Assembly: GCA_017520825.1 (NCBI GenBank)
Contig: JAFXEX010000006.1
Location: 4,011 to 68,010, forward strand
Direction of reading: 5' to 3'
DNA: 64,000 bases
Source: Clostridia bacterium
GTDB taxonomy: Bacteria; Bacillota; Clostridia; Oscillospirales; SIG627
Shown here: piece by piece, positions 1-64,000 of the stretch
Position numbering within the stretch: position 1 is the stretch's first letter
How the letters are laid out: the number at the start of each line of letters is the position of its first letter
Notes under the pieces: generated by a model
Told to the model about the DNA's origin: nothing
The model's input: only the letters and a program-made list of their open reading frames with translations
Database searches by the model: none
Program-made: the position numbers and the translations under genes

Positions 1-315
1 GATGCGATTACTTTTCCATCCAAGCCTTCCTTTAGGGTCAAATGCAACGGCGTAAAAGCCCGAAAGCGCTTCTTTCGTTGGAATATAATCCTCCTGCTCT
101 ATAGGGGCATACTGCGTCAGGTCGGGATACCATCCGTTTGTAAAGCTCCCCTCCATGGTAACACGCCCACAGATAAAGCCGTCTGCTTTATAGCTACGGT
201 TCATTTCATAATATATTTCGGTTGCCATTTCACATTCCGAACGGAACAAAAAATCCCCCGTAACCTTGCCGTCTATTGACGTCACCATATGGCATATAAT
301 ATAAGGTCTGTTCAT
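1..315 (-). CDS. dihydrofolate-reductase-family / RibD C-terminal-domain-like protein, N-terminal part (gene runs off the window)
   Basis: Not in the ORF track because there is no stop in the window. My own translation from the ATG at about 313-315 reads MNRPYIICHMVTSIDGKVTGDFLFRSECEMATEIYYEMNRSYKADGFICGRVTMEG... This N-terminus (IxxxxxSxDGK) is typical of RibD_C-type reductases. ATGA start/stop overlap with the upstream ORF; AAGGAAG RBS. Confidence 0.5.
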   Translation of the reverse strand, partial: MNRPYIICHMVTSIDGKVTGDFLFRSECEMATEIYYEMNRSYKADGFICGRVTMEGSFTNGWYPDLTQYAPIEQEDYIPTKEALSGFYAVAFDPKGRLGWKSNRI

Positions 316-1322
316 CTCGTCACTTCCTTTTGATTATTTTGCTTTAACTCAAAAAATGCCACTCTGTCTTCATCTTCGACATCACCGAAATTAATTGAAA
401 ACTTTATGCTTTGACCGGACTCCATTTTTATTCTGGTTATGGGTTGCGTGTATACGCTTTTTTCTTTTTTTACTTTTCTTTTGCTAAAATGAAATTCTTC
501 TATCACACTTCCTATAACCTTTGGAAAATATTCCGAAACATCGACAAGCTCTCCGTCAGGCAATACCGTATCTACCCAAAAATCAGCAAACTTTGTGGTT
601 CGTAAAACTCCCCCGTCATATACAAAATACAAATCTGAAGTGAAACAGTTTTCTTTCTTAAAATTGGGCAAATTTATCGGATAAAAAATCGAGGATTTGT
701 CATTGGGAAATGCAAGGACTTTAAGTATTTTTTTGCCAATAGCGCATTCATATGAATCAATTCCGTTGTACGGCATCCCATCTTCAATTGCCTGGTAAAC
801 CTGATAGAGCGCTTCATATATATTTGCTAAAGAATGGTTACCCACACAAACGTCCTGAAAACTACCTTCAGCCCCAACTAAATTCCATGGAGTTGTGCCG
901 TCTTCTTCATTATCTTCTATCGCACAGTTTTTAGCTCCTGCGTCAAATAAAATTTTTGACGCTTCAATAATATAGCGATCATGTGTTGACAACACCAAAG
1001 CAAGAAGGCATTGAGCCCCAAATCGACCGTTACATTTGTTTACATCAAATCCGTGAAAAAGAAAGAATTGAATGATTTTACATAAAGTAGGTCCCATTGT
1101 TAACGCAAGACCATCTCCCTCTTTAGGAACGCCATATATACAAGCAGGCACATAGTTATCAATAATCGTAGAAAGAACGTTTTCGTAGGGGTCTTCCCCT
1201 AAAGCATTAACGTCTGCTCCTAACTTTAATAATTCTTCTGCTTTTTTAAAGTCAGGGGAAATATTACTCAATAGTTCTATTAATTCGTTTTCAAGATCTC
1301 CATATCCGTAATCTAATGCCAA
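312..1322 (-). CDS. ankyrin-repeat-like protein, function unknown
   Basis: 336-aa ORF with a TTG start 6 nt after AAGGAGGG. Contains ankyrin-like motifs (EELLKLGADVNALGE, SKILFDAGAKNCA). The C-terminal half cannot be assigned. Confidence 0.5.
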   Translation of the reverse strand: MALDYGYGDLENELIELLSNISPDFKKAEELLKLGADVNALGEDPYENVLSTIIDNYVPACIYGVPKEGDGLALTMGPTLCKIIQFFLFHGFDVNKCNGRFGAQCLLALVLSTHDRYIIEASKILFDAGAKNCAIEDNEEDGTTPWNLVGAEGSFQDVCVGNHSLANIYEALYQVYQAIEDGMPYNGIDSYECAIGKKILKVLAFPNDKSSIFYPINLPNFKKENCFTSDLYFVYDGGVLRTTKFADFWVDTVLPDGELVDVSEYFPKVIGSVIEEFHFSKRKVKKEKSVYTQPITRIKMESGQSIKFSINFGDVEDEDRVAFFELKQNNQKEVTR

Positions 1323-1343
1323 CTTTATCCCTCCTTTTGCAAT

Positions 1344-1369
1344 ATTATACCATATTTCCTGTCCAATAA
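1344..1369 (-). promoter_or_regulatory. promoter with conserved TTATTGGACA box (copy A)
   Basis: The minus strand reads TTATTGGACAG-N9-TGGTATAAT, about 20 nt upstream of the RBS of ORF 312-1322. The same box and spacing occur at 1787 and 2726. Confidence 0.6.
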
Positions 1370-1462
1370 AAAGTACTATAAAAAATAATTATATTTCATA
1401 GTAAGGCATCAATTTAATAAAATAGCTTATGGCTTCAAATCACCATACATAAACCATACATA

Positions 1463-1500
1463 AAAAGTAAACAGCCACACTGTGTGTGACTGTTTACTTT
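1463..1500 (-). terminator. intrinsic terminator of tRNA-Ser
   Basis: Hairpin AAAAGTAAACAG..CTGTTTACTTTT directly abuts the tRNA 3' end and is followed by a U-run on the minus strand. Confidence 0.7.
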
Positions 1501-1589
1501 TGGCGGAGGGGAAGGGATTCGAACCCTTGTGGGCTTGCACCCAAACGGTTTTCAAGACCGCCTCGTTATGACCACTTCGATACCCCTCC
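1501..1589 (-). tRNA. tRNA-Ser (anticodon UGA)
   Basis: The reverse complement folds as GGAGGGG acceptor, D-arm and anticodon stem GCGGT/ACCGT with loop CUUGAAA (anticodon UGA). It also has a long variable arm, T-arm GGGTTCGAATCCC and an encoded CCA end. 89 nt. Confidence 0.93.
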
Positions 1590-1786
1590 GTATAGGAGAT
1601 ATTCAATTGAACTGCTGTATGAACAGCTTTATTATTTTACTATGAGTTAGGAGATTTGTCAAGACCTTTTTCGAAAAATACCCATACATTTTTAAAATTC
1701 GGCTTTTTAAGGCTATATCCTAAAAACACAAATTACTAATTTGCATTATTTAATAAAAATTTGAATTATTACCTTTACAGTACTTC

Positions 1787-1812
1787 TTATTGGACAGTTT
1801 ATGTGTTATAAT
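1787..1812 (+). promoter_or_regulatory. promoter with conserved TTATTGGACA box (copy B)
   Basis: TTATTGGACAGTTTATGTGTTATAAT: the box is followed 10 nt later by a TG-extended -10. Confidence 0.6.
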
Positions 1813-1865
1813 ATAAAACACAAGATAAATATAATCATTAAAGTTCATTGAAAAGGAGAGTAAAA

Positions 1866-2696
1866 GTGGTAAACATATGTTTTAGCGACATTACGCGTCA
1901 ACTTTTAAGAGATGCAAAATACGTTTCCGAAGAAATAAATATCAGTGCCGATTTAAATAACACTCTTGCAATTAATCTTCAATTGAATCTTGGTAAAATA
2001 TCCGACAACGGACTTGGAACCGAAAGGCTTAACTTTATAAAAAACTTCCATAACGGATATATTTTCGGCGAAGAAAATACGGATACATATGACGGAGGTT
2101 TCAACCGTTATATTCAAGCAATGGAAAAACTGAAAATATCAATAAAAAATGACGATGATTTCAGAATATGGTTTACCGAAGATAATAGTGAATATTGTTC
2201 ATTGTGTTGGCTGCTTTCGTTTTTAGACCAACTTGATGCAACGAACAATATATATGTTGTCAAATTGCCTTCTGAAGTCTCTTTGTCTGGTAGAAAATAC
2301 GAAAGAAGATATAACTCATCGTGTTTCATGCCGGAAGAATTGACAGAGCTTGTTTCTACGGAAGTAATTTTGACCGAGTCGCGTAAAAAATTTTATGTTA
2401 AACAATGGATAAGAGCCAAAGAAGAAAATACAAGTTTGAGGCTTGTACTGTATGGCAACATTGTAAGTGTCAAAGACGATTTTTATGATTCGGCTATTAT
2501 TGTCGAAGCAAAGAAATATAACGACGTCATAAACGAAGCAACGCTTGTCGGTGAGTGCATGGCAAAACTCGGTCTGGATGATATATTTGTAGGGAAAAGG
2601 ATTGAGCATATGATTGCAGAAGGCATATTTGAAGTAGTTAGCGCACCTACAATAGGCACACCTTTTTACTGTAAAAAAATCAGAAAGATAAATTAA
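1866..2696 (+). CDS. DUF1835/DUF3658-like protein (hypothetical)
   Basis: The ORF track gives 1848-2696. A GTG at 1866, 6 nt after AAGGAGAG, is the better start. The N-terminus VNICFSDITRQLL and the segment EYCSLCWLLSFL resemble DUF1835-family proteins, from memory only. Confidence 0.4.
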   Translation: MVNICFSDITRQLLRDAKYVSEEINISADLNNTLAINLQLNLGKISDNGLGTERLNFIKNFHNGYIFGEENTDTYDGGFNRYIQAMEKLKISIKNDDDFRIWFTEDNSEYCSLCWLLSFLDQLDATNNIYVVKLPSEVSLSGRKYERRYNSSCFMPEELTELVSTEVILTESRKKFYVKQWIRAKEENTSLRLVLYGNIVSVKDDFYDSAIIVEAKKYNDVINEATLVGECMAKLGLDDIFVGKRIEHMIAEGIFEVVSAPTIGTPFYCKKIRKIN

Positions 2697-2725
2697 AGCC
2701 TTACTTTGACAAATAAGATCATTTT

Positions 2726-2751
2726 TTATTGGACAATTTGTGTGTTATAAT
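2726..2751 (+). promoter_or_regulatory. promoter with conserved TTATTGGACA box (copy C)
   Basis: TTATTGGACAATTTGTGTGTTATAAT matches copy B at 29 of 31 positions by eye. Confidence 0.6.
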
Positions 2752-2772
2752 ATAAATATCGAGGTGATAATA

Positions 2773-3408
2773 ATGGATAACATAGCACAAAAGCTTCACG
2801 AAATGTGTAAAAATAGTTGTTTTAATCTTGAGGAAGCTAAATGTTTGATGTCAGAAATTGATTTAAACGAACCATATAGTGAGAATAATTGCAATTCAAA
2901 AACATTCTTATTATATGAAGCTGTGCTTTATCAGAATATCAGAATGGTAGAATTGTTGCTTCAAAACGGTGCTGACCCAAATTTGATAGTTAACTATAAC
3001 TGCGCGCTTTGGGAATTGCAATATAATGTATACGTGCAGGAAGAATATGAAAGAAATCCCATAGTAGCGCTACAGGCTGACAGATTGAATTTTCAAATTG
3101 CACAGATGCTTCTGGAATACGGAGCTGATACCAATATTACCCCGGAAGAGGAAGATTTGTTTTCATATGTTTTGGACGCAGTGTTTAACGACTTTGATTC
3201 CGGGAGATTGCTTGAATATAGAAGCCACTTTTTGATACTGCTTATTGCTTACGGAGGACATAATAAATATTGCAAGCCTGAAATTCTAATCCCATTTGAC
3301 AAGGGCAATATGGAACAATATGATTTTTCATTTGTAAAATGTCCTGACAATTATCATTTGACCGGAGAAATTTTAGATGCAGAATACAATATTGTTGCCA
3401 GAGTTTAA
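2773..3408 (+). CDS. ankyrin-repeat-like protein
   Basis: The ORF track gives 2740-3408. The ATG at 2773 follows GAGGTG. Contains motifs LLLQNGADPNLI and MLLEYGADTNI. Confidence 0.55.
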   Translation: MDNIAQKLHEMCKNSCFNLEEAKCLMSEIDLNEPYSENNCNSKTFLLYEAVLYQNIRMVELLLQNGADPNLIVNYNCALWELQYNVYVQEEYERNPIVALQADRLNFQIAQMLLEYGADTNITPEEEDLFSYVLDAVFNDFDSGRLLEYRSHFLILLIAYGGHNKYCKPEILIPFDKGNMEQYDFSFVKCPDNYHLTGEILDAEYNIVARV

Positions 3409-3535
3409 AAGTGATAGTATTGAAAGCAGTTTTCACCACCTTGTGTAAAAAAACATATCGATTCAGTGATGAAAATCACCTATTGAAATTTTTATGAAAG
3501 TTGTGATCATTTCCCAGAAAAAAACCAGAGCACCT

Positions 3536-4957
3536 TCAGGCACTCCGGTTTTCGTTTTCCTTAATTCTATTATTAATCAGCTTGTGCACTATAACGAAGA
3601 AGAGTGCCCCCGTTATCAGCCAGGAAATGGGATATGAAATATAGATGCTTTCCAAATTTTTAAGCCATGCAAAAACCGTATAAATCCATACTACACGGAA
3701 CGCGCAGGTTCCAACGAAGGTTATGGCTGCAGACATGGTAGACTTTCCAAGTCCACGAATAGCTCCCGAGCAGGCATTCATAACGGCAAAGGCACACAAA
3801 AGAGGCCATTTATACGTCATTCTCGTAATTGCCGTATTATATGCAATATCTCCGAGAAAATCCACGTTTTTCCTTACTCCGTACAAGGCGAGCAAGGGCT
3901 GACGAAGCAGAATTCCGAAAAGCGACATAATCAGAGCAAAGGCTCCCGAAATCAAGCATATATAATGCAACGATTTACGTATTCTGTCATACTTATTGGC
4001 ACCTGCATTCTGTGCAGTGAAGGTGCTTGAGGTAGCAGTTACGGCTCCCAACGCCGTCACGAAGAAGTTTTCTATGCTGCTTGCCGAGGCGTTTCCCTTA
4101 ATTACGGGTGCGTATGCACTGTCGGTGGGAACGATAAGGTTATTGACCTGAAGTATAGAGGACTGTATAACCATATTGGACAAAGAAAACAACGAGTTTT
4201 GAATTCCTGCAGGAAAGCCTATACCGAAAACCTCGATGAATTCCTCACGGTGAATTCGCAGCTTATTGAAGCTGATACGGCAATCATTGCCCTTTTTCAA
4301 AAGATAACGCCACATAAGAACCACGGATATCAGCTGTGACAGACCCGTTGCTATTGCAACTCCCTCTACCGAAAGCCTCGTAACAAGGACGAAAAACAAA
4401 TTCATACAAACGTTTAGTACGCCCGAAAAGGAAAGAATCAGCATGGGCGTTTTGGTATTTCCCTGCGCTCTTATTATAGCGCCGAGGAAGTTCAACAGCG
4501 CAGACAAGGGAATAAAAAGAAACCGTATGTACGCATATCGGGCAGCCAGCCTTAAAAGGTTGCCGGTATATCCCATTCCAACCAGGACGGGACGGGTAAG
4601 AATAATACCGGCTACAGAGCCAATTAATCCAAAAATAACGCTGATGCTCACAGAGGTGTGTACAACGCGAGATATTTTTTCCTTATCTCCAAGACCGATA
4701 CACCGTGCTACCACTACGTTTGTGCCCACCGAAAAGCCCATATAAATATTTCTGATAAGAGATAAAAAGCTTCCCGTAGAGCCAACGGCTCCTACGCCGT
4801 CGGGCTCGGGTGACAGTCCTACGATAACCACGTCTGCTGCGTGGAAGAACTGTTGAAGCAAATTCGTCACAATCAACGGTAGCATAAACCGAAGAATATT
4901 AACAAACAACGGTCCTGAAATTATGTCAATTTTATTTACCTTGGCAGTTTTCTCCAT
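3536..4957 (-). CDS. MATE-family efflux transporter
   Basis: 473 aa and polytopic. The N-terminus GPLFVNILRFMLPLIVTNLLQQFFHAADVVIVG is typical of MATE/NorM-like proteins. Confidence 0.85.
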   Translation of the reverse strand: MEKTAKVNKIDIISGPLFVNILRFMLPLIVTNLLQQFFHAADVVIVGLSPEPDGVGAVGSTGSFLSLIRNIYMGFSVGTNVVVARCIGLGDKEKISRVVHTSVSISVIFGLIGSVAGIILTRPVLVGMGYTGNLLRLAARYAYIRFLFIPLSALLNFLGAIIRAQGNTKTPMLILSFSGVLNVCMNLFFVLVTRLSVEGVAIATGLSQLISVVLMWRYLLKKGNDCRISFNKLRIHREEFIEVFGIGFPAGIQNSLFSLSNMVIQSSILQVNNLIVPTDSAYAPVIKGNASASSIENFFVTALGAVTATSSTFTAQNAGANKYDRIRKSLHYICLISGAFALIMSLFGILLRQPLLALYGVRKNVDFLGDIAYNTAITRMTYKWPLLCAFAVMNACSGAIRGLGKSTMSAAITFVGTCAFRVVWIYTVFAWLKNLESIYISYPISWLITGALFFVIVHKLINNRIKENENRSA

Positions 4958-5115
4958 AACACTTCGCCAACATATAACAATTCCACAGAAAAGTTATATT
5001 CAAGACTTTTCTCCTAATCTTTATCTTGATAACGTCTTGATTATATCACAGATTTATGTTATAATCAAGTACAAATAATTATATATAAATATAGTAAAAA
5101 CTCTATGGAGGTATT

Positions 5116-6105
5116 ATGAATACTGCCGATAAGTATATTTACCACGTATATCTTGAGCAAAGCTTTTCTGCCGCGGCAAAGGCGTTGTTTATCTCTCAGC
5201 CGTCACTTAGCGCTACGGTTTCTCAAAAGGAAAAGGAGCTTGGATTTCAGATTTTCGACAGAACGAAAAAGCCTGTTACAATTACACCAAAGGGGCAGAT
5301 ATATTTAGATATGCTGGAGGAAGTAATTGAAAGCGAGAAAAATATGCACTTGCGTCTTAAAAAGCTTTCAAGTAATCAAAAGAATTCCATTCGTGTAGGA
5401 GGAGGCTCCTCTTCTGCATATTATCTTATGCCCTTTATATGTGGAGAATTTCACCGTCAGTATCCGTCTGTACAATTAAATCTTGATATAGGAAACATTC
5501 CGGGAGTATCCTCTACCTCTGAAAGGTTTTCGCTGTTTCAAAAGCTTGACAGAGACGTTATTGACACGATATTGACCTATAACTATAATGCCGGAAAACA
5601 TCAGGAGCACGTTATACACAAGGAACGGCTTGTGGTTGCTATGCATAAAAATATGATGACGCCCGAGCTTGCGCCCTACGCCCTCACAAGAGACGAGCTG
5701 TTGAGCGAAGCCTTTGGCGCTGACAAGGAAATTCCCGATAAACAATTATTTCAGAAAATAAATTTTCTGAAGTTTTCAAAAAATTCCAATACTACTCGCC
5801 GTATGGAAGAGCTTTTGGGAGAATATTCCGTTTCCGAGCACGTTATAAGCAATTCGGTACACAGTATCGTGCATTTTAATATGATGTGCGCAGGAATGGG
5901 GGCGCTTCTCACAAGCGACTGCATCGTAGCTCTTTCGGGAAACCCTTCGGATGATATAGTATTCTTTGCATTTAACAAGGAAATTTCAATGAGAAATATT
6001 TATCTCGTCACCAAAAAGGATGCCGTCCTCAGCAAGACTACTAAAAACTTTATAGAGCTGGCAGAAAAGGTTTGCAAAAGCATTAATAAAAAACAGAGTA
6101 CCTGA
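5116..6105 (+). CDS. LysR-family transcriptional regulator
   Basis: N-terminal HTH FSAAAKALFISQPSLSATVSQKEKELGFQIFDR. Divergent from the MATE gene. Confidence 0.85.
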   Translation: MNTADKYIYHVYLEQSFSAAAKALFISQPSLSATVSQKEKELGFQIFDRTKKPVTITPKGQIYLDMLEEVIESEKNMHLRLKKLSSNQKNSIRVGGGSSSAYYLMPFICGEFHRQYPSVQLNLDIGNIPGVSSTSERFSLFQKLDRDVIDTILTYNYNAGKHQEHVIHKERLVVAMHKNMMTPELAPYALTRDELLSEAFGADKEIPDKQLFQKINFLKFSKNSNTTRRMEELLGEYSVSEHVISNSVHSIVHFNMMCAGMGALLTSDCIVALSGNPSDDIVFFAFNKEISMRNIYLVTKKDAVLSKTTKNFIELAEKVCKSINKKQST

Positions 6106-6120
6106 CGGTACTCCGTTTTT
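6096..6120. terminator. bidirectional intrinsic terminator between lysR-like gene and rfbB
   Basis: GAGTACC-TGAC-GGTACTC stem-loop flanked by an A-run upstream and a T-run downstream. Confidence 0.6.
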
Positions 6121-7086
6121 TTATATATCCCACCATTTGCGATTTTTCAAATACCAGGAAACCGTTTTTTTCATTCCGTTGGCAAATTCCGTTTCGGGAA
6201 CCCAGCCAAGCTCGGCTTGAATTTTAGAAATATCAACCGAATAACGCATATCGTGGCCTTTTCTATCCTCAACGTAGGTGATGAGGCTCTCGGGCTTTCC
6301 AAGCTCACGGCAAATCATCTTTACGACGTCTATATTACGCTTTTCACAGCGTCCACCAACGTTATACACTTCCCCTGCCCTTCCGTTATGTATTATCAAA
6401 TCAACGGCTTTACAATGGTCATCAACGAAAAGCCAATCACGCAGGTTTTCACCCTTTCCGTAGACGGTCATGGGCTTATCCCTTAAAGCGTTTACTATCA
6501 TCAACGGAATAAGCTTTTCGGGAAATTGATATGCGCCGTAATTGTTAGAGGAACGGCTGACAGTTACGTTTAAGCCGTGAGTTCTGAAATAAGAAAGGGT
6601 AAGCAGGTCTGCCGAAGCCTTACTTGCACTGTAGGGTGAGCTTGGCTTCAGAACAGAGTCTTCTTTAAACGAGCTTTTACTGTCAAGTGGCAGGTCTCCG
6701 TAAACCTCGTCGGTTGAAATCTGATGAAATCTTTTTACGCCACATCTTAAAGACGCTTCAAGGAGTACCTGAGTTCCGAGAACGTTGGTCTCAATGAAAA
6801 TTCTTGAATTCTCAATGGAACGGTCAACGTGACTTTCCGCAGCAAAATTTATTACCACGTCAGGCTTTTCGGCTTCAAAAAGCCCAAGCACTGCCTTTTG
6901 GTCGCAAATATCTCCTTTTACAAAGGAAAAATTGGGGTTGCTAATTACCCCGTTAAGATTAGCAAGATTACCGGCGTAGGTAAGCTTGTCATAGCAAATA
7001 ACTCTATAATCCGGATACTTTTCCAATATATGAAAAATAAAATTGCTTCCTATAAAGCCTGCTCCACCCGTTACGATTATTGTCAT
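6121..7086 (-). CDS. rfbB: dTDP-glucose 4,6-dehydratase
   Basis: MTIIVTGGAGFIGSNF... and the YxxxK SDR core (YSASKASADLL), about 320 aa. The start was moved to the ATG 7 nt after GAGGAG; the ORF track extends to 7104. Confidence 0.9.
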   Translation of the reverse strand: MTIIVTGGAGFIGSNFIFHILEKYPDYRVICYDKLTYAGNLANLNGVISNPNFSFVKGDICDQKAVLGLFEAEKPDVVINFAAESHVDRSIENSRIFIETNVLGTQVLLEASLRCGVKRFHQISTDEVYGDLPLDSKSSFKEDSVLKPSSPYSASKASADLLTLSYFRTHGLNVTVSRSSNNYGAYQFPEKLIPLMIVNALRDKPMTVYGKGENLRDWLFVDDHCKAVDLIIHNGRAGEVYNVGGRCEKRNIDVVKMICRELGKPESLITYVEDRKGHDMRYSVDISKIQAELGWVPETEFANGMKKTVSWYLKNRKWWDI

Positions 7087-7115
7087 TTTAATTCTCCTCA
7101 ACAAGAGAAATTACA

Positions 7116-8276
7116 CTACAATCCGATTTTATTCAAAAAGGAATTCATTTCATTAGCCTGAGTTTTATCAGAGCTGATATTTGTAGCTATTTCCTGCTTT
7201 GCCATTTTTGCAACGTCTGGCTTGAACAACATAAACCACCGTCTCACCTGCATAAAGGGAGTGAGCCAGCGATGCTTTTCAAGAATGGGATAGTAACGTC
7301 TTAATTTGTCATAAGGGACGAAAATTCTGGAAACGAGATATCCTACACGTCCACCCTTTTCACTTTGATGAAGCATAACACGGTTTGTGGTAGAGCCGTA
7401 GGTCCCACCGTACAGTATATATTTCTGCACCTGCAGTGTAAGGTCGTCGGCTTCTCCTTCGCCAAGCCAATAACGGCTCAGCCCTCTCACTGCGTTGGCA
7501 AACTGCAGTAATCTGCACTTCGAGAGCAGCTCGTCACGACTGCCCTGATACTCTTCCTCGATGCCGTCAAGAATCCAAAGGTCTATGAAGGGACGTATTC
7601 CACAACCACCCGTTTCAACGTGCTTCGCCATATGAACGATATGATAAAAATAGAAAAATGCGTCATTCATCTCATAGCGATACCGACTTCCGTCCTGAAG
7701 GAACACGTTTTCCCATACCGAATTCAATACGTCAAGAGCGTTGTTTGCTCTACCCTCTTCCACTAAATCGTAGTGAATCTCGATGTGATTGCCACGAGGG
7801 CTATACAGAGAAACGTCGTGGGTGCCACGTTCCTTTTTTACGTATTGAAGGTTATCGGTCAAATAAGAAATTGCTCTTTCCAAATCCTCGTTGTGAACGA
7901 GGATATCTACGTCACAGCTTGTTCTCATCCAGGGCTGTGGATAATATCTGCGAAGCACCGACCCCTTCAGTACAACGAAGGGTATTTCAGCTTCTTCAAG
8001 CGCCGAGCACAAAACGCCGTATTCAAAATTAATCTGTTCGTATCTGTATATAGCCTTGAATATATGCTTTTCAGTTTCGGCATCTCCTTGGGGGATTAAT
8101 CCGTTTTCCTTTAATCCGTGGGCAAGCAAATGAGTAACGTCGTGCTTTTTGGAGAGTGTAATCAGCTCCGATAAAGGCGTTTTATAAAAAAACGTCTTGT
8201 CCTCTTCGCTCAACCTTGTACCGAAAACAGCAGAACGCAACAAAGCGAAAAGTATTTGAATTGTTCCTTGCTCCAC
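7116..8276 (-). CDS. uncharacterised nucleotidyltransferase-family protein (PF14907-like)
   Basis: 386 aa with ...IPFVVLKGSVLRRYYPQPWMRTSCDVDILV..., as in the nucleotidyltransferase family often found in capsule loci. Assigned from memory. Confidence 0.55.
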   Translation of the reverse strand: MEQGTIQILFALLRSAVFGTRLSEEDKTFFYKTPLSELITLSKKHDVTHLLAHGLKENGLIPQGDAETEKHIFKAIYRYEQINFEYGVLCSALEEAEIPFVVLKGSVLRRYYPQPWMRTSCDVDILVHNEDLERAISYLTDNLQYVKKERGTHDVSLYSPRGNHIEIHYDLVEEGRANNALDVLNSVWENVFLQDGSRYRYEMNDAFFYFYHIVHMAKHVETGGCGIRPFIDLWILDGIEEEYQGSRDELLSKCRLLQFANAVRGLSRYWLGEGEADDLTLQVQKYILYGGTYGSTTNRVMLHQSEKGGRVGYLVSRIFVPYDKLRRYYPILEKHRWLTPFMQVRRWFMLFKPDVAKMAKQEIATNISSDKTQANEMNSFLNKIGL

Positions 8277-8375
8277 GGTACTCTCTCCAATCTATTGATA
8301 AAATTCGTGATACTATCAAAATAAAAGCGCTGTATTTGCAGTATCTTTATAAAACGCTTCATAGATGTATATTCA

Positions 8376-9566
8376 TTAATCTCTGAAATACAAATCTCTT
8401 GTATATACTTTATCCATTACGTCGGCAATATCTTCATTATACCGATTTGCCAAAATTACGTCAGACGTCTTCTTAAACTCGTTTAAATCTCGAATAACAC
8501 GGCTGTTAAAGAAGCTGTTTTCCCTCATTGTGGGCTCATAGATGACAACCTCAATCCCCTTTGCCTTAATGCGCTTCATGACGCCTTGAATAGAAGACTG
8601 ACGAAAATTGTCCGAGCCTGCTTTCATAGTAAGGCGATAGACACCAACTACTTTAGGGTGTTTTGCAATAATCTGATCGGCAATAAAGTCCTTACGGGTG
8701 CCGTTTGCTGCAACGATAGCAGAAATGATGTTCTGAGGAACGTCGTTGTAATTAGCAAGCAACTGTTTAGTGTCCTTGGGTAAACAATATCCACCATACC
8801 CAAATGAAGGGTTGTTATAATGCACCCCGATTCGTGGATCAAGTCCTACGCCTTCGATTATAGATTTCGTATCAAGTCCACGCACTGCAGCATAAGTATC
8901 AAGCTCATTAAAGAAACTGACACGCAAAGCAAGATACGTGTTTGCAAACAATTTCACTGCCTCTGCTTCGGTAGGGTTCATATAACGAACTTCAATATCT
9001 TCTTTAAGCGCTCCCTCTTTGAGCAGAGAAGCAAAAGCTTCAGCTGCTTTTTCCAAACGTTTATTACCAACAGGAACGCCGATAATAATGCGACTTGGAT
9101 AAAGATTGTCGTACAACGCCTTACCCTCGCGGAGAAATTCCGGACTGAACAAAATATTGTCACAACAAAACTCCTCCCTTGCCTTCTCTGTAAAGCCAAC
9201 AGGGACAGTAGATTTTACAATCATAACGGCATCGGGATTGACTTCAATAACCTGCTCTATTACGGATTCAACAGACGAGGTATCAAAATAGTTTTTGTTC
9301 TGGTCATAATTTGTGGGAGTTGAGATAATAACCAACTCGGCATCCTTATATGCAGATGCGCCATCTGTCGTGGCAGATAGATTAAGCTGCTTGGTTGCCA
9401 AATATTCTTCAATTTCCTTATCCACGATAGGGGATTTTTTAGCATTGATCATCTCTACCTTTTCAGGAATGATGTCAACTGCTGTAACTTCATTATTCTG
9501 CGCAAGCAGAATTGCCATAGATAAACCGACATAGCCGGTTCCTGCGACTGCTATTTTCATTTGCAT
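8376..9566 (-). CDS. ugd: UDP-glucose 6-dehydrogenase
   Basis: [14 protein letters not shown] Rossmann N-terminus and catalytic GGYCLPKD. The true start is probably the second ATG, at 9560. Confidence 0.92.
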
Positions 9567-9652
9567 TTACTCTCCTTTTTGATTTGTTATTATGAGCATG
9601 CATTAACAGTCCCTACGAGTGCTTCTCCATGGCAACTTTTATATGCAATAAT

Positions 9653-10732
9653 TTATTGTTTGCTTTGATAAAATTCGTGATACCACACGGCAAACTTGCG
9701 AAGTCCCTCGCGCAATGAGGTTGACGGCTTGAAGCCGAAGTCACGCTCAAGCATTGAGGTGTCAGCATAGGTTACGGGCACGTCGCCGGCCTGCATGGGA
9801 ACGAGCTTTTTGTGCGCTTCAAAATCGTAATCGTCGGGAAGAACCTTTGCGCGTACCAGCTCTTCCTGAAGTATGGTTACAAAGTCCAGAAGATTTTCGG
9901 GACTGTTGTTTCCGATGTTATAAACTCTATAGGGAGGCACTGGCAGGCCGTCCTCACCCGTCTCTTTTTCGGGGGCACATTGCATAACACGCTTTACGCC
10001 CTCAACTATATCGTCAACGTAAGTGAAATCACGCTTACAGTTTCCGTAATTGAAAATTTCTATAGTATCACCCTTTATAAGCTTATTGGTGAATGAAAAA
10101 TAAGCCATATCGGGACGTCCTGCAGGACCGTAAACGGTGAAGAAGCGCAAGCCCGTTGACGCTATATTATAAAGCTTTGAGTAGGCGTGAGCCATCAACT
10201 CGTTGCTCTTCTTGGTCGCCGCATAAAGTGATACGGGGTTGTCCACCTTATCCTCTGTGCTGTAAGGTATCTTTTTGTTAGAGCCGTAAACCGACGAGCT
10301 TGATGCGTAAACGAGATGCTCTACCGGATAGTTACGGCAGGCTTCAAGAATATTGTAAAAGCCTATAAGGTTGCTTTCTATGTATACGTCGGGGTTAGTT
10401 ATGGAATATCTTACACCGGCCTGCGCCGCCAGATTTACTACCACCGAGAATTTATGCTTTTCAAACAGACCGTCTATTAAAGGCTTATCTGCAATATTTC
10501 CCTTTACAAAGGTCCATTTCGCCTGGGGATATTCCTTTAAAAGCGATTCGATTTCGGTAAGTCGGTATTCCTTTATGGAAACATCATAATAGTCGTTCAT
10601 ATTGTCAATTCCGACAATATTTATTGACTGCACCGTGCGAATAAGCTCCATAACCAGATTAGAGCCGATAAAGCCGGCAGCACCTGTGACAAGGACTGTC
10701 TTGTCCTTCAAATTGACGTTTTGTGTCAGCAT
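9653..10732 (-). CDS. NAD-dependent epimerase, UDP-glucuronate 4-epimerase-like
   Basis: VLVTGAAGFIGSNL, DNMNDYYD and YAATKKSNE (YxxxK) motifs. Adjacent to ugd. Confidence 0.75.
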   Translation of the reverse strand: MLTQNVNLKDKTVLVTGAAGFIGSNLVMELIRTVQSINIVGIDNMNDYYDVSIKEYRLTEIESLLKEYPQAKWTFVKGNIADKPLIDGLFEKHKFSVVVNLAAQAGVRYSITNPDVYIESNLIGFYNILEACRNYPVEHLVYASSSSVYGSNKKIPYSTEDKVDNPVSLYAATKKSNELMAHAYSKLYNIASTGLRFFTVYGPAGRPDMAYFSFTNKLIKGDTIEIFNYGNCKRDFTYVDDIVEGVKRVMQCAPEKETGEDGLPVPPYRVYNIGNNSPENLLDFVTILQEELVRAKVLPDDYDFEAHKKLVPMQAGDVPVTYADTSMLERDFGFKPSTSLREGLRKFAVWYHEFYQSKQ

Positions 10733-11460
10733 ATTCCCTTATACTCCTTTTTGACCGTTTCGTAGCTTTCAAGGTTTCCGATGTCGTATCTCTTGCCGGG
10801 CATCTCCATTGCGTGAACGGGTGCCTGAGTGCAAAGCCACGCTATATAGCTTCCGGGGGCGTCTGTTCCACAACCACTGTCAATACCCTTTTGCACAAGC
10901 CTTGCGTCATCCCTTGTATAATAATAGAAGGGTGGGCAACACCAATGGGATTTGGGCTCTGCAGGCTTTTCTTCCATACCGACGATAAGGTCTTTTTCAT
11001 CTATTTCAACTACGCCACTTTTTGTCAGCTTCTTTTCATTTTCCTCGTAATATCTCATAATACAAGAGGTTTTTTTAGCAGAAGCATATTCGATAAATTT
11101 GGTCAGGCTGAAATCAAGAACGTTGTCCCCTGCAATAACAAGCATTTCGTCGTCAAGGTTCAGCTTGTCAATGGCAAACTGAATATCCTTAACTGCGCCA
11201 AGACGGGTTTCGTTGGTGTCGGTTCCGTCGTCAACAACGGTGATTTTCTGAGTCTTGGCCTTTGCCCAATCCTCAAAATGATGGGCAAACTTGTGGTTGG
11301 AAATTACAACGTATTCGTCAACCTTTCCCGACGCGTCAATGTCGTCAACGAGCCAATCAAGTATGGTCTTATCCCCCACTGCCAGAAGGGGCTTGGGGAA
11401 ATTTTCCGTTATGGGATAAAGTCTCGTGGCATAGCCTGCCGCAAGTATTAAGCATTTCAT
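10726..11460 (-). CDS. sugar-1-phosphate nucleotidyltransferase
   Basis: MKCLILAAGYATRLYPITENFPKPLL is the canonical NTP-transferase N-terminus. Confidence 0.8.
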   Translation of the reverse strand: MKCLILAAGYATRLYPITENFPKPLLAVGDKTILDWLVDDIDASGKVDEYVVISNHKFAHHFEDWAKAKTQKITVVDDGTDTNETRLGAVKDIQFAIDKLNLDDEMLVIAGDNVLDFSLTKFIEYASAKKTSCIMRYYEENEKKLTKSGVVEIDEKDLIVGMEEKPAEPKSHWCCPPFYYYTRDDARLVQKGIDSGCGTDAPGSYIAWLCTQAPVHAMEMPGKRYDIGNLESYETVKKEYKGIC

Positions 11461-11473
11461 TTAATTTACCTCG

Positions 11474-12649
11474 TCAATTCAATCTCACGCCGTCTGCGCT
11501 TTCACAGATATGCGCCGAATATTTGCCCTTTAAATCAGGAAAGGCTTTCAAGTATTCGCTTTCTACCTTTTTCTTGATGCTTTCCTCAAACGCAGGGTCT
11601 ATAAGAGCCATACAACAGCCCTTAAAGCCTGCTCCCGAAAAGCGTCCTCCGTAAATGCCTTCGGTTTGCGTCATAATTTCATAGAGGGTTTTAAGCTCGG
11701 GAGAGCCCGTCTCCCAAGTGTATATAGACGACCTTCCACTCTCAAAGGAGAGTCTTCCGAATTCCTCTATATCGCCACGGCGCCACGCTTCTGCTCCTCT
11801 TTGTACACGGTCAAATTCCGAATACCAATGCTCGGCGCGCTTACGCCAATTTTCAGGAAGTCTGTCCTTGTACTCTTCGTAAACCTCAACGGGTACGTCA
11901 CGAAGATTGGTTTCTTCAAACTTTCCGTAGTCCATTCCACCGTAAGCCTTCAGGGCATATGCAGCGCTACGGCACTCGTCTACTCTCATATTAAAAGCCG
12001 AGCCTGCCAGAGTTCTTGCAACGCCCGAGAAGAATATAGCAATTTTATAGGGCTTCATATTGGGATTCTGTGGAATTAATTCATAGCTGTCGTCCAGCAT
12101 ATCCATATAAAGCAGATGGTCCTTTTTACAGTACACCTCGCAGGATTGGTCAAGCTTACCGCAGGAAACACCAACGTATTTGTTTTCTGCCTCTTTGGAA
12201 ATGGTAATCAGCTCTTTCGGGCTCAACGAAATCTCGTTCATGGTACACAAGGCAGACAAATAGGTAATAATTACTGCGGCAGAGGAGGAAAGCCCACCGA
12301 TAGGAAGCTCTCCGTCAACTACAGCGCAAAGTCCACGGCGAAGTGGATAACGCTTGTGCAAAGCAATGGTTGCGCCACGAAGATGGTCTGCCCAATCGTT
12401 TTCCTTAGTCTTGGGGGTGGCCTCAACATGCCACTGGGCACGCTTATCAAACTGTGCAGACTGAAGCTCGATTACACCGTTTTCCTTAGGACCGTATGCC
12501 ATATGAATTCCCTTGTTAATAGCAAAGCCCGTTATTTTACCAAGCTGATGGTCACTGTGAGCGCCGAGAGGACAAATACGGTATGGAGTAAAAGCAGTAT
12601 ACAAAGGCTTTTTGCCGTATATGCTTTCGAACATTTCTGTTGCGTTCAT
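11474..12649 (-). CDS. GHMP/galactokinase-family sugar-1-kinase
   Basis: 391 aa with a GalK-like N-terminal motif (YRICPLGAHSDHQLG) and GHMP motif PIGGLSSSAAV. Confidence 0.7.
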   Translation of the reverse strand: MNATEMFESIYGKKPLYTAFTPYRICPLGAHSDHQLGKITGFAINKGIHMAYGPKENGVIELQSAQFDKRAQWHVEATPKTKENDWADHLRGATIALHKRYPLRRGLCAVVDGELPIGGLSSSAAVIITYLSALCTMNEISLSPKELITISKEAENKYVGVSCGKLDQSCEVYCKKDHLLYMDMLDDSYELIPQNPNMKPYKIAIFFSGVARTLAGSAFNMRVDECRSAAYALKAYGGMDYGKFEETNLRDVPVEVYEEYKDRLPENWRKRAEHWYSEFDRVQRGAEAWRRGDIEEFGRLSFESGRSSIYTWETGSPELKTLYEIMTQTEGIYGGRFSGAGFKGCCMALIDPAFEESIKKKVESEYLKAFPDLKGKYSAHICESADGVRLN

Positions 12650-12824
12650 AGAGTTTTACCTCCTGTAAGTATCTTAGGAAAGCCTTACTCAATCCAAATA
12701 CTTGAGTAAATATTCTCTTTTGTTTTTTCTATATTCTTCTTTTGTGTTTTTGATTCTGAACAATTACCCTTCAAGTAAAAATCACTTGCTTTAATAGACG
12801 CTTACCATAATCCAATTTTAAAAT

Positions 12825-14336
12825 CTATTTTTTTATTTTTTTTACAATCAAACCTCTAACGTTCTTGTCCACCAATAAAGTAGCAAATGCATAAATTATA
12901 ATCGAAAGTGGCGTGCAAACAATCCCATAAATAATAAAAGCAAAATAGTTTGAAATCTCACTTATAAGACTATCTTTGAAAACCTTACACAAAAAAACAA
13001 CAATAGCAAAAATACTCAAATACACGAGCATTTTTTTATAGGTGCAAAAAGGAGACCGTTTTAATATCTTCTTATTTGAATAAATAATAATATCGTTTGA
13101 CCGATAAAGAAGCGCTACAATAGTTCCAAGTAATACGCCATAGATACCAATTAAATTCACTAACACAATCGAAACAACAAGATTGATACACGCTTCAATA
13201 ATACTGCGAACCTGCGTCGCTTTGGCATGACCACTAATTGTTATTAACCGAGATGCAACAGCCCTTGAGCAAGATAAAAGCTGAATAGCAACAAATAAGA
13301 TTGGTAAAAGCTCATCAACGTATTGAATATCCACAACGCTCGAAGTATACAAGCTTACAAAAGGAAGTATTAGGATATACGCTACCGTAAAAATGGCAAA
13401 CACACTCATCATATAAATGCTTTCATAAGCATCGTGCACAATTTCATATTTTTGTGGGTCATTTTTAGCATATACATGACCTAAAATATAATTCAATCCA
13501 TTATTAACTGAATTAATCAAGCTTGACAGAGAAGTAAAAACCATATTATAAACAGTATACACACTTGCAACTTTCAAGCTACAAAAAGTTGACAGAACAA
13601 GGGCGTCTGTACTTGAAAATATGGTGGAGGAAACTTCATGAACAACAAAAGCTTTTCGCTCTGCAAGTGCTGCCATATTGGGATCTGATACTTTTTTTAA
13701 ATATCCATATCTTTTGCGCATAACACAGATAAACATAATTATTTGAATGCATGTTATTACAAAGTTTAACACCTGCAAAAACACGATATCTACGCCAAAA
13801 GACATTAAAATAATCTTTGATGTAGAAGATAATATATATATAATTAAATGAATCGTTGAAATTATATAATACTTCCCATCTGCAATCAAAAGCTGTCTAT
13901 ATGCCGCAGAAAAATAAAAGGTTACAACACCGGACATTCCCTGAAAAAAGATTACCCAAAATATCGTTCCGTAGCCAAGTTCAGAAGCAACAACAAGTGG
14001 ATAGCTAAAAGATATCACTATAACGCAAATTGCATATATAAGCGTTACCTTTCGAAAATATTTTTGGGTTGCACTAAATACATCACATATTCCGTCTTTG
14101 TCCTGCTCTACTATCGGCTTATAAAAAGCATTAATGGCGGCGTTACCAATTCCTGCCTCCAAAAGAGCGACATAAGTAAATATCTGTGTAACTGTTGTCA
14201 ATAGACCGTTTGCCTCAGACCCGTAATTAACCAAAACAAGTCTGGGTATGACCAAGCCAAGCGCCAATATAACAAATTGATTAAAAAAGCCTAAAAACGC
14301 ATTTATTCGCGCATTACGTCCTCTGTTTTCTGCCAA
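12825..14336 (-). CDS. wzx: polysaccharide flippase (MOP/Wzx family)
   Basis: 503 aa and polytopic, with a typical N-terminus (NAFLGFFNQFVILALGLVIPRLVL..YGSEANG). Confidence 0.75.
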   Translation of the reverse strand: MAENRGRNARINAFLGFFNQFVILALGLVIPRLVLVNYGSEANGLLTTVTQIFTYVALLEAGIGNAAINAFYKPIVEQDKDGICDVFSATQKYFRKVTLIYAICVIVISFSYPLVVASELGYGTIFWVIFFQGMSGVVTFYFSAAYRQLLIADGKYYIISTIHLIIYILSSTSKIILMSFGVDIVFLQVLNFVITCIQIIMFICVMRKRYGYLKKVSDPNMAALAERKAFVVHEVSSTIFSSTDALVLSTFCSLKVASVYTVYNMVFTSLSSLINSVNNGLNYILGHVYAKNDPQKYEIVHDAYESIYMMSVFAIFTVAYILILPFVSLYTSSVVDIQYVDELLPILFVAIQLLSCSRAVASRLITISGHAKATQVRSIIEACINLVVSIVLVNLIGIYGVLLGTIVALLYRSNDIIIYSNKKILKRSPFCTYKKMLVYLSIFAIVVFLCKVFKDSLISEISNYFAFIIYGIVCTPLSIIIYAFATLLVDKNVRGLIVKKIKK

Positions 14337-15369
14337 TTTTTATCTTCTCCTTAATTGCGTTTTTGAGCTTGCTGATATTATGCAATATCAAAAGTGTTCT
14401 GAAATGCCCTTTTGAAAATTCACGAAGCCAAATACTTGATTTGTCAGAAATCTTTCCCATACAATACTCACAAACAAACGGATGCTCGTATACATGTTTT
14501 AGATTATTTAATGTTTCCTTACGAGAAGGGCTTTCGAGAAGAATATGTATAACATCCCATTGAACAACTAAAAGACTTTTGTCAATATATTTGTCAAAAT
14601 CATCGTAATTCCAAATATTAAGTTCTTCAATCATCTTAATAGCATAATACCTGGATGATAACTCGTCTGTGAATCGTTTTAACTTAAAGGTTTGAGTCAT
14701 ACTGTCAGGATTAATTCGATATCTGTATAAAAGGTCAGGAATAATCAGCGTGCGTGGATTGCGTTTATATATCTCAAGGCTTTGTAAAAAATCCTCACCC
14801 ATCTGAATACCTTTAATGTGGTCTCCTATCTCGCAAAAAAGCATGTCCGTCTTAACTGCTTTGCGACAAAGCGAGTTATAACAGTGCTCTAGTATAGCTT
14901 CACAAAAAAGCTCCCTCATATCATCGATCAGCATTTCTTCCGTTTTTTCTTCAAGAGTTGTATAACAAATGCTTTCTTGATTGAATTTTTCGTATCCATA
15001 AATCAGCATATCACAACCGGACAACAAAATCTTTTTGTTTATAGTGCTTAAAGCACCCTGTTTAAGCTCGTCGTCTGAATCAATAAAAATGCTGTACGTA
15101 TCTTCATACTTACACTTTTGACGAACAAAGTCAATAGCTGCTAACCGTGCAGAAATCTGACCACCATTTTTTTGGTGAATGACGTGAACACGTTCGTTTT
15201 CCATAGCGTATCGATCACATATTTCACCTGAGGAATCTTTTGACCCGTCATTGACAAGGATTACCTCATACTCAGAATAATTCTGTGAGAGAATAGAGTT
15301 GAGGCAAGCATCCAGATATCGTTCTACGTTATAGACCGGTATCATTATATAAAACTTGATTTCTTTCAT
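14314..15369 (-). CDS. glycosyltransferase family 2
   Basis: IMIPVYNVERYLDACLNSILSQNYSEYEVILVNDGSKD and a DSDD motif. Confidence 0.85.
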   Translation of the reverse strand: MKEIKFYIMIPVYNVERYLDACLNSILSQNYSEYEVILVNDGSKDSSGEICDRYAMENERVHVIHQKNGGQISARLAAIDFVRQKCKYEDTYSIFIDSDDELKQGALSTINKKILLSGCDMLIYGYEKFNQESICYTTLEEKTEEMLIDDMRELFCEAILEHCYNSLCRKAVKTDMLFCEIGDHIKGIQMGEDFLQSLEIYKRNPRTLIIPDLLYRYRINPDSMTQTFKLKRFTDELSSRYYAIKMIEELNIWNYDDFDKYIDKSLLVVQWDVIHILLESPSRKETLNNLKHVYEHPFVCEYCMGKISDKSSIWLREFSKGHFRTLLILHNISKLKNAIKEKIKIGRKQRT

Positions 15370-15386
15370 AATGTTTGCTCCTTCGC

Positions 15387-16517
15387 TTATTCTCTGACTC
15401 CATATGCATTCATCAATCGTTCTATCACCGTATGAATATCATATTCAAATAAGCCGTTATACTCTATACTTTTTTTCTCATATGACAAGATATGTTCCGC
15501 CCATTTCTCTGCCCCCATACCAAGTGAAAGATAAGTCATAAGATTCGAACAATCAATGGCTTTTGTCACAGTATCCGAAACAAAACAAGGTAACCCTGCC
15601 GCCTGTGCTTCAATAAGTGTCAATGGTAATCCCTCCCAAAGCGACGGAAAAAGAAAAACATCAAATGCCGAAAGCAAATTAGAAATATCCAAACGATTTC
15701 CAAGAAAGGAAACATTATCCTCCAAAGACAAGGCTTTAACTTTTTCTTCTATTCTCTTCCTGAGATCTCCATCACCAACCAATACAAGGTGGGATTTCTC
15801 GCACTTCTTATGAAACGCCGAAAAAGCATCAACAAGAAATTCGTGGTTCTTTGGCTCGAAAAACCTGCCTACATGTCCTATCACCACGGTATCATCGTCA
15901 ACATTCAATTCTTTACGATAAGCTAAACGCTTTTCAGCATCAGGAGAAAAAGCAGCTATGTCCACAGCATTATGGAGCACCTCAATTTTTATGTTTTCTC
16001 CAAAATAATTTCTTATTTTAGAGACTGAATCGGAATGAAGCGCAAAAAATGTAATATCGTTATGAGATAGAAGCTTTTTTACAGACTTAACCTCTTTTGA
16101 ATTCTTATCTCCACTCCAATATTTATCAGGGTCACTGTGTACTGTATAAAAAAGTTTGGCAGCTGTTAGCTCACGTAGAGCAGGAACAATCATTTGACCA
16201 ACGTTCAAGTGACAATGTACTACATTGGGCTTTGCTTTCTTGAAAAAAAATCTAACAGCTGTGCGCCAACGAAAGGCAGTAATTATATGCCCTATCTTTC
16301 CCGGGATTCTGCTTTTTTTATATAATTCACCCAAAAAAGTAATCTTGACACCTGCATCCAGCAAAATTTGTTCAAACGGATACCCACAACGATCTCCTAC
16401 AACAAACGCCTCATGATTGCATTCTTTGTTACCAAAAGCAAGAAGATAATTTTTTACTAATGCCTCAGCACCACCCATGCGAAACGAGGGAATGACCTGT
16501 ATTACCTTGGGTTTCAT
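15387..16517 (-). CDS. glycosyltransferase family 4 (GT-B)
   Basis: SFRMGGAEA N-terminus and C-terminal FLFPSLWEGLPLTLIEAQAAGLP (EX7E). Confidence 0.85.
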   Translation of the reverse strand: MKPKVIQVIPSFRMGGAEALVKNYLLAFGNKECNHEAFVVGDRCGYPFEQILLDAGVKITFLGELYKKSRIPGKIGHIITAFRWRTAVRFFFKKAKPNVVHCHLNVGQMIVPALRELTAAKLFYTVHSDPDKYWSGDKNSKEVKSVKKLLSHNDITFFALHSDSVSKIRNYFGENIKIEVLHNAVDIAAFSPDAEKRLAYRKELNVDDDTVVIGHVGRFFEPKNHEFLVDAFSAFHKKCEKSHLVLVGDGDLRKRIEEKVKALSLEDNVSFLGNRLDISNLLSAFDVFLFPSLWEGLPLTLIEAQAAGLPCFVSDTVTKAIDCSNLMTYLSLGMGAEKWAEHILSYEKKSIEYNGLFEYDIHTVIERLMNAYGVRE

Positions 16518-17818
16518 CGCGTAGCCTCCGTATCAGGTATTTTCATACATAATATTGCAACAGCATAGGGTAACATCAAGTTATTCGGATTTAAAAATTG
16601 GATGGTCTGGGTAAACAGAACCACAGCCAATACCGGTAAAATTTTAGCTATTTTAAACCTGTTGTTCTTAAAAAAATCTAAAATGGGATTGACCAAAATG
16701 CCAACCATAGGTATGAATCCTAGCGCCCCATATGATACAAAAATCTGTTGTAATCCGTTGTGCATGGAATGGCTAAGCTTACATACGTTTTTATAAAATA
16801 CGGCTCCAGTGCCAAAAATCAATCGCATCGGATTATCCCATAAAAATTTCATATAGTCAAAAAATATATCTACTCTTCCTGCGCCTGTTACAAGGTTGTC
16901 GTCCTCAAAGCGTGTTGTAAACGCATCAAATATCTGGGTTCGTTGTTGCAAATATGGTATAAATATCGCTAACGCTATAATAACCACTGCCAAAAACGTT
17001 AATTTTTGTTTTGACTTAAAGGTAGTCAGATAATTAAGGATTAAAAAAGCAATTAAAACTATAACAAACGTTCTAGATACTGTGAAAAGAGCAACAAAAG
17101 TGAAAAACATTATCGCCGCAATCAACAAGGCTTTGCCATAGGATTTCATTTTTTCCATTATATTCAAAGCAATAACAATTGCAACTAATGCATAATAAGC
17201 CATTGCGTTTGCATTTTCGGTTACAACTGCAATACGTCCTACATGCTCTGTTCCCTCATATTCTCCAATTCTTACGGCTCCCTCCAGAACTGCCTCCAAA
17301 GAATAATTTTGAATTGCTGTTGTAAAAACACAAGCCAACAACACAAATGTACCACAAATATAAGAAACACAAGCTACCTTGGGATCAACCTCTTCTGTGT
17401 TCATTATGTAAAGTAATAAAAAAACCGTCACTGCATAAACTATGACATAGTTAAATTGGCTCGCTTCCACCAACATCATCATAATCAACTCATACATTAT
17501 TATTACAAGTAACGGAAGGAACACCTTTACTTTGAATTTTTTTGATTTAAATAATATCATTAAAGCCGCATAGCCATATATGTATACTCCTGTAATTCCA
17601 GAATGTAAAGGAATTAAAAAGCATATTGCACAAACAATAGACGAAATCGGCATAAAAGTAAATGACGCCAAACAGATTATATCCGTAATCTTACTTGTGT
17701 TTATAGTCATTACATTTCCAGCATAAATAACAATGCCAAAAAGCGCAATAGTAGCTATCAATAACCACGACTTATTAACAAGTGGCTTTTTTTGTATGTT
17801 CATTATTTCCTCTCCCAA
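16514..17818 (-). CDS. wzy: O-antigen-ligase-like polysaccharide polymerase
   Basis: 434 aa with about 10-12 TM segments. Sits in a Wzx-containing locus between glycosyltransferases. Confidence 0.6.
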   Translation of the reverse strand: MGEEIMNIQKKPLVNKSWLLIATIALFGIVIYAGNVMTINTSKITDIICLASFTFMPISSIVCAICFLIPLHSGITGVYIYGYAALMILFKSKKFKVKVFLPLLVIIMYELIMMMLVEASQFNYVIVYAVTVFLLLYIMNTEEVDPKVACVSYICGTFVLLACVFTTAIQNYSLEAVLEGAVRIGEYEGTEHVGRIAVVTENANAMAYYALVAIVIALNIMEKMKSYGKALLIAAIMFFTFVALFTVSRTFVIVLIAFLILNYLTTFKSKQKLTFLAVVIIALAIFIPYLQQRTQIFDAFTTRFEDDNLVTGAGRVDIFFDYMKFLWDNPMRLIFGTGAVFYKNVCKLSHSMHNGLQQIFVSYGALGFIPMVGILVNPILDFFKNNRFKIAKILPVLAVVLFTQTIQFLNPNNLMLPYAVAILCMKIPDTEATR

Positions 17819-18888
17819 GCACTGTTAATATATTTTTCCCACGCATCTATTATCACCTGTAATTCAGCACGATTTCTGATTTTCAATGCTTCTTTTCCTA
17901 CAATAAGTGACTCGTCGTAATCACAAAGCATACTGTCCATACGTTCGGCTAACGCCACTGCGTCACCACAAGGTACCAAATAGCCATTCACTTTATCTTC
18001 AATCAGTTCCTCTGCACCGCCCGGCGAACATCGTGTGGACACACACGGAAGACCGAGTGCCATAGCTTCAAGAAGTGCATTTGGAAGTCCTTCAAAATCA
18101 GAGGTCAATACAAATAACGACGCATTGTTAATATCCTCGAATATCGTGGAGCTGGTACCCATAAATCTAACTCGATCCGTTAGACTGTGTGACTCAACCA
18201 AAGCCTTCAACTCTTCTAAAAGATTACCCTTGCCATACAACTCAAGAGTGTAATCGGGATGTCGATCAGCAATCATAGCGAAAGCATCAATCAAAACGTC
18301 AGTGCGTTTCTGCTCCTGAAGACGCCCAACGCTTACAATAACCTTACGGCGCTCCCCTTCGTAATAGTCTGGCATACGACTAACATCCAAGGGGTTCAAA
18401 ATTACTACTGAATTCTTTCGTATCTTTTTAGGATACAAATTCTTGGCACCTTCAGTTTGAAAAACGACATATTTGACATTTTTGAGAATTAATTTTTGAA
18501 GTAGCTTGTAACTGATTTTTGTCAAATAACGTCTCGGGTCATTCCGCTCTGAGAAAATAAGTGGCAACTTCATCTTTTTACACACGATTGAAACAAGCGC
18601 GCAAACCGAATTTGCAAAGCACAATGCAATTTCAGTGTCAGTTTGTCTCAAAAATTTTTCAATGTTGCTTAAAGTGCTTTTAACTCCTTTAAGAGAGTGC
18701 ATTCGATACGACTGTATATGTTCTACCTTTACTCGTGAATCCAAGGTATAAGCCACACTCTGTGGCACAGCATTGATAATGCCAATTGTTACCCTATGTC
18801 CTTTTTCGGTAAGCCCCTTTGAGAGAATGGATATCACTCTCTCTGCGCCGCCAAATCCCATGTTTGGAACAACAAAAGAAATATTCAA
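17803..18888 (-). CDS. glycosyltransferase family 4
   Basis: GFGGAERV N-terminus and FVLTSDFEGLPNALLEAMALGLP. Confidence 0.85.
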   Translation of the reverse strand: MNISFVVPNMGFGGAERVISILSKGLTEKGHRVTIGIINAVPQSVAYTLDSRVKVEHIQSYRMHSLKGVKSTLSNIEKFLRQTDTEIALCFANSVCALVSIVCKKMKLPLIFSERNDPRRYLTKISYKLLQKLILKNVKYVVFQTEGAKNLYPKKIRKNSVVILNPLDVSRMPDYYEGERRKVIVSVGRLQEQKRTDVLIDAFAMIADRHPDYTLELYGKGNLLEELKALVESHSLTDRVRFMGTSSTIFEDINNASLFVLTSDFEGLPNALLEAMALGLPCVSTRCSPGGAEELIEDKVNGYLVPCGDAVALAERMDSMLCDYDESLIVGKEALKIRNRAELQVIIDAWEKYINSAWERK

Positions 18889-19088
18889 AGTCCACCTCCG
18901 ACCATAAATAAACCGATTTTAAAAAAAGTCATAACATCAAATCCTATGCGCGTCTCACTTAGCACTTTAAACATTTGTGCCTTTTCTTCACTTTTTTGGG
19001 AGTAATGTACATCGATATCTCTTGTCCATATGACACAATTCTCACCAACCTTAACGCCATGTTGTCTCAATTCATCAGGGGTATACAC
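18885..19088 (-). pseudogene. possible remnant of a hexapeptide-type O-acetyltransferase
   Basis: The 67-aa ORF begins YTPDELRQHGVKVGENCVI, like the N-terminus of sugar O-acetyltransferases, and then degenerates. An upstream ATG (MKKIL*) is out of frame across an A5 run. Confidence 0.3.
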
Positions 19089-19155
19089 GCCACCCCTACA
19101 AAAAATCTCTTTATTTTTTAAAGTATCTTTTTCATATTTCCCTCAACGCATTTAC

Positions 19156-20328
19156 TTATTTACCAATAAGAACCTCGATTTTCTCCACGCTACCACTGTT
19201 AGTGTAATCGTAACGGTCAAGATTTTGCTTATATGATTTCAAATCTTCCCTATTAGAAAGTAGGTTTTCAAAGCCGTTTCTGAGCCCTTCCTCGCTATTT
19301 TCACAAATCATTCCAAATGCTTCAGGAACCATTTCGCTGGCAGAAATAGTATTCGAAGTAAATATTGGTGTTTTACAAATCATTGCTTCACCATATACCA
19401 TAGGTGCAGCTTCAGACGAAGACGGTAAAATGTATAAATCACACTGATTCATATATGGATAAGGATTATCCAAGGAACCCAGCAATATAATTTGCTCATC
19501 AAGTCCATTATCTGCAATCAGGTGCTCACACTCGGCTCTGTCACTGCCATCACCGGCAATATACCAAACTACGTCCGGGTTTTTACGCAATACGGGTGCA
19601 AAAGCTCTGATTGCACGTGGTATTGCTTTTTGCGCCGTCAAGCGACTTGCACTAAAACAATTAAATTTGTTCTTATCAAATTTAACCTGTGGCTCACTGC
19701 CCGAAAGCGTTTTAATTCTTTCAATATCATGAAAATTATAACAATAATCAATCTTGTCAGCAAGAACAGGATGTACTGAAGCGAAATTCTTAGCAGTAGA
19801 ATGAGAAACACAAACCAGCTTATCCATTTTCTTCATATACTTGATATTTTTTTTGTCATCAAAAGATACAGTACCCGGCACATAGTGAATCCATCCTATT
19901 TTAACGGGTGCGTCTGTTTTCTTACTCACAAACCTATAGAATCCCGAAACAGTTGCACGTGGAGAATCCTCTTGATGGAACGCAATGGCAACATCGTACC
20001 CTTTCAATTTCTTTTGAAATAGCAACGCAAACCAGATTGAAAAACGATTCGTAAATATACGATCAAAAATGCCCGTCAGTATTCTCATACCGTATGTAAA
20101 TATGCCTTTTTTCTTGGCATCTGCCGCCATCATACCATGAAGTCGCATAAAGAAGCACGGCTCTATAACATTTACATCTTCAGGAAAACGGTTTTTAAGC
20201 ATTCCTCCGTTGTGAAACATCAAAACATCAATCGAGTGCTTGTTTTTTAACTCCTTCACCATATTGATAAGTGATGTTTGAATACCGCCCACAGCGAAAG
20301 ATTTATCTACAATTAATATCTTTGCCAT
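19156..20328 (-). CDS. glycosyltransferase family 4
   Basis: 390 aa; FAVGGIQTS N-terminus and LPSSSEAAPMVYGEAMICKTP. Confidence 0.8.
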   Translation of the reverse strand: MAKILIVDKSFAVGGIQTSLINMVKELKNKHSIDVLMFHNGGMLKNRFPEDVNVIEPCFFMRLHGMMAADAKKKGIFTYGMRILTGIFDRIFTNRFSIWFALLFQKKLKGYDVAIAFHQEDSPRATVSGFYRFVSKKTDAPVKIGWIHYVPGTVSFDDKKNIKYMKKMDKLVCVSHSTAKNFASVHPVLADKIDYCYNFHDIERIKTLSGSEPQVKFDKNKFNCFSASRLTAQKAIPRAIRAFAPVLRKNPDVVWYIAGDGSDRAECEHLIADNGLDEQIILLGSLDNPYPYMNQCDLYILPSSSEAAPMVYGEAMICKTPIFTSNTISASEMVPEAFGMICENSEEGLRNGFENLLSNREDLKSYKQNLDRYDYTNSGSVEKIEVLIGK

Positions 20329-20329
20329 A

Positions 20330-21178
20330 TTATTTCAATCCTTCAAAAGACACAAGCTCTATACCTGACTCGCATATAATCTTTTTTGTTTTTTCCGAAG
20401 TAAACATTTCAAATTCACGAATTCTCTGCTCAACAATCTTTCCAAAATATGGTGAATCGTTCCCTGTAGCAGGATGTATAACGTATTCACCGACATTTTT
20501 CTTCCCCCACACAATATGAGAGAACAAATGCTCTGGCTTATTAATGTCATTCACATTAAGGCAGACAATACGTCCTTCAGGTGAAACAATGCCTTTCTTA
20601 TGAGCATTAGACTGCCAAACATTCAACATTGCAGCCTTAATCGGTTCAGCTATACGCCATTTTAACGGCATGGGATGAGAGCTATCACTGCCCTTTACAT
20701 AAATTCTCTGATGGCTTCTCATTTTATTAATACCAAGCTCAGCAGCTGTATCAACAAATACTCGGTAAATTCCAAAATCTACGTGAGTATTCTGATGCGT
20801 GTTCCAATAATCAGGCTGACCCATTATTTCATAATAGAGATTATATTGAGCAATCAGCTCTTTCTTGATATCAGAAAATGAAATCAAATTTTTTCTTAAT
20901 CTTTTGCGAAACTCAGGATATGGATAAAATTCTCCAGCAGCATTAACCAATGTGGGAATTTCGTGGGCAGGAAGAATCGACTTTCCACACGCCAAAACCC
21001 AGTGAATGCCAACAGAAACGCCCTCTTTCGATTTTAATTTTACTGCGTCCTTATACAAAGGCATATTGGTCATAACATTTGTCGATGTAATGAGTCCGGC
21101 ATCTATGCCTGCATCAATTGCTTCATTAACTGCCTTAGACATACCATAATCATCGGCAGTAATAATCAACTTTTTCAT
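20330..21178 (-). CDS. ChbG/YdjC-family carbohydrate deacetylase
   Basis: MKKLIITADDYGMSKAVNEAI...GIHWVL is the typical YdjC signature. Confidence 0.75.
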   Translation of the reverse strand: MKKLIITADDYGMSKAVNEAIDAGIDAGLITSTNVMTNMPLYKDAVKLKSKEGVSVGIHWVLACGKSILPAHEIPTLVNAAGEFYPYPEFRKRLRKNLISFSDIKKELIAQYNLYYEIMGQPDYWNTHQNTHVDFGIYRVFVDTAAELGINKMRSHQRIYVKGSDSSHPMPLKWRIAEPIKAAMLNVWQSNAHKKGIVSPEGRIVCLNVNDINKPEHLFSHIVWGKKNVGEYVIHPATGNDSPYFGKIVEQRIREFEMFTSEKTKKIICESGIELVSFEGLK

Positions 21179-22647
21179 ATTCGTCTCCCTTTTTCAAACT
21201 TCGCTTTCTCAATGTAATATTTCATATAAGATGAAAACAGATAAGTAAATCCATTAGCCTTTGAAATTTTGATTACAATACTTTCATCGGTTTCAAAAGG
21301 AATATCTAACAATACTGCGCTGTTTTTTTGAATCAAATCAACATGAAGCATTGATAGCTTTCTTTCCTTACGTTCAACTGCCGTCCACGTATAAATAATA
21401 CTTCTACAATTAAATATGTTCAAATATGCCTGACCCAAGGTATTGTAAATTAAATTCTCTTGTGCAGCCCACCGTCCCATACGATTCTCTATTGAAAACA
21501 GGTCAAAGACATTGGTTTTTTCACCACTTGACTTTATTTCTTTTATCCATTGCTTCAATTGCATTTTGGATTCTTTGCTGTAATTATGTAATTTACAACG
21601 AAAATATGACGGGGTAGCAAAAATTGAAGGAATATCCCTATGTAAAGAGCATTTACCTACTTGACCGATAATATCACCGTTTATGATAGCCCCATCTCCA
21701 AAAAACTCTTTAATGGTCTGAGCAATTCTCAAGGTTCTCAACGAATAATTCCCGTTTCCAAGCAATCTGTCAATCTCGTCTTTTAATGTTTCCGATACAA
21801 TTACATCCTCAATCAACCTATGCTCAATGTTCACCTTTTTGCACATTGCAATGGGTACAGTTATATCTTGTGTATCGTTATTATGCTCCGGGTGCTTAAT
21901 GGTATAGCAACTGAATTTCTCTGTGCTTTTCAGCAAAAAGGACAAGACAACCCTGCTATCTCTGCCTGATGTAATTGGACAATAGATTTTATATTTGCTC
22001 ATATAAAAATTGAGAAGATTCTCTATCATTGGCAATACAATTTTAGTCGCTTTCTCAACTGAAATTGCCTTTTGCCTTTTAATCGAATTCACAAAACGTA
22101 TGGCTGATTGTTTATTAACATCTAAAAAGTGGTTAGGGATAAGTTGCTTAATCTGTCTGTATGGCGTTATATCATAGGGCATCGCCTGTGAAATATCACC
22201 ACTTTTTCTTATCAAATTAAGCTCATTGTCTACACAATAGTCTTTTAATTTTGCGATATAGTTACAATTACTTGAGCAAACAAATGCACCTTCCGTATTG
22301 TAAAAAATCGGGATGCTGCAAGTTGCATCTCCTTGTATGTAATACTGATCGTTGACTTTGAATAGTAGAATATATTTCCCACCCAAATTTTTTTCATACT
22401 CAACGACATCTTGGATTTTTTTGCATTTCTCTACAATTTCGTCAACGATATTATTACTTTTGTTAGAAACAACATTGGTAACTAATCCATAAATAGCACA
22501 CTCAACCACCCCATTGGAAGCATACTCAAAAGGAGTATTATGGTCCATAGAAATTGTGTATTTCCCAAATTCCTTTTCTACAGATAGCTCTGGAATAACA
22601 ACTTTGTCTTCAGTTATAAGATAGGAAAATACACACCCTCTGTCCAT
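21175..22647 (-). CDS. asparagine-synthase-like / PP-loop ATPase-like protein
   Basis: 490 aa. GGKYILLFKVNDQYYIQGDATCSIPIFY resembles the AsnB N-domain core, and CPITSGRDSRVVLS resembles a degenerate SGGxDS PP-loop. There is no N-terminal Cys nucleophile. Confidence 0.4.
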   Translation of the reverse strand: MDRGCVFSYLITEDKVVIPELSVEKEFGKYTISMDHNTPFEYASNGVVECAIYGLVTNVVSNKSNNIVDEIVEKCKKIQDVVEYEKNLGGKYILLFKVNDQYYIQGDATCSIPIFYNTEGAFVCSSNCNYIAKLKDYCVDNELNLIRKSGDISQAMPYDITPYRQIKQLIPNHFLDVNKQSAIRFVNSIKRQKAISVEKATKIVLPMIENLLNFYMSKYKIYCPITSGRDSRVVLSFLLKSTEKFSCYTIKHPEHNNDTQDITVPIAMCKKVNIEHRLIEDVIVSETLKDEIDRLLGNGNYSLRTLRIAQTIKEFFGDGAIINGDIIGQVGKCSLHRDIPSIFATPSYFRCKLHNYSKESKMQLKQWIKEIKSSGEKTNVFDLFSIENRMGRWAAQENLIYNTLGQAYLNIFNCRSIIYTWTAVERKERKLSMLHVDLIQKNSAVLLDIPFETDESIVIKISKANGFTYLFSSYMKYYIEKAKFEKGRRI

Positions 22648-22653
22648 AATGGT

Positions 22654-23769
22654 CTAATCCCCACTTTCTCCGTTAATGGTCTTATATATTGCATCATATT
22701 TTTCAGATATCTCTTTCCAATTGAATATTCTAGAATAAGAGATGGTATTAGAGATTATATCAGAAAAATCATTGATTACTTTTTCGATTCCGTCTGCTAC
22801 GCTTGTGGCGTCATATGCAGAAACGTGATATCCAACTGTTCCCTCCGGAAATTGATTATCAAACCCTTGACCTTCTGAATATATTACAGGCAACCCCTGA
22901 CTCATTGCTTCGGCATATACAAGACCAAACGATTCCGTAAATGATGGCATTACAAATATATTGTGATTGCGATATAACTCAACTAATGATTCTTTTGGCT
23001 TAGCAGGTAAACATTCTGTATACGGATCTTTTTTTACCATTTCGTACACTTTTTCATCTGCAACCTTTCCTACAACCGTAAGCGACACATTATATCCTCT
23101 TTCCCTGAGAATTGTGGCCGCCTTCTGAGTTGTTGGAATATTCTTATTGTGATCTATTCGCCCAGCATAAATAAGCTTTATCGCATTGTCTATTTTATTA
23201 ATACTTTCCGGTGGATTTGAAAACCAAAAATCATCAATTCCGTTAGGAATAATATGCGATTTTTTTTGTATAGCATCCTGATATTTTTCAGGGATGTATT
23301 TTTCAAAGACTTGTTTTCTGTATGACTCTGACAAAAAGAAAACTGCTTTGGCGTCCAACATGGTTTTTATTCCACGCTTACGTAAATGAGGCATTAAGCG
23401 AAAGAATGCATTCACGTCTGTGTTGCGTACTGCCACCACGTATGGAATTCCGTATTTGTTGGACAGTTTTCTAGCGCAATTTCCATCAGTAAATAGCGTA
23501 TATGCATGTATTAAATCATAATCTTTAACGCGATAATTAGACTCTAATGCCGACAAAATCTTTTGTTGCTTATAGTCAAAAAGTATTCTGTCCCATTTTT
23601 TAAAGCACTCACATACAAGTACGTTATTATTGGGTTTAATAACAGATAATTCTTTATCATACGTAGGAACGAACACACTGTTATCATATCCGAGCTTCTC
23701 TAGGTTTTCGACCATAAGCTGGTGTAAGGTAGTTCCAATATAATTACAATTTATATGTAATATACGCAT
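22654..23769 (-). CDS. glycosyltransferase family 4
   Basis: 371 aa; FVMPSFTESFGLVYAEAMSQGLP. Confidence 0.85.
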   Translation of the reverse strand: MRILHINCNYIGTTLHQLMVENLEKLGYDNSVFVPTYDKELSVIKPNNNVLVCECFKKWDRILFDYKQQKILSALESNYRVKDYDLIHAYTLFTDGNCARKLSNKYGIPYVVAVRNTDVNAFFRLMPHLRKRGIKTMLDAKAVFFLSESYRKQVFEKYIPEKYQDAIQKKSHIIPNGIDDFWFSNPPESINKIDNAIKLIYAGRIDHNKNIPTTQKAATILRERGYNVSLTVVGKVADEKVYEMVKKDPYTECLPAKPKESLVELYRNHNIFVMPSFTESFGLVYAEAMSQGLPVIYSEGQGFDNQFPEGTVGYHVSAYDATSVADGIEKVINDFSDIISNTISYSRIFNWKEISEKYDAIYKTINGESGD

Positions 23770-23781
23770 ACTTAAACCTCA

Positions 23782-25104
23782 TCACAATCTCCAATACTTC
23801 ATTCCACTTGCCTTCAGATCAGACACTTTATAAAGTCCTTTAACGTCAATTAAAACTTTTTCGGTATCGTCACATACCTTAAACAACTTCTTGATATCGT
23901 CCAGACAAAGAGCCTTAAATTCATCATGAGCAACAGCCACAATTACACAATCCACTTCTGTTACGTCTTCAAGTCGTGTAAGAGTGACGCCATATTCATG
24001 CATTGCATCTCTTTCGCTCGCCCACGGATCAACAACAATAGGTGTGATCTCATATTCGGCAAGTCGCTTAATAATATCATCAACCTTGGAATTTCTGGTA
24101 TCCGGACAGTTTTCTTTAAACGTGAGTCCTAAAATAACTACTTTTGATTTCTTGGGAGCTTGTCCTACTGCTATCATATTTTTGATAGCAGCGTCTGCAA
24201 CAAACTTGCCCATACCGTCATTAACAATACGTCCGTTGAGAATAATCTGACTATGATATCCGAGCTTTTCAGCCTCGTATGTAAAGTAGTATGGATCAAC
24301 GCCGATACAATGACCACCAACAAGTCCGGGACGGAAGCCAAGGGCGTTCCATTTGGTATTCATTCCATCTACAACTTCATTTGTGTCAATTCCCATTCTG
24401 TCAAATACCATAGCAAGTTCGTTCATAAATGCAATGTTTATGTCTCTTTGGCTATTCTCAACTACCTTTATTGCCTCGGCAGTTTTTATTGTAGAAACAG
24501 GATACGTTCCTACTTCAATAACCAGATCATAAACATTCTTTATTTCTTCAAGGGAATCTGCATCCATACCCGATACGATTTTTCTGATATTTTCAAGTCG
24601 GTGAACCTTATCCCCGGGATTAATTCTTTCCGGAGAATATCCCACCTTAAAATCGACACCACATTTCATGCCCGATTCTTTTTCCAAAATCGGTATACAA
24701 ACGTCCTCGGTGACACCGGGATAAACAGTTGATTCATAAACAACTATTGAGCCTTTTACAAGGTTACGTCCAACAATTTCGCTTGCGCCAATAACAGGAG
24801 TCAAATCGGGAGTATGGTCGGTGTTTACAGGCGTAGGAACAGCAACGATGTGGAATTTTGCTTTCTGCAAGTCCTTTTCATCAGCAGTAAAATAAACGCT
24901 GCTATTTTTAATTGCTTCGTCCCCTACTTCTTTTGTGGGGTCAATACCACTCTTATAAAGCTCAATCTTTGCCTTATTAAGGTCAAAGCCAATAACGTCA
25001 ATCCCCTTATTTGCAAAAGCTACTGCGATTGGCATACCTACGTATCCAAGACCTACAAGAGACAACTTCTCATCTTTGTTAACGATTTTATTATAAAGAG
25101 ACAT
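23782..25104 (-). CDS. UDP-N-acetyl-hexosamine 6-dehydrogenase (WbpA/TviB/Cap5O family)
   Basis: LVGLGYVGMPIAVAF and GGHCIGVDP motifs. The start was set at the ATG 7 nt after GGAGGAG; the ORF track extends to 25134. Confidence 0.85.
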   Translation of the reverse strand: MSLYNKIVNKDEKLSLVGLGYVGMPIAVAFANKGIDVIGFDLNKAKIELYKSGIDPTKEVGDEAIKNSSVYFTADEKDLQKAKFHIVAVPTPVNTDHTPDLTPVIGASEIVGRNLVKGSIVVYESTVYPGVTEDVCIPILEKESGMKCGVDFKVGYSPERINPGDKVHRLENIRKIVSGMDADSLEEIKNVYDLVIEVGTYPVSTIKTAEAIKVVENSQRDINIAFMNELAMVFDRMGIDTNEVVDGMNTKWNALGFRPGLVGGHCIGVDPYYFTYEAEKLGYHSQIILNGRIVNDGMGKFVADAAIKNMIAVGQAPKKSKVVILGLTFKENCPDTRNSKVDDIIKRLAEYEITPIVVDPWASERDAMHEYGVTLTRLEDVTEVDCVIVAVAHDEFKALCLDDIKKLFKVCDDTEKVLIDVKGLYKVSDLKASGMKYWRL

Positions 25105-25171
25105 TCTGATGCTCCTCCTCGAAAAAAATTTCATTTTAACTCTTCTTAAACTCTACGGAAAAGAAATAATA

Positions 25172-25978
25172 CTATATATCAGACTTCTTTCTGACGTAAA
25201 ATATTTTTTTCAATACACCAAAAAACATATTGACGAAAGTATGCCACAATACACTTATCAAACACATTTTTTCGCCATACTTAAATAATCTGTATTGATT
25301 GCGTAGTGATTTTTTTAGTCCACTATGCGACAAAGAGCTTTTGCGAATACGATATCTGGCCAAATTCTTATTAAACAGATAGCAAGTACAATGTCTGCAC
25401 ACCTTGAGCCAAATCGCATAATCGTTACGACTTTTCAAGGAGGGCTCTACTTGAACTAATCCCACCTTTTCACGGTTGTACATAACCGTCAAGCAACCAA
25501 TGTAATTGTATTGAAACATTTTATGCTTATTAATTTTACGGGGTCCTGTAACCTCTATATTTAGTGGATTAGACTGCTCGTCAATTTGTGAATACTCCGT
25601 ATATGTAAAAGCATATCCGTTATCGACCATGAACTTTAACTGTTCTTCCAATTTTTCGGGCACCCACAAATCGTCACTATCCAGAAAAGCAATCCATTTG
25701 CCCTTTGCCTCGCGCAGAGCCGTATTTCTACTGACAGCAGCACCACTGTTAGTTTCGTTTTGATAAACGCGAATACGCTCGTCTCTGAAAGATTTTATGA
25801 GTTCCAAAGAATTGTCAGTCGAGCAGTCGTCTACGAACAACAGCTCCCAATTGGTATAGGTTTGTGACAAAACGCTTTCTATCGTTTCTCTTAAAAATTT
25901 CTCTCCGTTATAGTTTGGCATAACGATAGAAACCAAGCCATAGTCTGTAACTTCATTTATTTGTCCGTTTTCGAGCAT
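25172..25978 (-). CDS. glycosyltransferase family 2
   Basis: VSIVMPNYNGEKFLRETIESVLSQTYTNWELLFVDDCSTD and DSDD. The start was moved to the ATG after GGAGGGG. Confidence 0.85.
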   Translation of the reverse strand: MLENGQINEVTDYGLVSIVMPNYNGEKFLRETIESVLSQTYTNWELLFVDDCSTDNSLELIKSFRDERIRVYQNETNSGAAVSRNTALREAKGKWIAFLDSDDLWVPEKLEEQLKFMVDNGYAFTYTEYSQIDEQSNPLNIEVTGPRKINKHKMFQYNYIGCLTVMYNREKVGLVQVEPSLKSRNDYAIWLKVCRHCTCYLFNKNLARYRIRKSSLSHSGLKKSLRNQYRLFKYGEKMCLISVLWHTFVNMFFGVLKKIFYVRKKSDI

Positions 25979-25999
25979 ATTAGCCCCTCCACTCAATTA

Positions 26000-26698
26000 T
26001 TATACTGTCTCAGCTTGCTTTTCCTCAGCAGGCTCCTTAGCGTCTTCGATGAACTCAACGGTTTCGCTGACTACACCCTCTACAACGTCGTCGCTCTTGA
26101 ATACCTTGACGATTGTCATGAAGAAAATCTTAATGTCGAGCCAGATTGAAAAATTTTCAAGATAATATGCGTCAAACTCTGCCTTCTTAGTGGGTTGAGC
26201 TGCAAGAACGTCACGTCCGTTTACCTGAGCCCAGCCCGATATACCCGGCACCAGCTGATGCACGGCGTATTTTTCTCTGGCTTCGTTCAGCTCGGTTTCA
26301 CAAGCCTGAGACGGTCTGTAGCCAATCCAGCTCATTTTAAAAGTGAGAATGTTGAATATCTGAGGTAATTCATCTATTGAAAGCTTACGGATTATTGCAC
26401 CCGTTTTCGTTATGTAGGAGTCGGCGTTTGCATATTCATAGCCTGCAACGTCGTGTCTCGCTTCAAGAGACATACTCCTGAACTTGACACAATTGAAAAG
26501 CTTTCCGTTTCTTCCGATTCTCTTCTGAACGAAGAAAACGGGCCCCTTGGAATCAAGCTTGATTGCAATAGCCGTCACCAAAAACAAAGGGGACAGAACA
26601 ATCAAAGCAAGAAAAGCTGCGCAAAAGTCAAATATGGACTTTATAACGCGATAAATTTTTTGACCGGAGGTCAATTTGTATGTATTAGTGTTTTTCAT
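26000..26698 (-). CDS. initiating undecaprenyl-phosphate sugar phosphotransferase (bacterial sugar transferase family)
   Basis: KRIGRNGKLFNCVKFRSM...DELPQIFNIL...PGISGWAQVNGR. First gene of the locus. The likely start is MKNTN after GAGGTG. Confidence 0.88.
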   Translation of the reverse strand: MKNTNTYKLTSGQKIYRVIKSIFDFCAAFLALIVLSPLFLVTAIAIKLDSKGPVFFVQKRIGRNGKLFNCVKFRSMSLEARHDVAGYEYANADSYITKTGAIIRKLSIDELPQIFNILTFKMSWIGYRPSQACETELNEAREKYAVHQLVPGISGWAQVNGRDVLAAQPTKKAEFDAYYLENFSIWLDIKIFFMTIVKVFKSDDVVEGVVSETVEFIEDAKEPAEEKQAETV

Positions 26699-27015
26699 TT
26701 GCTCCACCTCATTTTTTGATACATTATACCTCAAAAAAATTCGCAATAACCGTCGAAATATGTCTCCTGTTGATAATATTTTAGGACTCGTAGCCGATTG
26801 ATTGCGAATAGTATGCTGTCAGACGAAAAGTCAGAACGATATTCTTTAAGAAATAATGCGCATAAGTACAGTAATTCTATATTACTCTACCTAATCATTA
26901 TAGCACAACTTTATAAAAAGTCAAATACTTTTATGAAAATACCAATATTTATTACAACTTATAATAATACTTACTTATAAATCATAACAATCAATCCTCT
27001 TTTTTCTAAAATTTA

Positions 27016-27044
27016 TTGCTTTTTCCAAGCAGTTAGTTTATAAT
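27016..27044 (+). promoter_or_regulatory. sigma-A-type promoter of the 871-aa gene
   Basis: TTGCTT-17 nt-TATAAT, then the GGAGGTG RBS. Confidence 0.6.
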
Positions 27045-27065
27045 GACTTCGGAGGTGCAAAAGCT

Positions 27066-29681
27066 ATGAATAACGTTTATATTAAAACCAAATTCCTTGA
27101 AATAATCATTGACTCGCAGGGAAGAATGGTGTCTGCAATTGAAAGGGAGAGTGGAAAGAACATACTTAAAAACACGGGTGACTTTTTCTCCTGCCTTTAT
27201 ACTGAAAGAGCGTTTATAGAAAATCATATAGATATGTTTCCTGCAAACGATTATTTTTACGTTGCAGGACAGTTGGAGCCAACCTCGGCAGTCCCCATTC
27301 CCACGAAAGCTCTTGAGCGTCGTGGTGACACCCTTATAGCCCTTTACGAAAACGGAGTTGAAATACGTTTTGAAATAAAGGAATACGACGAATATTTTAC
27401 AATTCAGGCTATGGACAATTTGCCCGAAAAGGTTTATTCCGTAACCTTTGCCAATATGGAATTTGACTTTGACCGTGAGAATGATATTACACCCGTTGTA
27501 TTTGCTATGAACGTGAAGGTTAAGCCCCACTTCTACCCCACTCCAATTGAGGGGGCAACACGCTGTGAAATCTTCTCGAAAATAGATGCAAAGGGTGCAA
27601 AGGTTGCGATAACTACCGTAAAAGAAAAGGACCTTATCCTCCTTGAAAGACGCCTTGCTGACCTTTGCGACAAGAATGAGATGCCCGTATCCAAGGCAGG
27701 TGGTCCTTACGCAGACACGGTATCCGACGCAATAGGCACTTACGTTTTAATCAGAGATATTGACGATAGGTCGGACATTGACGGAATTGCCCAGCGCTAC
27801 AAGCATTTCGGCATAAAGCAGATAGACGTGCATCAGGGAACGGCTTACTCTTCGGCAGATTTTGCATTCGACCCTAAGCGTTATCCCGGTGGCATTGACG
27901 AATTCAGGGAAACCGTTGTAGAGCCTTTGAAAAAGCACGGCTTTACCATGGGCTTGCACCCCTATTCCTGCTTTTTTTCACAGCATTGTCATTCAATACT
28001 CTCAGACCCCGAAAGTCAGAAGCAAATCTACTGCTTTGAATATTTTACATTAGGCGAGGACCTTGACGCCGACTGTCTTGAAATGACCTGTCGGGAGGAC
28101 CTTTCGGGCGTTTCAAACGTTACGGGCTACAGAAACACCAACAGTCTTTTCCTTCTCATAGACGAGGAGTTCGTAAAGTATGAACGCACAGAGGGTAACA
28201 AATTTATACTTGCAGAGCGTGGAATATTCGGCACCAAGCCTTCGGCTCACAAGAAGGGGGCTGAAATCGGACACCCCGGTCTTATTTTCACCTATTTTTC
28301 TCCAAAATTCCAGAGTGAGCTGTTTTACAGAATAGCCAGAAACACAGCCGAGGCCTACAACCGAGGTGGCTTCAATATGATATACCTTGACGCCCTTGAC
28401 GGAATTCCTTTCTTTGACGAGGAATACGCGTGGTATCACATAGCTACCTTCGTGCTTGAGGTATTGAAATACTGTGAAACGCCTCCCCTTTTGGAATACG
28501 CTACCATGTTCCCACACATTTGGTATTGCCGTTCCCGTTGCGGAGCCTTCGACGTGCCCGTAAGATGCCACAAGGAATTCATAGACTTCCACGCGGAATT
28601 TAACGAAACACAGCCACATATGTACAATCTCCCCAGACTTCTCGGATGGTACAATTTCTATCCCCCTGCAAAGTTTGCAGAGGCTTTCCCTGGAAAGATT
28701 ATCCGATTTATGCACAAGGACGATGCAGACAACGCAGGCGCCAGAGCTATCGGCTTTGATCAGAGTATGGCGTATCACGTTCTGGAGGAATCAGTTCTTG
28801 AAAAATATCCTCAATTAAGGACAAATATTGAATGCTACGCTCTCTGCGAAAGATTGAGAAATAAAAAATATTTCTCCGACGAAACGAGAGCAAAGCTCCG
28901 TGACTTATCGAGAGAATTTGCCCTGACCGAGGAAAATGGAGAATATTTCTTCGAGGAATGGCATTGGGAAAGAGTCAAGGACAATCCCACACGCATTGAG
29001 TGTCCCTTTGAGCCCAAGGAGCTTGTTATGAGACTTGAGCCTCTGTACACGGGCGAGGGCGATGAATTGAAGCTCACCGACAAGGTGGGAGTAACACAGT
29101 TTGACCAGCTTCTCAACCTTGGCACCAAGCAGAGCGTCAAGCTTGAGGTGGAGGGCGTTGGTGACGGAGAATCCCAGCTTCTCGTTGAGATGAAAACCCC
29201 GATATATATGTCAAACGCCATTCTGTCCTACATATTTGACGTAGGCTTTGAAGGAAAGAAAACCTTTATCGTTGGCGAGGACGACAACGAAAAGGACAAG
29301 ACATACTTTGAAGGAAGCAATTCCAATATACGCACCAAATATATGGGACTGTTTGATTTTGCATCGGTGGAAAACGTAAAGGTGTTCGTCAAGGGCAAGG
29401 CGCCCAAGTCGTTTACTGTTTCGGCTATTGAAACGGTGCCTGCAGTATTCAACAGACCTTCGGTAACCGTAAACGGAGAAAGGTTGACCTTTGACTGCAC
29501 GGTGAAGTCGGGCGAATATATAGAGCTGACCACCTCGGGCGCAGTGAAGAAGGATATCTTCGGAAACGCCGAGCCTATCGAATACACGGGCAAGCTTCCC
29601 ATTGCAAGAATTATTGACGCAGAGGTTACGGCTGAAAACAAATCGGCTTTGACCTTCGGCTTCAGAGGAAACAGAATATAA
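27066..29681 (+). CDS. large cytoplasmic protein of unknown function (possibly TIM-barrel glycoside-hydrolase-like)
   Basis: 871-aa ORF with no signal peptide. Segments such as GIKQIDVHQG..YPGGIDEFRETVVEPLKKHGFTMGLH and GGFNMIYLDALDG are reminiscent of putative glycosyl-hydrolase-like families. I recognise no definite family. Confidence 0.6.
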   Translation: MNNVYIKTKFLEIIIDSQGRMVSAIERESGKNILKNTGDFFSCLYTERAFIENHIDMFPANDYFYVAGQLEPTSAVPIPTKALERRGDTLIALYENGVEIRFEIKEYDEYFTIQAMDNLPEKVYSVTFANMEFDFDRENDITPVVFAMNVKVKPHFYPTPIEGATRCEIFSKIDAKGAKVAITTVKEKDLILLERRLADLCDKNEMPVSKAGGPYADTVSDAIGTYVLIRDIDDRSDIDGIAQRYKHFGIKQIDVHQGTAYSSADFAFDPKRYPGGIDEFRETVVEPLKKHGFTMGLHPYSCFFSQHCHSILSDPESQKQIYCFEYFTLGEDLDADCLEMTCREDLSGVSNVTGYRNTNSLFLLIDEEFVKYERTEGNKFILAERGIFGTKPSAHKKGAEIGHPGLIFTYFSPKFQSELFYRIARNTAEAYNRGGFNMIYLDALDGIPFFDEEYAWYHIATFVLEVLKYCETPPLLEYATMFPHIWYCRSRCGAFDVPVRCHKEFIDFHAEFNETQPHMYNLPRLLGWYNFYPPAKFAEAFPGKIIRFMHKDDADNAGARAIGFDQSMAYHVLEESVLEKYPQLRTNIECYALCERLRNKKYFSDETRAKLRDLSREFALTEENGEYFFEEWHWERVKDNPTRIECPFEPKELVMRLEPLYTGEGDELKLTDKVGVTQFDQLLNLGTKQSVKLEVEGVGDGESQLLVEMKTPIYMSNAILSYIFDVGFEGKKTFIVGEDDNEKDKTYFEGSNSNIRTKYMGLFDFASVENVKVFVKGKAPKSFTVSAIETVPAVFNRPSVTVNGERLTFDCTVKSGEYIELTTSGAVKKDIFGNAEPIEYTGKLPIARIIDAEVTAENKSALTFGFRGNRI

Positions 29682-29774
29682 TAACCCCAAAGCGATGGTG
29701 TGGAAGCCATCGACAAAGCAAGGCTTACGCCTTTCAAGGTCTTGCGACCTTGGTTTTATGATATAGCAAAACAC

Positions 29775-29808
29775 AAAAAAGAAGCTCATTGAAATGAGCT
29801 TCTTTTTT
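29775..29808. terminator. bidirectional intrinsic terminator
   Basis: AAAAAAGAAGCTCAT-TGAA-ATGAGCTTCTTTTTT lies between convergent genes. Confidence 0.85.
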
Positions 29809-29812
29809 TCTT

Positions 29813-32218
29813 CTACATATTCTCAGCCAGATAGAGATTTACTCGGCTTTCGATTATCTTGCAGGTTTCCTCAAGAGATTTTTTGCCGTCGAAGTAGGGA
29901 GCGCACTCGCCCTTGATAACCTCAATCATAGGGTCGTTGTAACGAACCACGTGAGTTGCCGTTGTTGCAACTCTGCACGTGTCCTCTATTGCCTTGAGCA
30001 TTCTTTCTCTGTATTCAACGACCTTGGGGTCCTCCTCCACGAATGGCTCGTCGGGAAGAACAACCGGCTTTTCCACTACGATTTCGTTAGCCGTTGCAAC
30101 GCTTTCAACTGTAAGGGTGGGCTTCGCCATACCGATGAAAATCTCATCGTCCATTATCATATCGTCTTGAACCACGCCGTTCACGTTGTCTATCGCCTTC
30201 TGCTTCTTGCTTTCGAAGGCTGTTTTTATAACGGGGAACTGCCAGGTGTAGTCCTCCTGATATTCTGCGTCGAATACCATCTTCAAGAAGTCCCAAGCCT
30301 GCTTTTTGTAAACCGATTTCTCACCTATTGCAAACTGCTGTGAGAAGTACATAGCGTTTCCGTCGCCACTTGCAGTGGGGAAACCGATGTAGGTGACGGG
30401 CTCACCGAAGGTTTCAACGTTGTAATACTCACCGTTCACATTGGAGAGATACGCAATCATAAGGAGTACCTTGTTTTCCTTGTATCTCTTGTCGTATTCT
30501 TCCCAGTCAATATTTTCGTAATAGGTATCCCAATCTATTTCTGCAGGAAGAGTTTTAGCAAATTCAAGGAACTTGGCAAAATTGCCGTCTGTAAAGTTGG
30601 ATTTGCCCGTATCGTAGTTGATAAAGTCCTCCAAGATAATGGGCAGGAAGCTATCCATCAAGCCTTTTCTGTCAAATTCGGAGAAGGATTCAGCGTTGGG
30701 GTACTGCTTTATAAGAGCAAGGAGGTCGTCCCAGGTCCAGGAGGTTCTGTCACCTACCACCGAGGTCTTACCTGCAACGCTTCTCACCGAGAATGAGGTG
30801 GGAAGTCTGTAAAGCTTGCCCTTTATTTCGGAGGCGTCAATGACGTTGGGAAGGAAGTCATCTCTTGAAAGCTCTTCGTCGGCGTCAAGCAATGCGCCAA
30901 GGTCGGCAAGGAGTCCCTTTGAGGCGTACTTTTCAGCGTTAAGCTGGTCAAGACAGATTATATCGGGCACGTTGCCTGCCAGAAGGTCCATATCGAACTT
31001 ATTGGTATCAGCCTCCTCCCAGCCGTAAACCTTTACCTGTATGCGATAATCCAGAGATGAACGGTTGTAGTCGATTATCATATTTTTAAGCTGACCGTCA
31101 AGGGAATTTGTAGCAAGGGTGATAACGTACTTTTCTATTATCTCGCCCTCTCCTGCAGGAGTAAGGTGGAGAATTGAACGCTTTTCATAATCGTTATCCC
31201 ATTCAAAGGTATAGATCTCGCCGTCCTGGATGCAATAGTTGAATATTCGGTCACAGTTGATGTCCGAGTTTATCCAGTCAAGCATGGGCTTTTCCTCACC
31301 GGTTGCAATATCAACACGGCTGACCACGTAATAGTCGTTGGTGTATACGTTACCCGTTGAGTCCATAAACACGTTATCGTTTACCGAAAGCTCGCAAACC
31401 GTCTTGAACTCGTTCTTTGCGATATCGTAATCAAGGATTTGAGTAGTTGGCGATTCAACCGACCAATTGTAGCATACTGCACGGAGCTTGCCTTCACCAA
31501 GGGCAGATATACTGTTGAAATAGGTGTCGTCGTCAAAGGAGTTTGACGCAAGCACCTCACCCTCGGGTGAAACGGCAGTAATACGCTTGTTGGTCATAAT
31601 ATAAGTCGTTCCGTCCTTAGCCTGAACCAACGAATGAACGTAAAGGGTATCAAGCTCGGTGACGTCAATATCGGGAACCTTGGAAAGCGTCTCCTTGCAG
31701 TCGATAATTTTGGTGCACTCACCCTTTACGTTATAGTGGTGGAGCTCCGTATTGTTTTCGTTTATCCACTCACCCATAGTATCATCCACAGGTTTAGAAT
31801 AATAGCTGGAGATAATCATCCACAAGCCACCCTGCCCGTCGGACATTGCATCGCTGAAATAGGTGCTTCTGTTCTCATGGGTGTCGGAGTCGTAGAAATT
31901 TTCACCCTCAAAGGCAAAGAATTCCTCGAAATTCTCAAAGGTTTTATCGGTGCGATATACTATCTCCGTATATTTATACTGCTCTATTCCGTCCTCGTTG
32001 ATATAACGGTCCTGTTTAGAGCCTTTAAGATACACGTTGTCCCCCGAGACGTAGAGATTGTAAACGTCAATGCCCTCGGGAATAGCAAACTTCTCGGCAA
32101 GGTATACGTTTTCAAGGGCAACCTTTTCGGGCACCTTCTGTTTATTCTTACCACCCGAGCAGGAAGCAAGGGACAAAAGAGTTGCGATTATAAGAAAAAC
32201 TGATAATACTTTTTTCAT
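29813..32218 (-). CDS. extracellular solute-binding lipoprotein with an extra ~350-aa N-terminal domain
   Basis: Signal peptide with lipobox LLSLASC. The C-terminal ~430 aa are SBP-family-1-like (LLAGNVPDIICLDQLNAEKYASKGLLADL). The N-terminal part is unassigned. Confidence 0.75.
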   Translation of the reverse strand: MKKVLSVFLIIATLLSLASCSGGKNKQKVPEKVALENVYLAEKFAIPEGIDVYNLYVSGDNVYLKGSKQDRYINEDGIEQYKYTEIVYRTDKTFENFEEFFAFEGENFYDSDTHENRSTYFSDAMSDGQGGLWMIISSYYSKPVDDTMGEWINENNTELHHYNVKGECTKIIDCKETLSKVPDIDVTELDTLYVHSLVQAKDGTTYIMTNKRITAVSPEGEVLASNSFDDDTYFNSISALGEGKLRAVCYNWSVESPTTQILDYDIAKNEFKTVCELSVNDNVFMDSTGNVYTNDYYVVSRVDIATGEEKPMLDWINSDINCDRIFNYCIQDGEIYTFEWDNDYEKRSILHLTPAGEGEIIEKYVITLATNSLDGQLKNMIIDYNRSSLDYRIQVKVYGWEEADTNKFDMDLLAGNVPDIICLDQLNAEKYASKGLLADLGALLDADEELSRDDFLPNVIDASEIKGKLYRLPTSFSVRSVAGKTSVVGDRTSWTWDDLLALIKQYPNAESFSEFDRKGLMDSFLPIILEDFINYDTGKSNFTDGNFAKFLEFAKTLPAEIDWDTYYENIDWEEYDKRYKENKVLLMIAYLSNVNGEYYNVETFGEPVTYIGFPTASGDGNAMYFSQQFAIGEKSVYKKQAWDFLKMVFDAEYQEDYTWQFPVIKTAFESKKQKAIDNVNGVVQDDMIMDDEIFIGMAKPTLTVESVATANEIVVEKPVVLPDEPFVEEDPKVVEYRERMLKAIEDTCRVATTATHVVRYNDPMIEVIKGECAPYFDGKKSLEETCKIIESRVNLYLAENM

Positions 32219-33126
32219 CGTTTTTTCCTTTCTGCAATAAATACTGCAAGGCTTATTACAAAGCCCGTAAGGGTTACAAGGTTAACGGCTAAAAGCAGAG
32301 TGAGGATATCCTCCACTCCCCTTTCGGCATTCTCCCAATAGGGATATGAAACGGCTTCACTTCTGTAAGAGCGTGTGGGAAACTCCTTGAGCAGAGAAAA
32401 GATTTTCTTCAGCTCAAAACGGGCAGTTACGTCTACCACCTCTTTACCCTCGGTGACAGAGGTAAGTCCGTTCACAGCGTATGAGTCCACGGGGTTTTGC
32501 ATCATTATTTCATAGCTGTCAAAGGGTCTCTCTCCGAAAATCCCAACGGCTATCCGTTGTGGAATATATATGACGGGCAGGTCACCAAGCTGTTGTATTT
32601 TGGCTTCGCTCTCGTCATAGGCTACCACTCCCGAAACGTAAAGCGTTTTTATTCCGATATTCAGCTTCATGTCCTCGACGTCGTTGCTTCCGAAAAGCTC
32701 GAAGGCAAGCTTTTCGTCGATAACCACCCGGTCAAGGTGAAGGTCGGTTTCGTTATAGTACCAACCACTTTTGAAATCAAGGTCGTGGAAGAGGAAGAAA
32801 TCTCCCTCGGTTACAACGGCGTTACAATTTATTGCCGTTCTGTCGGGGCGTGAAACCGAAACCTGTGTAAAATAGGAGCCTGCGTCACACCACAGTCTGC
32901 CGTCGTCCTCTGCATCTGCTTCGCTGAGCCCTTCGGCAGTAAAGCGTATATTACTTATTTCGTTATTGTTAATTCCGTCCTTATCGAACACACGGATTAT
33001 TGCATAATCCTTGCCAAAGGCTGTGGGAAGCTGGGCTTTCGCCTTGACAACTGCGTAGGAAATCAGCGACGATAAAAACAAAATCAAGGATAGTATAAGG
33101 CACAGATATTTTTTCATATCAGTCAC
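32215..33126 (-). CDS. bitopic membrane protein with MacB-periplasmic-core-domain-like ectodomain
   Basis: N- and C-terminal TM helices. VVIDEKLAFELFGSNDVEDMKLNIGIKTLYVSGVV resembles MacB_PCD. There is no FtsX helical bundle. Confidence 0.5.
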   Translation of the reverse strand: MTDMKKYLCLILSLILFLSSLISYAVVKAKAQLPTAFGKDYAIIRVFDKDGINNNEISNIRFTAEGLSEADAEDDGRLWCDAGSYFTQVSVSRPDRTAINCNAVVTEGDFFLFHDLDFKSGWYYNETDLHLDRVVIDEKLAFELFGSNDVEDMKLNIGIKTLYVSGVVAYDESEAKIQQLGDLPVIYIPQRIAVGIFGERPFDSYEIMMQNPVDSYAVNGLTSVTEGKEVVDVTARFELKKIFSLLKEFPTRSYRSEAVSYPYWENAERGVEDILTLLLAVNLVTLTGFVISLAVFIAERKKR

Positions 33127-35212
33127 TCAGCCTTACGTATCCACCCTCTTCAAAGGGCTTTGTGGAGGAAACTATTACGTACTCGTACAAATAGGATTCA
33201 TCGGTGACTATTGCCACGTTTTTGTCGTCCTCTGCCGCAACGGTTACGTCAAGCCTTGTGGCAACGTAACGGTTTCCGAGAGGTGTGGACTTGGTTTTCG
33301 TTATGTATACGAACTTGCCCTTGGAGTCCTCACGGAGAGCGCTCTTGGGAATAACCGAGGAATAGCCCGTGGTACGCTCGCCTACAAGGAGGGTGAGTGT
33401 CTGTCCCACGTTGACGTTTCCGTCAAGCTCGAAGTTGAGAGTTCTGGTCTTTCCACCTGCGTCGGGAACGATGCTTTTAAGCACTGCGCCCACGTTCTGT
33501 CCCCAATAGGTGTCCGAAACGGTGGCAGTGTCCCCTACCTTAACCTTTAACGCCTCGGTATTGCTTACCGAGAAGGACAGCGAGTATCCACTTTCCTGCA
33601 CCTCGATAACCACTGCAGCAGCGCCGTCTGACGCAATTTCTCCTGCTCTGAAGTTTACCTCGGTAACGGTACCCGAATGGGTTGCGCAAAGGTCGTAGCT
33701 CTCCTTGGCGTCTCCCTGAAGCTTTGCAAGCTTATCCTTCTTTTCCTTTATGGTCTTGAGCTGCTTATTCAGGTCGTAATCCTCAAGCTGATCTGCCTTG
33801 GCGTCGCTTTCCTTTCTCTTTTCAAGTGAAAGCTTCATTGATTCCAGACTGCGCTGGGATGACTTTATCTGATCGTCAAGTGATTCTATTTTTGAAAGCT
33901 CCTGCAATTTAGCGTCTGCCTCTGCCTTTTGCTCGGTCAGGTCTTCGAGAGCCTTCTTCTCGGTCTTAAGCTCCTCGGCAATAGTCTTGTTTAACTTATT
34001 TACAGTTGCCTGAAGTGTCTTTTTCTTTCCCTCAAGCACTCTGTTTTCATCGTCAACGGTTGCCTTTTTAAGCTCTACTGCTTCCTTGCGCTCGTTATAT
34101 TTTCTGTTGGAGCTGTTTGCCGACGAAAGTCTGCTGCTTACAGAGGATATCTGTGATTTTACGCCCGATATCTCGCTCTTTTTAGCTTCAATAGTTCTTT
34201 TTGCTTCCTTTATGTCCTCTTCCTTGTCGTCCCAAAGCGTCTTTGTGGCGTCGTACTCCGTCTGAGCGTTGTCCTTTGCAGTCTGTGCCAGATTAAGAGC
34301 GTCGAGAAGTCCGTCTCCGTCGGGGTTTGCTTCGTAGTCCTCAAGGGCTTTATCGTAGGTCGCCGTTGCCTGCTCGAGCGCCGTTTTCTTAGCCGACAAA
34401 TCGGCATCAAGGCTCAACAGGTCTGCGTAATCCTCCTCCAGATATTCAAGCTCCTTTTCAAGAGAGTCAAGCTGGTTATTGAGGGCAGTACGCTGGGATT
34501 TCAGAGAATCGGTGTCGGTATAGCTTACGTCCTCCAACAGCTTCTGCGCCAACTCGTATTCAAGCTGAGCTGCTTCACAAATAGCCGTCTGCTCTGCCAC
34601 TGCCTCACGGGCAGCAACGATTTCGGGGTCGTCTGAATTTTCGCTGATTTCTGCCAGCCTTTCTTCAAGAGCCTCTACCCTTTCCTCAGCCTTCTCAAGC
34701 TCCTGCTTCGCCTTTTCTGCATCTGCCTTCACCTGAGCCACGTACTCGTCGGTAAAGAGGGCGCGCTCCTCCATTATTTCAGCCAGATCCTCCTCGGCGT
34801 TTCTGATTGCAATTTCATCCGAGGTGTAGTCGTTTTCCGTTCTGCCGAGAATTGCTCTGTCGTAGGTCTCCTGAAGGGTTGCAATTTCTGCCTTCAACGC
34901 CTCGATACTGTCAGAGTCGGACACCGACAGACTCATAAGCACCTGCCCTGCCTCTACCTGACTGCCTCGGTTGACGTAAACCATCTCTACGGTACGGTTA
35001 CCCTTTATGCTTTCGGTATAGGTCATATTTGAAACGACCGTACCACTTCCTCTTACACCCGTCTTGATTTCTCCGTACTCGGTGTACTTGCCGTTTACCT
35101 GAGGGAGAGACCAATTGAGAATGGTGTTGGAGAAAAAGGTCAGCACCAGCATTATGGCAAGAAATACTATGGCTATATTTTTTATTACGTCTTTTCTCGT
35201 TCTTGTTTTCAT
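33119..35212 (-). CDS. HlyD/membrane-fusion-protein-like adaptor with very long coiled coil
   Basis: N-terminal TM helix and split lipoyl-like halves (VYVNRGSQVEAGQVLMSL ... GTVTEVNFRAGE). These are separated by roughly 350 aa of heptad-rich sequence. Confidence 0.75.
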   Translation of the reverse strand: MKTRTRKDVIKNIAIVFLAIMLVLTFFSNTILNWSLPQVNGKYTEYGEIKTGVRGSGTVVSNMTYTESIKGNRTVEMVYVNRGSQVEAGQVLMSLSVSDSDSIEALKAEIATLQETYDRAILGRTENDYTSDEIAIRNAEEDLAEIMEERALFTDEYVAQVKADAEKAKQELEKAEERVEALEERLAEISENSDDPEIVAAREAVAEQTAICEAAQLEYELAQKLLEDVSYTDTDSLKSQRTALNNQLDSLEKELEYLEEDYADLLSLDADLSAKKTALEQATATYDKALEDYEANPDGDGLLDALNLAQTAKDNAQTEYDATKTLWDDKEEDIKEAKRTIEAKKSEISGVKSQISSVSSRLSSANSSNRKYNERKEAVELKKATVDDENRVLEGKKKTLQATVNKLNKTIAEELKTEKKALEDLTEQKAEADAKLQELSKIESLDDQIKSSQRSLESMKLSLEKRKESDAKADQLEDYDLNKQLKTIKEKKDKLAKLQGDAKESYDLCATHSGTVTEVNFRAGEIASDGAAAVVIEVQESGYSLSFSVSNTEALKVKVGDTATVSDTYWGQNVGAVLKSIVPDAGGKTRTLNFELDGNVNVGQTLTLLVGERTTGYSSVIPKSALREDSKGKFVYITKTKSTPLGNRYVATRLDVTVAAEDDKNVAIVTDESYLYEYVIVSSTKPFEEGGYVRLSD

Positions 35213-35216
35213 GGCT

Positions 35217-36116
35217 TTATCCTTTCACACTGCCTTGATATGCTATGCCCTCAATGAGACTCTCCTCACCGTGCAGGAACAACAAAATCGGCGGTATCAT
35301 ATATATACTTGCAACTGCAAAGGCAACTCCCACCTCGCCCGAGTTTATCTGGGACAGGAAAACCGAAAGGGGTTGCTTTTCGGCATCGCTTAAAAGCACC
35401 AGCACCTGCTCCACCATATTCCAGTTATCAATAAAGGTGAGTATAATAACCGAATACAGAGCGTTCTTGCACATCGGCAAGCAGATTTTTCTGAATATTT
35501 TAAACTCACTTGCGCCGTCAAGCCTTGCTGCCTCTATTGCGCCGTAGGGTACTCTCCTCATACTCTTGGTGAGTATGAACACCGAAAGGGGTGTGAACAG
35601 TCCCGGCAGTATTACTGCCCAACGGGTGTCAAGAATTCCCAGCGTATCCGAAACGATAAAGTTTGGTACAAGGGTGACCTGATAGGGCATCAGCATCAGA
35701 ATTATGTAGGAAAAGAATACTACGCTCTTCACCTTTCCACGACATCTGTAAAAGCCGTAAGAGGCAAGAGCAGCTATGGCAATCTGACCTGCTACTATGG
35801 GCAGGGTGAGTATCATGGAGTTCCAGAATTTCAAAAGGTATTCGGGGCTCTGGAAAAGCACCGTAAAATACTGTCTGAAGGAAACTATATCGGGAATAAC
35901 CTTAAGATTTACCGACTTCGACATATAGGACGACCCACCTGCCACGTTACCGAGCACCGAGCCGTAATTTGAGGTAAGCTCGGTTTCCGACATAAAGGAA
36001 TTGGTAAAGGTCAGGAGAGTGGGCATAATGAACAGACAGGCAAAAAGCAGAGCCCAGATGAAAAACAGACTTAGTCTTATACGGCGCAGTGCTTTAGCAC
36101 GGGATATTCGTCTCAT
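35217..36116 (-). CDS. carbohydrate ABC transporter permease (MalG-like)
   Basis: 299 aa with EAA loop AARLDGASEFKIFRKICLP. Confidence 0.88.
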   Translation of the reverse strand: MRRISRAKALRRIRLSLFFIWALLFACLFIMPTLLTFTNSFMSETELTSNYGSVLGNVAGGSSYMSKSVNLKVIPDIVSFRQYFTVLFQSPEYLLKFWNSMILTLPIVAGQIAIAALASYGFYRCRGKVKSVVFFSYIILMLMPYQVTLVPNFIVSDTLGILDTRWAVILPGLFTPLSVFILTKSMRRVPYGAIEAARLDGASEFKIFRKICLPMCKNALYSVIILTFIDNWNMVEQVLVLLSDAEKQPLSVFLSQINSGEVGVAFAVASIYMIPPILLFLHGEESLIEGIAYQGSVKG

Positions 36117-36991
36117 TCCTCCACGTCCTTTCCGAATCGGTCTTCAAGGAAGAAGATGATGCCGATTATTATTACGATTACCAGCGACATTACTATTGCC
36201 GCGGCAGAAAGCTTGGGGTAATCCAGATTTTCAAAGGTATTGTTCATAAAATGCTGTAGGAAATACAAGGTTTCGTAGGGCCACTGACCTGTGAGCAGGT
36301 AGACCTCACGGAAAATCTTGAAGGAGTTAATCAAGGAAAGAAGTAATACGAAGAAGAGTGACGGCGAGAGGTATCTGAGCTTGATTTTGAAAAAGCGCTT
36401 AAGCTCTCCTGCGCCGTCTACCTCGGCGGCTTCAAGCTGGTCCTTTGGAATGTTGGACAGCGCCGACATAAACAGTATCATATTGTAGCCAAGGTTTTTC
36501 CACAAAAACAGAAGTCCTATTACAAGCTGACTGTAATCCGATTTCATCCAATCCACAGGCTCAAGACCAAAAAGTGAGACGAAGGAGTTGAAGGAGCCGT
36601 TAAAGCTGAACATTACCTGCCATATGAGAATAATGGAGGCAGTGGGAACCATCATGGGACTTAAAAAGCAGGTACGGAATTTACTCTTGCCCGGAATTTT
36701 CGAGTCGAGAATTATGGCAAGGAGCAGGGAAAGCACCACTGCAAGAAGAACGGTGGTCAGCGAAAAGGTCAGGGTATTTTTTGAGGCTATCAGAAAAGCA
36801 GAGTTTTTAAACAGTGCCCTGAAGTTGTCAAGACCCACGAAATTTTTGTTCGCCACGTTGTCAATAAGGGCGTAATAAATTATCAGCCCGAAGGGTATAA
36901 CGTAGAAAACCAGAACGCCTGCAAGGCTTGGTAATATGTAAAGCCACGAGACGGCTCTTTCCTTAATGCTTTTGTAACTGTGCTTCTTCAC
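36113..36991 (-). CDS. sugar ABC transporter permease (MalF-like)
   Basis: 292 aa with EAA loop EAAEVDGAGELKRFFKIKL. GTG start after GGAAAGGAGG. Confidence 0.88.
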   Translation of the reverse strand: MKKHSYKSIKERAVSWLYILPSLAGVLVFYVIPFGLIIYYALIDNVANKNFVGLDNFRALFKNSAFLIASKNTLTFSLTTVLLAVVLSLLLAIILDSKIPGKSKFRTCFLSPMMVPTASIILIWQVMFSFNGSFNSFVSLFGLEPVDWMKSDYSQLVIGLLFLWKNLGYNMILFMSALSNIPKDQLEAAEVDGAGELKRFFKIKLRYLSPSLFFVLLLSLINSFKIFREVYLLTGQWPYETLYFLQHFMNNTFENLDYPKLSAAAIVMSLVIVIIIGIIFFLEDRFGKDVEE

Positions 36992-37069
36992 CGTTACGCC
37001 TCCTTTCCCTTTTGTGTTTAGACTGAAAAGCTCTTGATTTGTTCCATAAAAATTTAAATTTATTTAATT

Positions 37070-37098
37070 AAATTATATACCCATATCTATGTAATTGC
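37070..37098 (-). promoter_or_regulatory. sigma-A-type promoter proximal to the ABC operon
   Basis: The minus strand reads TTGCAA-17 nt-TATAAT, about 80 nt upstream of the GTG start. Confidence 0.55.
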
Positions 37099-37148
37099 AA
37101 TAGCTTTTATAAAATATAAAAAATCTCTTTCGGCATAATGCTACGCAA

Positions 37149-37371
37149 TAAAAAAGTGTGTGCAACCGAAGCTCCACACACCGAAAAACGCAAACTCCGA
37201 TTGTTGTCACACAAACTAATCGGATAGAGATAATATCTACACACACAATTAGAGGAATTTGCATTTTTGCCAAATTCAAAATGCGTGTGCAGAAAAAGGT
37301 ATAGCTCTCCCTATACAACCTACAAAAAAAGAGAATTATCCCTATACCCCCGATTATTCAGTTTGTGTGAC
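37149..37371 (-). ncRNA. candidate structured RNA: small RNA or attenuating leader upstream of the ABC operon
   Basis: Bounded by the promoter at 37378-37406 and an intrinsic terminator at 37149-37182 (GGTGTGTGGAGC-TTCG-GTTGCACACAC plus a U-run). The 5' end GUCACACAAACU pairs with AGUUUGUGUGAC about 130 nt downstream, with several internal hairpins. Confidence 0.35.
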
Positions 37372-37377
37372 AGTATC

Positions 37378-37406
37378 ATAATATCATAGTTTGCAAATAT
37401 TTTCAA
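37378..37406 (-). promoter_or_regulatory. sigma-A-type promoter of the candidate RNA
   Basis: The minus strand reads TTGAAA-17 nt-TATTAT. Confidence 0.5.
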
Positions 37407-37464
37407 TACTTTTATTAAATTAATTTCACCGAATTTGTCAATTATAATTTCCTGCAAATAATCC

Positions 37465-37493
37465 TTGCTTTTTTTGCGATTGAGGGGTATAAT
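37465..37493 (+). promoter_or_regulatory. promoter of mrp
   Basis: TTGCTT-17 nt-TATAAT, 38 nt upstream of the ATG. Confidence 0.55.
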
Positions 37494-37530
37494 ATACAGG
37501 TAAAAAAAGAAAAGAGAAAGGAAAATAGCA

Positions 37531-38346
37531 ATGAGTGAATGTACACACGACTGTTCCACCTGCGCTTCAAAGGGCAACTGCTCCTCTGAAATTCAAAAGG
37601 AACAGCTTAACAAGCACAGTAGCGTAAAAAAGGTTTACGGCATCGTCAGTGGTAAGGGTGGCGTAGGAAAATCTCTTGTCACCTCTCTTATGGCAACTGC
37701 AATGATGAGACGTGAAAACAGAACGGCAATCATCGACGCCGATATAACGGGACCCTCCATCCCCAAAATGTTCGGAGTAAAAGAGGGTATCCAATCCTGT
37801 GGTGAGGGGCTCGTGCCTGCAACCAGCAAGATGGGAATACAGATGGCGTCCGTAAATCTTATGCTTGACAACGAAACCGACCCGGTAGTATGGAGAGGAC
37901 CGGTAATTGCAGGTATGGTAAAGCAATTCTGGACCGACTTCATCTGGAGTGACGTGGACTATATGTTCATCGATATGCCTCCAGGAACCGGCGACGTTCC
38001 CCTTACGGTCTTCCAGAGCATACCTCTTGACGGAATTATTATCGTTACCTCCCCTCAGGAGCTTGTTTCAATGATAGTTTCAAAGGCAGTAAAAATGGCA
38101 CAGCTTATGAACGTGCCCATCGTGGCAATCGTTGAAAATATGAGCTATATCAAGTGTCCCGACTGCGACAAGAAGATTTACGTATTCGGCGAAAGCCGTA
38201 TCGATGAAATCGCAAAGGCAAACGGCATCGAAACCGTTGCGCGCATTCCCATGGACCCCTCTATCGCAAGACTTGCAGACAGTGGCGCAATAGAGCTGTT
38301 TGAGGGCGAGTGGCTTGATAATATTGCCGATATAATCGAGAAGTAA
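37531..38346 (+). CDS. mrp: Mrp/NBP35-family Fe-S cluster carrier ATPase
   Basis: SGKGGVGKS deviant Walker A, an N-terminal Cys-rich stretch (CTHDCSTCASKGNC) and a CPxC-like CPDC motif. Confidence 0.9.
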   Translation: MSECTHDCSTCASKGNCSSEIQKEQLNKHSSVKKVYGIVSGKGGVGKSLVTSLMATAMMRRENRTAIIDADITGPSIPKMFGVKEGIQSCGEGLVPATSKMGIQMASVNLMLDNETDPVVWRGPVIAGMVKQFWTDFIWSDVDYMFIDMPPGTGDVPLTVFQSIPLDGIIIVTSPQELVSMIVSKAVKMAQLMNVPIVAIVENMSYIKCPDCDKKIYVFGESRIDEIAKANGIETVARIPMDPSIARLADSGAIELFEGEWLDNIADIIEK

Positions 38347-38392
38347 CAGGGATGTTAAAATCGTCCGGAACGCAAAAAGAAAACAATAAACA

Positions 38393-38423
38393 AAAAAAGT
38401 CGCTGAACACAGCGACTTTTTTC
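38393..38423. terminator. bidirectional intrinsic terminator
   Basis: AAAAAAAGTCGCTG-AACA-CAGCGACTTTTTT lies between convergent mrp and ppiB. Confidence 0.85.
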
Positions 38424-38430
38424 GTCTTAT

Positions 38431-38916
38431 TTAGTCAATTACGATTGATTCAATTGTCTGGTCAATCAGGGGACGGTTACGTCTGTCCGTTTGAACAGAT
38501 GCGATTTTGTCTACGTTTTCTATGCCCTCCGTCACCTTACCGAAGGCGGCGTACTGACCGTCAAGATAGGATGCGTCGGCGTGCATAATGAAGAATTGGC
38601 TTCCTGCTGAATTGGGGTCCATGGCACGCGCCATTGAGATTACTCCCCTTTCGTGCTTCAAGGGATTGGCTACGCCGTTTGAGGAAAATTCTCCCTTGAT
38701 AGTATGTCCGGGACCTCCCGTTCCGTTTCCGTTGGGACAACCACCCTGAATCATAAAGCCTGCAATTACACGGTGGAAGATAAGTCCGTCGTAGAAGCCC
38801 TCGTTTACAAGGCTTACGAAGTTTTCAACGGTTATAGGCGCAACGTCGGGATAAAGCTCAAGCTTTATTTGTCCACCGTCTGCCATAGTTATAGTTGCTT
38901 TTACTGTGTTTTCCAT
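38431..38916 (-). CDS. ppiB: cyclophilin-type peptidyl-prolyl isomerase
   Basis: FHRVIAGFMIQGGCP and SAGSQFFI motifs. Confidence 0.95.
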   Translation of the reverse strand: MENTVKATITMADGGQIKLELYPDVAPITVENFVSLVNEGFYDGLIFHRVIAGFMIQGGCPNGNGTGGPGHTIKGEFSSNGVANPLKHERGVISMARAMDPNSAGSQFFIMHADASYLDGQYAAFGKVTEGIENVDKIASVQTDRRNRPLIDQTIESIVID

Positions 38917-38934
38917 TATATACCGTTCCTTTTC

Positions 38935-39171
38935 TTATCTGTCAGCTCTTGCTTCAAGGTATTCCACAAGGTCGCCCACGCTGAGAAGCGAATGAATGTC
39001 CTGCTCTTCAATTTCAACACCGAATTTATCCTCGCAAAGAACTACGAGGTCTGCAAGCTCAAGTGAGTTAAGCTTAAGGTCGTTAATAAATTCTGCGTCA
39101 AGAGTGATAAGCTCTGTGGGAACGTCAAGCTCTTCCTCAAGGGCTGTTTTGATTTCTTCAAACATAGTCAA
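38935..39171 (-). CDS. acyl carrier protein-like
   Basis: 78 aa and acidic. DLKLNSLELADLV matches the phosphopantetheine-attachment region (D-S-L type). Confidence 0.7.
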   Translation of the reverse strand: MTMFEEIKTALEEELDVPTELITLDAEFINDLKLNSLELADLVVLCEDKFGVEIEEQDIHSLLSVGDLVEYLEARADR

Positions 39172-39179
39172 TCTCCTTT

Positions 39180-40886
39180 TCAGATTCTCTTAATCTTTTT
39201 TGTCGTTGTTTTATCAAATTCAGTTTTTCTTATCTCAATGCCTCTGATTTGCTTGAAAATCGGAAGCCTCTTATTGAGCTCTTGTATTTCTGCCTTGATA
39301 GCGTCCTTGACTTCGTTTATGCCGTCAAGTCCCATTTCCTTTGCCTTGTCAAAATCGGGGAATATCTGGGCTGTGATAACGGTTTCGCCCGATTGGTTGG
39401 GCTTACCTACCACTACGCACTCGGAAACAAGGTCGATTTTGTAAATATGCTCCTCAAGCTCCTCGGGGAACACGTTCTTGCCGTTATCGAGTATTATTAT
39501 ATTCTTTTTTCTGCCGGTGATGTAGATAAATCCGTCCTCGTCGATATATCCCACGTCGCCCGTTGAGAACCAGCCGTCCTCGTCGATTACCTCTGCAGTA
39601 AGCTGAGGTGCCTTATAATAGCCCTTCATAACGTTGGGGCCTCTTACGATTATTTCGCCCTCGGTGTCCTCGGGAGAAAGCTTGTCAATCTTAACCTCTA
39701 CGTCGTGTACGGGAAGTCCTACCGAAGCGTACTTCTTCCAATGGAATGGGCAGACGGAAACAAGGGGTGAGCATTCGGTGATGCCGTAGCCCTGTACCAA
39801 ATTTATGCCAAGCTCATCAAAGCCCTTTACGTAATCGGGTGAGAGAGCCGCGCCTCCACAGACTATCTTCTTCAGTCTTCCACCGAAGGCGGCGTTTACC
39901 TGACCGAAAAAGGCTGAACGAAGGTCTATATTTACGTGTCTCAAAGCATTACTGATAGCGATACCACGCTTCAGTTTCTTGGTCTGATTGTTCTTCAGCG
40001 CCGTGTCCCAAATTCTCTTATACACAGTGGTAACGAAGAGTGGAACGAGTATCATCGCCGTAGGCTTGAACAGCTGAAGGTTCTTCGTGAGATACTTCAT
40101 ACTGTCGTTAATGCATACCGTTGCGCCCACCAGAATAGGCGTGAGTATTCCACAGGTCATTTCGTAGGTGTGATGTATGGGAAGCACCGACATAACCACG
40201 TCCTTGTCGGTGAAGCTGAGCATTCGTGCTGATGAACGCACCGCGGATACGATGTTGTTCTGGGACAGAACCACACCCTTGGAGGTACCCGTAGTACCCG
40301 AGGTGAATATTATTACGGCATCGTCGTCAACGTTGGTTTCACAGTCGAAAAATTCGGTATAGCCCTCTTCAATAAGACGGTTGCCTCTTTCGGAAAGCTC
40401 GTCGGTGGTGATAAACCTTTCGTCCTTCTGCTTTTCCTGGTCGAAGCCTCCCATTCTTATAAAATAAGAAATCTTGCTATCGTCGGCAAGGGCTTCAAAA
40501 TAATTGTGAAATCTTTCAGAGTATACCACGGCAGAAACCTCGGCAAGCTCAAGGAACTTACCTATTTCTTCCTCGGTAAGCTCTTTATCAAGAGGAACGA
40601 TGACCGAGCCACCGGTGACTGCTGCAAGGTAGGTGGCAATCCATTCCTTTGAGGTTTCGCCTATTACGGCAACGTTCTTTCCTCTCAAGCCGAGAGAATA
40701 AAACGCCATTCCAAGTTCGTCTATATATTTATCAAATTCAAGATAGCTTACGTCTATTACTTCGCCCTTTTCCTGCCCCTTGTATCTGAGATACGTTTTG
40801 TCGGGCATAAGCTGAGCAGCAGACTTAACAAGCTCTCTGAGATTATCAAAGGGTCTGCGTTGGTAATCGGGATATTCTTTTTTCAT
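39180..40886 (-). CDS. AMP-binding long-chain acyl-CoA/ACP ligase
   Basis: IIFTSGTTGTSKGV (A3) and GWFSTGDVGYIDEDGFIYITGRKK (A8) motifs. The start was set at the ATG after AAAGGAGA; the ORF track extends to 40985. Confidence 0.85.
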   Translation of the reverse strand: MKKEYPDYQRRPFDNLRELVKSAAQLMPDKTYLRYKGQEKGEVIDVSYLEFDKYIDELGMAFYSLGLRGKNVAVIGETSKEWIATYLAAVTGGSVIVPLDKELTEEEIGKFLELAEVSAVVYSERFHNYFEALADDSKISYFIRMGGFDQEKQKDERFITTDELSERGNRLIEEGYTEFFDCETNVDDDAVIIFTSGTTGTSKGVVLSQNNIVSAVRSSARMLSFTDKDVVMSVLPIHHTYEMTCGILTPILVGATVCINDSMKYLTKNLQLFKPTAMILVPLFVTTVYKRIWDTALKNNQTKKLKRGIAISNALRHVNIDLRSAFFGQVNAAFGGRLKKIVCGGAALSPDYVKGFDELGINLVQGYGITECSPLVSVCPFHWKKYASVGLPVHDVEVKIDKLSPEDTEGEIIVRGPNVMKGYYKAPQLTAEVIDEDGWFSTGDVGYIDEDGFIYITGRKKNIIILDNGKNVFPEELEEHIYKIDLVSECVVVGKPNQSGETVITAQIFPDFDKAKEMGLDGINEVKDAIKAEIQELNKRLPIFKQIRGIEIRKTEFDKTTTKKIKRI

Positions 40887-41033
40887 AACTTCTCCTTTCT
40901 GCTCTTCAATCATTATATTGTTTATTCGGTAATTTGTCAAGTTTTGTTTGAAAAATTTGTTTTTGGCTTTACATTCCCGAAACAATATGTTAATATTAGT
41001 AGGCAGTAAATTTCAGGAAAGGCATTAACCTCT

Positions 41034-41498
41034 ATGCTTCATATAAACATCGTACTTCACCAGCCCGAAATCCCACAAAACACAGGCAATATAGCCCGTA
41101 CCTGCGCCGTAACGGGAGCAAGCCTGCACCTTATCGAGCCTCTCGGCTTTGAGATAGACAGCGCCAAGCTGAAGCGCGCAGGACTTGATTATTGGGACAA
41201 GCTTGACGTTCATCGCTATTCTTCAATCGAAGACTTCTTTGAAAGGACCGAGGGCAACTACTTTTTCTTCACCACAAAAACAGACAAGTCCTTTGCCGAC
41301 GTCAGCTACCAGGGTAACGTTTTCCTCATCTTCGGCAAGGAGACCAAGGGTCTCCCCACCGAGCTTATCGACGCCCATCGTGACAGTGCCGTAAGAATAC
41401 CTATGAAAAACCATCTCAGGTGTCTTAATCTCTCCAACTCTGCGGCAATTGCAGTTTACGAGGTCTTACGGCAGAATTCGTATCCCGATATGATATGA
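41034..41498 (+). CDS. trmL: tRNA (cytidine/uridine-34-2'-O)-methyltransferase
   Basis: 154 aa of SpoU-TrmD fold; IVLHQPEIPQNTGNIARTCAVTGASLHLIEPLGF. Confidence 0.85.
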   Translation: MLHINIVLHQPEIPQNTGNIARTCAVTGASLHLIEPLGFEIDSAKLKRAGLDYWDKLDVHRYSSIEDFFERTEGNYFFFTTKTDKSFADVSYQGNVFLIFGKETKGLPTELIDAHRDSAVRIPMKNHLRCLNLSNSAAIAVYEVLRQNSYPDMI

Positions 41499-42082
41499 CC
41501 CTCGCAGCTTTCGGCATAAAACAAAAGAGTAACCACAAGCAAGGATATATTAAACGCCGAAAGAGACACGAGAAACAATGAAATAACAGCCAGAAAAAAG
41601 AGCGTTATGCGTGAGATTGACGAAGCAGTCTTCTCGGCGTCGTACAGCTCTTTTTTCGTTGCCAGCAGGGCTACCAGAGCCATTCCACCGTCAAGGCTTG
41701 ATATGGGGAGCAAATTGAATACTCCGTAGGACAGATTGGACAAAAAGAGAAAGAATATATCGGGCAAAAAGCCCCGTCTCAAAATCACAAAAAACAGGGC
41801 TGAAAATATAAGGTTAACGAGAGGTCCTGACAGAGAAACAAGGGCTTCCCTTTTGTAGCTGATAAGCTTTTTTTCAAGCACCAGCGTACCACCGAAAAGT
41901 CCCAGCACCAAAGCCTTTATCCTCACCTTGAATAATGACAGTACGACTATATGTCCCACCTCGTGCACCATAGCCGAAAAGAGCATAAAAAATACGAATT
42001 TAGCCTCGTTGGTAAGAAAAAGCGTTATCAGCGTAATGACGAAGGAGGGCTCTACACGGATTTTCAAGTGGCGACACCCCAA
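41456..42082 (-). CDS. site-2 protease (M50) family membrane metalloprotease
   Basis: HEVGHIVV (HExxH) and NLLPISSLDGG in a polytopic 208-aa protein. Confidence 0.65.
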   Translation of the reverse strand: MGCRHLKIRVEPSFVITLITLFLTNEAKFVFFMLFSAMVHEVGHIVVLSLFKVRIKALVLGLFGGTLVLEKKLISYKREALVSLSGPLVNLIFSALFFVILRRGFLPDIFFLFLSNLSYGVFNLLPISSLDGGMALVALLATKKELYDAEKTASSISRITLFFLAVISLFLVSLSAFNISLLVVTLLFYAESCEGHIISGYEFCRKTS

Positions 42083-42249
42083 TCGTTCATTCCGAACACC
42101 TCTACTGCCCTGTCACTCTCCATCATTTTTGAAATGAGTCGAGCCTCGGCTTCCTCAAGGCTGGAGTTCTCACGGTTTTTGGAGAGTAATACTATTATCA
42201 GACAAATTATGACCACTATCAGCTTTTTAGACAAAAAAATACCCCTCAC
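42064..42249 (-). CDS. small membrane-anchored hypothetical protein
   Basis: 61-aa ORF with one TM helix that overlaps the start of the M50 gene. There is no other support. Confidence 0.3.
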   Translation of the reverse strand: MRGIFLSKKLIVVIICLIIVLLSKNRENSSLEEAEARLISKMMESDRAVEVFGMNDWGVAT

Positions 42250-42294
42250 ATACAGTTTTTACAAATTATATGTGAGGGGGATATTTTTAATGAC

Positions 42295-43467
42295 TTATCT
42301 CTCTTTGTTCTTGGGTGAAAGCATATACCAGAAGGAGCCCGAAAGGAATACAGAGGAGTAAAGACCTGCCAATATTCCTACGATGAGAGGAAGTGCGAAT
42401 TCCTTGATTGAATGTACTCCGAAGATATAAATCATACCTATTGTGAAGAGAGTTGTAATGGTTGTGTTTATAGAGCGCATAAGAGTCTGACGGGCGCTGA
42501 TATTAATTACCACGCCAAAGTCGGTTCTGCCCATTTTCTTACGGTTTTCACGCACACGGTCAAAGAGAATGATGGTAGCGTTAATAGAATAACCGAGAAT
42601 GGTGAGCATTACGGCAATAATGTTTGAGCTGACAGGTATGCCGAATACTGCGTATGAAGCAATTACGATAATTATATCGTGAATGAGGCAAAGAATTGAA
42701 GCGATAGCAGATCTGAATTCAAATCTTACCGTGATGTAAACCAGCATAAGAATAACGGCAATGACCGTTGCAACAACTGCAGAGCGCTTAATCTCGTTTG
42801 AAATTGAAGCACTTATTCTTGATTCTGCGATTACCTCAATCGGCTCTGTTCCACCGTAAGTTATTTCAACTGTTTCAAGCTCCTCGGTTGTTTCGTAAGG
42901 AGTTGTTTCAACTATTTCATCAGCAGTTTCATCTGCAGTTTCGTCTGCAGTTTCGTCTGCAGTTTCTTCAACTGTTTCGTCTGTGGTTTCGTCTGCAGTT
43001 TCGTCTGCAGTTTCGTCTGTGGTTTCGTCTGCTGTCTCGTCGGCAGTTTCATCTGCAGTTTCGTCTGTGGTTTCATCTGTAGTTTCGTCTGCAGTTTCTT
43101 CCTCTTCCTCAACCACGGGTGCGCCGTAGGCTATATTGAGAACGTTATAAACCTCCTCAACCACCTCGGGTGAAGCGTCGGCAGCCTTGATTATAACGCT
43201 GCTTGAATCGTCGCCCGACTTCTGAACGGAGGTAACGGTAATGCCGTCTACGGCATTTACCATTTCTCTGATGTTGTCAAGCTCTGCCTTGTCAAGAGTC
43301 TTGTGAAGGTCATACTGAAGGGAGATACCACCTGCAAAGTCGGTGTCAAAGTTGAAGCCGTTGATGAACATAAAGGCAACGCCTATAAGAATAACTGCGA
43401 TAGCAATGGAGAACCAAAGCTTACGAAGTCCTACTATTTCCATTTGTTCTTTTGTAATGAATTTCAT
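42295..43467 (-). CDS. secF: protein translocase subunit SecF with an acidic tandem-repeat insertion
   Basis: SecF N-terminus (KLWFSIAIAVILIGV..FDTDFAGG) and a C-terminal 6-TM SecDF domain. Carries an inserted (A/T)DET repeat block. Confidence 0.9.
   Translation of the reverse strand: MKFITKEQMEIVGLRKLWFSIAIAVILIGVAFMFINGFNFDTDFAGGISLQYDLHKTLDKAELDNIREMVNAVDGITVTSVQKSGDDSSSVIIKAADASPEVVEEVYNVLNIAYGAPVVEEEEETADETTDETTDETADETADETADETTDETADETADETTDETVEETADETADETADETADEIVETTPYETTEELETVEITYGGTEPIEVIAESRISASISNEIKRSAVVATVIAVILMLVYITVRFEFRSAIASILCLIHDIIIVIASYAVFGIPVSSNIIAVMLTILGYSINATIILFDRVRENRKKMGRTDFGVVINISARQTLMRSINTTITTLFTIGMIYIFGVHSIKEFALPLIVGILAGLYSSVFLSGSFWYMLSPKNKER
42917..43097 (-). repeat. 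12-bp tandem repeat (~15 units) encoding (T/A)DET(T/A)DET inside secF
   Basis: Unit GTTTCGTCTGCA (plus strand) repeated with minor variants. It produces spurious ORFs in other frames. Confidence 0.9.
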
Positions 43468-43485
43468 TTAACGTCTCCCCCTTTC

Positions 43486-44757
43486 TTATATTCCGTAAAG
43501 CTTAGAGTTTTTAACGCCAAGCTGTGCAATCGTGAGCATAAGGAAGCGTGTTATCACAAGGGCTGTGAACATTGAAACAACGATACCTATAAACAAAGTA
43601 ATTGCAAAGCCCTGTACCGTGCCGGTACCGAAGAACCAAAGCACGACCGATGCAATAATTGTAGTTACGTTACTGTCCACGATAGACGTGAAGGCACCCT
43701 TGAAGCCTGCCTTAACGGCAGAAAGCGTTCCCTTGCCAAGTCGAAGCTCTTCCTTGATACGCTCGTTGATGATAACGTTGGCGTCAACTGCCATACCTAT
43801 GGAAAGAACGATACCTGCAACGCCGGGGAGTGAAAGATTTACCTTTGCAACCACCAGGATTATAGCCTCTATCATAATATACGCAAGTAAAGCTATTACC
43901 GAAACGAGACCGGGAAGTCTGTAAACGATTATAAGGAAAAGAGCTACGAGAGCTATACCTATAGCGCCTGCAAAAAGAGCCGTTTCAAGCGCCTTTTCAC
44001 CAAGGGTGGGACCAACCGTATCGGCGCGCACCTCGGTGAGTGAGAAGGGAAGCTGACCTGATGCGATTACGCTTGCAAGGTAGGTTGCGCCAGCCTCGTC
44101 AAAGTCACCCGAAATCATTACGTCTTCAAGTGTGAGCTGCTCTGAAACGTAGGGCATTGAAACTATCTCGTTGTCAAGAACTATCATAATGAAGTTTTTG
44201 CCCTCTTTAATATTCTCCTCGCTTGATGCGGCGAGAGTTGCCTTTGAAAACTTATCAACGGCGTCTGCTTTAAGTGTTATCTGTACGAAATACTCAGGGG
44301 CGATTGACGCCTCGCTGGTGTATCCGTACTGCATTGAAGCAGATTTGATATCGCTTCCCGTAAGCACAACGCTTCCGTCAGACCCAATAAATGCAAGCTG
44401 ACCGATGTTTCCGAGAAGGTCTCTTGCGTTGTTAAGGTTCTTTTCCTCGGGAATTTCTATCTGAATTCTTCCGTCGTCCTTAAGCTGAGTAATGGACGCC
44501 TCGGTGTAGCCTGCGTTGGACAAACGTCTTGTGAGAATGGATACGACGGTGTCAAGGTCGGCGTCTGTAACCTCTGCCGACTCCTCAACGTCGGGCTGAT
44601 ATACAAGTAGGGTTCCTCCGGCAAGGTCAAGTCCCTTTCTTATAGCGCCCTCTTCAAAAACGCCGGGAAGGAAGCTACCTATACCGCAAATAGCCACGTA
44701 TGACAGCAATGCTATAACGAGCAATGCGCATATGAGCTTAATTGAATTCTTTGCCAT
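43486..44757 (-). CDS. secD: protein translocase subunit SecD
   Basis: GLDLAGGTLLVYQ and a C-terminal SecDF TM domain. The start was set at the ATG 8 nt after AAAGGAA; the ORF track extends to 44775. Confidence 0.9.
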   Translation of the reverse strand: MAKNSIKLICALLVIALLSYVAICGIGSFLPGVFEEGAIRKGLDLAGGTLLVYQPDVEESAEVTDADLDTVVSILTRRLSNAGYTEASITQLKDDGRIQIEIPEEKNLNNARDLLGNIGQLAFIGSDGSVVLTGSDIKSASMQYGYTSEASIAPEYFVQITLKADAVDKFSKATLAASSEENIKEGKNFIMIVLDNEIVSMPYVSEQLTLEDVMISGDFDEAGATYLASVIASGQLPFSLTEVRADTVGPTLGEKALETALFAGAIGIALVALFLIIVYRLPGLVSVIALLAYIMIEAIILVVAKVNLSLPGVAGIVLSIGMAVDANVIINERIKEELRLGKGTLSAVKAGFKGAFTSIVDSNVTTIIASVVLWFFGTGTVQGFAITLFIGIVVSMFTALVITRFLMLTIAQLGVKNSKLYGI

Positions 44758-44793
44758 TTTCGTTATTCCTTTCATTTATATAATGCTTTTGAT

Positions 44794-44822
44794 ATTATAC
44801 TACACCCTTCGGGAATTGTCAA
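44794..44822 (-). promoter_or_regulatory. consensus sigma-A promoter of secDF
   Basis: The minus strand reads TTGACA-17 nt-TATAAT, a perfect consensus. Confidence 0.75.
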
Positions 44823-44938
44823 TAATGCTTTTATGAGTCCAAATGGCAGAAAAACGGAGTTATTCATAATTTCCGGTTGATTATTTCATTCTTTTGTGTT
44901 ATTATTATTTTATTATAAAAGGAAAGGCTCAACGCTCT

Positions 44939-45490
44939 ATGAATAACAACTACATAAAGGCAAGCTCCGACTACGCCTTCAACTATACCGAGCATCTTGT
45001 AAAAAGGCGTGTTGACGGCAAGCTCATTCTTGCACGAATAGCAATCGTTCTTTTTGCCATAGCCCTCTTTTTCGGGGTACTGTTCCTCATATTCGGGCCG
45101 GTTAAAATTCCACAGATAACGGTTATCGCCATCGTGCTTATCGTCTTTTTGTCAATGAAGCTCTGGGGACTGACCTCCATTGAATACGAATATCTCATAG
45201 TCTCGGGCACTATGTCGATGGACAAGATAATAGCAGGAAAGAAAAGACGTCAGATGGTGGAATTCAAGGTGCCCACAGCCGAAAAAATCCTTCCCTACAA
45301 GGATGCCCGTCTTGACGGAATTGACGTAATATACGGCGTGACCTCTCCCTACGACGAGGATGCGTACTGCATTATTTTCCAGACCGAAAAGGGAGACAAG
45401 GGAGCCCTTGTGTTCAACGCAACCAGAAAAGCCCTTGAAATGCTTCGCTACTACAACAAAAACTGTGTAATAGCCGATTACGTTAAATAA
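44939..45490 (+). CDS. hypothetical membrane protein
   Basis: ORF track 44894-45490; the ATG at 44939 is preferred. Has two TM helices and no recognisable motif. Confidence 0.5.
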   Translation: MNNNYIKASSDYAFNYTEHLVKRRVDGKLILARIAIVLFAIALFFGVLFLIFGPVKIPQITVIAIVLIVFLSMKLWGLTSIEYEYLIVSGTMSMDKIIAGKKRRQMVEFKVPTAEKILPYKDARLDGIDVIYGVTSPYDEDAYCIIFQTEKGDKGALVFNATRKALEMLRYYNKNCVIADYVK

Positions 45491-45541
45491 TCATAAACCG
45501 GGTAGCTTTGGAATAATCTTTTTACAAAGGAGTGAGCTTTT

Positions 45542-45943
45542 GTGAAAAGGTTAGCAATAATTATTCCCTGCATATTTCTGCTTTTATGTTCCTCGTGCAG
45601 TCCCAAAAAGGAATATTCTCTTTTGGGGAAAGCCCTTGATGTGACCTTCGAGGACGGTGATGTGTCAACGAGAGGTATACTTGTGGTGGGGGATGACTTT
45701 ATAGAGTTTTCACCCGAAACGCCCTCGGGACTTGTTATACGCATAACCGAGGAGGGAGGAAGGGTAAGCTGGGGCTCTCTCAGGTTTGAAAACGACGTGA
45801 TTCCGTCGTCAAGGCTTATGCCCTTGTTCGACGCCTTACAAAGCAATGATTTTACTATGACCTTCGGCAAAGCCCAACACCCCCACACAGTTGAGGGTGA
45901 CGGCTTTAAAATAAAGATACATAAGGAAATTTCCAGCAAATGA
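45542..45943 (+). CDS. small secreted/lipoprotein-like hypothetical protein
   Basis: The signal peptide ends in LLLCSSCS. ATGA overlap with alr. Confidence 0.5.
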   Translation: MKRLAIIIPCIFLLLCSSCSPKKEYSLLGKALDVTFEDGDVSTRGILVVGDDFIEFSPETPSGLVIRITEEGGRVSWGSLRFENDVIPSSRLMPLFDALQSNDFTMTFGKAQHPHTVEGDGFKIKIHKEISSK

Positions 45944-47067
45944 AGAATTTAAGATGCTACGCAAAAATATCAATAACAAATCTTCTCCATAACTTTGAGT
46001 GTGTAAAGGCTCTTCTTCCCGACGGATGTGAGATTATACCTATCATAAAGGCGAATGCATATTCTCACGGCTCTGTGGAAATTGCAAAAGCCTTATCCCA
46101 CAGGGTAAATGCCTTTGCAGTGGCAGAAATGGACGAGGCGCTACTACTCAGAGAAAACGGAATTAAAAACGGCTTGCTGGTGCTTGGCTATACGGACCCG
46201 TCCTTTGCCTCTCTTTTGTCCGACAGTAAGATAACCCAGACGGTCACAAGCCTTGAATACGCAAAGCAGCTGTCAAAAATGCTTGGCGATATGTCCCTTG
46301 ACGTTCACGTCAAGCTTGATACGGGTATGCACCGTCTCGGCTTTGATACGGAAAACGAAAGCACCGTTGATGAAATAGCCGAGATATCGGCAATTTCAAA
46401 TATAAATATAAGTGGTATTTTCAGTCATTTTGCAGAAAGCGACTGTCCCGAATCGGATTTCACCGATTTGCAATTTGAACGCTTCACGAAAACTATCAAC
46501 GAGCTGAAGGCTATGGGAATTGACTTAGGAACCGTTCATATTGCCAACTCTGCAGCAATACTGAACAGACCCGAAACCCATCTTTCTGCAGTGAGACCGG
46601 GAATCGTGCTTTACGGCGCATATCCCTCTGCCGAAATAAAGGAAAAGTATCTTGCACGCCACCCCGAAAAGCCAATTAAAGAGGTTATGACCCTCTGCGC
46701 AAGGGTGGGACAGGTACACACCGTTAAGGCAGGCGAGTCCATAAGCTATTCAAGAACTCACACCTTTGAGCGTGATTCTGTTATAGCAACGGTGACGGCA
46801 GGCTATGCCGACGGTATTCCCCGAACTCTCTCCAACAACGGCAGGGTAAAAATTAACGGTGAGACCTTTAACGTCGTGGGTAACGTATGTATGGACTTTC
46901 TTATGGTGGATATTACCGATGCAAAATGCAATATAAAGGCAGGCGACGAGGTAGTATTCTGGGGAAGCGAGGGCATTTCCATTGACGAATATGCCCAATG
47001 CGCCGACACTATAAGCTATACTCTGTACACGGGAATATCCCCAAGAGTTGCCAAGATATATGAGTGA
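45940..47067 (+). CDS. alr: alanine racemase
   Basis: PIIKANAYSHG (PLP lysine); 375 aa. Confidence 0.95.
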   Translation: MKNLRCYAKISITNLLHNFECVKALLPDGCEIIPIIKANAYSHGSVEIAKALSHRVNAFAVAEMDEALLLRENGIKNGLLVLGYTDPSFASLLSDSKITQTVTSLEYAKQLSKMLGDMSLDVHVKLDTGMHRLGFDTENESTVDEIAEISAISNINISGIFSHFAESDCPESDFTDLQFERFTKTINELKAMGIDLGTVHIANSAAILNRPETHLSAVRPGIVLYGAYPSAEIKEKYLARHPEKPIKEVMTLCARVGQVHTVKAGESISYSRTHTFERDSVIATVTAGYADGIPRTLSNNGRVKINGETFNVVGNVCMDFLMVDITDAKCNIKAGDEVVFWGSEGISIDEYAQCADTISYTLYTGISPRVAKIYE

Positions 47068-47069
47068 CA

Positions 47070-47101
47070 AAAAGCAAGACGAAAATTCGTCTTGCTTTTT
47101 T
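47070..47101 (+). terminator. intrinsic terminator of alr
   Basis: AAAAGCAAGACG-AAAA-TTCGTCTTGCTTTTTT. Confidence 0.85.
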
Positions 47102-47103
47102 AA

Positions 47104-47267
47104 TGCAGAATGCAAAATGCAGAATGCAAAATTATGGTTAATTTGCCCTTGGCAAATTTTCCTTATCGTTTGCGAAGCAAACATATCGCGTGTGAAACAC
47201 ATATCGCATTCCATTCGGAATATATCGCGTTGTTACAGACAACATATCGCGCATAACGCAGTTATGC
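47104..47267. repeat. terminator-linked heptad / word-hairpin array (element A)
   Basis: TGCAGAA TGCAAAA TGCAGAA TGCAAAA heptads at 47104-47131, followed by mini-hairpins. The hairpins are AATTTGCC-CTT-GGCAAATT, TTTGC-GAA-GCAAA, GTGT-GAA-ACAC, ATTCC..GGAAT, GTTG..CAAC and GCATAAC-GCA-GTTATGC. Four copies of the word ATATCGC separate them. Confidence 0.8.
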
Positions 47268-47272
47268 CCTTT

Positions 47273-49135
47273 TTAGCCCAAATATGAAGCCTTATACAAG
47301 CTGTGCCAACGAAGGAATACCAATATAACCCACAGCTTGCGATAATTGTCCTCACTGCCGTCACGGTGCGCATCAAGAAGGCGAAGCGCCTCCTTCTTGT
47401 CGATATATTCGTCGGCGCCCGAATTTACGATGATATCCTTTGCCCAATCGTAAAGCTCACGTCTGAGCCATTTACGCACGGGTACGGGGTAGCCAAGCTT
47501 TGGACGCATTACGGTTTCCTCGTTTACAAGGTCACGGAAGGCGTGACGGAAAATATACTTGGTAGTGCCGTGGGAAAGCTTTTCCTCTGTGGCAAGTGTT
47601 GAGGCAAGCTCGAACACCTCTTTGTCAAGGAAGGGCACTCTGACTTCCAGTGAATGAGCCATACTCAATCTGTCGCCCTTAACCAGAATATCGCCACGAA
47701 GCCAGGTATTCATATCTACGTACTGCATCTGTGTAATTCCGGGCAAGCCCTGAACGTCACGGTAAATATCACGGGTAACGTCGGTGAAATGCACCGAGGG
47801 GTCAAAGGTTTTGAGAATGGACCTTTTGCTCTCCTCGTCAAAAATAAATGCGTTTCCAACGTATCTGTCCGAAAGTGGAGTAGTTCCACGGTAGAGAAGC
47901 TGTTTTCCCTTAACCTTATCGGGAAGCACTCGTGAGAGCCAATTCAAAGGCGTTTTTACAAGCTTTGGAAGTGAATATATCTTAGACGAGGTAAGAGTTT
48001 CGTTATATACTCTGTAGCCACCGAAAAGCTCGTCGGAGCCCTCTCCCGAAAGCACCTCCTTCAAGTGACGCGCAGCCTCCTCACAAATGAGATAAATCGC
48101 CATTGTTGAGGGGTCTGCCATGGGAAAGTCAAGGTGATAAACCACCTTGTCAAAGGCTCGCTTGAAGTCCTCAAGCCCTGCCACAAGCTTTATATGCTCT
48201 ACGTCAAGATGCTCTGCAATGCCCGACGCCTCGTCTATTTCGGAATATTCCTTTACGCCGAAGGCGACTGTAAACGCCTTTATGCCGGGGTTGAGCTTAC
48301 TTGCCGTTGCAGTTATAACGGCAGAATCTATACCTCCCGACAGGAAGGTGCCTACGTCAACGTCACTTATCATATGATACTCCACCGACTTTTCAACGGT
48401 ACGGCGAAGTAGCTCTGCCTTCTTTTCAAAATCGTCTGATTTCTGAGGTCGGAAGGTGGGAGTGTAGTATCTCTCAACTCTCACGTCACAGTCTGCCGAA
48501 AAGTCACACACCATATAATGCCCTGCAGGGAGTATTTTTATCTCGGGGTGAAGGGTTGAGGGCTCGGGAACGTACTGATAGGTAAAATAATGCTGAAGCT
48601 GTGTTTTGTCAATAGAGGTCTTATCGAGAGATGGGTCAAGGTAAAACGCCTTTGACTCCGAGGAAAAGGACACTCTTCCCTCTCGGTGCATATAGTAAAG
48701 GGGCTTTATGCCGAAGGGGTCTCTGCCCAGCATTACGGTATTTTTTTCCTTATCGTAGAAGCAGAAGGCGAACATACCGCGAAGCTTATTGATAAAGCGC
48801 TCTCCCTCAATGGAGAAGAGTGTGAGCATTACCTCTATTTCCGAGTTGGTTTCAAAGGTATAGCCCTCTTTTATAAGCTCTGCTCTCAGGTCACGGTAAT
48901 TGTATATCTCACCGTTGAAAATACCCACGTATCTGTCGCCGTACTCAAAGGGCTGACTTCCCTTTTCAAGGTCGATTATACTGAGACGGCGAAAGGCAAT
49001 GGAAAGCCTTTCAAAGTTCAGCGCTTTATCCTCGTCGGGTCCTCGGTGAGCGATAGCCTGTGACATTCTGGTAATAAGGTCTCTCTCCTCGTTTTCAAGG
49101 GGAGCGTTTTTAAACATTCCTACGAAACCGCACAA
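47273..49135 (-). CDS. asnB: asparagine synthase (glutamine-hydrolysing)
   Basis: MCGFVG N-terminal nucleophile and SGGIDS PP-loop; 620 aa. Confidence 0.95.
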   Translation of the reverse strand: MCGFVGMFKNAPLENEERDLITRMSQAIAHRGPDEDKALNFERLSIAFRRLSIIDLEKGSQPFEYGDRYVGIFNGEIYNYRDLRAELIKEGYTFETNSEIEVMLTLFSIEGERFINKLRGMFAFCFYDKEKNTVMLGRDPFGIKPLYYMHREGRVSFSSESKAFYLDPSLDKTSIDKTQLQHYFTYQYVPEPSTLHPEIKILPAGHYMVCDFSADCDVRVERYYTPTFRPQKSDDFEKKAELLRRTVEKSVEYHMISDVDVGTFLSGGIDSAVITATASKLNPGIKAFTVAFGVKEYSEIDEASGIAEHLDVEHIKLVAGLEDFKRAFDKVVYHLDFPMADPSTMAIYLICEEAARHLKEVLSGEGSDELFGGYRVYNETLTSSKIYSLPKLVKTPLNWLSRVLPDKVKGKQLLYRGTTPLSDRYVGNAFIFDEESKRSILKTFDPSVHFTDVTRDIYRDVQGLPGITQMQYVDMNTWLRGDILVKGDRLSMAHSLEVRVPFLDKEVFELASTLATEEKLSHGTTKYIFRHAFRDLVNEETVMRPKLGYPVPVRKWLRRELYDWAKDIIVNSGADEYIDKKEALRLLDAHRDGSEDNYRKLWVILVFLRWHSLYKASYLG

Positions 49136-49159
49136 AATTTTAGTCTCCTTTTATTTTAG

Positions 49160-50410
49160 TCAATCTTTATTATCTTTACTTATCTGCTTTTTCAGCTTCA
49201 GGAGATAGTACGCCGAAAGGGCTGAAAAAGAGATGCCGAATATGAGGGACGGAAAAACGAAGGTGGTGTTATGCTGAGGATAGGCGTATAAAAAGAAATC
49301 AAATAGAGCAAGTGCCCCACCACCAAGCATATAAAGTACCGTGTTCTCCTCAAGCTTATATTTGGTATATTCCCGATTTAAGCCACCTGCGAGTCTGAAC
49401 AGCAGAATAAATACTATTGCAGTAAAAAACGCCGTCAGAGCAGATAAGGGCAAGGTCAAGGGCTTATCCGAAAAGGAATAGTCTATGACGAAGCCGTTTT
49501 TCATCAAGGGGATAAATCGGTATAAAAAAGCCGTAAGGGATACCCCGAAGCCCACAAGCGAGGTGACTGTCAGGGGAAGGGTTTTAAGTCCCATATTCTT
49601 TTTTGCCAGAATAGCTGCAATCGCCACTCCACCAAAGCCGATAAAGGTGGGGAGTATATCCGTTCCGTCAAGGTAAAAGTCGAAGAAAAATACCACGGCA
49701 AAGGATAGAACGGAAAGAATTGCGCCGGTGTTCTTTTTGAGCATACGGGAGGGTACCTCAAGCACGCTTTCCCGTCTGTTTTCCACCATCTTTGCGTTAA
49801 GGTCACGGTTTTTTACGATATCTCTCCAAAAGGGAATAAAGTAGACCAGCATAACCACGCTTACCACACAGGATAGGAAGAAGCAGAACACCATAAGCAC
49901 ACGCAGTGCGGCGTCGAAGTTTATAAACCAGGTGTTCGTTGAAAAGTCACCCGTCATTCTGCTGTCGAACAGTGACACCGTAGCAGGAATAACGGCAAAC
50001 ACGTTTTTAAGCACGAAAAATACGTAGAGATACCATTTAGCCGTATTAAGCTTATTAGAATCCAAAGGTGCGCCCACTCTCATTGCGCAATAGTCAAGCC
50101 CGGTAAAGAGATTGCTTACAAGGGGTATGACCGTAATAATCTCAACGATAGCGTAAGAGAAGGATGCAAGAAGCAGGTCGGCAGAGCTGAAACGGAAGGT
50201 AAAGAGGGAAAGCACAAGCTTTACGAGGGTTATAAGCACCATACGTCTGGAAAGCGCCTTTGCATCCTCGGTCCTCATTTCTATATCGGCAAGTCTGCCG
50301 ATTCCCATAATTATCAGAAGCCAACCCACAAAGTCGGGCAAAAGGTCAAGCAGACTGATATCGGGGGAAAAGATAAACAGTAAGCCCACAAGTACCAAAG
50401 AAAAGTGCAT
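49160..50410 (-). CDS. polytopic membrane protein, unknown function
   Basis: 416-aa ORF with about 10 or more hydrophobic segments. Lies between secA and asnB in the same orientation. Confidence 0.6.
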   Translation of the reverse strand: MHFSLVLVGLLFIFSPDISLLDLLPDFVGWLLIIMGIGRLADIEMRTEDAKALSRRMVLITLVKLVLSLFTFRFSSADLLLASFSYAIVEIITVIPLVSNLFTGLDYCAMRVGAPLDSNKLNTAKWYLYVFFVLKNVFAVIPATVSLFDSRMTGDFSTNTWFINFDAALRVLMVFCFFLSCVVSVVMLVYFIPFWRDIVKNRDLNAKMVENRRESVLEVPSRMLKKNTGAILSVLSFAVVFFFDFYLDGTDILPTFIGFGGVAIAAILAKKNMGLKTLPLTVTSLVGFGVSLTAFLYRFIPLMKNGFVIDYSFSDKPLTLPLSALTAFFTAIVFILLFRLAGGLNREYTKYKLEENTVLYMLGGGALALFDFFLYAYPQHNTTFVFPSLIFGISFSALSAYYLLKLKKQISKDNKD

Positions 50411-50434
50411 TTATCAGTTTCCTTTCATTTTGGA

Positions 50435-53194
50435 CTATTCAGCGTCGGTTGAATTTTTACCGCAGCATTTTTTATACTTCAAGCCACTTCCACAGGGGCA
50501 GGGGTCGTTGCGCCCCACCTTTTCTGCAGTGGTTTTTCTGACGGGCGCCTTCTTCAACGCCGAGGCGTCACCGCCGTGACTTGCAGAAAGAATCTTGATT
50601 ACTGCACGGCGCTTGCCGTCGTCCTGCTTCTGAGGCTTTACGAGAAGCTGTCGCACCGTGTCGCATCTGATGTCGTATATCATCTGCTCAAACATCTGTG
50701 AGCCTATAATCTTATACTCTGTAACGGGGTCCTTGTGTCCGTAAGCCTGAAGTCCCACGGTACTTTGCAACGCGTCCATTGCGTCGATGTGGTCCATCCA
50801 TTTCAGGTCAACGTTGCGAAGAAGAACGGCTCTTTCACGGTCTCTCATTCTCTCCTCGCCCACAAGCTCGGTTATTTCTGCATAGAGCTTTTCTGCTCTG
50901 TCTATAAGCATTTTTGAAACCTTTTTAACGCTGAGTGCGTCAAGGTCGTTACCCGTCTGTCTGAAATCCTCGTCGGTCGTAAGAAGTCCGAAGAAGGTAC
51001 GGCGAAGCTCGTCAAGATTCCATTCCTCAGGGGTATCCCCTGCCATACATTCCTGAACCTTGGTGTTTATAACCGACGTCATCATTGAGCTTATCTTGTC
51101 CTTGATATCAACGCCGTCAAGCACCTCCTGGCGCTCCTTGTAAATAACGTTTCTCTGCTCGCTCATAATGTTGTCGTACATCAGAACGTTACGGCGACGG
51201 GCAAAGTTCTGTCCTTCAAGACGCTTCTGTGCGTTTTCAATGGTGTTTGACAAAAGCTTTGCGTCAAGGGGCTGATCGTCCTCAAGTCCCATACGGTCAA
51301 CAAGCACCGTAATGCGCTCGCCACCGAAGAGACGCATAAGGTCGTCGTCAAGGGAGAGGTAGAACGCCGATGCGCCTGCATCACCCTGTCTGCCTGCTCG
51401 TCCTCGGAGCTGGTTGTCGATACGGCGCGACTCGTGGCGCTCGGTACCGAGAATAAAGAGACCTCCTGCCTCTCTTACCTTTTCGGCTTCGGGGGCAATT
51501 TCGTTTTCGTACTGTGTAACCAGAGCCGTATATCTCTCACGCACTGCAAGTATATCTGCATCGTCGGTATCGGTCACACCGTCGGCAAGTGCGATAAGCT
51601 CGTCGGAAAAGCCCTCTCGTCTCAGCTGGCTCTTGGCAAGATATTCGGGGTTACCGCCAAGCATAATGTCGGTACCTCGTCCTGCCATATTGGTGGAAAT
51701 GGTAACTGCGCCAAGCTTACCTGCCTGAGCTACAATCTCGGCTTCCTTGTCGTGAAGCTTTGCGTTGAGGACGTTGTGCTTGATGCCTCTCTTGGTGAGA
51801 AGCTTTGAAAGCTCCTCGGATTTATCAATGGAAACTGTGCCCACAAGCACGGGCTGTCCCTTTTTGTAGCATTCCTCTATCTGTCGGATGACAGCCTCGG
51901 TTTTAGCCTTTTTGTTCTTATATACCTTGTCCTCGGCGTCACGTCTTATCATGGGCTTGTTGGTGGGAATTTCAATAACGTCAAGTGAGTATATCTCACG
52001 GAATTCCGATTCCTCGGTAAGAGCAGTTCCCGTCATACCCGAAAGCTTCTTGTAAAGTCTGAAATAGTTCTGGAAGGTAATGGTGGCAAGAGTCTTTGAC
52101 TCACGCTCCACCTTTACGTTTTCCTTTGCCTCTATTGCCTGATGAAGTCCGTCGGAGTAGCGTCTGCCGGGCATAAGTCTGCCCGTAAAGGAATCGACGA
52201 TAACGACCTGATTGTCCTTTACCACGTAGTCAACGTCACGCTTCATAGTGCCCCAGGCCTTTATTGCCTGATTTACGTGGTGGGCAAGGGTTGCGTTTTC
52301 GGAATCTGCAAGGTTTTCTATATTAAAGCGCTCCTCTACCTTTCTCACACCACTTGAGGTGAGGGTAGCGTTATTGGCTTTTTCGTCAATTATATAATCG
52401 TATTTGGTGTCAAGCTCCTCGTCTATCTCCTTGTCGTTGGACTCCTTGATTTTAAAGGAGCGAAGTCCCTTGGCAAACTGATTTACCACGTCGTAAAGCT
52501 CGGTTGACTTTTCGCCCTGTCCCGAAATAATAAGGGGTGTACGCGCCTCGTCGATAAGGATAGAGTCCACCTCGTCAACGATAGCAAAATTGTGGGGGCG
52601 CTGTACCATATCCTCCTTGTAGCTTACAAGGTGGTCTCTCAGGTAGTCGAAGCCGAATTCGTTATTGGTGCCATAGGTAATGTCGGCGTTGTACGCCTCT
52701 CGTCTCTGGTCGTTGTCAAGACCGTGTATAATCAGTCCTACCTTCAAGCCGAGGAAGTTATATATTTTACCCATCCATTCGCTGTCACGCTTTGCAAGGT
52801 AATCGTTTACCGTTACGATATGCACGCCCTCACCCGACAATGCGTTGAGGTAGGCAGGAAGTGTGGCAACCAGAGTCTTACCCTCACCCGTTCTCATTTC
52901 GGCAATTCTGCCCTGATGGATAACGATACCACCGATAAGCTGTACCTTGTAGTGACGCTTACCAAGTACTCTGGTAGAGGCTTCTCTCACCGTGGCAAAC
53001 GCCTCGGGAAGAATATCGTCAAGGGTTTCACCCTTTGCAAGTCTGCCCTTTAATACCTCGGTCTGCTCACGAAGCTCTGCATCGCTCATCTGAGAATATT
53101 TTTCGCCCAACGCTTCTATTTTTTCAACTATGGGCATTATTCTTTTTACTTCTCTCTGGCTATGTGTGCCAAACACTTTGGTCAGTAAACTCAT
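50435..53194 (-). CDS. secA: preprotein translocase ATPase SecA
   Basis: 919 aa with MRTGEGKT Walker [20 protein letters not shown] and the C-terminal zinc motif [14 protein letters not shown]. Confidence 0.98.
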
Positions 53195-53209
53195 TTTATT
53201 TCCTTTCAG

Positions 53210-54169
53210 TCAAAACTCACGCTTTATTTCCCTTGAAAACAGTGAGTTAAGTGTTGTTTGAGGGTCTGCGTTTTCAAAAATTATTCTGTAAACTGCCGTA
53301 CATATGGGAAGCTCTGTGTGATGCCTTTCGGAGAGTAGCATCAACGCCTTGCAGGTGGCAACACCCTCGGCAAGCTTCTCAAAGCTCTCACCCTTCACCA
53401 ACGCTTCGCCAAAGGCTCTGTTGTGTGAATGGGGTGAAAACACCGTTGCTTCATAGTCTCCAAGATGACAAAGTCCGAAGGCGGAAAGCCTGTCTCCTCC
53501 CATTGCCTCTATAAGTCGGGATATTTCCCCTGCCCCTCTTGCCATTAAAGCGCCCTTAAGGCTTGAAACTCCCAAGCCGTCAAGCATACCTGCAGCAATT
53601 CCTATAACGTTCTTACTTGCAGCCCCCACCTCGCTTCCACAAAGGTCGGTGCCGATATAAAAGCGTATAAGGGAGGAGGAAAGCTCCTCGGCAAGCTCTT
53701 CCTTCAGCTCCACGTTTTCCGAATCTATTACCATACAGTTAGGTATTGCCTGTACGAAATCCTCTACGTGTCCCGGCCCTACCCAAATCGCCGTTGCGTG
53801 TGGCTTGGTATAGGCAGAATCAAAAACCTCGGTCAAGCGTCTGCCCGTCTTTTCCTCAAGCCCCTTCATACAAAGTATAAAGTGCTTGTAAGCGCCGTCA
53901 GGCACTCTGTCCGACAGCATTTTTGCAAAATCGTAAAGCTGTTGTGAAGATATAGAAATAACTACGGTTTCGTTTTCAAGGGCTCGGTCAAGGTCGGTGG
54001 TGATAAGGGTTCTCTCACCGAAGGTAACGGTGCCGTTAGTACGGTCCCTCATCAGTGCACATATATTTTTTGACCCCTCTCTGCCCCATAAAACAGTCTG
54101 GTCCTTCAACGAAAGATACCATGCGATAAAGCTTCCCCATCTCCCACATCCAAGCACGGATATTTTCAT
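53210..54169 (-). CDS. gpsA: NAD(P)H-dependent glycerol-3-phosphate dehydrogenase-like
   Basis: MKISVLGCGRWGS Rossmann N-terminus and a GpsA-like C-domain (NVIGIAAGMLDGLG). Confidence 0.75.
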   Translation of the reverse strand: MKISVLGCGRWGSFIAWYLSLKDQTVLWGREGSKNICALMRDRTNGTVTFGERTLITTDLDRALENETVVISISSQQLYDFAKMLSDRVPDGAYKHFILCMKGLEEKTGRRLTEVFDSAYTKPHATAIWVGPGHVEDFVQAIPNCMVIDSENVELKEELAEELSSSLIRFYIGTDLCGSEVGAASKNVIGIAAGMLDGLGVSSLKGALMARGAGEISRLIEAMGGDRLSAFGLCHLGDYEATVFSPHSHNRAFGEALVKGESFEKLAEGVATCKALMLLSERHHTELPICTAVYRIIFENADPQTTLNSLFSREIKREF

Positions 54170-54181
54170 TGCGTTTACCTC

Positions 54182-54733
54182 TTATCTCAGCTCGTCAACG
54201 TACAAAGCGCGCTCTCCACCAACGAATTTAGGTCTGGTTCGAGCAACGGTAAGCCTTGCCTTGCCTATCATATCAACGCTTGTTCTCACCGGCACGGCTA
54301 CCTGACGGAGCTGCATACCGATAAGCACGCTTCCGATATCCATTCCTGCCGCGGCAGATACTCTTTCAACGGCGCAGGGCTGGTCAAGGGTGTCCCAGAG
54401 AGACATTGCGAAAGCGCCCCCTGCGTGAAGCTGAGGCTTTACGTTTACCCTTTCAAGTCCCCACAGCCTTGCTGCTTCTCTCTCTATTATGACGGAACGG
54501 TTAAGATGCTCACAGCATTGGGCTGCAAGATAACAGCCCTTTTCCTTTACCATAGGATAAAGGGTTTCAACCAGAGCCTTTCCTACGTCAAGGCTTGAGA
54601 AGGTACCCACCTTTTCTCCCATTACCTCACTTGTGGAGCATCCAACCACAACGATATCTCCTTTTTCAAGGTTTGCAACCTTAAAAAGCTCCTCCAGAGC
54701 CGTTTTTGCCTGTAATTTTATATTTTCTATCAT
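54182..54733 (-). CDS. TIGR01440/UPF0340-family protein
   Basis: 183 aa; GDIVVVGCSTSEVMGEKVGT is typical of the YwlG-like family, from memory. Confidence 0.7.
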   Translation of the reverse strand: MIENIKLQAKTALEELFKVANLEKGDIVVVGCSTSEVMGEKVGTFSSLDVGKALVETLYPMVKEKGCYLAAQCCEHLNRSVIIEREAARLWGLERVNVKPQLHAGGAFAMSLWDTLDQPCAVERVSAAAGMDIGSVLIGMQLRQVAVPVRTSVDMIGKARLTVARTRPKFVGGERALYVDELR

Positions 54734-54829
54734 TTCACTATCTCCATATATAATATATATTTAGTATAGTATATAACATTTTTTCGTTTTATACAAGTAC
54801 ATAATGTGAATTTTTTCCTTATATTTTCT

Positions 54830-54858
54830 TTGACTTTCCCCGATATTTGTGTTAAAAT
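54830..54858 (+). promoter_or_regulatory. promoter of the nitroreductase gene
   Basis: TTGACT-17 nt-TAAAAT, embedded in the 8-bp inverted repeat CTTTGACT/AGTCAAAG. Confidence 0.55.
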
Positions 54859-54890
54859 AAGTCAAAGATATAAATTGAGGAGATTCAGCT

Positions 54891-55403
54891 ATGGATATTT
54901 TAGATATTTTAAAAAGCCGTTATTCCGTAAGGGATTATTCCGACAGGCAGATTCCGTCGGATATTCTTGAAAAAATTCTTGAAGCAGGACGGGTTGCCCC
55001 GACAGCAAAAAATCAACAGCCACAGAGAGTTTTCGTTTTGCAAAGCAAGGAAGCCATTGAAAAAATACGTGGAATTACCCCCAGCGCCTACAACGCCCCC
55101 ACGGTGCTTCTGATTTGCGCCGATATGGACGTGGCGTGGCACAGAACGAGAGATTCCTGGTGCGCAGCGCCCATCGACACCTCAATCGTTACTTGCCATA
55201 TGATGCTTGAAGCCGAAGCCCTTGGGGTAGGCTCCTGCTGGGTGTGTGCCTTTGATGCGCAGAAGGTTATTGACGCCTTTGATTTGCCCGAAAATTATTA
55301 TCCCTATTCCCTTCTGGACCTTGGCTATGCGTCCGACACCTGCGAGCCCAATCCACGACATTTTGAGAGAGTGCCCATTGAGGACACAGTCAAGTATATT
55401 TGA
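54891..55403 (+). CDS. nitroreductase-family protein
   Basis: LKSRYSVRDYSDRQIP...APTAKNQQP; 170 aa. Confidence 0.85.
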   Translation: MDILDILKSRYSVRDYSDRQIPSDILEKILEAGRVAPTAKNQQPQRVFVLQSKEAIEKIRGITPSAYNAPTVLLICADMDVAWHRTRDSWCAAPIDTSIVTCHMMLEAEALGVGSCWVCAFDAQKVIDAFDLPENYYPYSLLDLGYASDTCEPNPRHFERVPIEDTVKYI

Positions 55404-55430
55404 CGGCGTGCCTTTTGGGTGAGACCCAAA

Positions 55431-55688
55431 CAAATGCAGAATGCATTAAAAAAGCAAGAGGAAAACTCCTCTTGACTTTTTACAGTTATATTCGCCATTC
55501 GGCGAGTTATATTCGCTAACGCAAGTTATATTGCTTCGCAGTTATATTCCCTTCGGGAGTTAAGGTTGATTTGCTCTGCAAATCTTCAATAATTGTAAAT
55601 TTCGCAGAGCGAAATTGTCCTTAATTGTGCATTGTGAATTGTGCACTGTGCATTATAAAAGCAAGAGGAATACTCCTCTTGCTTTTGC
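55431..55688. repeat. terminator-linked heptad / word-hairpin array (element B)
   Basis: TGCAGAATGCA, hairpin 55449-55483, then GTTATATT x4 (55485, 55506, 55525, 55541) separated by mini-hairpins (CGCC-ATTC-GGCG, TGC-TTC-GCA, TCCC-TTC-GGGA). These are followed by nested hairpins, heptads at 55621-55654 and terminator hairpin 55657-55686. Positions 55541-55688 are the reverse complement of 60012-60160. Confidence 0.85.
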
Positions 55689-55710
55689 TTTAGCCCAAAT
55701 ATGAAGCCGT

Positions 55711-55954
55711 AAAGGCGCACAGATTTGGAGATAAAATCGCGGAGTGCGAAGGCGTCGGCGTACAACGGTACGCCAGTCCGAGCAACACGCGAAGAAAATG
55801 AAATTTTTACAGATGGAAGAAAGCGAAGCTTTCTACCTTAAAAGACTTGTAACAATGAAGAAGTGTGTTCACGCTTTCTAACAGTCGCGAACACACTATC
55901 GTCAAAATATAATTATCATTTCATTTTCGGTTTTAGCCCAAATATGAAGCCGTA
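55711..55954. repeat. 244-bp direct repeat, copy 1
   Basis: Aligns with 56776-57019 with about 9 mismatches by eye. Contains internal hairpins (GGCGTAC-AACG-GTACGCC, GAAAGC-GAA-GCTTTC, GTGTGTTC..GAACACAC) and a long-range stem GAAAATGAAAT/ATTTCATTTTC. Confidence 0.9.
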
Positions 55955-55956
55955 AG

Positions 55957-56331
55957 CTATTTGTTGTTAATTATCCAATCAAGCAGGTCCTCGTAGCCCA
56001 TTTTTCCTGATGCAACGGCAAGTCCTACACGGGCAACGTCGTCTACAGTTGGTTTTATTTTTATACCGTTGACTTCAAGGAAGGTCAGAAGCACGTACAT
56101 TCCTATACGCTTGTTTCCGTCTACGAAAGCGTGATTTGAAATGAGAGAATAGCCAATCCTCGCACCCTTTTCCTCTTTTGTCGGATATAGCTCCTTGCCG
56201 TCAAAGGTTTGAAATGCCGATTCAAGGGCGCTGTCAAGCAAGGCTATATCACGAAGGCTTGGGTCTCCACCTGTTTCTTCGGTAATAAGCTTATGCAATA
56301 AAAGCACCTTGTCTTTGCTGAATTTTATCAT
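55957..56331 (-). CDS. doc: Doc/Fic-family toxin
   Basis: 124 aa with Fic motif HAFVDGNKRIG. Overlaps phd by 4 nt. Confidence 0.9.
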   Translation of the reverse strand: MIKFSKDKVLLLHKLITEETGGDPSLRDIALLDSALESAFQTFDGKELYPTKEEKGARIGYSLISNHAFVDGNKRIGMYVLLTFLEVNGIKIKPTVDDVARVGLAVASGKMGYEDLLDWIINNK

Positions 56332-56570
56332 TTTGCAAGCTCCTCAAAGGCGAGACGGTAACGGTTTAAAACTCTCATCGCCACAAAATCAATTTTTTCA
56401 TCGTCTGTCATTTCCAACGAGGTGTCATTTTCAAGGTCAATAAGCTTGTATTTGGGTTTGTTGTTTTTGAAAATGTATATTTCGCCCACTCTGTCAACGG
56501 CTCGGGCTACCTTTGAAAAATTCTGATTAGCTTCGGATATTGAAACTATTTGTTCTGTGTTTATTCTCAT
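56328..56570 (-). CDS. phd: Phd/YefM-family antitoxin
   Basis: About 80 aa: MRINTEQIVSISEANQNFSKVARAVDRVGEIYIFKNNKPKYKLIDL. The start was set at the ATG 7 nt after AGGAGG, because the ORF-track start lies inside the promoter. Confidence 0.75.
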   Translation of the reverse strand: MRINTEQIVSISEANQNFSKVARAVDRVGEIYIFKNNKPKYKLIDLENDTSLEMTDDEKIDFVAMRVLNRYRLAFEELAK

Positions 56571-56591
56571 CGTCATACCTCCTTTGTTTAT

Positions 56592-56620
56592 ATTATACAC
56601 ATATATTAGTATATTGTCAA
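56592..56620 (-). promoter_or_regulatory. consensus sigma-A promoter of phd-doc
   Basis: The minus strand reads TTGACA-17 nt-TATAAT. Confidence 0.75.
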
Positions 56621-56742
56621 CCTAAAATTTATACTAAATTTTGCCAATAGTCTAAATTTTGTGAATTCTAAACTGTGCATTAAAAGGCTTCATATTTAAA
56701 TTAGTTTAAAGTTGATAATTGAAAATGGAAAATTAACATTTA

Positions 56743-56772
56743 TTCTGCATTTTGCATTGTGCATTCTGCATT
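56743..56772. repeat. TGCAnnn heptad block (element C)
   Basis: The minus strand reads TGCAGAA TGCACAA TGCAAAA TGCAGAA directly after a T-run, the same arrangement as element A. Confidence 0.75.
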
Positions 56773-56775
56773 AAA

Positions 56776-57019
56776 AAAGGCGCGCAGATTTGGAGATAAA
56801 ATCGCGGAGTGCGAAGGCGTCGGCGTACAACGGTACGCCAGTCCGAGCAACACGCGAAGAAAATGAAATTTTTACAGATGAAAGAAAGCGAAGCTTTCTA
56901 CCTTGAAAAACTTGTAACAATGAAGAAGTGTGTTCACGCCTTATGATACTCGCGAACACACTATCGTCAAAATATAATTATCATTTCATTTTCGGTTTTA
57001 GCCCAAATATGAAGCCGTA
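56776..57019. repeat. 244-bp direct repeat, copy 2
   Basis: See copy 1. It ends 5 nt from the stop codon of the SLH gene. Confidence 0.9.
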
Positions 57020-57023
57020 TCTT

Positions 57024-58274
57024 TTAATACAGCTTTACCGTATTACCCTTCATATACCTTGTCATCAGTGCCGACACCTCTGCCCTTGTGGCTTGTTTTT
57101 TGGGCGAAAGGCGCTTGTAGTTGTCGCCACCCATATAGCCCTTGTCAACGCAATAGGTAACGGCTTCCTTCGCCCAGTCAGAAACGCTTTCAAAGTCCGA
57201 AAACTCCACCTCTTTATCAACGGGGGAAGCCTTTGCGAAACGGAAAAGCATTACGGCCATTTCCTCTCGCGTTATGGGCTTATCGGGGGCGAAAAGAAGG
57301 TCACCAACACCGTTTACTATTCCTGCTCCACTTGCCCATCTGACGTATTTTCCGTACCACGAATTATAGTCCACGTCGGTGAACTCCATTTCGTTTTCAT
57401 ACTTACCAAGAGCGCCCAGCTTTCTTTCGTACACTCTGCCAAGCACGGTGACGAACATGGCTCTGGTCATAGAGGTATCGGGCTCAAAGCCCATTCCCAT
57501 TCCGTTGAAAAGAGAGGCCTGCATAACGTATGAAATATCGTCTCTGCCCCAATGGTCCCTGGTATCGTCGAAAACGGTAATGCGCTTAGCTACCTTTTCC
57601 TCACCAAGCTTCACCATATTTTTATAGGGGTGCTGACTTCCGTAGGCGTTGAATTTATGACCACCCATCTTGGTATTTACACCCGTAATTTCCTCGTGCA
57701 AATCGTCAATTTCAATGGACAAGCCTATTTCGTCCCCTGCCTTTTTGCCGAAGGACAGAGGAACGGCAAACTCTACGGTGTAGCCGTCAGAATTTATCGA
57801 GGTAGCGCAAGCGTGCTCGCCCTCGCACATAGCCTTGTAGTTAGTGGTGGCAATGCCCATTGCGTCTCATTGAAAAATATACTGATTTGCCTGTACGGCA
57901 TCGCCAAGCTCAGGATAATAGACACGAAGCTCAACTGCATCGTTTTCCCAGGAAAGCTCCTTGATGTTCTTTATTATCCACCTCTCGCCCCTTGAAAACA
58001 CGGCGTCGTCGGTAACGGTGATGCAGGCGTAAAGGTGACTGTCGTCGTAAAGAAAATACGCTACGGCGCTGTCACCGATTGAGCCGTCGGCAGTTCCACC
58101 CTTCGAGGTATAAAAGGTGTTTTCCTGTCCGTTCAGCTCTATTCTGTAGCTTTCCTGATAGGTGGTGTCAAGAATTCCGTCCACTATGGGAGTGGCAATT
58201 TTTATGCTATCAAAAGCCAGACACGTCACGGAAAGCGCCATCAAAAGCACTATTGATATAATTATTTTTTTCAT
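57024..58274 (-). pseudogene. secreted CBM9/DOMON-like plus 3x SLH cell-wall protein interrupted by one in-frame TGA
   Basis: ORFs 57867-58274 (signal peptide plus the first half of a carbohydrate-binding-like domain) and 57024-57860 (second half plus three SLH repeats) are in the same frame. Only TGA-GAC-GCA separates them before the ATG. Confidence 0.7.
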
Positions 58275-58290
58275 TTGATATTCCTCGTTT

Positions 58291-59316
58291 TTATTTCAGA
58301 TACACCGGTTTATGCTCTCGTCCACTTTCGTAGATAGCAAAGACTACCTTTTGGGTTTCATAGGCGCTTTCAAGGGTTATATACATAGGCTCGCCCGTTT
58401 TTATATGGTGATAATAATCGGCAATCTGCTTCTTATGGCATATACCCCAATAGCTCTTAACCTTGCCGTAGTCAACCACTTCCTCATCATCGTGGGAGAC
58501 GAGAACGGTCCCGTCGTTAAGCTTAATCGTAGCAGTATCTCCCAGAAGGGTAGCAACGCCCTTTTCACAGTCAAACTCAACCGATATGGTGGAGTCTGTG
58601 GAATAGTAGTTTATAGCGTGGAAGTTGGCAAGCACTCCGTTTTCAAACTCAATAACGCCCTCGGCAGTGTCCTCAACCTCAATGTCAAGTCCACCACGCC
58701 TCGTAACCGTTGCGTCAACTCTTACGGCATCGGAATTCATAAGATAGCGCATAGCGTCAATGGTGTGTATCGCCTGATTGATGATAACTCCACCCCCACC
58801 TTCCTCAAGGCTTGAGCGCCACTCTCCGTTTTCGTAATACGCCTTATCTCTGTGCCATGTCACCGAGCATTTCGCTCCGTATATCCGTCCCAGCCTGCCC
58901 GAATCGAGAGCTTCCTTCAACAGTCTGTTGCCGTGGTTGAAGCGATTTTGGAAAATGCAGGCAAGCTTTACTCCACAGCGCTTTGCCGTCTCCATCATAG
59001 CAACAGCGTCCTCGTCGTTGGTTGCCATAGGCTTTTCGGTAAGCACGTGAAGTCCCTTTTCCATACACCATATTGAAACGGGCGCGTGAAGGTAGTGAGG
59101 CAGACAGACGTGTACGCTGTCAAGTCTCTCCTTTTCCACCATTTCCTTATAATCCGTATAATAAGCGCAACCAAGCTGATTTGCTTTCTTTTGCGCCCTT
59201 TCCTCTATAACGTCGCACACTGCAACAAGCTCTGCATCCTGGCACTGTGTAATGCTTACGCTATGCATAGGAAATATTGCGCCACAGCCTATAATACCAA
59301 CTCTGATTTTCTCCAT
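58291..59316 (-). CDS. Gfo/Idh/MocA-family oxidoreductase
   Basis: MEKIRVGIIGCGAI Rossmann N-terminus and an EKPMA motif. The start was set at the ATG 7 nt after GAGAGG. Confidence 0.85.
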   Translation of the reverse strand: MEKIRVGIIGCGAIFPMHSVSITQCQDAELVAVCDVIEERAQKKANQLGCAYYTDYKEMVEKERLDSVHVCLPHYLHAPVSIWCMEKGLHVLTEKPMATNDEDAVAMMETAKRCGVKLACIFQNRFNHGNRLLKEALDSGRLGRIYGAKCSVTWHRDKAYYENGEWRSSLEEGGGGVIINQAIHTIDAMRYLMNSDAVRVDATVTRRGGLDIEVEDTAEGVIEFENGVLANFHAINYYSTDSTISVEFDCEKGVATLLGDTATIKLNDGTVLVSHDDEEVVDYGKVKSYWGICHKKQIADYYHHIKTGEPMYITLESAYETQKVVFAIYESGREHKPVYLK

Positions 59317-59470
59317 AGGTATACCTCTCAAGTTAACCGATAATTTATAATACCATTATAACAAAAGAGGTAAAAAAGTCAATTGTTTTTAAATTTTTTA
59401 ATATTTTTTCAAAAACCACTACCATTTTTGGTATTTGTATGTTATAATGATATAAAGGAGTGTGATTATA

Positions 59471-60000
59471 TGCAACCAAAGCTTAAGCTGTTGAAAATAC
59501 TTGATATTTTGAGGGAAACCGATGCAACCCATCCCATAACTGCACCCTCTATATGCACGAGACTTGCCGAAATGGGAATTAAGGCAGAGCGTAAATCGGT
59601 TTGCCGTGACATTAATACTCTCATTGAATACGGATGTAACATAGTGCTTTGCCACGATAACAAGCTTGGCTATTATATGATTCAGGAGGAAAACGCCGTC
59701 ACCCACAAGCCTGTCACTCTTGACCTGGTGCGTATAACGGTAGAGTTCAAAAAGGCAGACGGAGACACCGTTCGCGGTATTATGGGACAGGGCGAGGAGA
59801 CCGAGGAGGGCGACTATATCGTTGCCGAGTATTCCGTGCCCTCGTCAAGCCTTTTTGAAAATCTTTTCACCCTGGGTACCGTAATGAAGCTTACTGCCCC
59901 CACTGAGCTGAAGGAGGAGTTTGAGAAAAAGCTTTCGGAGGTTGCCGATTATTACAAACGACGCAGAGACACCAGAAACATAGATTTCTGGTTATTGTAA
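59471..60000 (+). CDS. winged-helix (DeoR/WYL-regulator-type N-domain) transcriptional regulator, short form
   Basis: The ATG follows AAAGGAG. KLLKILDILRETDATHPITAPSICTRLAEMGIKAERKSVCRDINTLIEYG resembles the wHTH of WYL-type regulators, but I recognise no WYL domain. Confidence 0.5.
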
Positions 60001-60011
60001 GGAAAATAGAC

Positions 60012-60044
60012 AAAAGGCAAGAGGATTTTCCTCTTGCCTTTTTT
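60012..60044 (+). terminator. intrinsic terminator
   Basis: AAAAGGCAAGAGG-ATTTT-CCTCTTGCCTTTTTT. Confidence 0.85.
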
Positions 60045-60046
60045 AA

Positions 60047-60160
60047 TGCACAGTGCACAATTCACAATGCACAGTTAAGGATAATTTCGCTATGCGAAAT
60101 TTACAATCATTGAAGATTTGCAGAGCAAATCAACTTTAACTCCCGAAGGGAATATAACTG
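60047..60160. repeat. heptad / hairpin element D (inverted copy of the right part of element B)
   Basis: TGCACAG TGCACAA TTCACAA TGCACAG, then the long-range stem AGTTAAGG..CTTTAACT enclosing AATTTCGC-TAT-GCGAAATT, CAAT-C-ATTG and GATTTGC-AGA-GCAAATC. These are followed by TCCC-GAA-GGGA and AATATAAC. Confidence 0.85.
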
Positions 60161-60321
60161 TAAAAATCTGCTGTTTTGTAAACGAAAACATAACGTAAGA
60201 AAACCTCAACATACATTTTAACCCTTTACTTTTCACTGTATTTTGTGCATTTTAACTATTACATAAAATTTCGATTTATGGTAAAATATAGACGTAGATG
60301 TAAATATACGGAGGGAGTATT

Positions 60322-60822
60322 ATGTGGAAGCTGGGAGACGTTGTGGTTTACGGTTCGGCAGGCATTTGTCATATAGCCGATATCCGAGACGAAAGATTTG
60401 GCGATGAAATAAAGAAGTATTTTGTCCTCAAGCCTCTGTTTGACGACAAGAACACCTTTTTCGTTCCTGCCTTCAACGAAGCTCTTATGGCGAAAATTCG
60501 CCCTGCTCTCACTAAGGAAGAGGCTATGGCGCTGGTACGCAGTATGCCCGAAATCGAGCCCGAATGGATTGACAACGACAAATTCCGTCAGGAGCGCTAC
60601 AGAGCAATTCTGGAAAGCGGTAAGCCCGAAACCATCGTAGGTATGCTCAAGGCTCTCTACTCCCGAAGATTACAGCTTTCGGAAAAGGGCAAAAAGCTTC
60701 GTAGCTCCGATGAAATCTTTATGAAGTCGGGTGAGCGAATTATCGAGACTGAATGCGCTCATATCTTCGGCATCACTCGTTGGGAGGTTCAGGACTTTAT
60801 AGAGAAAGAGTTATCAATTTAG
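60322..60822 (+). CDS. CarD/CdnL-family transcriptional regulator
   Basis: MWKLGDVVVYGSAGICHIADI...KKYFVLKPL is the N-terminal CarD_TRCF-RID domain. Confidence 0.8.
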   Translation: MWKLGDVVVYGSAGICHIADIRDERFGDEIKKYFVLKPLFDDKNTFFVPAFNEALMAKIRPALTKEEAMALVRSMPEIEPEWIDNDKFRQERYRAILESGKPETIVGMLKALYSRRLQLSEKGKKLRSSDEIFMKSGERIIETECAHIFGITRWEVQDFIEKELSI

Positions 60823-60961
60823 GAGGGTACACCACTCTCCTTTTTGCTTTTCGTCGGTTTATCCATAAAAAAATATAAATTATATATTGACTTTACGGCG
60901 AGTTTAGTATACTATTAAGGGTGTAAATATTTAATTTTCGATAACAACACGGAGGAAAACT

Positions 60962-61666
60962 ATGAGAGTTTTAGCTATAACTGCACATCCCGACGATATG
61001 GAATTTATGTGCGCAGGCACACTTTTGAAGTGTAAGCAGAGAGGTGACGAGGTTTTCGTTTGCACCGTTAACAACGGTAATATGGGACACCTTGAAATTA
61101 TGCCCGACGAGCTTGCAGAAATCAGACGCGCAGAGGCTCAGAGAGCTTGCGACCTTGCAGGCTTTACATATCTTTACTGCGACATCGGAGACCTTTGCTC
61201 ATACTATCAGAGCAAGGAACAGAAGGATATTCTCGTTGACATCATCCGTCAGGCTAATCCCGACCTTATGATAATCCCCGATCCCGACGACTATATGTGT
61301 GACCACGTTGCAGCATCAAAGCTTGCTTTTGACGCAGCCTTTAGCGCAACAGTACCTCACTACGTTACAAAGTATCCTGCTATCGACAACATTACTCCCA
61401 TTTACTATATGTCAACTGCTGCAGGCGTTAACTTCCATCCCACAGAATACGTTGACATCACCGACGTATACGAAAAGAAGCTTGAAATGCTTCACTGCCA
61501 CGAATCTCAGGAGGTGTGGCTGAGAGACCACGACCACGTTGACTACACAAGAGAGTGCCGTGTTCTTGCAGAATTTTACGGACTTCACTGCAAGGCAACA
61601 TACGCAGAGGCCTTCCGTCCGTGTCTCGTTTCACACCGTCTGCGTTCCTACAGAGTTCTCCCCTAA
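60962..61666 (+). CDS. PIG-L/LmbE-family deacetylase
   Basis: MRVLAITAHPDDMEFMCAGTL, plus HxxH-type metal ligands later (CHESQ). Confidence 0.8.
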   Translation: MRVLAITAHPDDMEFMCAGTLLKCKQRGDEVFVCTVNNGNMGHLEIMPDELAEIRRAEAQRACDLAGFTYLYCDIGDLCSYYQSKEQKDILVDIIRQANPDLMIIPDPDDYMCDHVAASKLAFDAAFSATVPHYVTKYPAIDNITPIYYMSTAAGVNFHPTEYVDITDVYEKKLEMLHCHESQEVWLRDHDHVDYTRECRVLAEFYGLHCKATYAEAFRPCLVSHRLRSYRVLP

Positions 61667-61687
61667 ATAAACATATGAGGTGATAAT

Positions 61688-61918
61688 ATGAAGCAAGTTA
61701 ACATTAAGTTCAACACCATCGTTCAGATTCAGAACTTCGTAAACGACATGAGCCGTTTTCTTTCAGACGTTGACCTTACAAGTGGAAAATACGTTGTAAA
61801 CGCAAAGTCGGTTATAGGCGTGTTCAGTCTTGACCTTGCTCACCCCATCGGACTTACTGCCGAGGGCGTTGACGAGGACAAGGTAATTGAGGCTGTTAAG
61901 GACCTTATCGTCGAATAA
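61688..61918 (+). CDS. HPr-fold protein lacking the His15 phosphorylation site
   Basis: 76 aa. VNAKSVIGVFSLDL aligns with the HPr region KSIMGVMSLGV, but the His15 region is replaced by TIVQIQNF. Confidence 0.55.
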   Translation: MKQVNIKFNTIVQIQNFVNDMSRFLSDVDLTSGKYVVNAKSVIGVFSLDLAHPIGLTAEGVDEDKVIEAVKDLIVE

Positions 61919-61935
61919 AAATCAATAACTAAAAA

Positions 61936-61976
61936 AAGGGGCTGTAAAAACTCGAACAGAGTTTTTACAGCCCCTG
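61936..61976 (-). terminator. strong hairpin acting as an intrinsic terminator for minus-strand transcription
   Basis: 17-bp stem AGGGGCTGTAAAAACTC/GAGTTTTTACAGCCCCT. The T-run is present only in the minus orientation (A7 on the plus strand at 61929-61935). Confidence 0.7.
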
Positions 61977-62026
61977 ACTCATAGGAGATAGGAAAAAATG
62001 CTTCAGAATGGACACTGTAGATTGTT

Positions 62027-62379
62027 ATGAATTGATGCTGATGCATCATGAATTGGCTCTAGCCATGAATTCTCGCTTCGCTCCATGAATTGAAATTCTG
62101 CGAATTTCATTAAGGTAAAAAATGCAAAGCATTTTTATTACATAGGAAAATTGCATTAGCAATTTGCTTGTAACAAACAAAGTTTACCTATAAAATCGTG
62201 AGCGTAAGCGAACATCAGTTGCCGAAGTCGACTTTTTATTTAATTTTACAAAGCCCAAAGGCTTTGTTTCCGAAACGCACCGTAAGGTGCAATTCATGAG
62301 CCAAAGGCTCAATTCATGAAAGCCTTGCTTTCAATTCATGCCAACGGCAATTCATGGCGAAGCTCTGCTTCGCTTTTTT
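62027..62379. repeat. word-hairpin element E with complementary arms
   Basis: Left arm: (C)ATGAATT x4 at 62027, 62047, 62064 and 62084. Right arm: AATTCATG x4 at 62291, 62311, 62333 and 62349. Mini-hairpins sit between the words, and about 180 nt of further mini-hairpins sit between the arms. It ends in the plus-strand terminator GCGAAGC-TCT-GCTTCGC-TTTTTT (62357-62379). Confidence 0.85.
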
Positions 62380-62419
62380 GTATTTTTGACGGTCTGGACT
62401 TTTTTTACGTCTCCTTTTT

Positions 62420-62767
62420 CTATCCCTCAAGTCCGAGGCTGACCGAAATGGCGCTGTTCACCTTTTCCATGGTCTCGTCCTCAAGATGCCCCATTTTTTC
62501 CTTCAATCGTTTCTTGTCGATTGTACGTACCTGTTCAAGAAGAATAACCGAATTCTTTGCAAGCCCGAAACGGTCAGCCATAACCTCGATATGTGTGGGA
62601 AGCTTGGTTTTGTCAACTCGGCTGGTTATTGCGGCGGCTATTACCGTAGGCGAATGCTTATTGCCCACGTCGTTCTGAACTATTACCACAGGTCTTATAC
62701 CACCCTGCTCCGAGCCTACCACGGGACTTAAATCGGCGTAAAATATATCTCCTCTTTTGACTGTCAT
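62420..62767 (-). CDS. mazF: MazF/EndoA (PemK-family) endoribonuclease toxin
   Basis: 115 aa; [47 protein letters not shown] is near-identical in pattern to Bacillus EndoA. Confidence 0.95.
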
Positions 62768-63008
62768 GGTTTTTTCTCCTTTCTTTCGTTCATTTCTATT
62801 TTTTTCAAAGAACGGAGCTTTTATTCAAGAGAGGAGAATTTATATTGCCTTCCCCAGCGTATGCATTTATATAAAAAAGGGAAAAATATATTGGGTTCAT
62901 TTTCAACGCTCAATTTACCGAAATATTTTTCGTTTTGAGCCGTAAACCCCAATATATTTCCGAAATTTTTACGGAAAAAGCTTTTTTAAGAGAAAATTCG
63001 ACCGATAC

Positions 63009-63037
63009 TTGACATTTTATGCCATTTGTAGTATCAT
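63009..63037 (+). promoter_or_regulatory. promoter of the dipeptidase gene
   Basis: TTGACA-17 nt-TATCAT. Confidence 0.6.
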
Positions 63038-63066
63038 ATACAAATAATACCCGAAAGGATAACGAA

Positions 63067-64000
63067 GTGAAAGAATATTCATCAGCAATACACGACTATA
63101 TACAGAGTAACAGACAGAATATAGTTTCAATGCTCTCCCACCTTGTAAGAATTCCCTCGGTTTACGAGGAGGGCAAGGAGGGTGCCATATTCGGTGAGGC
63201 TTGCCGTGACGCCGTTTTGCACGCAGAAGCGTTGTACAAGGAGGTTGGACTTGACACCTTTACCAATAAGGACTGTGCCTACACCCTTGGAAGAACGCAG
63301 GGCGATGACAAGGTAATCGGAATTTTCACTCACGCCGACGTAGTCAGCGCCGTTGAAGAGGATTGGATATTGACCAAGCCCTTTGAGCCTATCGAAAAGG
63401 ACGGCTTCCTTGTGGGAAGAGGCGCTGAAGATAATAAATCGGGTATCGTTTCGGCAATATGGGCAGTCAAGGCCATGAAGCACGCAGGCGTTATGCCCAA
63501 AAGCACTCTGCTTATCTATTCGGGTGGCAACGAAGAGGGTGGAATGTGTGATTTGGAATATTTCGAAAAGGAACAGACCTTACCCGACGTTGCAATAGTT
63601 CCTGATAACGAATACCCCGTATGCCGAGGGGAAAAGGGAATACTTCGCTTCTGGGCGAGCTTCAGAACGCCCTTTGAAACCGTCATTTCAATAAACGGTG
63701 GGCAGGCGCTCAATATAGTGCTTGGAAGCGTAAGATGTGAAATGAAATACAGTGAAGCGCTTCTTAAGGAGCTTCACAAGGCCTGCGACGGAAAAAGTGA
63801 ATACACCCTGACGGCAGGTGACACCATAGTTCTCACTGCCAAGGGAAAAAGCACTCACGCAGCCTATTCGGAAGGCTCGGTAAACGCCCTTTGGGTGATG
63901 ATACAGGCGCTGAAGACCTGTAAAAGTCTAGGCAATGATTTGGCAATTCTCAAAAATGCAGAAATGCTTGTAGCCGACCCCTTCTCTGAAACGGTTGGGC
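63067..64000 (+). CDS. M20-family dipeptidase (PepV/Sapep-like), N-terminal part, runs off the window
   Basis: Not in the ORF track because the frame stays open to the window end. GTG start after AAAGGA. My own translation reads VKEYSSAIHDYIQSNRQNIVSMLSHLVRIPSV...FTHADVV...GRGAEDNKSG..., which carries M20 motifs. Confidence 0.7.
   Translation, partial: MKEYSSAIHDYIQSNRQNIVSMLSHLVRIPSVYEEGKEGAIFGEACRDAVLHAEALYKEVGLDTFTNKDCAYTLGRTQGDDKVIGIFTHADVVSAVEEDWILTKPFEPIEKDGFLVGRGAEDNKSGIVSAIWAVKAMKHAGVMPKSTLLIYSGGNEEGGMCDLEYFEKEQTLPDVAIVPDNEYPVCRGEKGILRFWASFRTPFETVISINGGQALNIVLGSVRCEMKYSEALLKELHKACDGKSEYTLTAGDTIVLTAKGKSTHAAYSEGSVNALWVMIQALKTCKSLGNDLAILKNAEMLVADPFSETVG

Follow-up and report, generated by a model that had tools for sequence, protein, structure and literature searches.

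Carbohydrate ABC importers of the CUT1 class, represented by MalEFGK2 and by the MsmX-dependent systems of Bacillus subtilis and the MsmK-dependent systems of Streptococcus pneumoniae, comprise two BPD_transp_1 permeases with EAA loops, a substrate-binding lipoprotein (SBP) with a cluster-B sugar fold and an ATPase which is usually encoded elsewhere. Multitask ATPases of the MsmX and MsmK type are established in the Firmicutes (PMC7658222, PMC5730181). A different kind of machine is formed by Spr0693-0694-0695 of S. pneumoniae and YknXYZ of B. subtilis, in which a membrane-fusion protein (MFP) with an N-terminal TM anchor, a lipoyl domain, a hairpin and a barrel is combined, in a monoderm host, with a MacB-type extracellular domain (here PCD) flanked by stalk helices (PMC5768738, PMC5985334). 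In Spr0693-0695 the adaptor docks on the PCD and reaches into the space of the Gram-positive wall (PMC5768738).

The operon examined here, found in a 64-kb window (the whole stretch of DNA that was analysed), has the permeases and the SBP of a CUT1 importer but carries, between their genes, genes for an MFP and a PCD protein, which no described CUT1 member has. These two products resemble the corresponding parts of Spr0693-0694-0695 and YknXYZ. However, the PCD protein is predicted to have TM1 and TM2 only and no FtsX bundle, the operon encodes no MacB-type ATPase, and the genes alongside are those of importer permeases and SBPs. Present annotation treats the genes one by one ("efflux adaptor", "ABC transporter permease", "solute-binding protein"), so that the module goes unnoticed and a role in efflux or resistance is wrongly implied.

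Organisation of the operon

Five co-directional and tightly packed genes occupy the minus strand from 36991 to 29813 in the order P1-P2-MFP-PCD-SBP, and the five open reading frames of the preliminary description are all present at these positions (Table 1). As called, the P1 and P2 genes overlap by 4 nt, P2 and MFP are separated by 4 nt, MFP and PCD overlap by 8 nt and PCD and SBP overlap by 4 nt. These values, claimed earlier, were reproduced with the same start codons but the 8-nt overlap is likely to be a 1-nt gap, because the ATG at 33117 is the more likely start of the PCD gene: the NCBI call gives the 300-aa product and homologues begin with MKK or MKR. A junction with a 1-nt gap is still tight. 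The P1 gene starts with GTG, 7 nt behind a GGAGG ribosome-binding site.

Table 1. Features of the operon and its flanks, with the evidence for each.
Feature	Position	Strand	Evidence
P1, MalF/UgpA-type ABC importer permease, 292 aa	36113..36991	minus	Pfam BPD_transp_1 9.6e-18; EAA loop EAAEVDGAG
P2, MalG/UgpE-type ABC importer permease, 299 aa	35217..36116	minus	Pfam BPD_transp_1 2.2e-12; EAA loop EAARLDGAS
HlyD/MacA-type MFP, 697 aa	33119..35212	minus	Pfam; family profile against PDB
TM1-PCD-TM2 protein, 303 aa (GTG start) or 300 aa (ATG at 33117)	32215..33126	minus	MacB_PCD, profile, model, Foldseek
SBP lipoprotein, 801 aa	29813..32218	minus	Pfam SBP_bac_8 3.6e-18, SBP_bac_1 5.6e-15
Promoter-like site TTGCAA-17-TATAAT, upstream of P1	37072..37100	minus	Consensus scan, 10/12 matches; pattern match only
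Second promoter-like site	37378-37406	minus	Consensus scan; pattern match only
Intrinsic terminator	29775..29808	minus	15-bp stem and T-tract, 5 nt past the SBP stop codon

A sequence scan of the unit gave no convincing internal terminator. The single putative promoter region and the strong terminator directly after the last gene are consistent with one transcript and argue against separate, unrelated units. An exopolysaccharide biosynthesis cluster adjoins the operon in the window.

Permeases, binding protein and the question of the ATPase

The claim of a MalF-like and a MalG-like permease was borne out, with BPD_transp_1 matches to both proteins and EAA coupling loops visible in both translations. 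P1 matched the NCBIfam models for UgpA (121 bits) and MalF (77 bits), both under the equivalog cut-offs, and P2 matched GlcU, UgpE and MalG, again under cut-off. Since the NCBIfam matches fall short in this way, the sequences place P1 and P2 in the CUT1 (MalFGK2-like) type I group at family level only.

The SBP is, as described earlier, a lipoprotein of sugar type. Its lipobox reads LASC, Cys20 is invariant in 36 homologues and the sugar-type fold was found with both Pfam and Foldseek. The model (pLDDT 85.9) displays an all-beta N-terminal domain (residues ~30-355) and the sugar-type SBP fold (363-681), then a disordered insert (684-725) followed by helices at the C-terminus. Foldseek matched CbpC (1e-14), together with MalE, YesO (E 1e-14 to 1e-12 for these three) and a sophoro-oligosaccharide binding protein, and the modelled fold is that of cluster B. 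Unlike the usual CUT1 binding protein the SBP is about twice the normal size and has an all-beta domain of ~330 residues, for which no Pfam match and no known family were found.

When all frames of the 64-kb window were searched, neither a Walker-A nor an LSGGQ signature appeared. The whole window thus has no ABC ATPase, in agreement with the earlier remark that the operon encodes no nucleotide-binding subunit. As noted above, an unlinked ATPase is the usual CUT1 situation. At two related loci (L039 and L073), a gene for a MalK-type ATPase (ABC_tran + OB_MalK + TOBE_2) directly follows and overlaps the PCD gene, which supports the idea of a shared MsmK-type ATPase.

The MFP and the TM1-PCD-TM2 protein

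The MFP has a TM helix at its N-terminus, a helical hairpin flanked by the halves of a split lipoyl domain, then a beta-barrel and, at the C-terminus, a further domain that is conserved. Pfam gave HlyD_3 at residues 510-611 (22.9 bits, cut-off 22.2; 28.1 bits when the C-terminal fragment was searched alone), Biotin_lipoyl_2 at 75-95 and HlyD_D23 just under its cut-off (28.5 bits against 30). These scores lie near the cut-offs, which counts against the reading preferred below. The family profile searched against the PDB matched TriA/B-type, LipC, EmrA and MacA structures (6vej_P, 5nen, 4tko, 4dk0), and with HlyD_3 over its cut-off the protein can be called MFP-like with a split lipoyl domain, as had been proposed. 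The coiled-coil region, previously put at ~350 residues, measures ~400 (98-505). Its composition and a central Pro/Gly-rich tip at 297-301 suggest a hairpin with arms of ~200 residues each, up to ~30 nm (~300 A) long if continuously helical, a length calculated from sequence, compared with ~56 A for the helical barrel of Spr0693 and 70 A for the stem of MacA (PMC5768738, PMC5985334). The TM helix is the most conserved segment (0.86, against ~0.40 for the arms), suggesting that it makes contacts within the membrane.

The PCD protein matched MacB_PCD in Pfam (29.8 bits, cut-off 27) and gave no match to the FtsX Pfam domain. Its family profile found MacB (6.9e-10) and YknZ (1e-5) in the PDB, and the best 31 Foldseek matches of its AlphaFold model (pLDDT 89.4) were all of the MacB family. 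The MacB-PCD-like ectodomain without an FtsX bundle, noticed at the outset, is therefore supported by Pfam, profile, model and Foldseek alike, TM3 and TM4 being absent. Contrary to the preliminary description, the protein is not bitopic; hydropathy and the model place one TM helix at each end. Exactly 2 TM segments were predicted in 70 of 85 family members and no exception printed had a TM3/TM4 bundle. Judged from sequence and model, the protein is equivalent to a MacB/FtsX-type permease reduced to its N-terminal half. It is a derived fragment of this (type VII) family and not a member, because the four-helix FtsX bundle with its coupling helix is absent. A YPYWEN motif, located where the TM2 stalk begins, is invariant in the family.

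Conservation and genomic setting

At least 585 relatives of the PCD gene turned up when the species genomes of GTDB were scanned, and the family comprises 663 clusters at 50% identity (E<=1e-30), nearly all of 340-500 aa. The order P1-P2-MFP-PCD was present in all fetched loci whose flanks were long enough (80 GTDB species loci and 5 metagenome loci), usually with an SBP gene next and in differing genomic settings; the median gene spacings were -4, 22, 12 and -1 nt. Retention of the same gene order in all 80 GTDB loci, with the best matched PCD segment 30-63% identical, is far beyond chance. The module recurs widely, and the arrangement is strongly conserved across species and not unique to this genome. 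Carriers number hundreds of species of gut and rumen Clostridia, among them Lachnospiraceae (Acetatifactor, Kineothrix, Roseburia, Butyrivibrio), Oscillospiraceae and Ruminococcus. Cultured carriers are Kineothrix alysoides KNHs209, Acetatifactor muris DSM 23669, A. aquisgranensis DSM 110981 and Butyrivibrio sp. LB2008.

Several paralogous SBPs per locus occur among the loci examined. Natural PCD-SBP fusion proteins were also found (P0345 and P0359; in P0359 the two parts are joined by a TM linker that lacks Cys) and are taken as a sign of physical association, though P0345 could be a read-through artefact. Unlike the neighbours of CUT1 importers, the flanking genes are of housekeeping types and showed no enrichment in CAZymes, glycoside hydrolases or sugar regulators; this is not the setting usually seen around a nutrient-glycan locus. 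Complete MacAB-like exporters adjoin the module in four loci.

The module is not mentioned in the literature searched, including a 2026 review of glycoside transporters, and it is real and, on the best reading, an undescribed variant of the CUT1-type importer. The earlier suggestion of an undescribed surface assembly stands in this respect, but glycan foraging lacks contextual support from the neighbours; the two roles proposed at the outset, a scaffold that reaches through the wall and a complex for extracting and taking up glycans, are tentative.

Discussion

The analysis shows what the five parts are and that their linkage is conserved, that a MalK-type ATPase is linked to them at some loci and that PCD and SBP can be fused. 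On balance we read the operon as a CUT1-type (MalFGK2-like, type I) importer that uses an unlinked MsmK/MalK-type ATPase and has acquired a conserved MFP and PCD accessory pair. That the parts form a complex, and with what stoichiometry, is inferred, as are its role as scaffold or conduit, the direction in which it transports and what it carries. P1 and P2 would form a heterodimeric channel to which one to three large lipoprotein SBPs would hand substrate over, with energy supplied by an ATPase usually encoded elsewhere and probably common to other sugar importers. In MacB, the stalk helices TM1 and TM2 build the central dimer bundle. The PCD protein would retain these two helices and the MacB-type periplasmic domain, and is most likely a passive docking base since TM3 and TM4 have been lost along with the regions contacting the ATPase in MacB. 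By analogy with MacA on MacB, the TM-anchored MFP would be seated on this base, its hairpin extending into the cell wall or across it. Together the two proteins would probably serve as a wall-spanning scaffold or conduit, holding a route open through the wall and positioning the SBPs at the permease. The adaptor ring of MacAB is hexameric and encloses the PCD dimer. Such a ring would seem to bar an 85-kDa SBP from the permease, so the geometry must differ from that of MacAB.

As an unlikely alternative, the operon could encode a machine that extracts or exports a lipid-linked molecule or a glycoconjugate of the envelope. The MalFG-like permeases would then work outwards or as mechanotransducers, the PCD protein and MFP would pass cargo off the membrane as in MacAB, LolCDE and DevBCA, and the SBP would be an acceptor or chaperone. 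Elsewhere MFPs and PCDs are indeed known only from systems for efflux, extraction or mechanotransmission (PMC5985334). The remark in the preliminary description that the rationale of such parts in a monoderm is unclear is partly outdated, since the MFPs YknX, Spr0693 and MesE are documented in monoderms (PMC5985334, PMC4446572). The neighbours are housekeeping rather than catabolic genes, and the adjacent exopolysaccharide cluster would suit export, but this adjacency is not conserved at the other loci examined and none of the elements by which MacB-type PCDs are linked to ATP hydrolysis is present in the PCD protein. Moreover, importers are, to our knowledge, the only systems in which BPD_transp_1 permeases, sugar SBPs of cluster B or MalK-type ATPases carrying OB/TOBE domains are known.

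It is improbable that the pair forms an FtsEX-like regulatory device, in which the PCD and the coiled-coil protein would relay the conformational cycle of the transporter, or whether the SBP is occupied, to a partner in wall remodelling or signalling, and sugar sensing would outweigh bulk uptake. FtsX-type extracellular domains do bind coiled-coil partners such as EnvC, PcsB and CwlO. The FtsEX-PcsB interaction is documented (PMC5768738), and the conserved, housekeeping neighbourhood and the highly conserved TM helix of the MFP, with the intramembrane contacts it suggests, would also fit. However, domain searches found no hydrolase, kinase or other output domain in the MFP, nor was one found in the operon among the loci examined; the MFP has the full lipoyl and barrel architecture of transport adaptors, and several paralogous SBPs per locus fit nutrient capture better. 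The chance union of an ordinary sugar importer with a degenerate, non-functional MacAB-like exporter remnant that came to lie between its permease and SBP genes is very improbable and strongly disfavoured: the PCD protein resembles a truncated MacB-type permease and complete exporters of this kind lie beside the module in four loci, but the position is kept in every examined locus down to ~30% identity, the invariant motifs YPYWEN and GDFFLFH, intact reading frames and tight coupling are retained, the 663 clusters are of uniform architecture and fusion to the SBP occurs.

An importer with an accessory pair has a parallel, in concept only, in the mycobacterial Mce systems, ABC importers with MlaE-type permeases and a needle of MCE proteins. 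There too an importer is joined to an elongated, envelope-bridging structure, but the parts are unrelated and the module has neither MCE domains nor MlaE-type permeases. We know of no ABC importer that uses an MFP or a PCD. Possibly, though this is a tentative proposal that we regard as rather doubtful, the module represents the first class of monoderm ABC importer with a dedicated wall-spanning adaptor, having a tube or mast that resembles MacA and is up to ~30 nm long, a PCD-only base, MalFG-type permeases and propeller-bearing SBPs; this would be an inward-directed form of the tripartite-pump architecture, widespread in gut and rumen Lachnospiraceae and Oscillospiraceae.

Until now MFPs and the periplasmic domains of MacB type have been linked with efflux, secretion or extraction, and their conservation in an importer operon would widen their roles. 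The module would also bear on the open question of how large substrates pass through the thick Gram-positive wall to reach membrane transporters. As the carriers are dominant Clostridia of the gut and rumen, an unrecognised uptake system in them could matter for gut ecology.

Organisation of the operon

The preliminary description claimed five tightly packed ORFs and these were found on the minus strand, encoding proteins of 292, 299, 697, 303 and 801 aa with junctions of -4, +4, -8 and -4 nt. They are two MalF/MalG-type permeases (P1 and P2), a membrane-fusion protein (MFP), a protein containing a MacB periplasmic core domain (PCD protein) and a solute-binding lipoprotein (SBP). Since all homologues of the PCD protein begin with MKK or MKR and the NCBI product has 300 aa, the true start of this protein is probably the ATG at 33117, 1 base past the preceding stop codon. 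Promoter-like hexamers are found upstream, a terminator at the end and no convincing terminator between the five genes, so they look, on sequence grounds, like one transcription unit. As had been claimed, no ATPase is encoded: a search of the 64-kb window found no Walker-A or LSGGQ signature anywhere.

Features of the module and its surroundings in the window
Feature	Position	Strand	Remark
Polysaccharide biosynthesis cluster	~12825-26746	-	Domain scan covered 21175-26746
871-aa ORF	27066-29681	+	No predicted TM segment; convergent with SBP gene
Module P1-P2-MFP-PCD-SBP	36991-29813	-	
Ribosome-binding site (GGAGG) and promoter-like hexamers	Upstream of P1, the first gene		Pattern scan
Terminator	5 nt past last stop codon (SBP)		15-bp stem
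Mrp/NUBPL-type P-loop NTPase	37531-38346	+	
Cyclophilin	38431-38916	-	
AMP-binding acyl-CoA ligase	39180-40985	-	
SecDF	42295-44775	-	

Occurrence of the module in other genomes

Genes for adaptor homologues with 59%, 44% and 30% identity to the MFP are embedded in the same order of five genes, in genomic settings unrelated to one another. A pattern scan with one genome for each GTDB species gave at least 585 stretches coding for relatives of the PCD protein. The 80 of these loci that were listed all belong to Clostridia (Lachnospiraceae, Oscillospiraceae, Ruminococcus and Acetivibrio) and include the cultured organisms Kineothrix alysoides KNHs209, Acetatifactor muris DSM 23669 and A. aquisgranensis DSM 110981. 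A family member is also present in Butyrivibrio sp. LB2008.

ORFs were called in 85 loci, the 80 plus five from metagenomes, and scored with profiles of all five proteins. The order P1-P2-MFP-PCD was present in every locus with enough flanking sequence, usually with a large SBP gene next, so the arrangement is not unique to this genome. About half of the 85 have one or two more large SBP genes upstream, and the median spacings between module genes are -4, 22, 12 and -1 nt. The MFP gene of A. muris DSM 23669 (locus L044, 6023-7930) is split into ORFs of 439 and 206 aa, and P2 of Clostridium sp. CAG:510 (locus L068, 5266-6240) into ORFs of 224 and 131 aa. These splits are frameshifts or assembly errors and bear on the choice of strain for experiments.

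The PCD protein and the membrane-fusion protein

Searches of the PDB with the single 303-aa and 697-aa sequences gave only noise and family profiles were therefore needed. The PCD protein exceeds the MacB_PCD cut-off of Pfam, and its family profile matches the MacB periplasmic domain (6.9e-10) and YknZ (1e-5). The structural model (pLDDT 89.4) consists of a helix, an alpha/beta ectodomain and a long helix, and its 31 Foldseek matches at E <= 1e-3 are all of the MacB family (MacB, YknZ, Spr0695, YbbP and LolC/E), the next match being YtrF at 1.6e-3. The likeness to the MacB core domain and the lack of an FtsX bundle thus stood, whereas the proposed bitopic topology did not because the protein has two TM segments. 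Exactly two hydrophobic segments were found in 70 of the 85 PCD proteins, one in 2 and three in 13, the extra segment being a marginal window inside the ectodomain in 12 of these 13. None of the exceptions among the matches listed, which cover 12 of the 13 three-segment proteins, has a TM3/TM4 bundle.

The motifs GDFFLFH, IDxxxAxxLFGSNDV and YPYWEN, the last at the top of the second stalk helix, are invariant in the family. When 1.84 billion representative proteins were searched exhaustively with the profile, 663 clusters were obtained at E <= 1e-30, nearly all of 340-500 aa; NCBIfam holds no model for the protein. One member from this search (P0365, 559 aa) has an HAD-type hydrolase domain, presumably cytoplasmic, at its C-terminus; this is a gene-calling fusion or else hints at a connection with sugar-phosphate metabolism.

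The 697-aa protein is of the membrane-fusion type, as suggested at the outset: HlyD_3 of Pfam lies just above the cut-off and HlyD_D23 just below, and a profile of 30 family members matches the adaptor structures 6vej_P, LipC, EmrA and MacA amid non-specific coiled-coil matches. Those to SMC and myosin, which dominated the profile search, and to SMC/Rad50 in NCBIfam were disregarded as coiled-coil noise. The PADLOC match to LmuB arises in the same way and gives no connection to a defence system. The MFP has a single N-terminal TM helix, and full-length family members range from ~486 to 782 aa. Residues 95-510 contain just eight Pro or Gly, three of them clustered at the midpoint (297-301), which indicates a predicted hairpin with arms of about 200 residues. 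Mean column identity is 0.86 for the TM and juxtamembrane region, 0.70 for the C-terminal domain and about 0.40 for the hairpin arms. The first value, by far the highest, points to a specific membrane partner, and the pattern as a whole to the length of the hairpin mattering more than its sequence.

Permeases, binding protein and probable energy source

P1 and P2 belong to the BPD_transp_1 permeases (E = 9.6e-18 and 2.2e-12) with UgpA/MalF and GlcU/UgpE/MalG, respectively, as the nearest NCBIfam models. Both contain an EAA loop, the signature contact for the importer ATPase. The 801-aa SBP has a lipobox, LASC, and all 36 homologues compared keep its cysteine. In the predicted structure (pLDDT 85.9) an all-beta domain (~30-355) precedes a binding-protein fold (363-681), after which come a disordered insert and C-terminal helices. 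By Foldseek the binding fold resembles oligosaccharide binders, with CbpC first (1e-14) followed by MalE, YesO and a sophoro-oligosaccharide binding protein. This fold filled the Foldseek results obtained with the whole model. The beta domain has no match in Pfam even at E<=1, and a sibling SBP gave only a sub-threshold match to the Mal s 1 propeller.

The earlier suggestion of a shared MsmK-type ATPase fits two loci (L039 and L073) in which an ATPase gene of the sugar-importer type (ABC_tran + OB_MalK + TOBE_2) directly follows and overlaps the PCD gene. Such ATPases are commonly encoded apart from the importers in Firmicutes and shared by several of them (PMC7658222, PMC5730181).

Two clusters consist of proteins in which the PCD protein and the SBP are naturally fused, and these argue for physical association of the two. 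In one (P0345) the lipoprotein signal peptide with its lipobox is intact at the junction, so read-through or processing is possible. In the other (P0359) the linker is a TM helix lacking cysteine, and this protein is probably, judging by the linker, a true tether which would fix the SBP permanently to the PCD protein.

Genomic neighbourhood

The 126 genes closest to the module have housekeeping roles (PHP, thiamin pyrophosphokinase, YgjP, ThiF, Rce1-like and cation efflux), with no glycoside hydrolase or sugar regulator in their 25 most frequent families, unlike typical Gram-positive glycan loci. The four genes at 37531-44775, on the opposite side of the module from the polysaccharide cluster, are also housekeeping; loci L003 and L004 likewise have an AMP-binding enzyme, downstream of the module. 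The 871-aa ORF has no match in Pfam, NCBIfam, PDB or PADLOC. Since L003 and L004 encode a homologue of it (32% identity) directly upstream of the module and on the module's strand, the ORF may specify a partner enzyme of a family not yet described. The scanned part of the polysaccharide cluster encodes an initiating sugar transferase (Bac_transf), GT2, UDP-glucose dehydrogenase and GT4. A functional tie to this exopolysaccharide cluster was rejected because the adjacency is not kept in other loci.

Exporter-type genes lie upstream of the module (about 1-4300) in four loci: an ABC ATPase with an FtsX/MacB_PCD permease of ~1,100 aa, immediately upstream, in L014 and L037, a shortened homologue of this permease in L025, and a HlyD adaptor with an ATPase in L013. 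The MFP and PCD parts may have evolved from such genes.

Proposed mechanism

Our reading, held at slightly better than even confidence, is that the module is an importer of the CUT1 type to which two co-evolving envelope subunits have been added. In MacB-type pumps the periplasmic domain is the docking site of the adaptor, the TM1/TM2 stalk helices of MacB form a central dimer bundle, and the ATPase contacts lie elsewhere, in the region lost here. The PCD protein retains the ectodomain and the two stalk helices without TM3/TM4 and, lacking the region with the ATPase contacts, would likely be a passive base. The adaptor hairpin would exceed every solved one several-fold in length, reaching ~30 nm if its helices are unbroken. 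The S. pneumoniae pump assembly extends ~154 Å from the membrane, up into the inner zone of the wall (PMC5768738); the stem of MacA measures 70 Å (PMC5985334). By our estimate, a hairpin of the order of 30 nm would reach well into, perhaps through, the Gram-positive wall. Given a base that is likely passive and a hairpin expected to reach into the wall, we favour the MFP and PCD pair as a scaffold or conduit linking the wall exterior to the site of the SBP and permeases, a detail held with less confidence than the importer reading as a whole. The geometry could not simply copy MacAB because a closed MacA-like ring would hinder docking of the SBP.

An outward extraction machine would agree with the descent of the MFP and PCD parts from efflux systems and with the non-catabolic gene context, but every energised part is of the importer type and we consider it unlikely. 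A regulatory device resembling FtsEX is improbable, no output domain having been found in the MFP or, for the loci examined, in the operon. That the two parts are the remnant of a decayed exporter beside an ordinary importer is contradicted by their conservation, the invariant motifs, the family size and the PCD-SBP fusions, and is given very little credence.

Relation to known transporters

Public records name the parts singly, as "HlyD family efflux transporter periplasmic adaptor subunit", "ABC transporter permease" and "extracellular solute-binding protein". No description of the combination was found in the literature searched, which included a Butyrivibrio transcriptome paper and had most subscription journals outside its coverage; within these limits the module is undescribed. 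A review of the MacB family sets MacB apart from importers, as a class of mechanotransducers, and ties Gram-positive adaptors to macB homologues, and an adaptor review gives Gram-positive adaptors with exporters only. The words HlyD, membrane fusion, MacB, adaptor and accessory are all absent from a 2026 review of bacterial glycoside transporters. We place the module among the ABC sugar importers, a known class, and consider that it has a fair chance of being a new type of importer construction in monoderm bacteria.

Follow-up and report, generated by a model that had tools for sequence, protein, structure and literature searches.

A predicted structured unit repeated on both sides of a phd-doc toxin-antitoxin module in an uncultured member of the Oscillospiraceae

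Introduction

REP, BIME and REPIN elements are mobilized by RAYT Y1 transposases, and REP/REPIN-RAYT systems comprise tens to hundreds of copies per genome together with a single RAYT gene that is itself flanked by REPs. In chromosomal integrons, toxin-antitoxin modules reportedly work against the deletion of sequence between repeats. MITEs that fold as RNA (ERIC/IRU, Correia/NEMIS, bcr1 and RUP) are generally shorter than 200 bp, with some reaching about 400 bp, and the ends of MIRU elements overlap adjacent genes (PMC3184786).

Here we describe a unit of about 245 bp, called E, two copies of which stand on either side of a phd-doc toxin-antitoxin module in a 64-kb stretch of DNA (the window). 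Judging from its sequence, the unit is a modest, descriptive novelty that matches no known RNA, gene or mobile element. To our knowledge, no such repeat element is known from uncultured ruminant-gut Oscillospiraceae, and a literature search for one in that clade found none.

Results

The two copies (55711-55954 and 56776-57019) were recovered by both a repeat search and BLAST as a gap-free match of 244 nt with 96.3% identity, their starts lying 1065 nt apart, which bears out the first-pass annotation's description of 244-bp direct repeats around phd-doc. They are the only full copies within the window. BLAST places the nine differences between them at 55719, 55816, 55840, 55844, 55875, 55878, 55880, 55882 and 55884, and the last five (55875-55884) lie in the loop of the hairpin GTGTGTTCACGC/CGCGAACACAC (55863-55896). 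All nine are unpaired, none lying inside a consensus helix, so the earlier impression of about nine differences, with five in one hairpin loop and the stems untouched, was accurate.

Each unit is laid out in the order A', P2 hairpin, P3 three-way junction (holding P3a and the variable P3b) and A (Table 1), which makes it bigger and better organized than first described. In the consensus fold of four homologues, the A:A' helix closes the whole unit with 19 imperfect pairs over about 25 nt, and in MFE folds A' pairs locally with the upstream A where one is present (in copy 1, 55689-55712 with 55714-55739). The helices proposed at the outset, namely GAAAATGAAAT/ATTTCATTTTC around AGAAAGC-GAA-GCTTTCT and the variable hairpin, together with GGCGTAC-AACG-GTACGCC, all recur in the MFE folds. 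Compared with shuffled sequences, folding gave z = -4.5 on the minus strand and -5.4 on the plus strand, with 0 of 200 shuffles folding equally well, and z-scores ranged from -4.5 to -5.7 across fold computations. Typical REPINs and MITEs are smaller than the unit and fold in a less elaborate way; a covarying three-way junction is also expected of a functional RNA.

Table 1. Coordinates of the units, the A motifs and the phd-doc module in the window
Feature	Position	Strand	Description
Solo A	47272..47295	-	2 mismatches; forms the last codons and TAA stop of the asnB-like gene (...HSLYKASYLG*)
A-like motif	55401..55432	+	TGACGGCGTGCCTTTTGGGTGAGACCCAAAC; overlaps the nitroreductase stop; resembles the L022-type A; own 7-bp mini hairpin
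T2, terminator-like hairpin	55657..55686		AAAAGCAAGAGGAATACTCCTCTTGCTTTT; 2 nt from the left A; a strict terminator scan flagged only the paralogue at 55455-55474
A, left copy	55689..55712		24-mer TTTAGCCCAAATATGAAGCCGTAA, directly upstream of copy 1
A' of copy 1	55714..55739		26 nt, GGCGCACAGATTTGGAGATAAAATCG; imperfect inverted repeat of A; helix P1, 19 pairs
P2 of copy 1	55739..55791		Long imperfect hairpin with tip GGCGTAC-AACG-GTACGCC; helices 3-5
P3 of copy 1	55794..55928		Three-way junction; closing helix GAAAATGAAAT/ATTTCATTTTC
P3a of copy 1	55818-55834		Inside the P3 closing helix
P3b of copy 1, variable hairpin	55863-55896		Loop 55875-55885; inside the P3 closing helix
A, right end of copy 1	55932..55955		24-mer, just past the doc stop (minus strand)
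doc	55957..56331	-	Fic/Doc toxin, 124 aa, PF02661
phd	56328..56570	-	Antitoxin, 80 aa as called in L004, PF02604
Segment X	56648..56775		Between the phd-doc module and copy 2
Copy 2	56776..57020		A' 56779-56804, P2, P3, A 56997-57020; without upstream A

The search of other genomes that the first-pass annotation had suggested turned up diverged units at other loci in two further assemblies, L003 (downstream of asnB) and L022. GTDB representative genomes were scanned with 20 nt of A, and the sole real locus was L003, in an Oscillospiraceae MAG that is syntenic with 47.3-54.7 kb of the window. Its unit is about 72% identical, carries ATTTTCGGTTTTAGCCCAAATATGAAGCC on both flanks, and follows the asnB-like gene at the place where the window has a solo A. 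The other matches of that scan were set aside, L001 being by eye the start of a His-tRNA synthetase-like gene and L002 a chance match. A one-frame translation of the unit, compared with a protein collection, gave the spurious ORF P0001, which led to L022; the unit found there, the third diverged one, is flanked on each side by an A that is related but not the same (TTACACCCAAAAGACACACCGTG), and it stands upstream of a divergently placed gene. Scanning 1.84 billion representative proteins added one further unit-derived ORF, P0242, likewise spurious, which reads through two tandem units with one A in common. The closest doc, with 94% amino-acid and 90% DNA identity, is on a 956-nt Logan contig (L026), where the stop codon is followed by TTTTT, A, the first bases of P3 and the end of the contig; in Logan assemblies, contigs break at A/E.

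In all, three lineages have yielded four full units besides fragments. Within a locus, the A motifs flanking a unit are identical, but they differ from lineage to lineage. An nhmmer profile and a covariance model found no further copies in about 220 kb of related loci, and viral contigs, phages and plasmids gave no match to the unit. Within JGI metagenomes, the A 20-mer had 0 matches and the A' 19-mer 12 chance matches only. As far as these comparisons indicate, the unit family is real, and it is rare in the collections searched.

The four-sequence alignment, drawn from the three lineages, has 96.6% of its cells paired. Double compensatory changes occur at 11 base pairs (four in A':A, four in P2, two in P3a and one in P3b), compared with 4.7 +/- 1.4 in shuffles, none of 500 of which reached 11, and 0-2 in slid controls; the four in A':A (helices 1-2) are seen in L022. 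The pattern indicates that the fold of the unit is under selection, its helices having been kept across three diverged lineages. Covariation in helices 1-7 is Watson-Crick only, with zero one-sided changes from G-C to G-U. The sole invariant wobble (columns 83/278) is a U-G on the plus strand, where the P3b G-U of L022 also lies; P3b of the window pairs better on the minus strand, on which an A-C mismatch becomes G-U. Because the wobbles favor opposite strands in different copies, the strand evidence conflicts, and since one-sided G-U changes are also absent, both RNA and ssDNA, of either strand, are compatible with being the selected form. The first-pass reading of a structured RNA or 3' UTR stands as far as a selected fold with its double changes is concerned; the RNA form itself is weakened by the Watson-Crick-only covariation, the conflict between strands and the placement of the L022 unit.

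Strain variation was seen in contigs L004-L007, which come from the same organism in other samples and match the window at 99.92% identity. In L004, 10 mismatches occur over 12,375 nt, and 8 of the 10 fall within 55816-55884 of copy 1, where L004 carries the copy 2 bases. This 69-nt patch points to gene conversion as the probable source, with exchange between copies 1 and 2; a less likely origin of the tract is that both copies were collapsed when the other metagenomes were assembled. All five loop differences lie within this one exchanged tract and so did not arise as separate mutations. A diversity-generating retroelement acting on the variable loop was rejected, as the changes are not adenine-specific, there is no reverse transcriptase, and a single tract was exchanged. 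No excised or deleted form was seen among independent contigs with doc (5 read) or with the nitroreductase gene (8 read), and no strain polymorphism was seen at the alr|asnB spacer or the doc locus. Of the earlier proposal that the direct repeats allow recombination, the exchange between copies is therefore supported by the conversion patch, and excision or deletion was seen in 0 independent contigs.

The phd-doc module has a promoter with a perfect sigma-70 TTGACA-17-TATAAT at 56620-56592, and its Doc is 85-94% identical to thousands of proteins from Clostridia MAGs. At the DNA level, about 680 bp are conserved (56636-55953), reaching from shortly before the -35 box as far as the stop codon. 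This module was found in at least four other chromosomal contexts (khpA/yjeF; before prmA; Na/Ala symporter gene/cotF; after a TetR gene), all without the unit, which on sequence grounds identifies phd-doc as an independent module carried without E at many Clostridia loci. Apart from L026, no doc homologue locus had a unit, and the nitroreductase loci of three related MAGs had neither the unit nor phd-doc. Segment X, which other phd-doc loci do not share, is a patchwork of AATGCAN heptads and AT-rich stretches together with 12 nt of A in inverted orientation (56686-56697).

Along the minus strand, the SLH gene is followed in turn by A, E (copy 2), [X, phd, doc], A, E (copy 1), A and a terminator hairpin. 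The 820 nt in brackets, made up of X and phd-doc, fall precisely at an A'|A junction, which elsewhere measures 0-2 nt (copy 1), 12 nt (L003) and 12 nt (L022). A at 55932-55955 and A' at 56779-56804 form an inverted pair that brackets the insert.

The 24-mer A has 4 matches in the window against 0 expected, and the 64 kb hold 2 full units and 3 solo A or A-like motifs. These motifs lie at stop codons or a few nucleotides from them, in gene orientation, and a unit or A follows a stop in gene orientation in 4 of 5 placements. The doc stop is at 55957-55959 and that of the CBM9-SLH gene at 57024-57026; on the minus strand, A begins 1-2 nt past the former and 3-4 nt past the latter. The units do follow the doc and SLH stops, as first described, at a measured distance of 1-4 nt rather than 3-5 nt. 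The product of the asnB-like gene ends ...HSLYKASYLG* in the window, where the solo A encodes its last residues, and ...HSMYLGVENL* in the L003 orthologue. TTTGGG lies within about 30 nt of the stop at 4 of the 56 gene ends, where about 0.9 would be expected, and every one of the four is of A type; since these alone carry it, in mosaic spacers, A belongs to the repeat system. A role for A as a general 3' UTR signal was rejected, the motif being confined to those spacers.

The spacers around the repeats are mosaics of bidirectional terminator hairpins, AATGCAN heptads and arrays of short, variable hairpins with constant 7-9-mers between them. By its position and predicted structure, T2 would end the minus-strand doc transcript past copy 1, and T6 follows the A' of copy 2 on the same strand. 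No dif/Xer-like dyad symmetry was apparent in A by inspection.

Rfam 15 returned tRNA only when the whole window was scanned at the gathering threshold, and an E-value scan of 55300-57200, self-cleaving ribozymes included, gave nothing on the unit above 22.6 bits. This is in keeping with the first-pass annotation, which could place the unit in no known ncRNA class. A protein-coding reading, which had been named as the finding that would speak against a structured RNA, was rejected. No ORF is conserved: all six frames are interrupted by stops, at places that differ between copy 1, copy 2 and L003, and by inspection about 14 of the 16 codon changes in the longest frame common to them alter the amino acid. 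Neither a transposase nor an integrase occurs among the roughly 30 proteins of the window, whose context is housekeeping, and these 64 kb of genome yielded no parent IS, RAYT or recombinase. Inspection found no short target-site duplication around A'...A in copy 1, copy 2, L003 or L022, and no pair of empty and filled sites was found within one species.

Discussion

On balance, and with moderate confidence, we regard the unit as a new, lineage-restricted, non-coding, modular palindromic interspersed repeat of the REP/BIME/REPIN/BOX/MITE kind that rearranges at its A/A' ends. Its terminal inverted repeats, the direct repetition of its own 24-mer on the flank, its presence at other loci and its tandem form together mean that it behaves like an interspersed repeat element. 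Relatives at other loci, the tandem form, the A'/A architecture, the mosaic spacers and the housekeeping context all count for this. It had been suggested that the unit might prove to be a known IS or MITE end; its inverted repeats, other loci and tandem form are indeed MITE-like, and no known element matches it.

As we picture such an element, units would be bounded by A, could stand in tandem sharing one A, and would leave solo A remnants behind. The element may spread or rearrange as DNA, by transposition or by recombination at the A/A' ends. Foldability would be kept if a single-stranded form is recognized, either as ssDNA during mobilization or as read-through RNA in 3' UTRs. The units are probably co-transcribed in 3' UTRs and may affect the doc or SLH mRNA. 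The simplest history for phd-doc would be arrival, or duplication along with a unit, through recombination between units; Campbell-type integration of a circle bearing phd-doc and one unit is a possible path, and unequal exchange is another. Gene conversion between the two copies would have been ongoing afterwards.

Several other explanations bear on the same observations. A plain local segmental duplication with incidental palindromes, and with neither family nor function, would fit the two full copies lying about 1 kb apart in the window. We consider it very improbable, since diverged homologues occur at unrelated loci in other organisms and compensatory changes keep every helix; as the sequences read, the relatives and the covariation contradict it. 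The unit may instead be a functional structured RNA, either a minus-strand 3' UTR element of about 250-300 nt belonging to doc and the SLH gene or an independent sRNA, acting for example as an exonuclease block, as an RNase III-processed domain closed by the A:A' helix or as a terminator-like structure. The repeat copies would then be RNA genes or modules and not selfish DNA, and this would be compatible with the unit being a repeat element as well. The compact multi-helix fold with covariation, the z-scores of -4.5 to -5.7, the position of the unit or A after a stop in gene orientation in 4 of 5 placements, the terminator-like hairpin past copy 1 on the minus strand, T6 past the A' of copy 2, and the better pairing of the window's P3b on the minus strand all argue for an RNA. 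However, helices 1-7 contain no one-sided G-U changes, and the wobble evidence conflicts between strands, with columns 83/278 and the P3b of L022 favoring plus. In L022, moreover, no co-oriented gene precedes the unit, a search for a conserved promoter gave none, no Rfam family applies, and tandem copies with solo A remnants would be unexpected for a cis-regulatory RNA. We hold this explanation to be possible though rather unlikely.

Site-specific recombination offers a further account, in which A is the core of an att-like site, the unit plays the part of attC, and phd-doc is cargo inserted or excised at A'|A by an unlinked recombinase. The minus-strand order of gene, unit, gene, unit, with a self-promoted toxin-antitoxin cassette between units, has the appearance of such an arrangement. 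An A'|A junction, of a length that varies (0-2, 12, 12 and 820 nt), is the exact site of the cargo, A is the same on both sides within a locus and different between lineages, solo A sites exist, and structure is conserved around a variable center, as in attC. Even so, the window has no integrase or recombinase; the unit lacks RYYYAAC/GTTRRRY boxes and is about double the length of the longest attC, phd-doc occurs elsewhere without such flanks, and neither an excised nor an empty form was seen. The same layout would also result from homologous recombination between the 244-bp repeats. We therefore think this account doubtful, and a broader form of it, that A/A' and the unit are the sites of an undescribed Oscillospiraceae cassette system worked by an unlinked recombinase or ssDNA transposase, attC-like in function and unrelated in sequence, is if anything more doubtful.

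Read as an interspersed repeat, the unit represents a new and well-supported family, backed by covariation in three lineages, among the small structured repeats of bacteria. A toxin-antitoxin module is lodged precisely at a repeat junction, and the flanking copies appear to be in ongoing gene conversion. If the A/A' junction were a genuine cargo site, it would give small gene modules a new way to move; if the unit were a processed RNA, it would represent a new class of large structured RNA.

Among described systems, integron attC sites share with the unit imperfect palindromes that are conserved in structure, variable in sequence and placed after genes, with a self-promoted toxin-antitoxin module between two of them. 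The unit differs in lacking IntI, attI and R/L boxes, in measuring 245 nt against 57-141 nt, and in the single cargo seen. On inspection, RYYYAAC...GTTRRRY boxes were absent, the helix ends reading GGCGCAC.../...GAAGCC, and no integrase was found in the window or in the L003 and L004 flanks. BOX elements of Streptococcus pneumoniae and MIRU elements of mycobacteria resemble the unit in being modular, in being able to stand in tandem with common boundary modules and, probably, in lying in transcribed spacers, and the overlap of A with the end of the asnB-like gene is MIRU-like. However, the unit has no sequence relation to either, is far longer than MIRU and has no boxA/B/C organization.

With MITEs, the unit shares a non-coding nature, a length within their size range, terminal inverted repeats around a core, the potential for a long stem-loop, occurrence at different loci in related genomes and the ability to overlap gene ends. 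The inverted repeats do surround a non-coding core, since A'/A form 19 pairs that covary in L022 and no ORF is conserved. The unit differs from MITEs in that there is no short target-site duplication, only its own 24-30-nt end (A) being directly repeated upstream; no parent IS is known for it, and its fold is branched and not one long hairpin. The differences from REPs and REPINs are the length of about 245 bp with P2 and a three-way junction, where REPINs are simple hairpins of about 70-110 bp, the lack of a recognizable GTAG-type conserved tetranucleotide and the origin in uncultured Oscillospiraceae. The inverted A'/A pair is extragenic, but it is split by a 190-nt structured core. Like REP, BIME and REPIN elements, the unit is extragenic, forms hairpins, lies at operon ends or between convergent genes and has singlet remnants; like them, it combines short motifs in alternating orientation (A, A', A) with other modules in mosaic spacers and is probably co-transcribed in 3' UTRs.

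Hairpin arrays and a terminator-like module

Short hairpins are grouped into arrays in the window, four or five to an array, and while the hairpins themselves vary in sequence, each array is spaced by a constant 7-9-mer. This spacer is not the same from one array to the next, being AGTTATATT, CATATCGCG, or ATGAATT/AATTCAT. Two of the arrays match the Rfam Gut-1 motif below threshold, scoring 29.5 and 19.1 bits where the gathering cutoff is 50. In a second recurring element, four to five AATGCAN heptad repeats stand beside a hairpin that resembles a terminator in both directions (AAAAGCAAGAGGA..TCCTCTTGCTTTT). The stretch at 60013-60160 is an inverted copy of 55539-55686, with 93% identity.

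Positions of hairpin arrays and terminator-like modules in the window
Feature	Positions	Arrangement
Terminator-like hairpin/AATGCAN module	47068-47132	
Terminator-like hairpin/AATGCAN module	55432-55482	
Terminator-like hairpin/AATGCAN module	55618-55686	
Terminator-like hairpin/AATGCAN module	56742-56772	
Terminator-like hairpin/AATGCAN module	60013-60073	
Hairpin array	47170-47262	
Hairpin array	55484-55562	
Hairpin array	60100-60160	partial copy
Hairpin arrays	62020-62100 and 62270-62350	inverted pair

Coding sequences near the repeats

Repeat-derived sequence encodes the C terminus of the asnB-like protein (47273-47300 in the window). In the Oscillospiraceae locus L003 (507-550), the end of the gene (TATTTGGGCGTCGAAAATTTGTGAAAT) is also similar to the minus-strand start of the folded repeat unit (TATTTGGGCTAAAACCGAAAATGAAAT). 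At locus L023, a motif resembling the unit's terminal 24-mer lies about 25 nt past the asnB stop. On the minus strand (56970-56943), the loop variant of copy 2 of the unit gives rise to a promoter-like TTGACG-16-TATCAT; this site is missing from the copy 1 loop and is probably a coincidence.

The CBM9-SLH gene, whose stop adjoins copy 2, is split by a nonsense change at 57867 (T in the window, G in L004 and L006, which are contigs of the window's own organism from other samples), leaving ORFs of 278 and 135 aa in place of the intact 416-aa gene of other strains. Elsewhere, a SecD/SecF-family gene (42295-43467) contains 15.3 copies of the 12-nt tandem repeat TTTCGTCTGCAG at 42915-43098, with 82% matches.

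The phd-doc module and a candidate toxin ORF

Inspection of the sequence by eye points to a candidate MazF/PemK-like toxin ORF on the minus strand (~62423-62770), adjoining the ATGAATT hairpin arrays. The phd-doc module (55957-56636 in the window; L026-L044 among the loci compared) is unusually conserved, with Doc sharing 85-94% identity with thousands of proteins from Clostridia MAGs. Many of its carrier contigs are shorter than 2 kb, and its chromosomal site changes with each lineage.

Follow-up and report, generated by a model that had tools for sequence, protein, structure and literature searches.

Element E, a gene-less Gut-1-like word array of a Clostridia genome, and the association of its family with PF05635 genes

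Results

Element E and its genomic setting

The window, by which we mean the whole stretch of 64,000 nucleotides (64 kb) that was analysed from a Clostridia bacterium assembly, carries an intergenic element, here called E, between a convergent HPr-like gene and a lone mazF/pemK gene (Table 1). Comparison with a related strain in which the site is empty sets the start of the inserted block at 62009, slightly to the left of 62027, where the first-pass annotation had placed it.

Table 1. Features at the element E locus, in positions of the 64-kb window
Feature	Position	Strand	Basis
HPr-like gene	61688..61918	+	
Flanking 17-bp hairpin with T run	61937..61975	-	Terminator scan; outside the insertion
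Element E, whole inserted block	62009..62373	.	Global alignment of the window with the empty-site strain L007
Left arm	62027..62115	+	Direct sequence reading and word search
Centre	62116..62276	+	Hairpin-rich remnant at the PF05635 ORF position of full-length copies (alignment A3)
Promoter-like site TTGTAA-17-TAAAAT	62168..62196	+	Consensus scan alone, 9/12 matches; weak evidence
Right arm	62277..62355	+	Direct reading, word search
Outer hairpin GGCGAAGC-TCT-GCTTCGCT with T run	62356..62385	+	Terminator scan
mazF/pemK gene	62420..62767	-	

E had been described as four words on each of two arms, with nearly every spacer a different perfect mini-hairpin, and the sequence reads as described. On the left arm the ATGAATT words lie at 62027-33, 62048-54, 62065-71 and 62085-91 (+ strand), the second to fourth of them preceded by a C, and the spacers are GATGC-TGAT-GCATC, GGC-TCTA-GCC, CTCGCTTCGCTCC and GAAATTC-TGC-GAATTTC. 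The third of these had been read as a non-hairpin block and is corrected here, as it holds a 2-bp mini-hairpin, GCTTCGC (complement GCGAAGC); the block is kept as GGAGCGAAGCGAG in many homologues. The hairpin GCACC-GTAA-GGTGC opens the right arm, whose AATTCAT(G) words, at 62291, 62311, 62333 and 62349, are separated by the spacers GAGCC-AAA-GGCTC, GAAAGC-CTT-GCTTTC and GCC-AAC-GGC. At the inward end of each arm stands a fifth, degenerate word-like unit, which on the left is ATTAAGG (62109-62115). The left arm is colinear with that of a full-length homologue (L100) and of two ORF-less ones (L099 and L065), and the right-arm hairpin stems are homologous to stems of L009, L085, L088 and L098. 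All 7 exact matches to CATGAATT found in the window on both strands sit within the 330 nt of E; with 3.9 expected over the whole window, or about 0.02 per 353 nt by a Poisson estimate, seven are far beyond chance. E is the only ATGAATT-type copy of the window.

The outermost hairpin of the right arm, GCGAAGC-TCT-GCTTCGC, lies mostly (to about 62373) within the inserted block and, with the T run behind it, is an intrinsic-terminator match on the + strand. E is thus bracketed by two facing terminator-like hairpins, this one at 62356-62374 (+) and the other at 61975-61937 (-). The empty-site strain also has the latter, its 5-nt loop in inverted orientation, and read-through transcripts of mazF that cross E would be terminated there. 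In the centre, where neither an ORF nor a detectable ORF remnant was found, the promoter-like site picked up by the consensus scan points toward the right arm. An Rfam scan at gathering thresholds returned a tRNA as its sole match, with no rRNA in the 64-kb window and no family at threshold in E, in keeping with the earlier remark that the annotated features leave the architecture unexplained.

Variation between strains

Strains were compared through contigs encoding identical MazF and HPr-like proteins. Identical copies of E were found in three of them (L001, L006 and L128), and a variant in three others (L002, L004 and L131), in which the stems are the same and the loops are rewritten (AAG to CGT, TTAC to TGC). 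In this variant the centre is about 130 nt shorter and two left-arm words have become ATAAATT, the right arm being intact; one arm of E is decaying in a sister strain. L007, with the same MazF, has an empty site, reading ...ACAAAAA joined directly to TCTGAAGCA..., with a block of about 365 nt missing. The presence of E is therefore polymorphic between strains. No target-site duplication longer than 1 nt is visible in this sole filled/empty pair (the window and L007), the junction of which falls in A/T runs. Most short-read contigs break off inside E.

A family of word arrays in gut Clostridia

A scan for three CATGAATT words in one genome per species gave at least 120 loci, mostly, among those listed, in Clostridia MAGs from ruminant and other animal guts (Acutalibacteraceae, Oscillospiraceae and Christensenellales). 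Eighty-three of the at least 120 loci listed (108 arms) have spacers that are all different hairpins and represent the E-type unit, four ATGAATT words separated by covarying G...C hairpins, which occurs solo or as an inverted pair; the remaining 37 listed loci are ordinary tandem repeats with identical spacers and serve as a control. The combination of identical words with non-identical hairpins is thus a trait of a family and not a one-off of E. Arrays of exactly 4 words dominate (109/191), with a word spacing between 12 and 27 bp. Of 449 spacers, 355 have G as their first base and C as their last; of 244 unique ones, 190 have a terminal stem of 3 bp or more, whereas shuffling would yield about 7. 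Internal mismatches occur in only 6 of 318 spacers, too few for choosing the strand from G-U pairs, an approach that we dropped.

When 55 arms are aligned, the words do not vary and the stems show strong covariation, with 95.6% of the cells paired against 70.2% in shuffles, and 219 double-sided changes against 64. Controls in which the partners were slid gave 15-54% paired cells. Helices 1-3 had entered through a pre-selection for stems of 3 bp or more; helix 4, to which no such selection applied, is 87% paired, with many double changes. No G-U pair was found in about 650 cells of helices 1-3. The loops on the AATTCAT strand are cGNAg, cGNNAg or gCTTGc and are asymmetric between strands (on the other strand, 0 GNRA against 18 TYNC and 3 GNA against 41 TNC). 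Stable DNA mini-hairpins would account for such loops as well as RNA does.

Where two arms are paired, the centre is usually only 25-30 nt, and that of E is unusually long; in many loci an arm occurs alone. Two to four copies per 8-kb locus were found in L081, L086, L052, L099 and L046, and in the first four of these near-identical copies lie within a single contig. The orientation of gene-less arms relative to neighbouring genes is unbiased, 20 running in the direction of the gene and 26 against it. Several solo arms have a terminator-like hairpin after them. Sister elements A, B and D have, in place of such an arm, four heptads directly in tandem with no hairpins between them.

Three ideas on how such arrays arise or spread were set aside. 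Elements B and D, with four words and one, had suggested a hairpin insertion with word duplication (CRISPR-like or footprint); the sharp peak at four words argues against it, D being explained more simply as a deletion between direct repeats. The spacing of one array per gene in L081 had suggested integron attC-like cassette sites, yet an integrase is lacking and a solo arm is unable to adopt the attC fold. As to carriage by phages, a scan of viral contigs gave 47 matches, mostly plain tandem repeats with identical spacers, of which only about 7 are family-like.

Similarity to the Gut-1 RNA motif

Judged from sequence and layout, the closest known family to the arrays of E is the Rfam Gut-1 RNA motif (RF01706). 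Gut-1 was found only in human-gut metagenomes and was classed, on covariation, as a probable non-coding sRNA (Weinberg et al. 2010, PMC2864571); its consensus is GUGAAAU four times, separated by three hairpins, and its function is unassigned (PMC2864571). Both arms of E likewise hold four heptamers with three short covarying hairpins, and the loci of the family come mostly from gut bacteria. The Gut-1 seed alignment also includes members with tandem heptads and members with an inverted second arm (GUGAUAU x4 ... AUAUCAC x4). A permissive Rfam scan of the window gave weak matches only, the meaningful one being Gut-1 on the right arm of E (62270-62341, - strand, 19.1 bits, E-value 0.38, against a gathering threshold of 50 bits), and no Gut-1 match was obtained on the left arm. 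Sister element B (55483-55552) scored higher, with 29.5 bits, also below the 50-bit threshold. The low score of E, only about 19 bits, is due to its different word, AUGAAUU where Gut-1 has GUGAAAU or GUGAUAU. Gut-1 differs further in having been described as a single-arm, trans-acting sRNA of the human gut only. E is a new word-variant of the Gut-1 layout and itself a relic; the Gut-1 family is wider than recorded, passing from a human-gut curiosity to at least eight word types in many Clostridia.

Arrays and PF05635 genes

Complete copies of the element carry a gene of about 118 aa belonging to PF05635/TIGR02436 ("23S rRNA intervening-sequence protein", hereafter IVP). A Pfam scan was made of 145 ORFs flanking arrays, the 25 most frequent families being listed, and the top family was PF05635, with 9 members from nine different MAGs. 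These are 60-65% identical to the protein of L100, with 81% mean column identity, and tblastn lifts the count of array-flanking PF05635 genes to 12 loci. The gene lies between the arms in L100 and L036, the layout of L100 being ATGAATT arm, ATTAAGG, hairpin, RBS and ORF, hairpin, CCTTAAT, AATTCAT arm. In L098, L115, L126 and L133 both arms precede the ORF, immediately upstream of it; in L098 and L133 they stand between a consensus promoter and the ribosome-binding site, and the last word of such loci stands about 9-13 nt before the Shine-Dalgarno sequence. In L182 and L186 the arrays are upstream of the gene's promoter and not in the 5' UTR.

The association was also approached from the protein, with 66 metagenome PF05635 loci having at least 200 nt upstream. 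A word array lies within 330 nt upstream of the gene in 60 of the 66, compared with 4 of 193 control windows, and both arms with complementary words are present in 41 of the 66. The word differs between sub-families (ATGAATT, ATGATTT, ATGAAAT, GTGAAAT, TGAAATA, GTGATAT, ATGATAT, AGCTAAA and TGAAGTA), and in those 41 loci, across word types, the second arm always carries the reverse complement of the word in the first. The word also tracks protein similarity, the closest relatives having ATGAATT and more distant proteins the others; the AGCTAAA sub-family has five exact words. Bona fide Gut-1 matches hold the same place as the ATGAATT arrays: on human-gut metagenome contigs, matches above threshold (50-80 bits) lie 150-230 nt upstream of a PF05635 gene, on the same strand, in 16 of the 20 loci tested. 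Several Gut-1/IVP loci are directly downstream of 5S rRNA and tRNA genes.

The 2010 paper and the searchable part of its supplement give no protein-gene association for Gut-1 (PMC2864571), and no earlier description of the array-protein link was found in the later literature searched. The association of Gut-1-like arrays with PF05635 genes thus appears to be new, and it ties an orphan RNA motif to an uncharacterised protein family. PF05635/TIGR02436 is very widespread, its members turning up within rRNA intervening sequences, close to cas genes and as part of DGRs; we know of no function for it outside DGRs.

The IVP proteins match TIGR02436, and their profile matches PDB 2RLD (5 chains) with an E-value of 2e-34. 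IVP is a four-helix-bundle protein related to S23p and Avd, and members of the PF05635 family form homopentameric rings related to the Avd of DGRs (PMC4990558, PMC10053308), Xcc0516 being such a homopentamer (PMC4990558). The IVP proteins are not strongly basic (pI 5.8-8.8) and matched none of the PADLOC defence models. The Pfam scan of the flanking ORFs gave no DGR parts near the IVP genes, neither a reverse transcriptase nor template/variable repeats.

The position of E next to a lone mazF gene had also led us to consider it as a MazF decoy or type-III-like RNA antitoxin. We rejected this, as the arrays are found in unrelated settings, PemK does not recur among the flanking ORFs, and the steady partner is PF05635.

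E as a gene-less derivative

The + strand of E is colinear with the full-length L100 and with the ORF-less L099a, L099b and L065 (alignment A3), following the skeleton of arm, ATTAAGG, hairpin, (ORF), hairpin, CCTTAAT, arm. Compared with the complete copy, the ORF is gone, extra hairpins are inserted in the centre and the right-hand CCTTAAT is lost. The PF05635 gene, present in L100, L036, L098, L115 and other homologues, is missing from E, and tblastn with nine IVP proteins gave no IVP gene or remnant anywhere in the 64-kb window (best E-value 0.14), matches inside the arms of E being at chance level (E-values 3.9 and 9.5). E has the skeleton of a complete copy without its ORF, and a related strain lacks it at the corresponding site. 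It is therefore a MITE-like derivative, gene-less and non-autonomous, of a modular inverted-repeat element widespread in gut Clostridia. The first-pass annotation had overlooked both its membership in this large family and its descent from a gene-carrying element.

Folding of E and pairing of its arms

The folding energy of E is -117.6 kcal/mol for the + strand (z = -7.2) and -123 kcal/mol for the - strand (z = -6.8), neither value being reached by any shuffle. Its architecture is thus as non-random as the first-pass annotation had held. That annotation had also read the words of the two arms as exact complements, with the whole region able to zip into a ladder. The arms are indeed complementary and can form a stem as terminal inverted repeats: arm-arm pairing is present in the MFE structure of the + strand (-117.6 kcal/mol, compared with -90.3 for local pairs only and -105.3 when the exact four-rung ladder is enforced), a gain of about 27 kcal/mol over local folding within a single strand. 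In the ATGAATT sub-family, 52 of 169 word pairs (43 paired elements) are variant, and of these 52 only 1 is compensated. Complementarity between arms in homologues, which the first-pass annotation had made a test of its reading, therefore holds at the level of the sub-family and fails for changes of single words.

A ladder in which left words pair with right words in one RNA or ssDNA strand, with the mini-hairpins protruding, would give either a long imperfect stem that is processed, for instance by RNase III as in rRNA IVS, or a cruciform or replication barrier. The exact complementarity of E's arms, their energy gain and the z-scores near -7 on both strands speak for such a function, as do the at least eight word types in which the second arm is always the complement of the first, and the rRNA IVS with the same protein family, which use terminal inverted repeats cut by RNase III (PMC4990558). 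We nevertheless find both outcomes unlikely. Variant words go uncompensated, the left arm decays in a strain whose right arm is intact, many arms are solo, and pairing does not need all four words of an arm to be identical; moreover, rungs of 7-9 bp are short for RNase III. Nor are mini-palindromes of 3-7 bp long enough to form stable cruciforms. The ladder is physically possible and not a demonstrated function. Uncompensated word changes, solo arms, the decaying arm and the identity of the words point instead to the single arm, with its words and local hairpins, as the conserved unit, just as in Gut-1.

Discussion

We regard it as fairly probable that one joint explanation covers these observations, namely that E is a gene-less copy of a Gut-1-like element, the words of which are sites for an IVP pentamer on single-stranded nucleic acid. 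Each protomer of the homo-pentameric IVP ring would bind one word, and the words would be read in single-stranded form, most likely as RNA. The hairpins may fold out and bring the words side by side, similar to the hairpin-free tandem heptads of the sister elements; it is the hairpin-free arms of A, B and D that suggest this way of reading. In complete copies the array could control the gene in cis, as suggested by the last word lying so close upstream of the Shine-Dalgarno sequence, and gene-less copies such as E would be decoys, or only bystander 3'-end structures. If E were transcribed in full, its arms could pair into a long imperfect stem, like the RNase III-cut stems of 23S rRNA IVS. Reading by a homo-oligomer would explain identical words within an arm, a fixed number of them (four exact and a degenerate fifth, or five exact in the case of AGCTAAA) and free variation of the hairpins in length and sequence.

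Several observations count against this proposal. The link between protein and words rests on co-location and co-divergence, and common descent of a single unit would also yield both. The absence of G-U pairs in the stems speaks against an RNA version, and together with the loop pattern it is fitted at least as well by DNA hairpins or by a constraint on both strands. A cis-acting RNA is also at odds with the arrays placed upstream of the promoter in L182 and L186. The lack of strand bias among gene-less arms (20 vs 26), IVP proteins that are not strongly basic, a 64-kb window devoid of an IVP gene, and the absence of any mobility enzyme or clear target-site duplication among our results are further points on this side.

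In its general form, that Gut-1-type arrays are the cognate sites of stand-alone PF05635 pentamers, and that array and gene make up a self-contained selfish or self-regulating element which spread through gut Clostridia and left behind hundreds of gene-less copies, the idea is offered tentatively, as one we doubt somewhat more than we trust. If true, the array-gene element would be a non-ribosomal counterpart of the 23S rRNA intervening sequences, and three long-standing orphans, namely Gut-1, the IVS proteins and the IVS of rRNA, would receive a function from one mechanism. The value of E lies in being an entry point to this family, the array-protein link of which is directly testable.

The 23S rRNA IVS with an S23p ORF, known from Leptospira and Coxiella (PMC4990558), resemble the family of E in that inverted terminal repeats flank an ORF of the PF05635 family, in having ORF-less versions and in a sporadic distribution that suggests mobility (PMC4990558); the position of some Gut-1/IVP loci directly after 5S rRNA and tRNA genes is another likeness. 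However, E and its relatives occupy ordinary intergenic regions and not rRNA helices, E itself being inserted between an HPr-like gene and mazF and not in a 23S or 16S rRNA helix, and they have word-plus-hairpin arrays where the IVS have a continuous stem of about 28 bp.

For the binding proposed here, a precedent is offered by Avd, a homologous pentameric four-helix-bundle barrel that binds Spacer RNA: cryo-EM found all five protomers of the pentamer in contact with one RNA stem-loop through the same residues (bioRxiv 10.1101/2023.10.23.563531). Yet the target of Avd is a single 11-bp stem-loop and not a word array, and Avd is more basic than IVP (bioRxiv 10.1101/2023.10.23.563531). A looser parallel can be drawn from other ring proteins and serves as an analogy only. 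In B. subtilis the ring protein TRAP wraps RNA with 11 (G/U)AG repeats separated by spacers of 2-3 nt, so that identical subunits each read one short word in single-stranded RNA, as IVP might do. TRAP has no homology to IVP, and its spacers are short, with no looped-out hairpins.

Under the original Rfam/Weinberg reading, each arm would be a free-standing, trans-acting Gut-1-like sRNA whose four seed words are single-stranded. It would have no relation to the protein gene nearby and would act on other RNAs or titrate a host RNA-binding protein. The classification of Gut-1 as a probable non-coding RNA from its covariation (PMC2864571) is in line with such a role, and so are the promoter-like site in the centre of E, the terminator after its right arm and the terminator-like hairpins behind several solo arms. 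Even so, we give this reading little credence in either of its parts, given the fixed position of the arrays upstream of PF05635 genes (60/66), stems free of G-U pairs, the lack of orientation relative to genes, and the 25-30 nt centres of paired arms, which leave no room for promoters of their own.

A classical MITE, in which the words are transposase sites in terminal inverted repeats (as at the ends of Tn7, Mu and IS21) and PF05635 is mere cargo, seems to us just as improbable. Presence/absence polymorphism (the empty site of L007), near-identical copies within single contigs, the coexistence of gene-carrying and gene-less forms and assemblies that break inside the element are all features of MITEs. 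Nonetheless, no transposase and no other mobility enzyme was found among the 25 most frequent Pfam families of the 145 flanking ORFs, and the autonomous-looking copies encode the four-helix-bundle protein only. In addition, no clear target-site duplication was seen at the one empty/filled pair, word spacings of 12-27 bp do not keep a helical phasing, and binding of a transposase to duplex DNA leaves the covarying hairpin spacers and the strand-asymmetric loops unexplained.

Other short intergenic repeats invite comparison with the family of E, which is likewise short, multi-copy, hairpin-rich and polymorphic for presence or absence. BOX and RUP of pneumococcus, Correia and BIME/REP are modular repeats of this kind, which can provide neighbouring genes with promoters, terminators or RNase sites, and either a transposase (IS630-type, RAYT) is known or suspected for them or they have no gene linked to them. 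We know of none among them that has identical heptamers alternating with non-identical hairpins or an association with PF05635. At its own locus, the effect of E is probably small, amounting at most to a 3'-end structure and terminators for mazF and the HPr-like gene.

Sister elements within the window

Three further elements of the window combine a terminator hairpin, tandem heptads and hairpin-forming modules (see table). In sister element A, the heptads read AATGCAG/AATGCAA and the array is built of ATATCGCG x4, spaced by mini-hairpins that differ from one another. On the - strand this array word becomes GCGATAT, a word of the type found in Gut-1 (RF01706). Sister elements B and D are homologues sharing the terminator hairpin, heptads of AATGCAC x4 and a two-hairpin module, which is flanked by TTAAGG and CCTTAA in B, with CTTTAA replacing the latter in D. 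In B, this module is followed by AATATAACT x4 with hairpin spacers, and the Gut-1 match scored 29.5 bits against a gathering score of 50 bits. Only one word of the AATATAACT type was found in D versus four in B, which looks like the outcome of a deletion between direct repeats.

Repetitive and structured features discussed in the text (positions in the window unless a locus is named)
Feature	Position	Strand	Description
12-nt tandem repeats	42890-43100		GCAGTTTCGTCT-like, about 14 copies
Sister element A	47070-47270	+	terminator hairpin, four tandem heptads, hairpin, word/mini-hairpin array
Exact 19-mer	47273, 55690, 55933, 56998	+	TTAGCCCAAATATGAAGCC
Sister element B	55450-55686		
Direct repeat	55710-55951 and 56775-57016		~240 bp, two copies
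phd-doc operon	55957-56600	-	toxin-antitoxin
Element C	56739-56772	-	AATGCAN heptads x4
Sister element D	60010-60165		
Terminator hairpin loop	61954-61958		5-nt loop of 17-bp hairpin, downstream of HPr-like gene
mazF/pemK	62420-63060		gene and upstream region
c-di-GMP-I riboswitch	L195 1109-1300		two tandem aptamers

Toxin genes and neighbouring repeats

The phd-doc operon sits between the two copies of the direct repeat, each bounded by TTAGCCCAAATATGAAGCC; the window contains four occurrences of this 19-mer, all on the + strand. The arrangement resembles a cassette or a recombination module. Element C lies directly upstream of the phd-doc promoter, which has the consensus TTGACA-17-TATAAT.

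Close to element E, the terminator hairpin downstream of the HPr-like gene has a 17-bp stem that is almost constant, differing at one base in L007 (a related strain lacking the element); its 5-nt loop is inverted between the window and L007 (GAACA versus TGTTC, read on the same strand). No antitoxin gene was recognised in the ~300 nt upstream of mazF/pemK, where only a 43-aa TTG ORF and the inverted repeat AAATATATTGGG...CCCAATATATTT were found. Elsewhere in the window, the 12-nt tandem repeat run probably belongs to a coding sequence and seems to have no relation to the word/hairpin elements.

Related arrangements in other genomes

Arms built on ATGAATT, the word of element E, are joined in chains with additional modules at two loci: second-word arrays (GTGAAGTT x4 with hairpins) in L081 (1-4000), and plain tandem 7-8-mers (TAACTCC x6 and TTTGTCGC x4) in L026 (47-347). 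Moreover, L081 carries four consecutive small genes, each followed by one arm; three have no Pfam match and one matches DUF3885. 5S rRNA/tRNA gene clusters lie directly upstream of several units combining Gut-1 with a PF05635 gene (L192, L196, L206, L208 and others), a proximity that recalls the rRNA association of the PF05635 family. In L195, the PF05635 gene is flanked by Gut-1 arms, and the riboswitch aptamer pair is located downstream of the gene.
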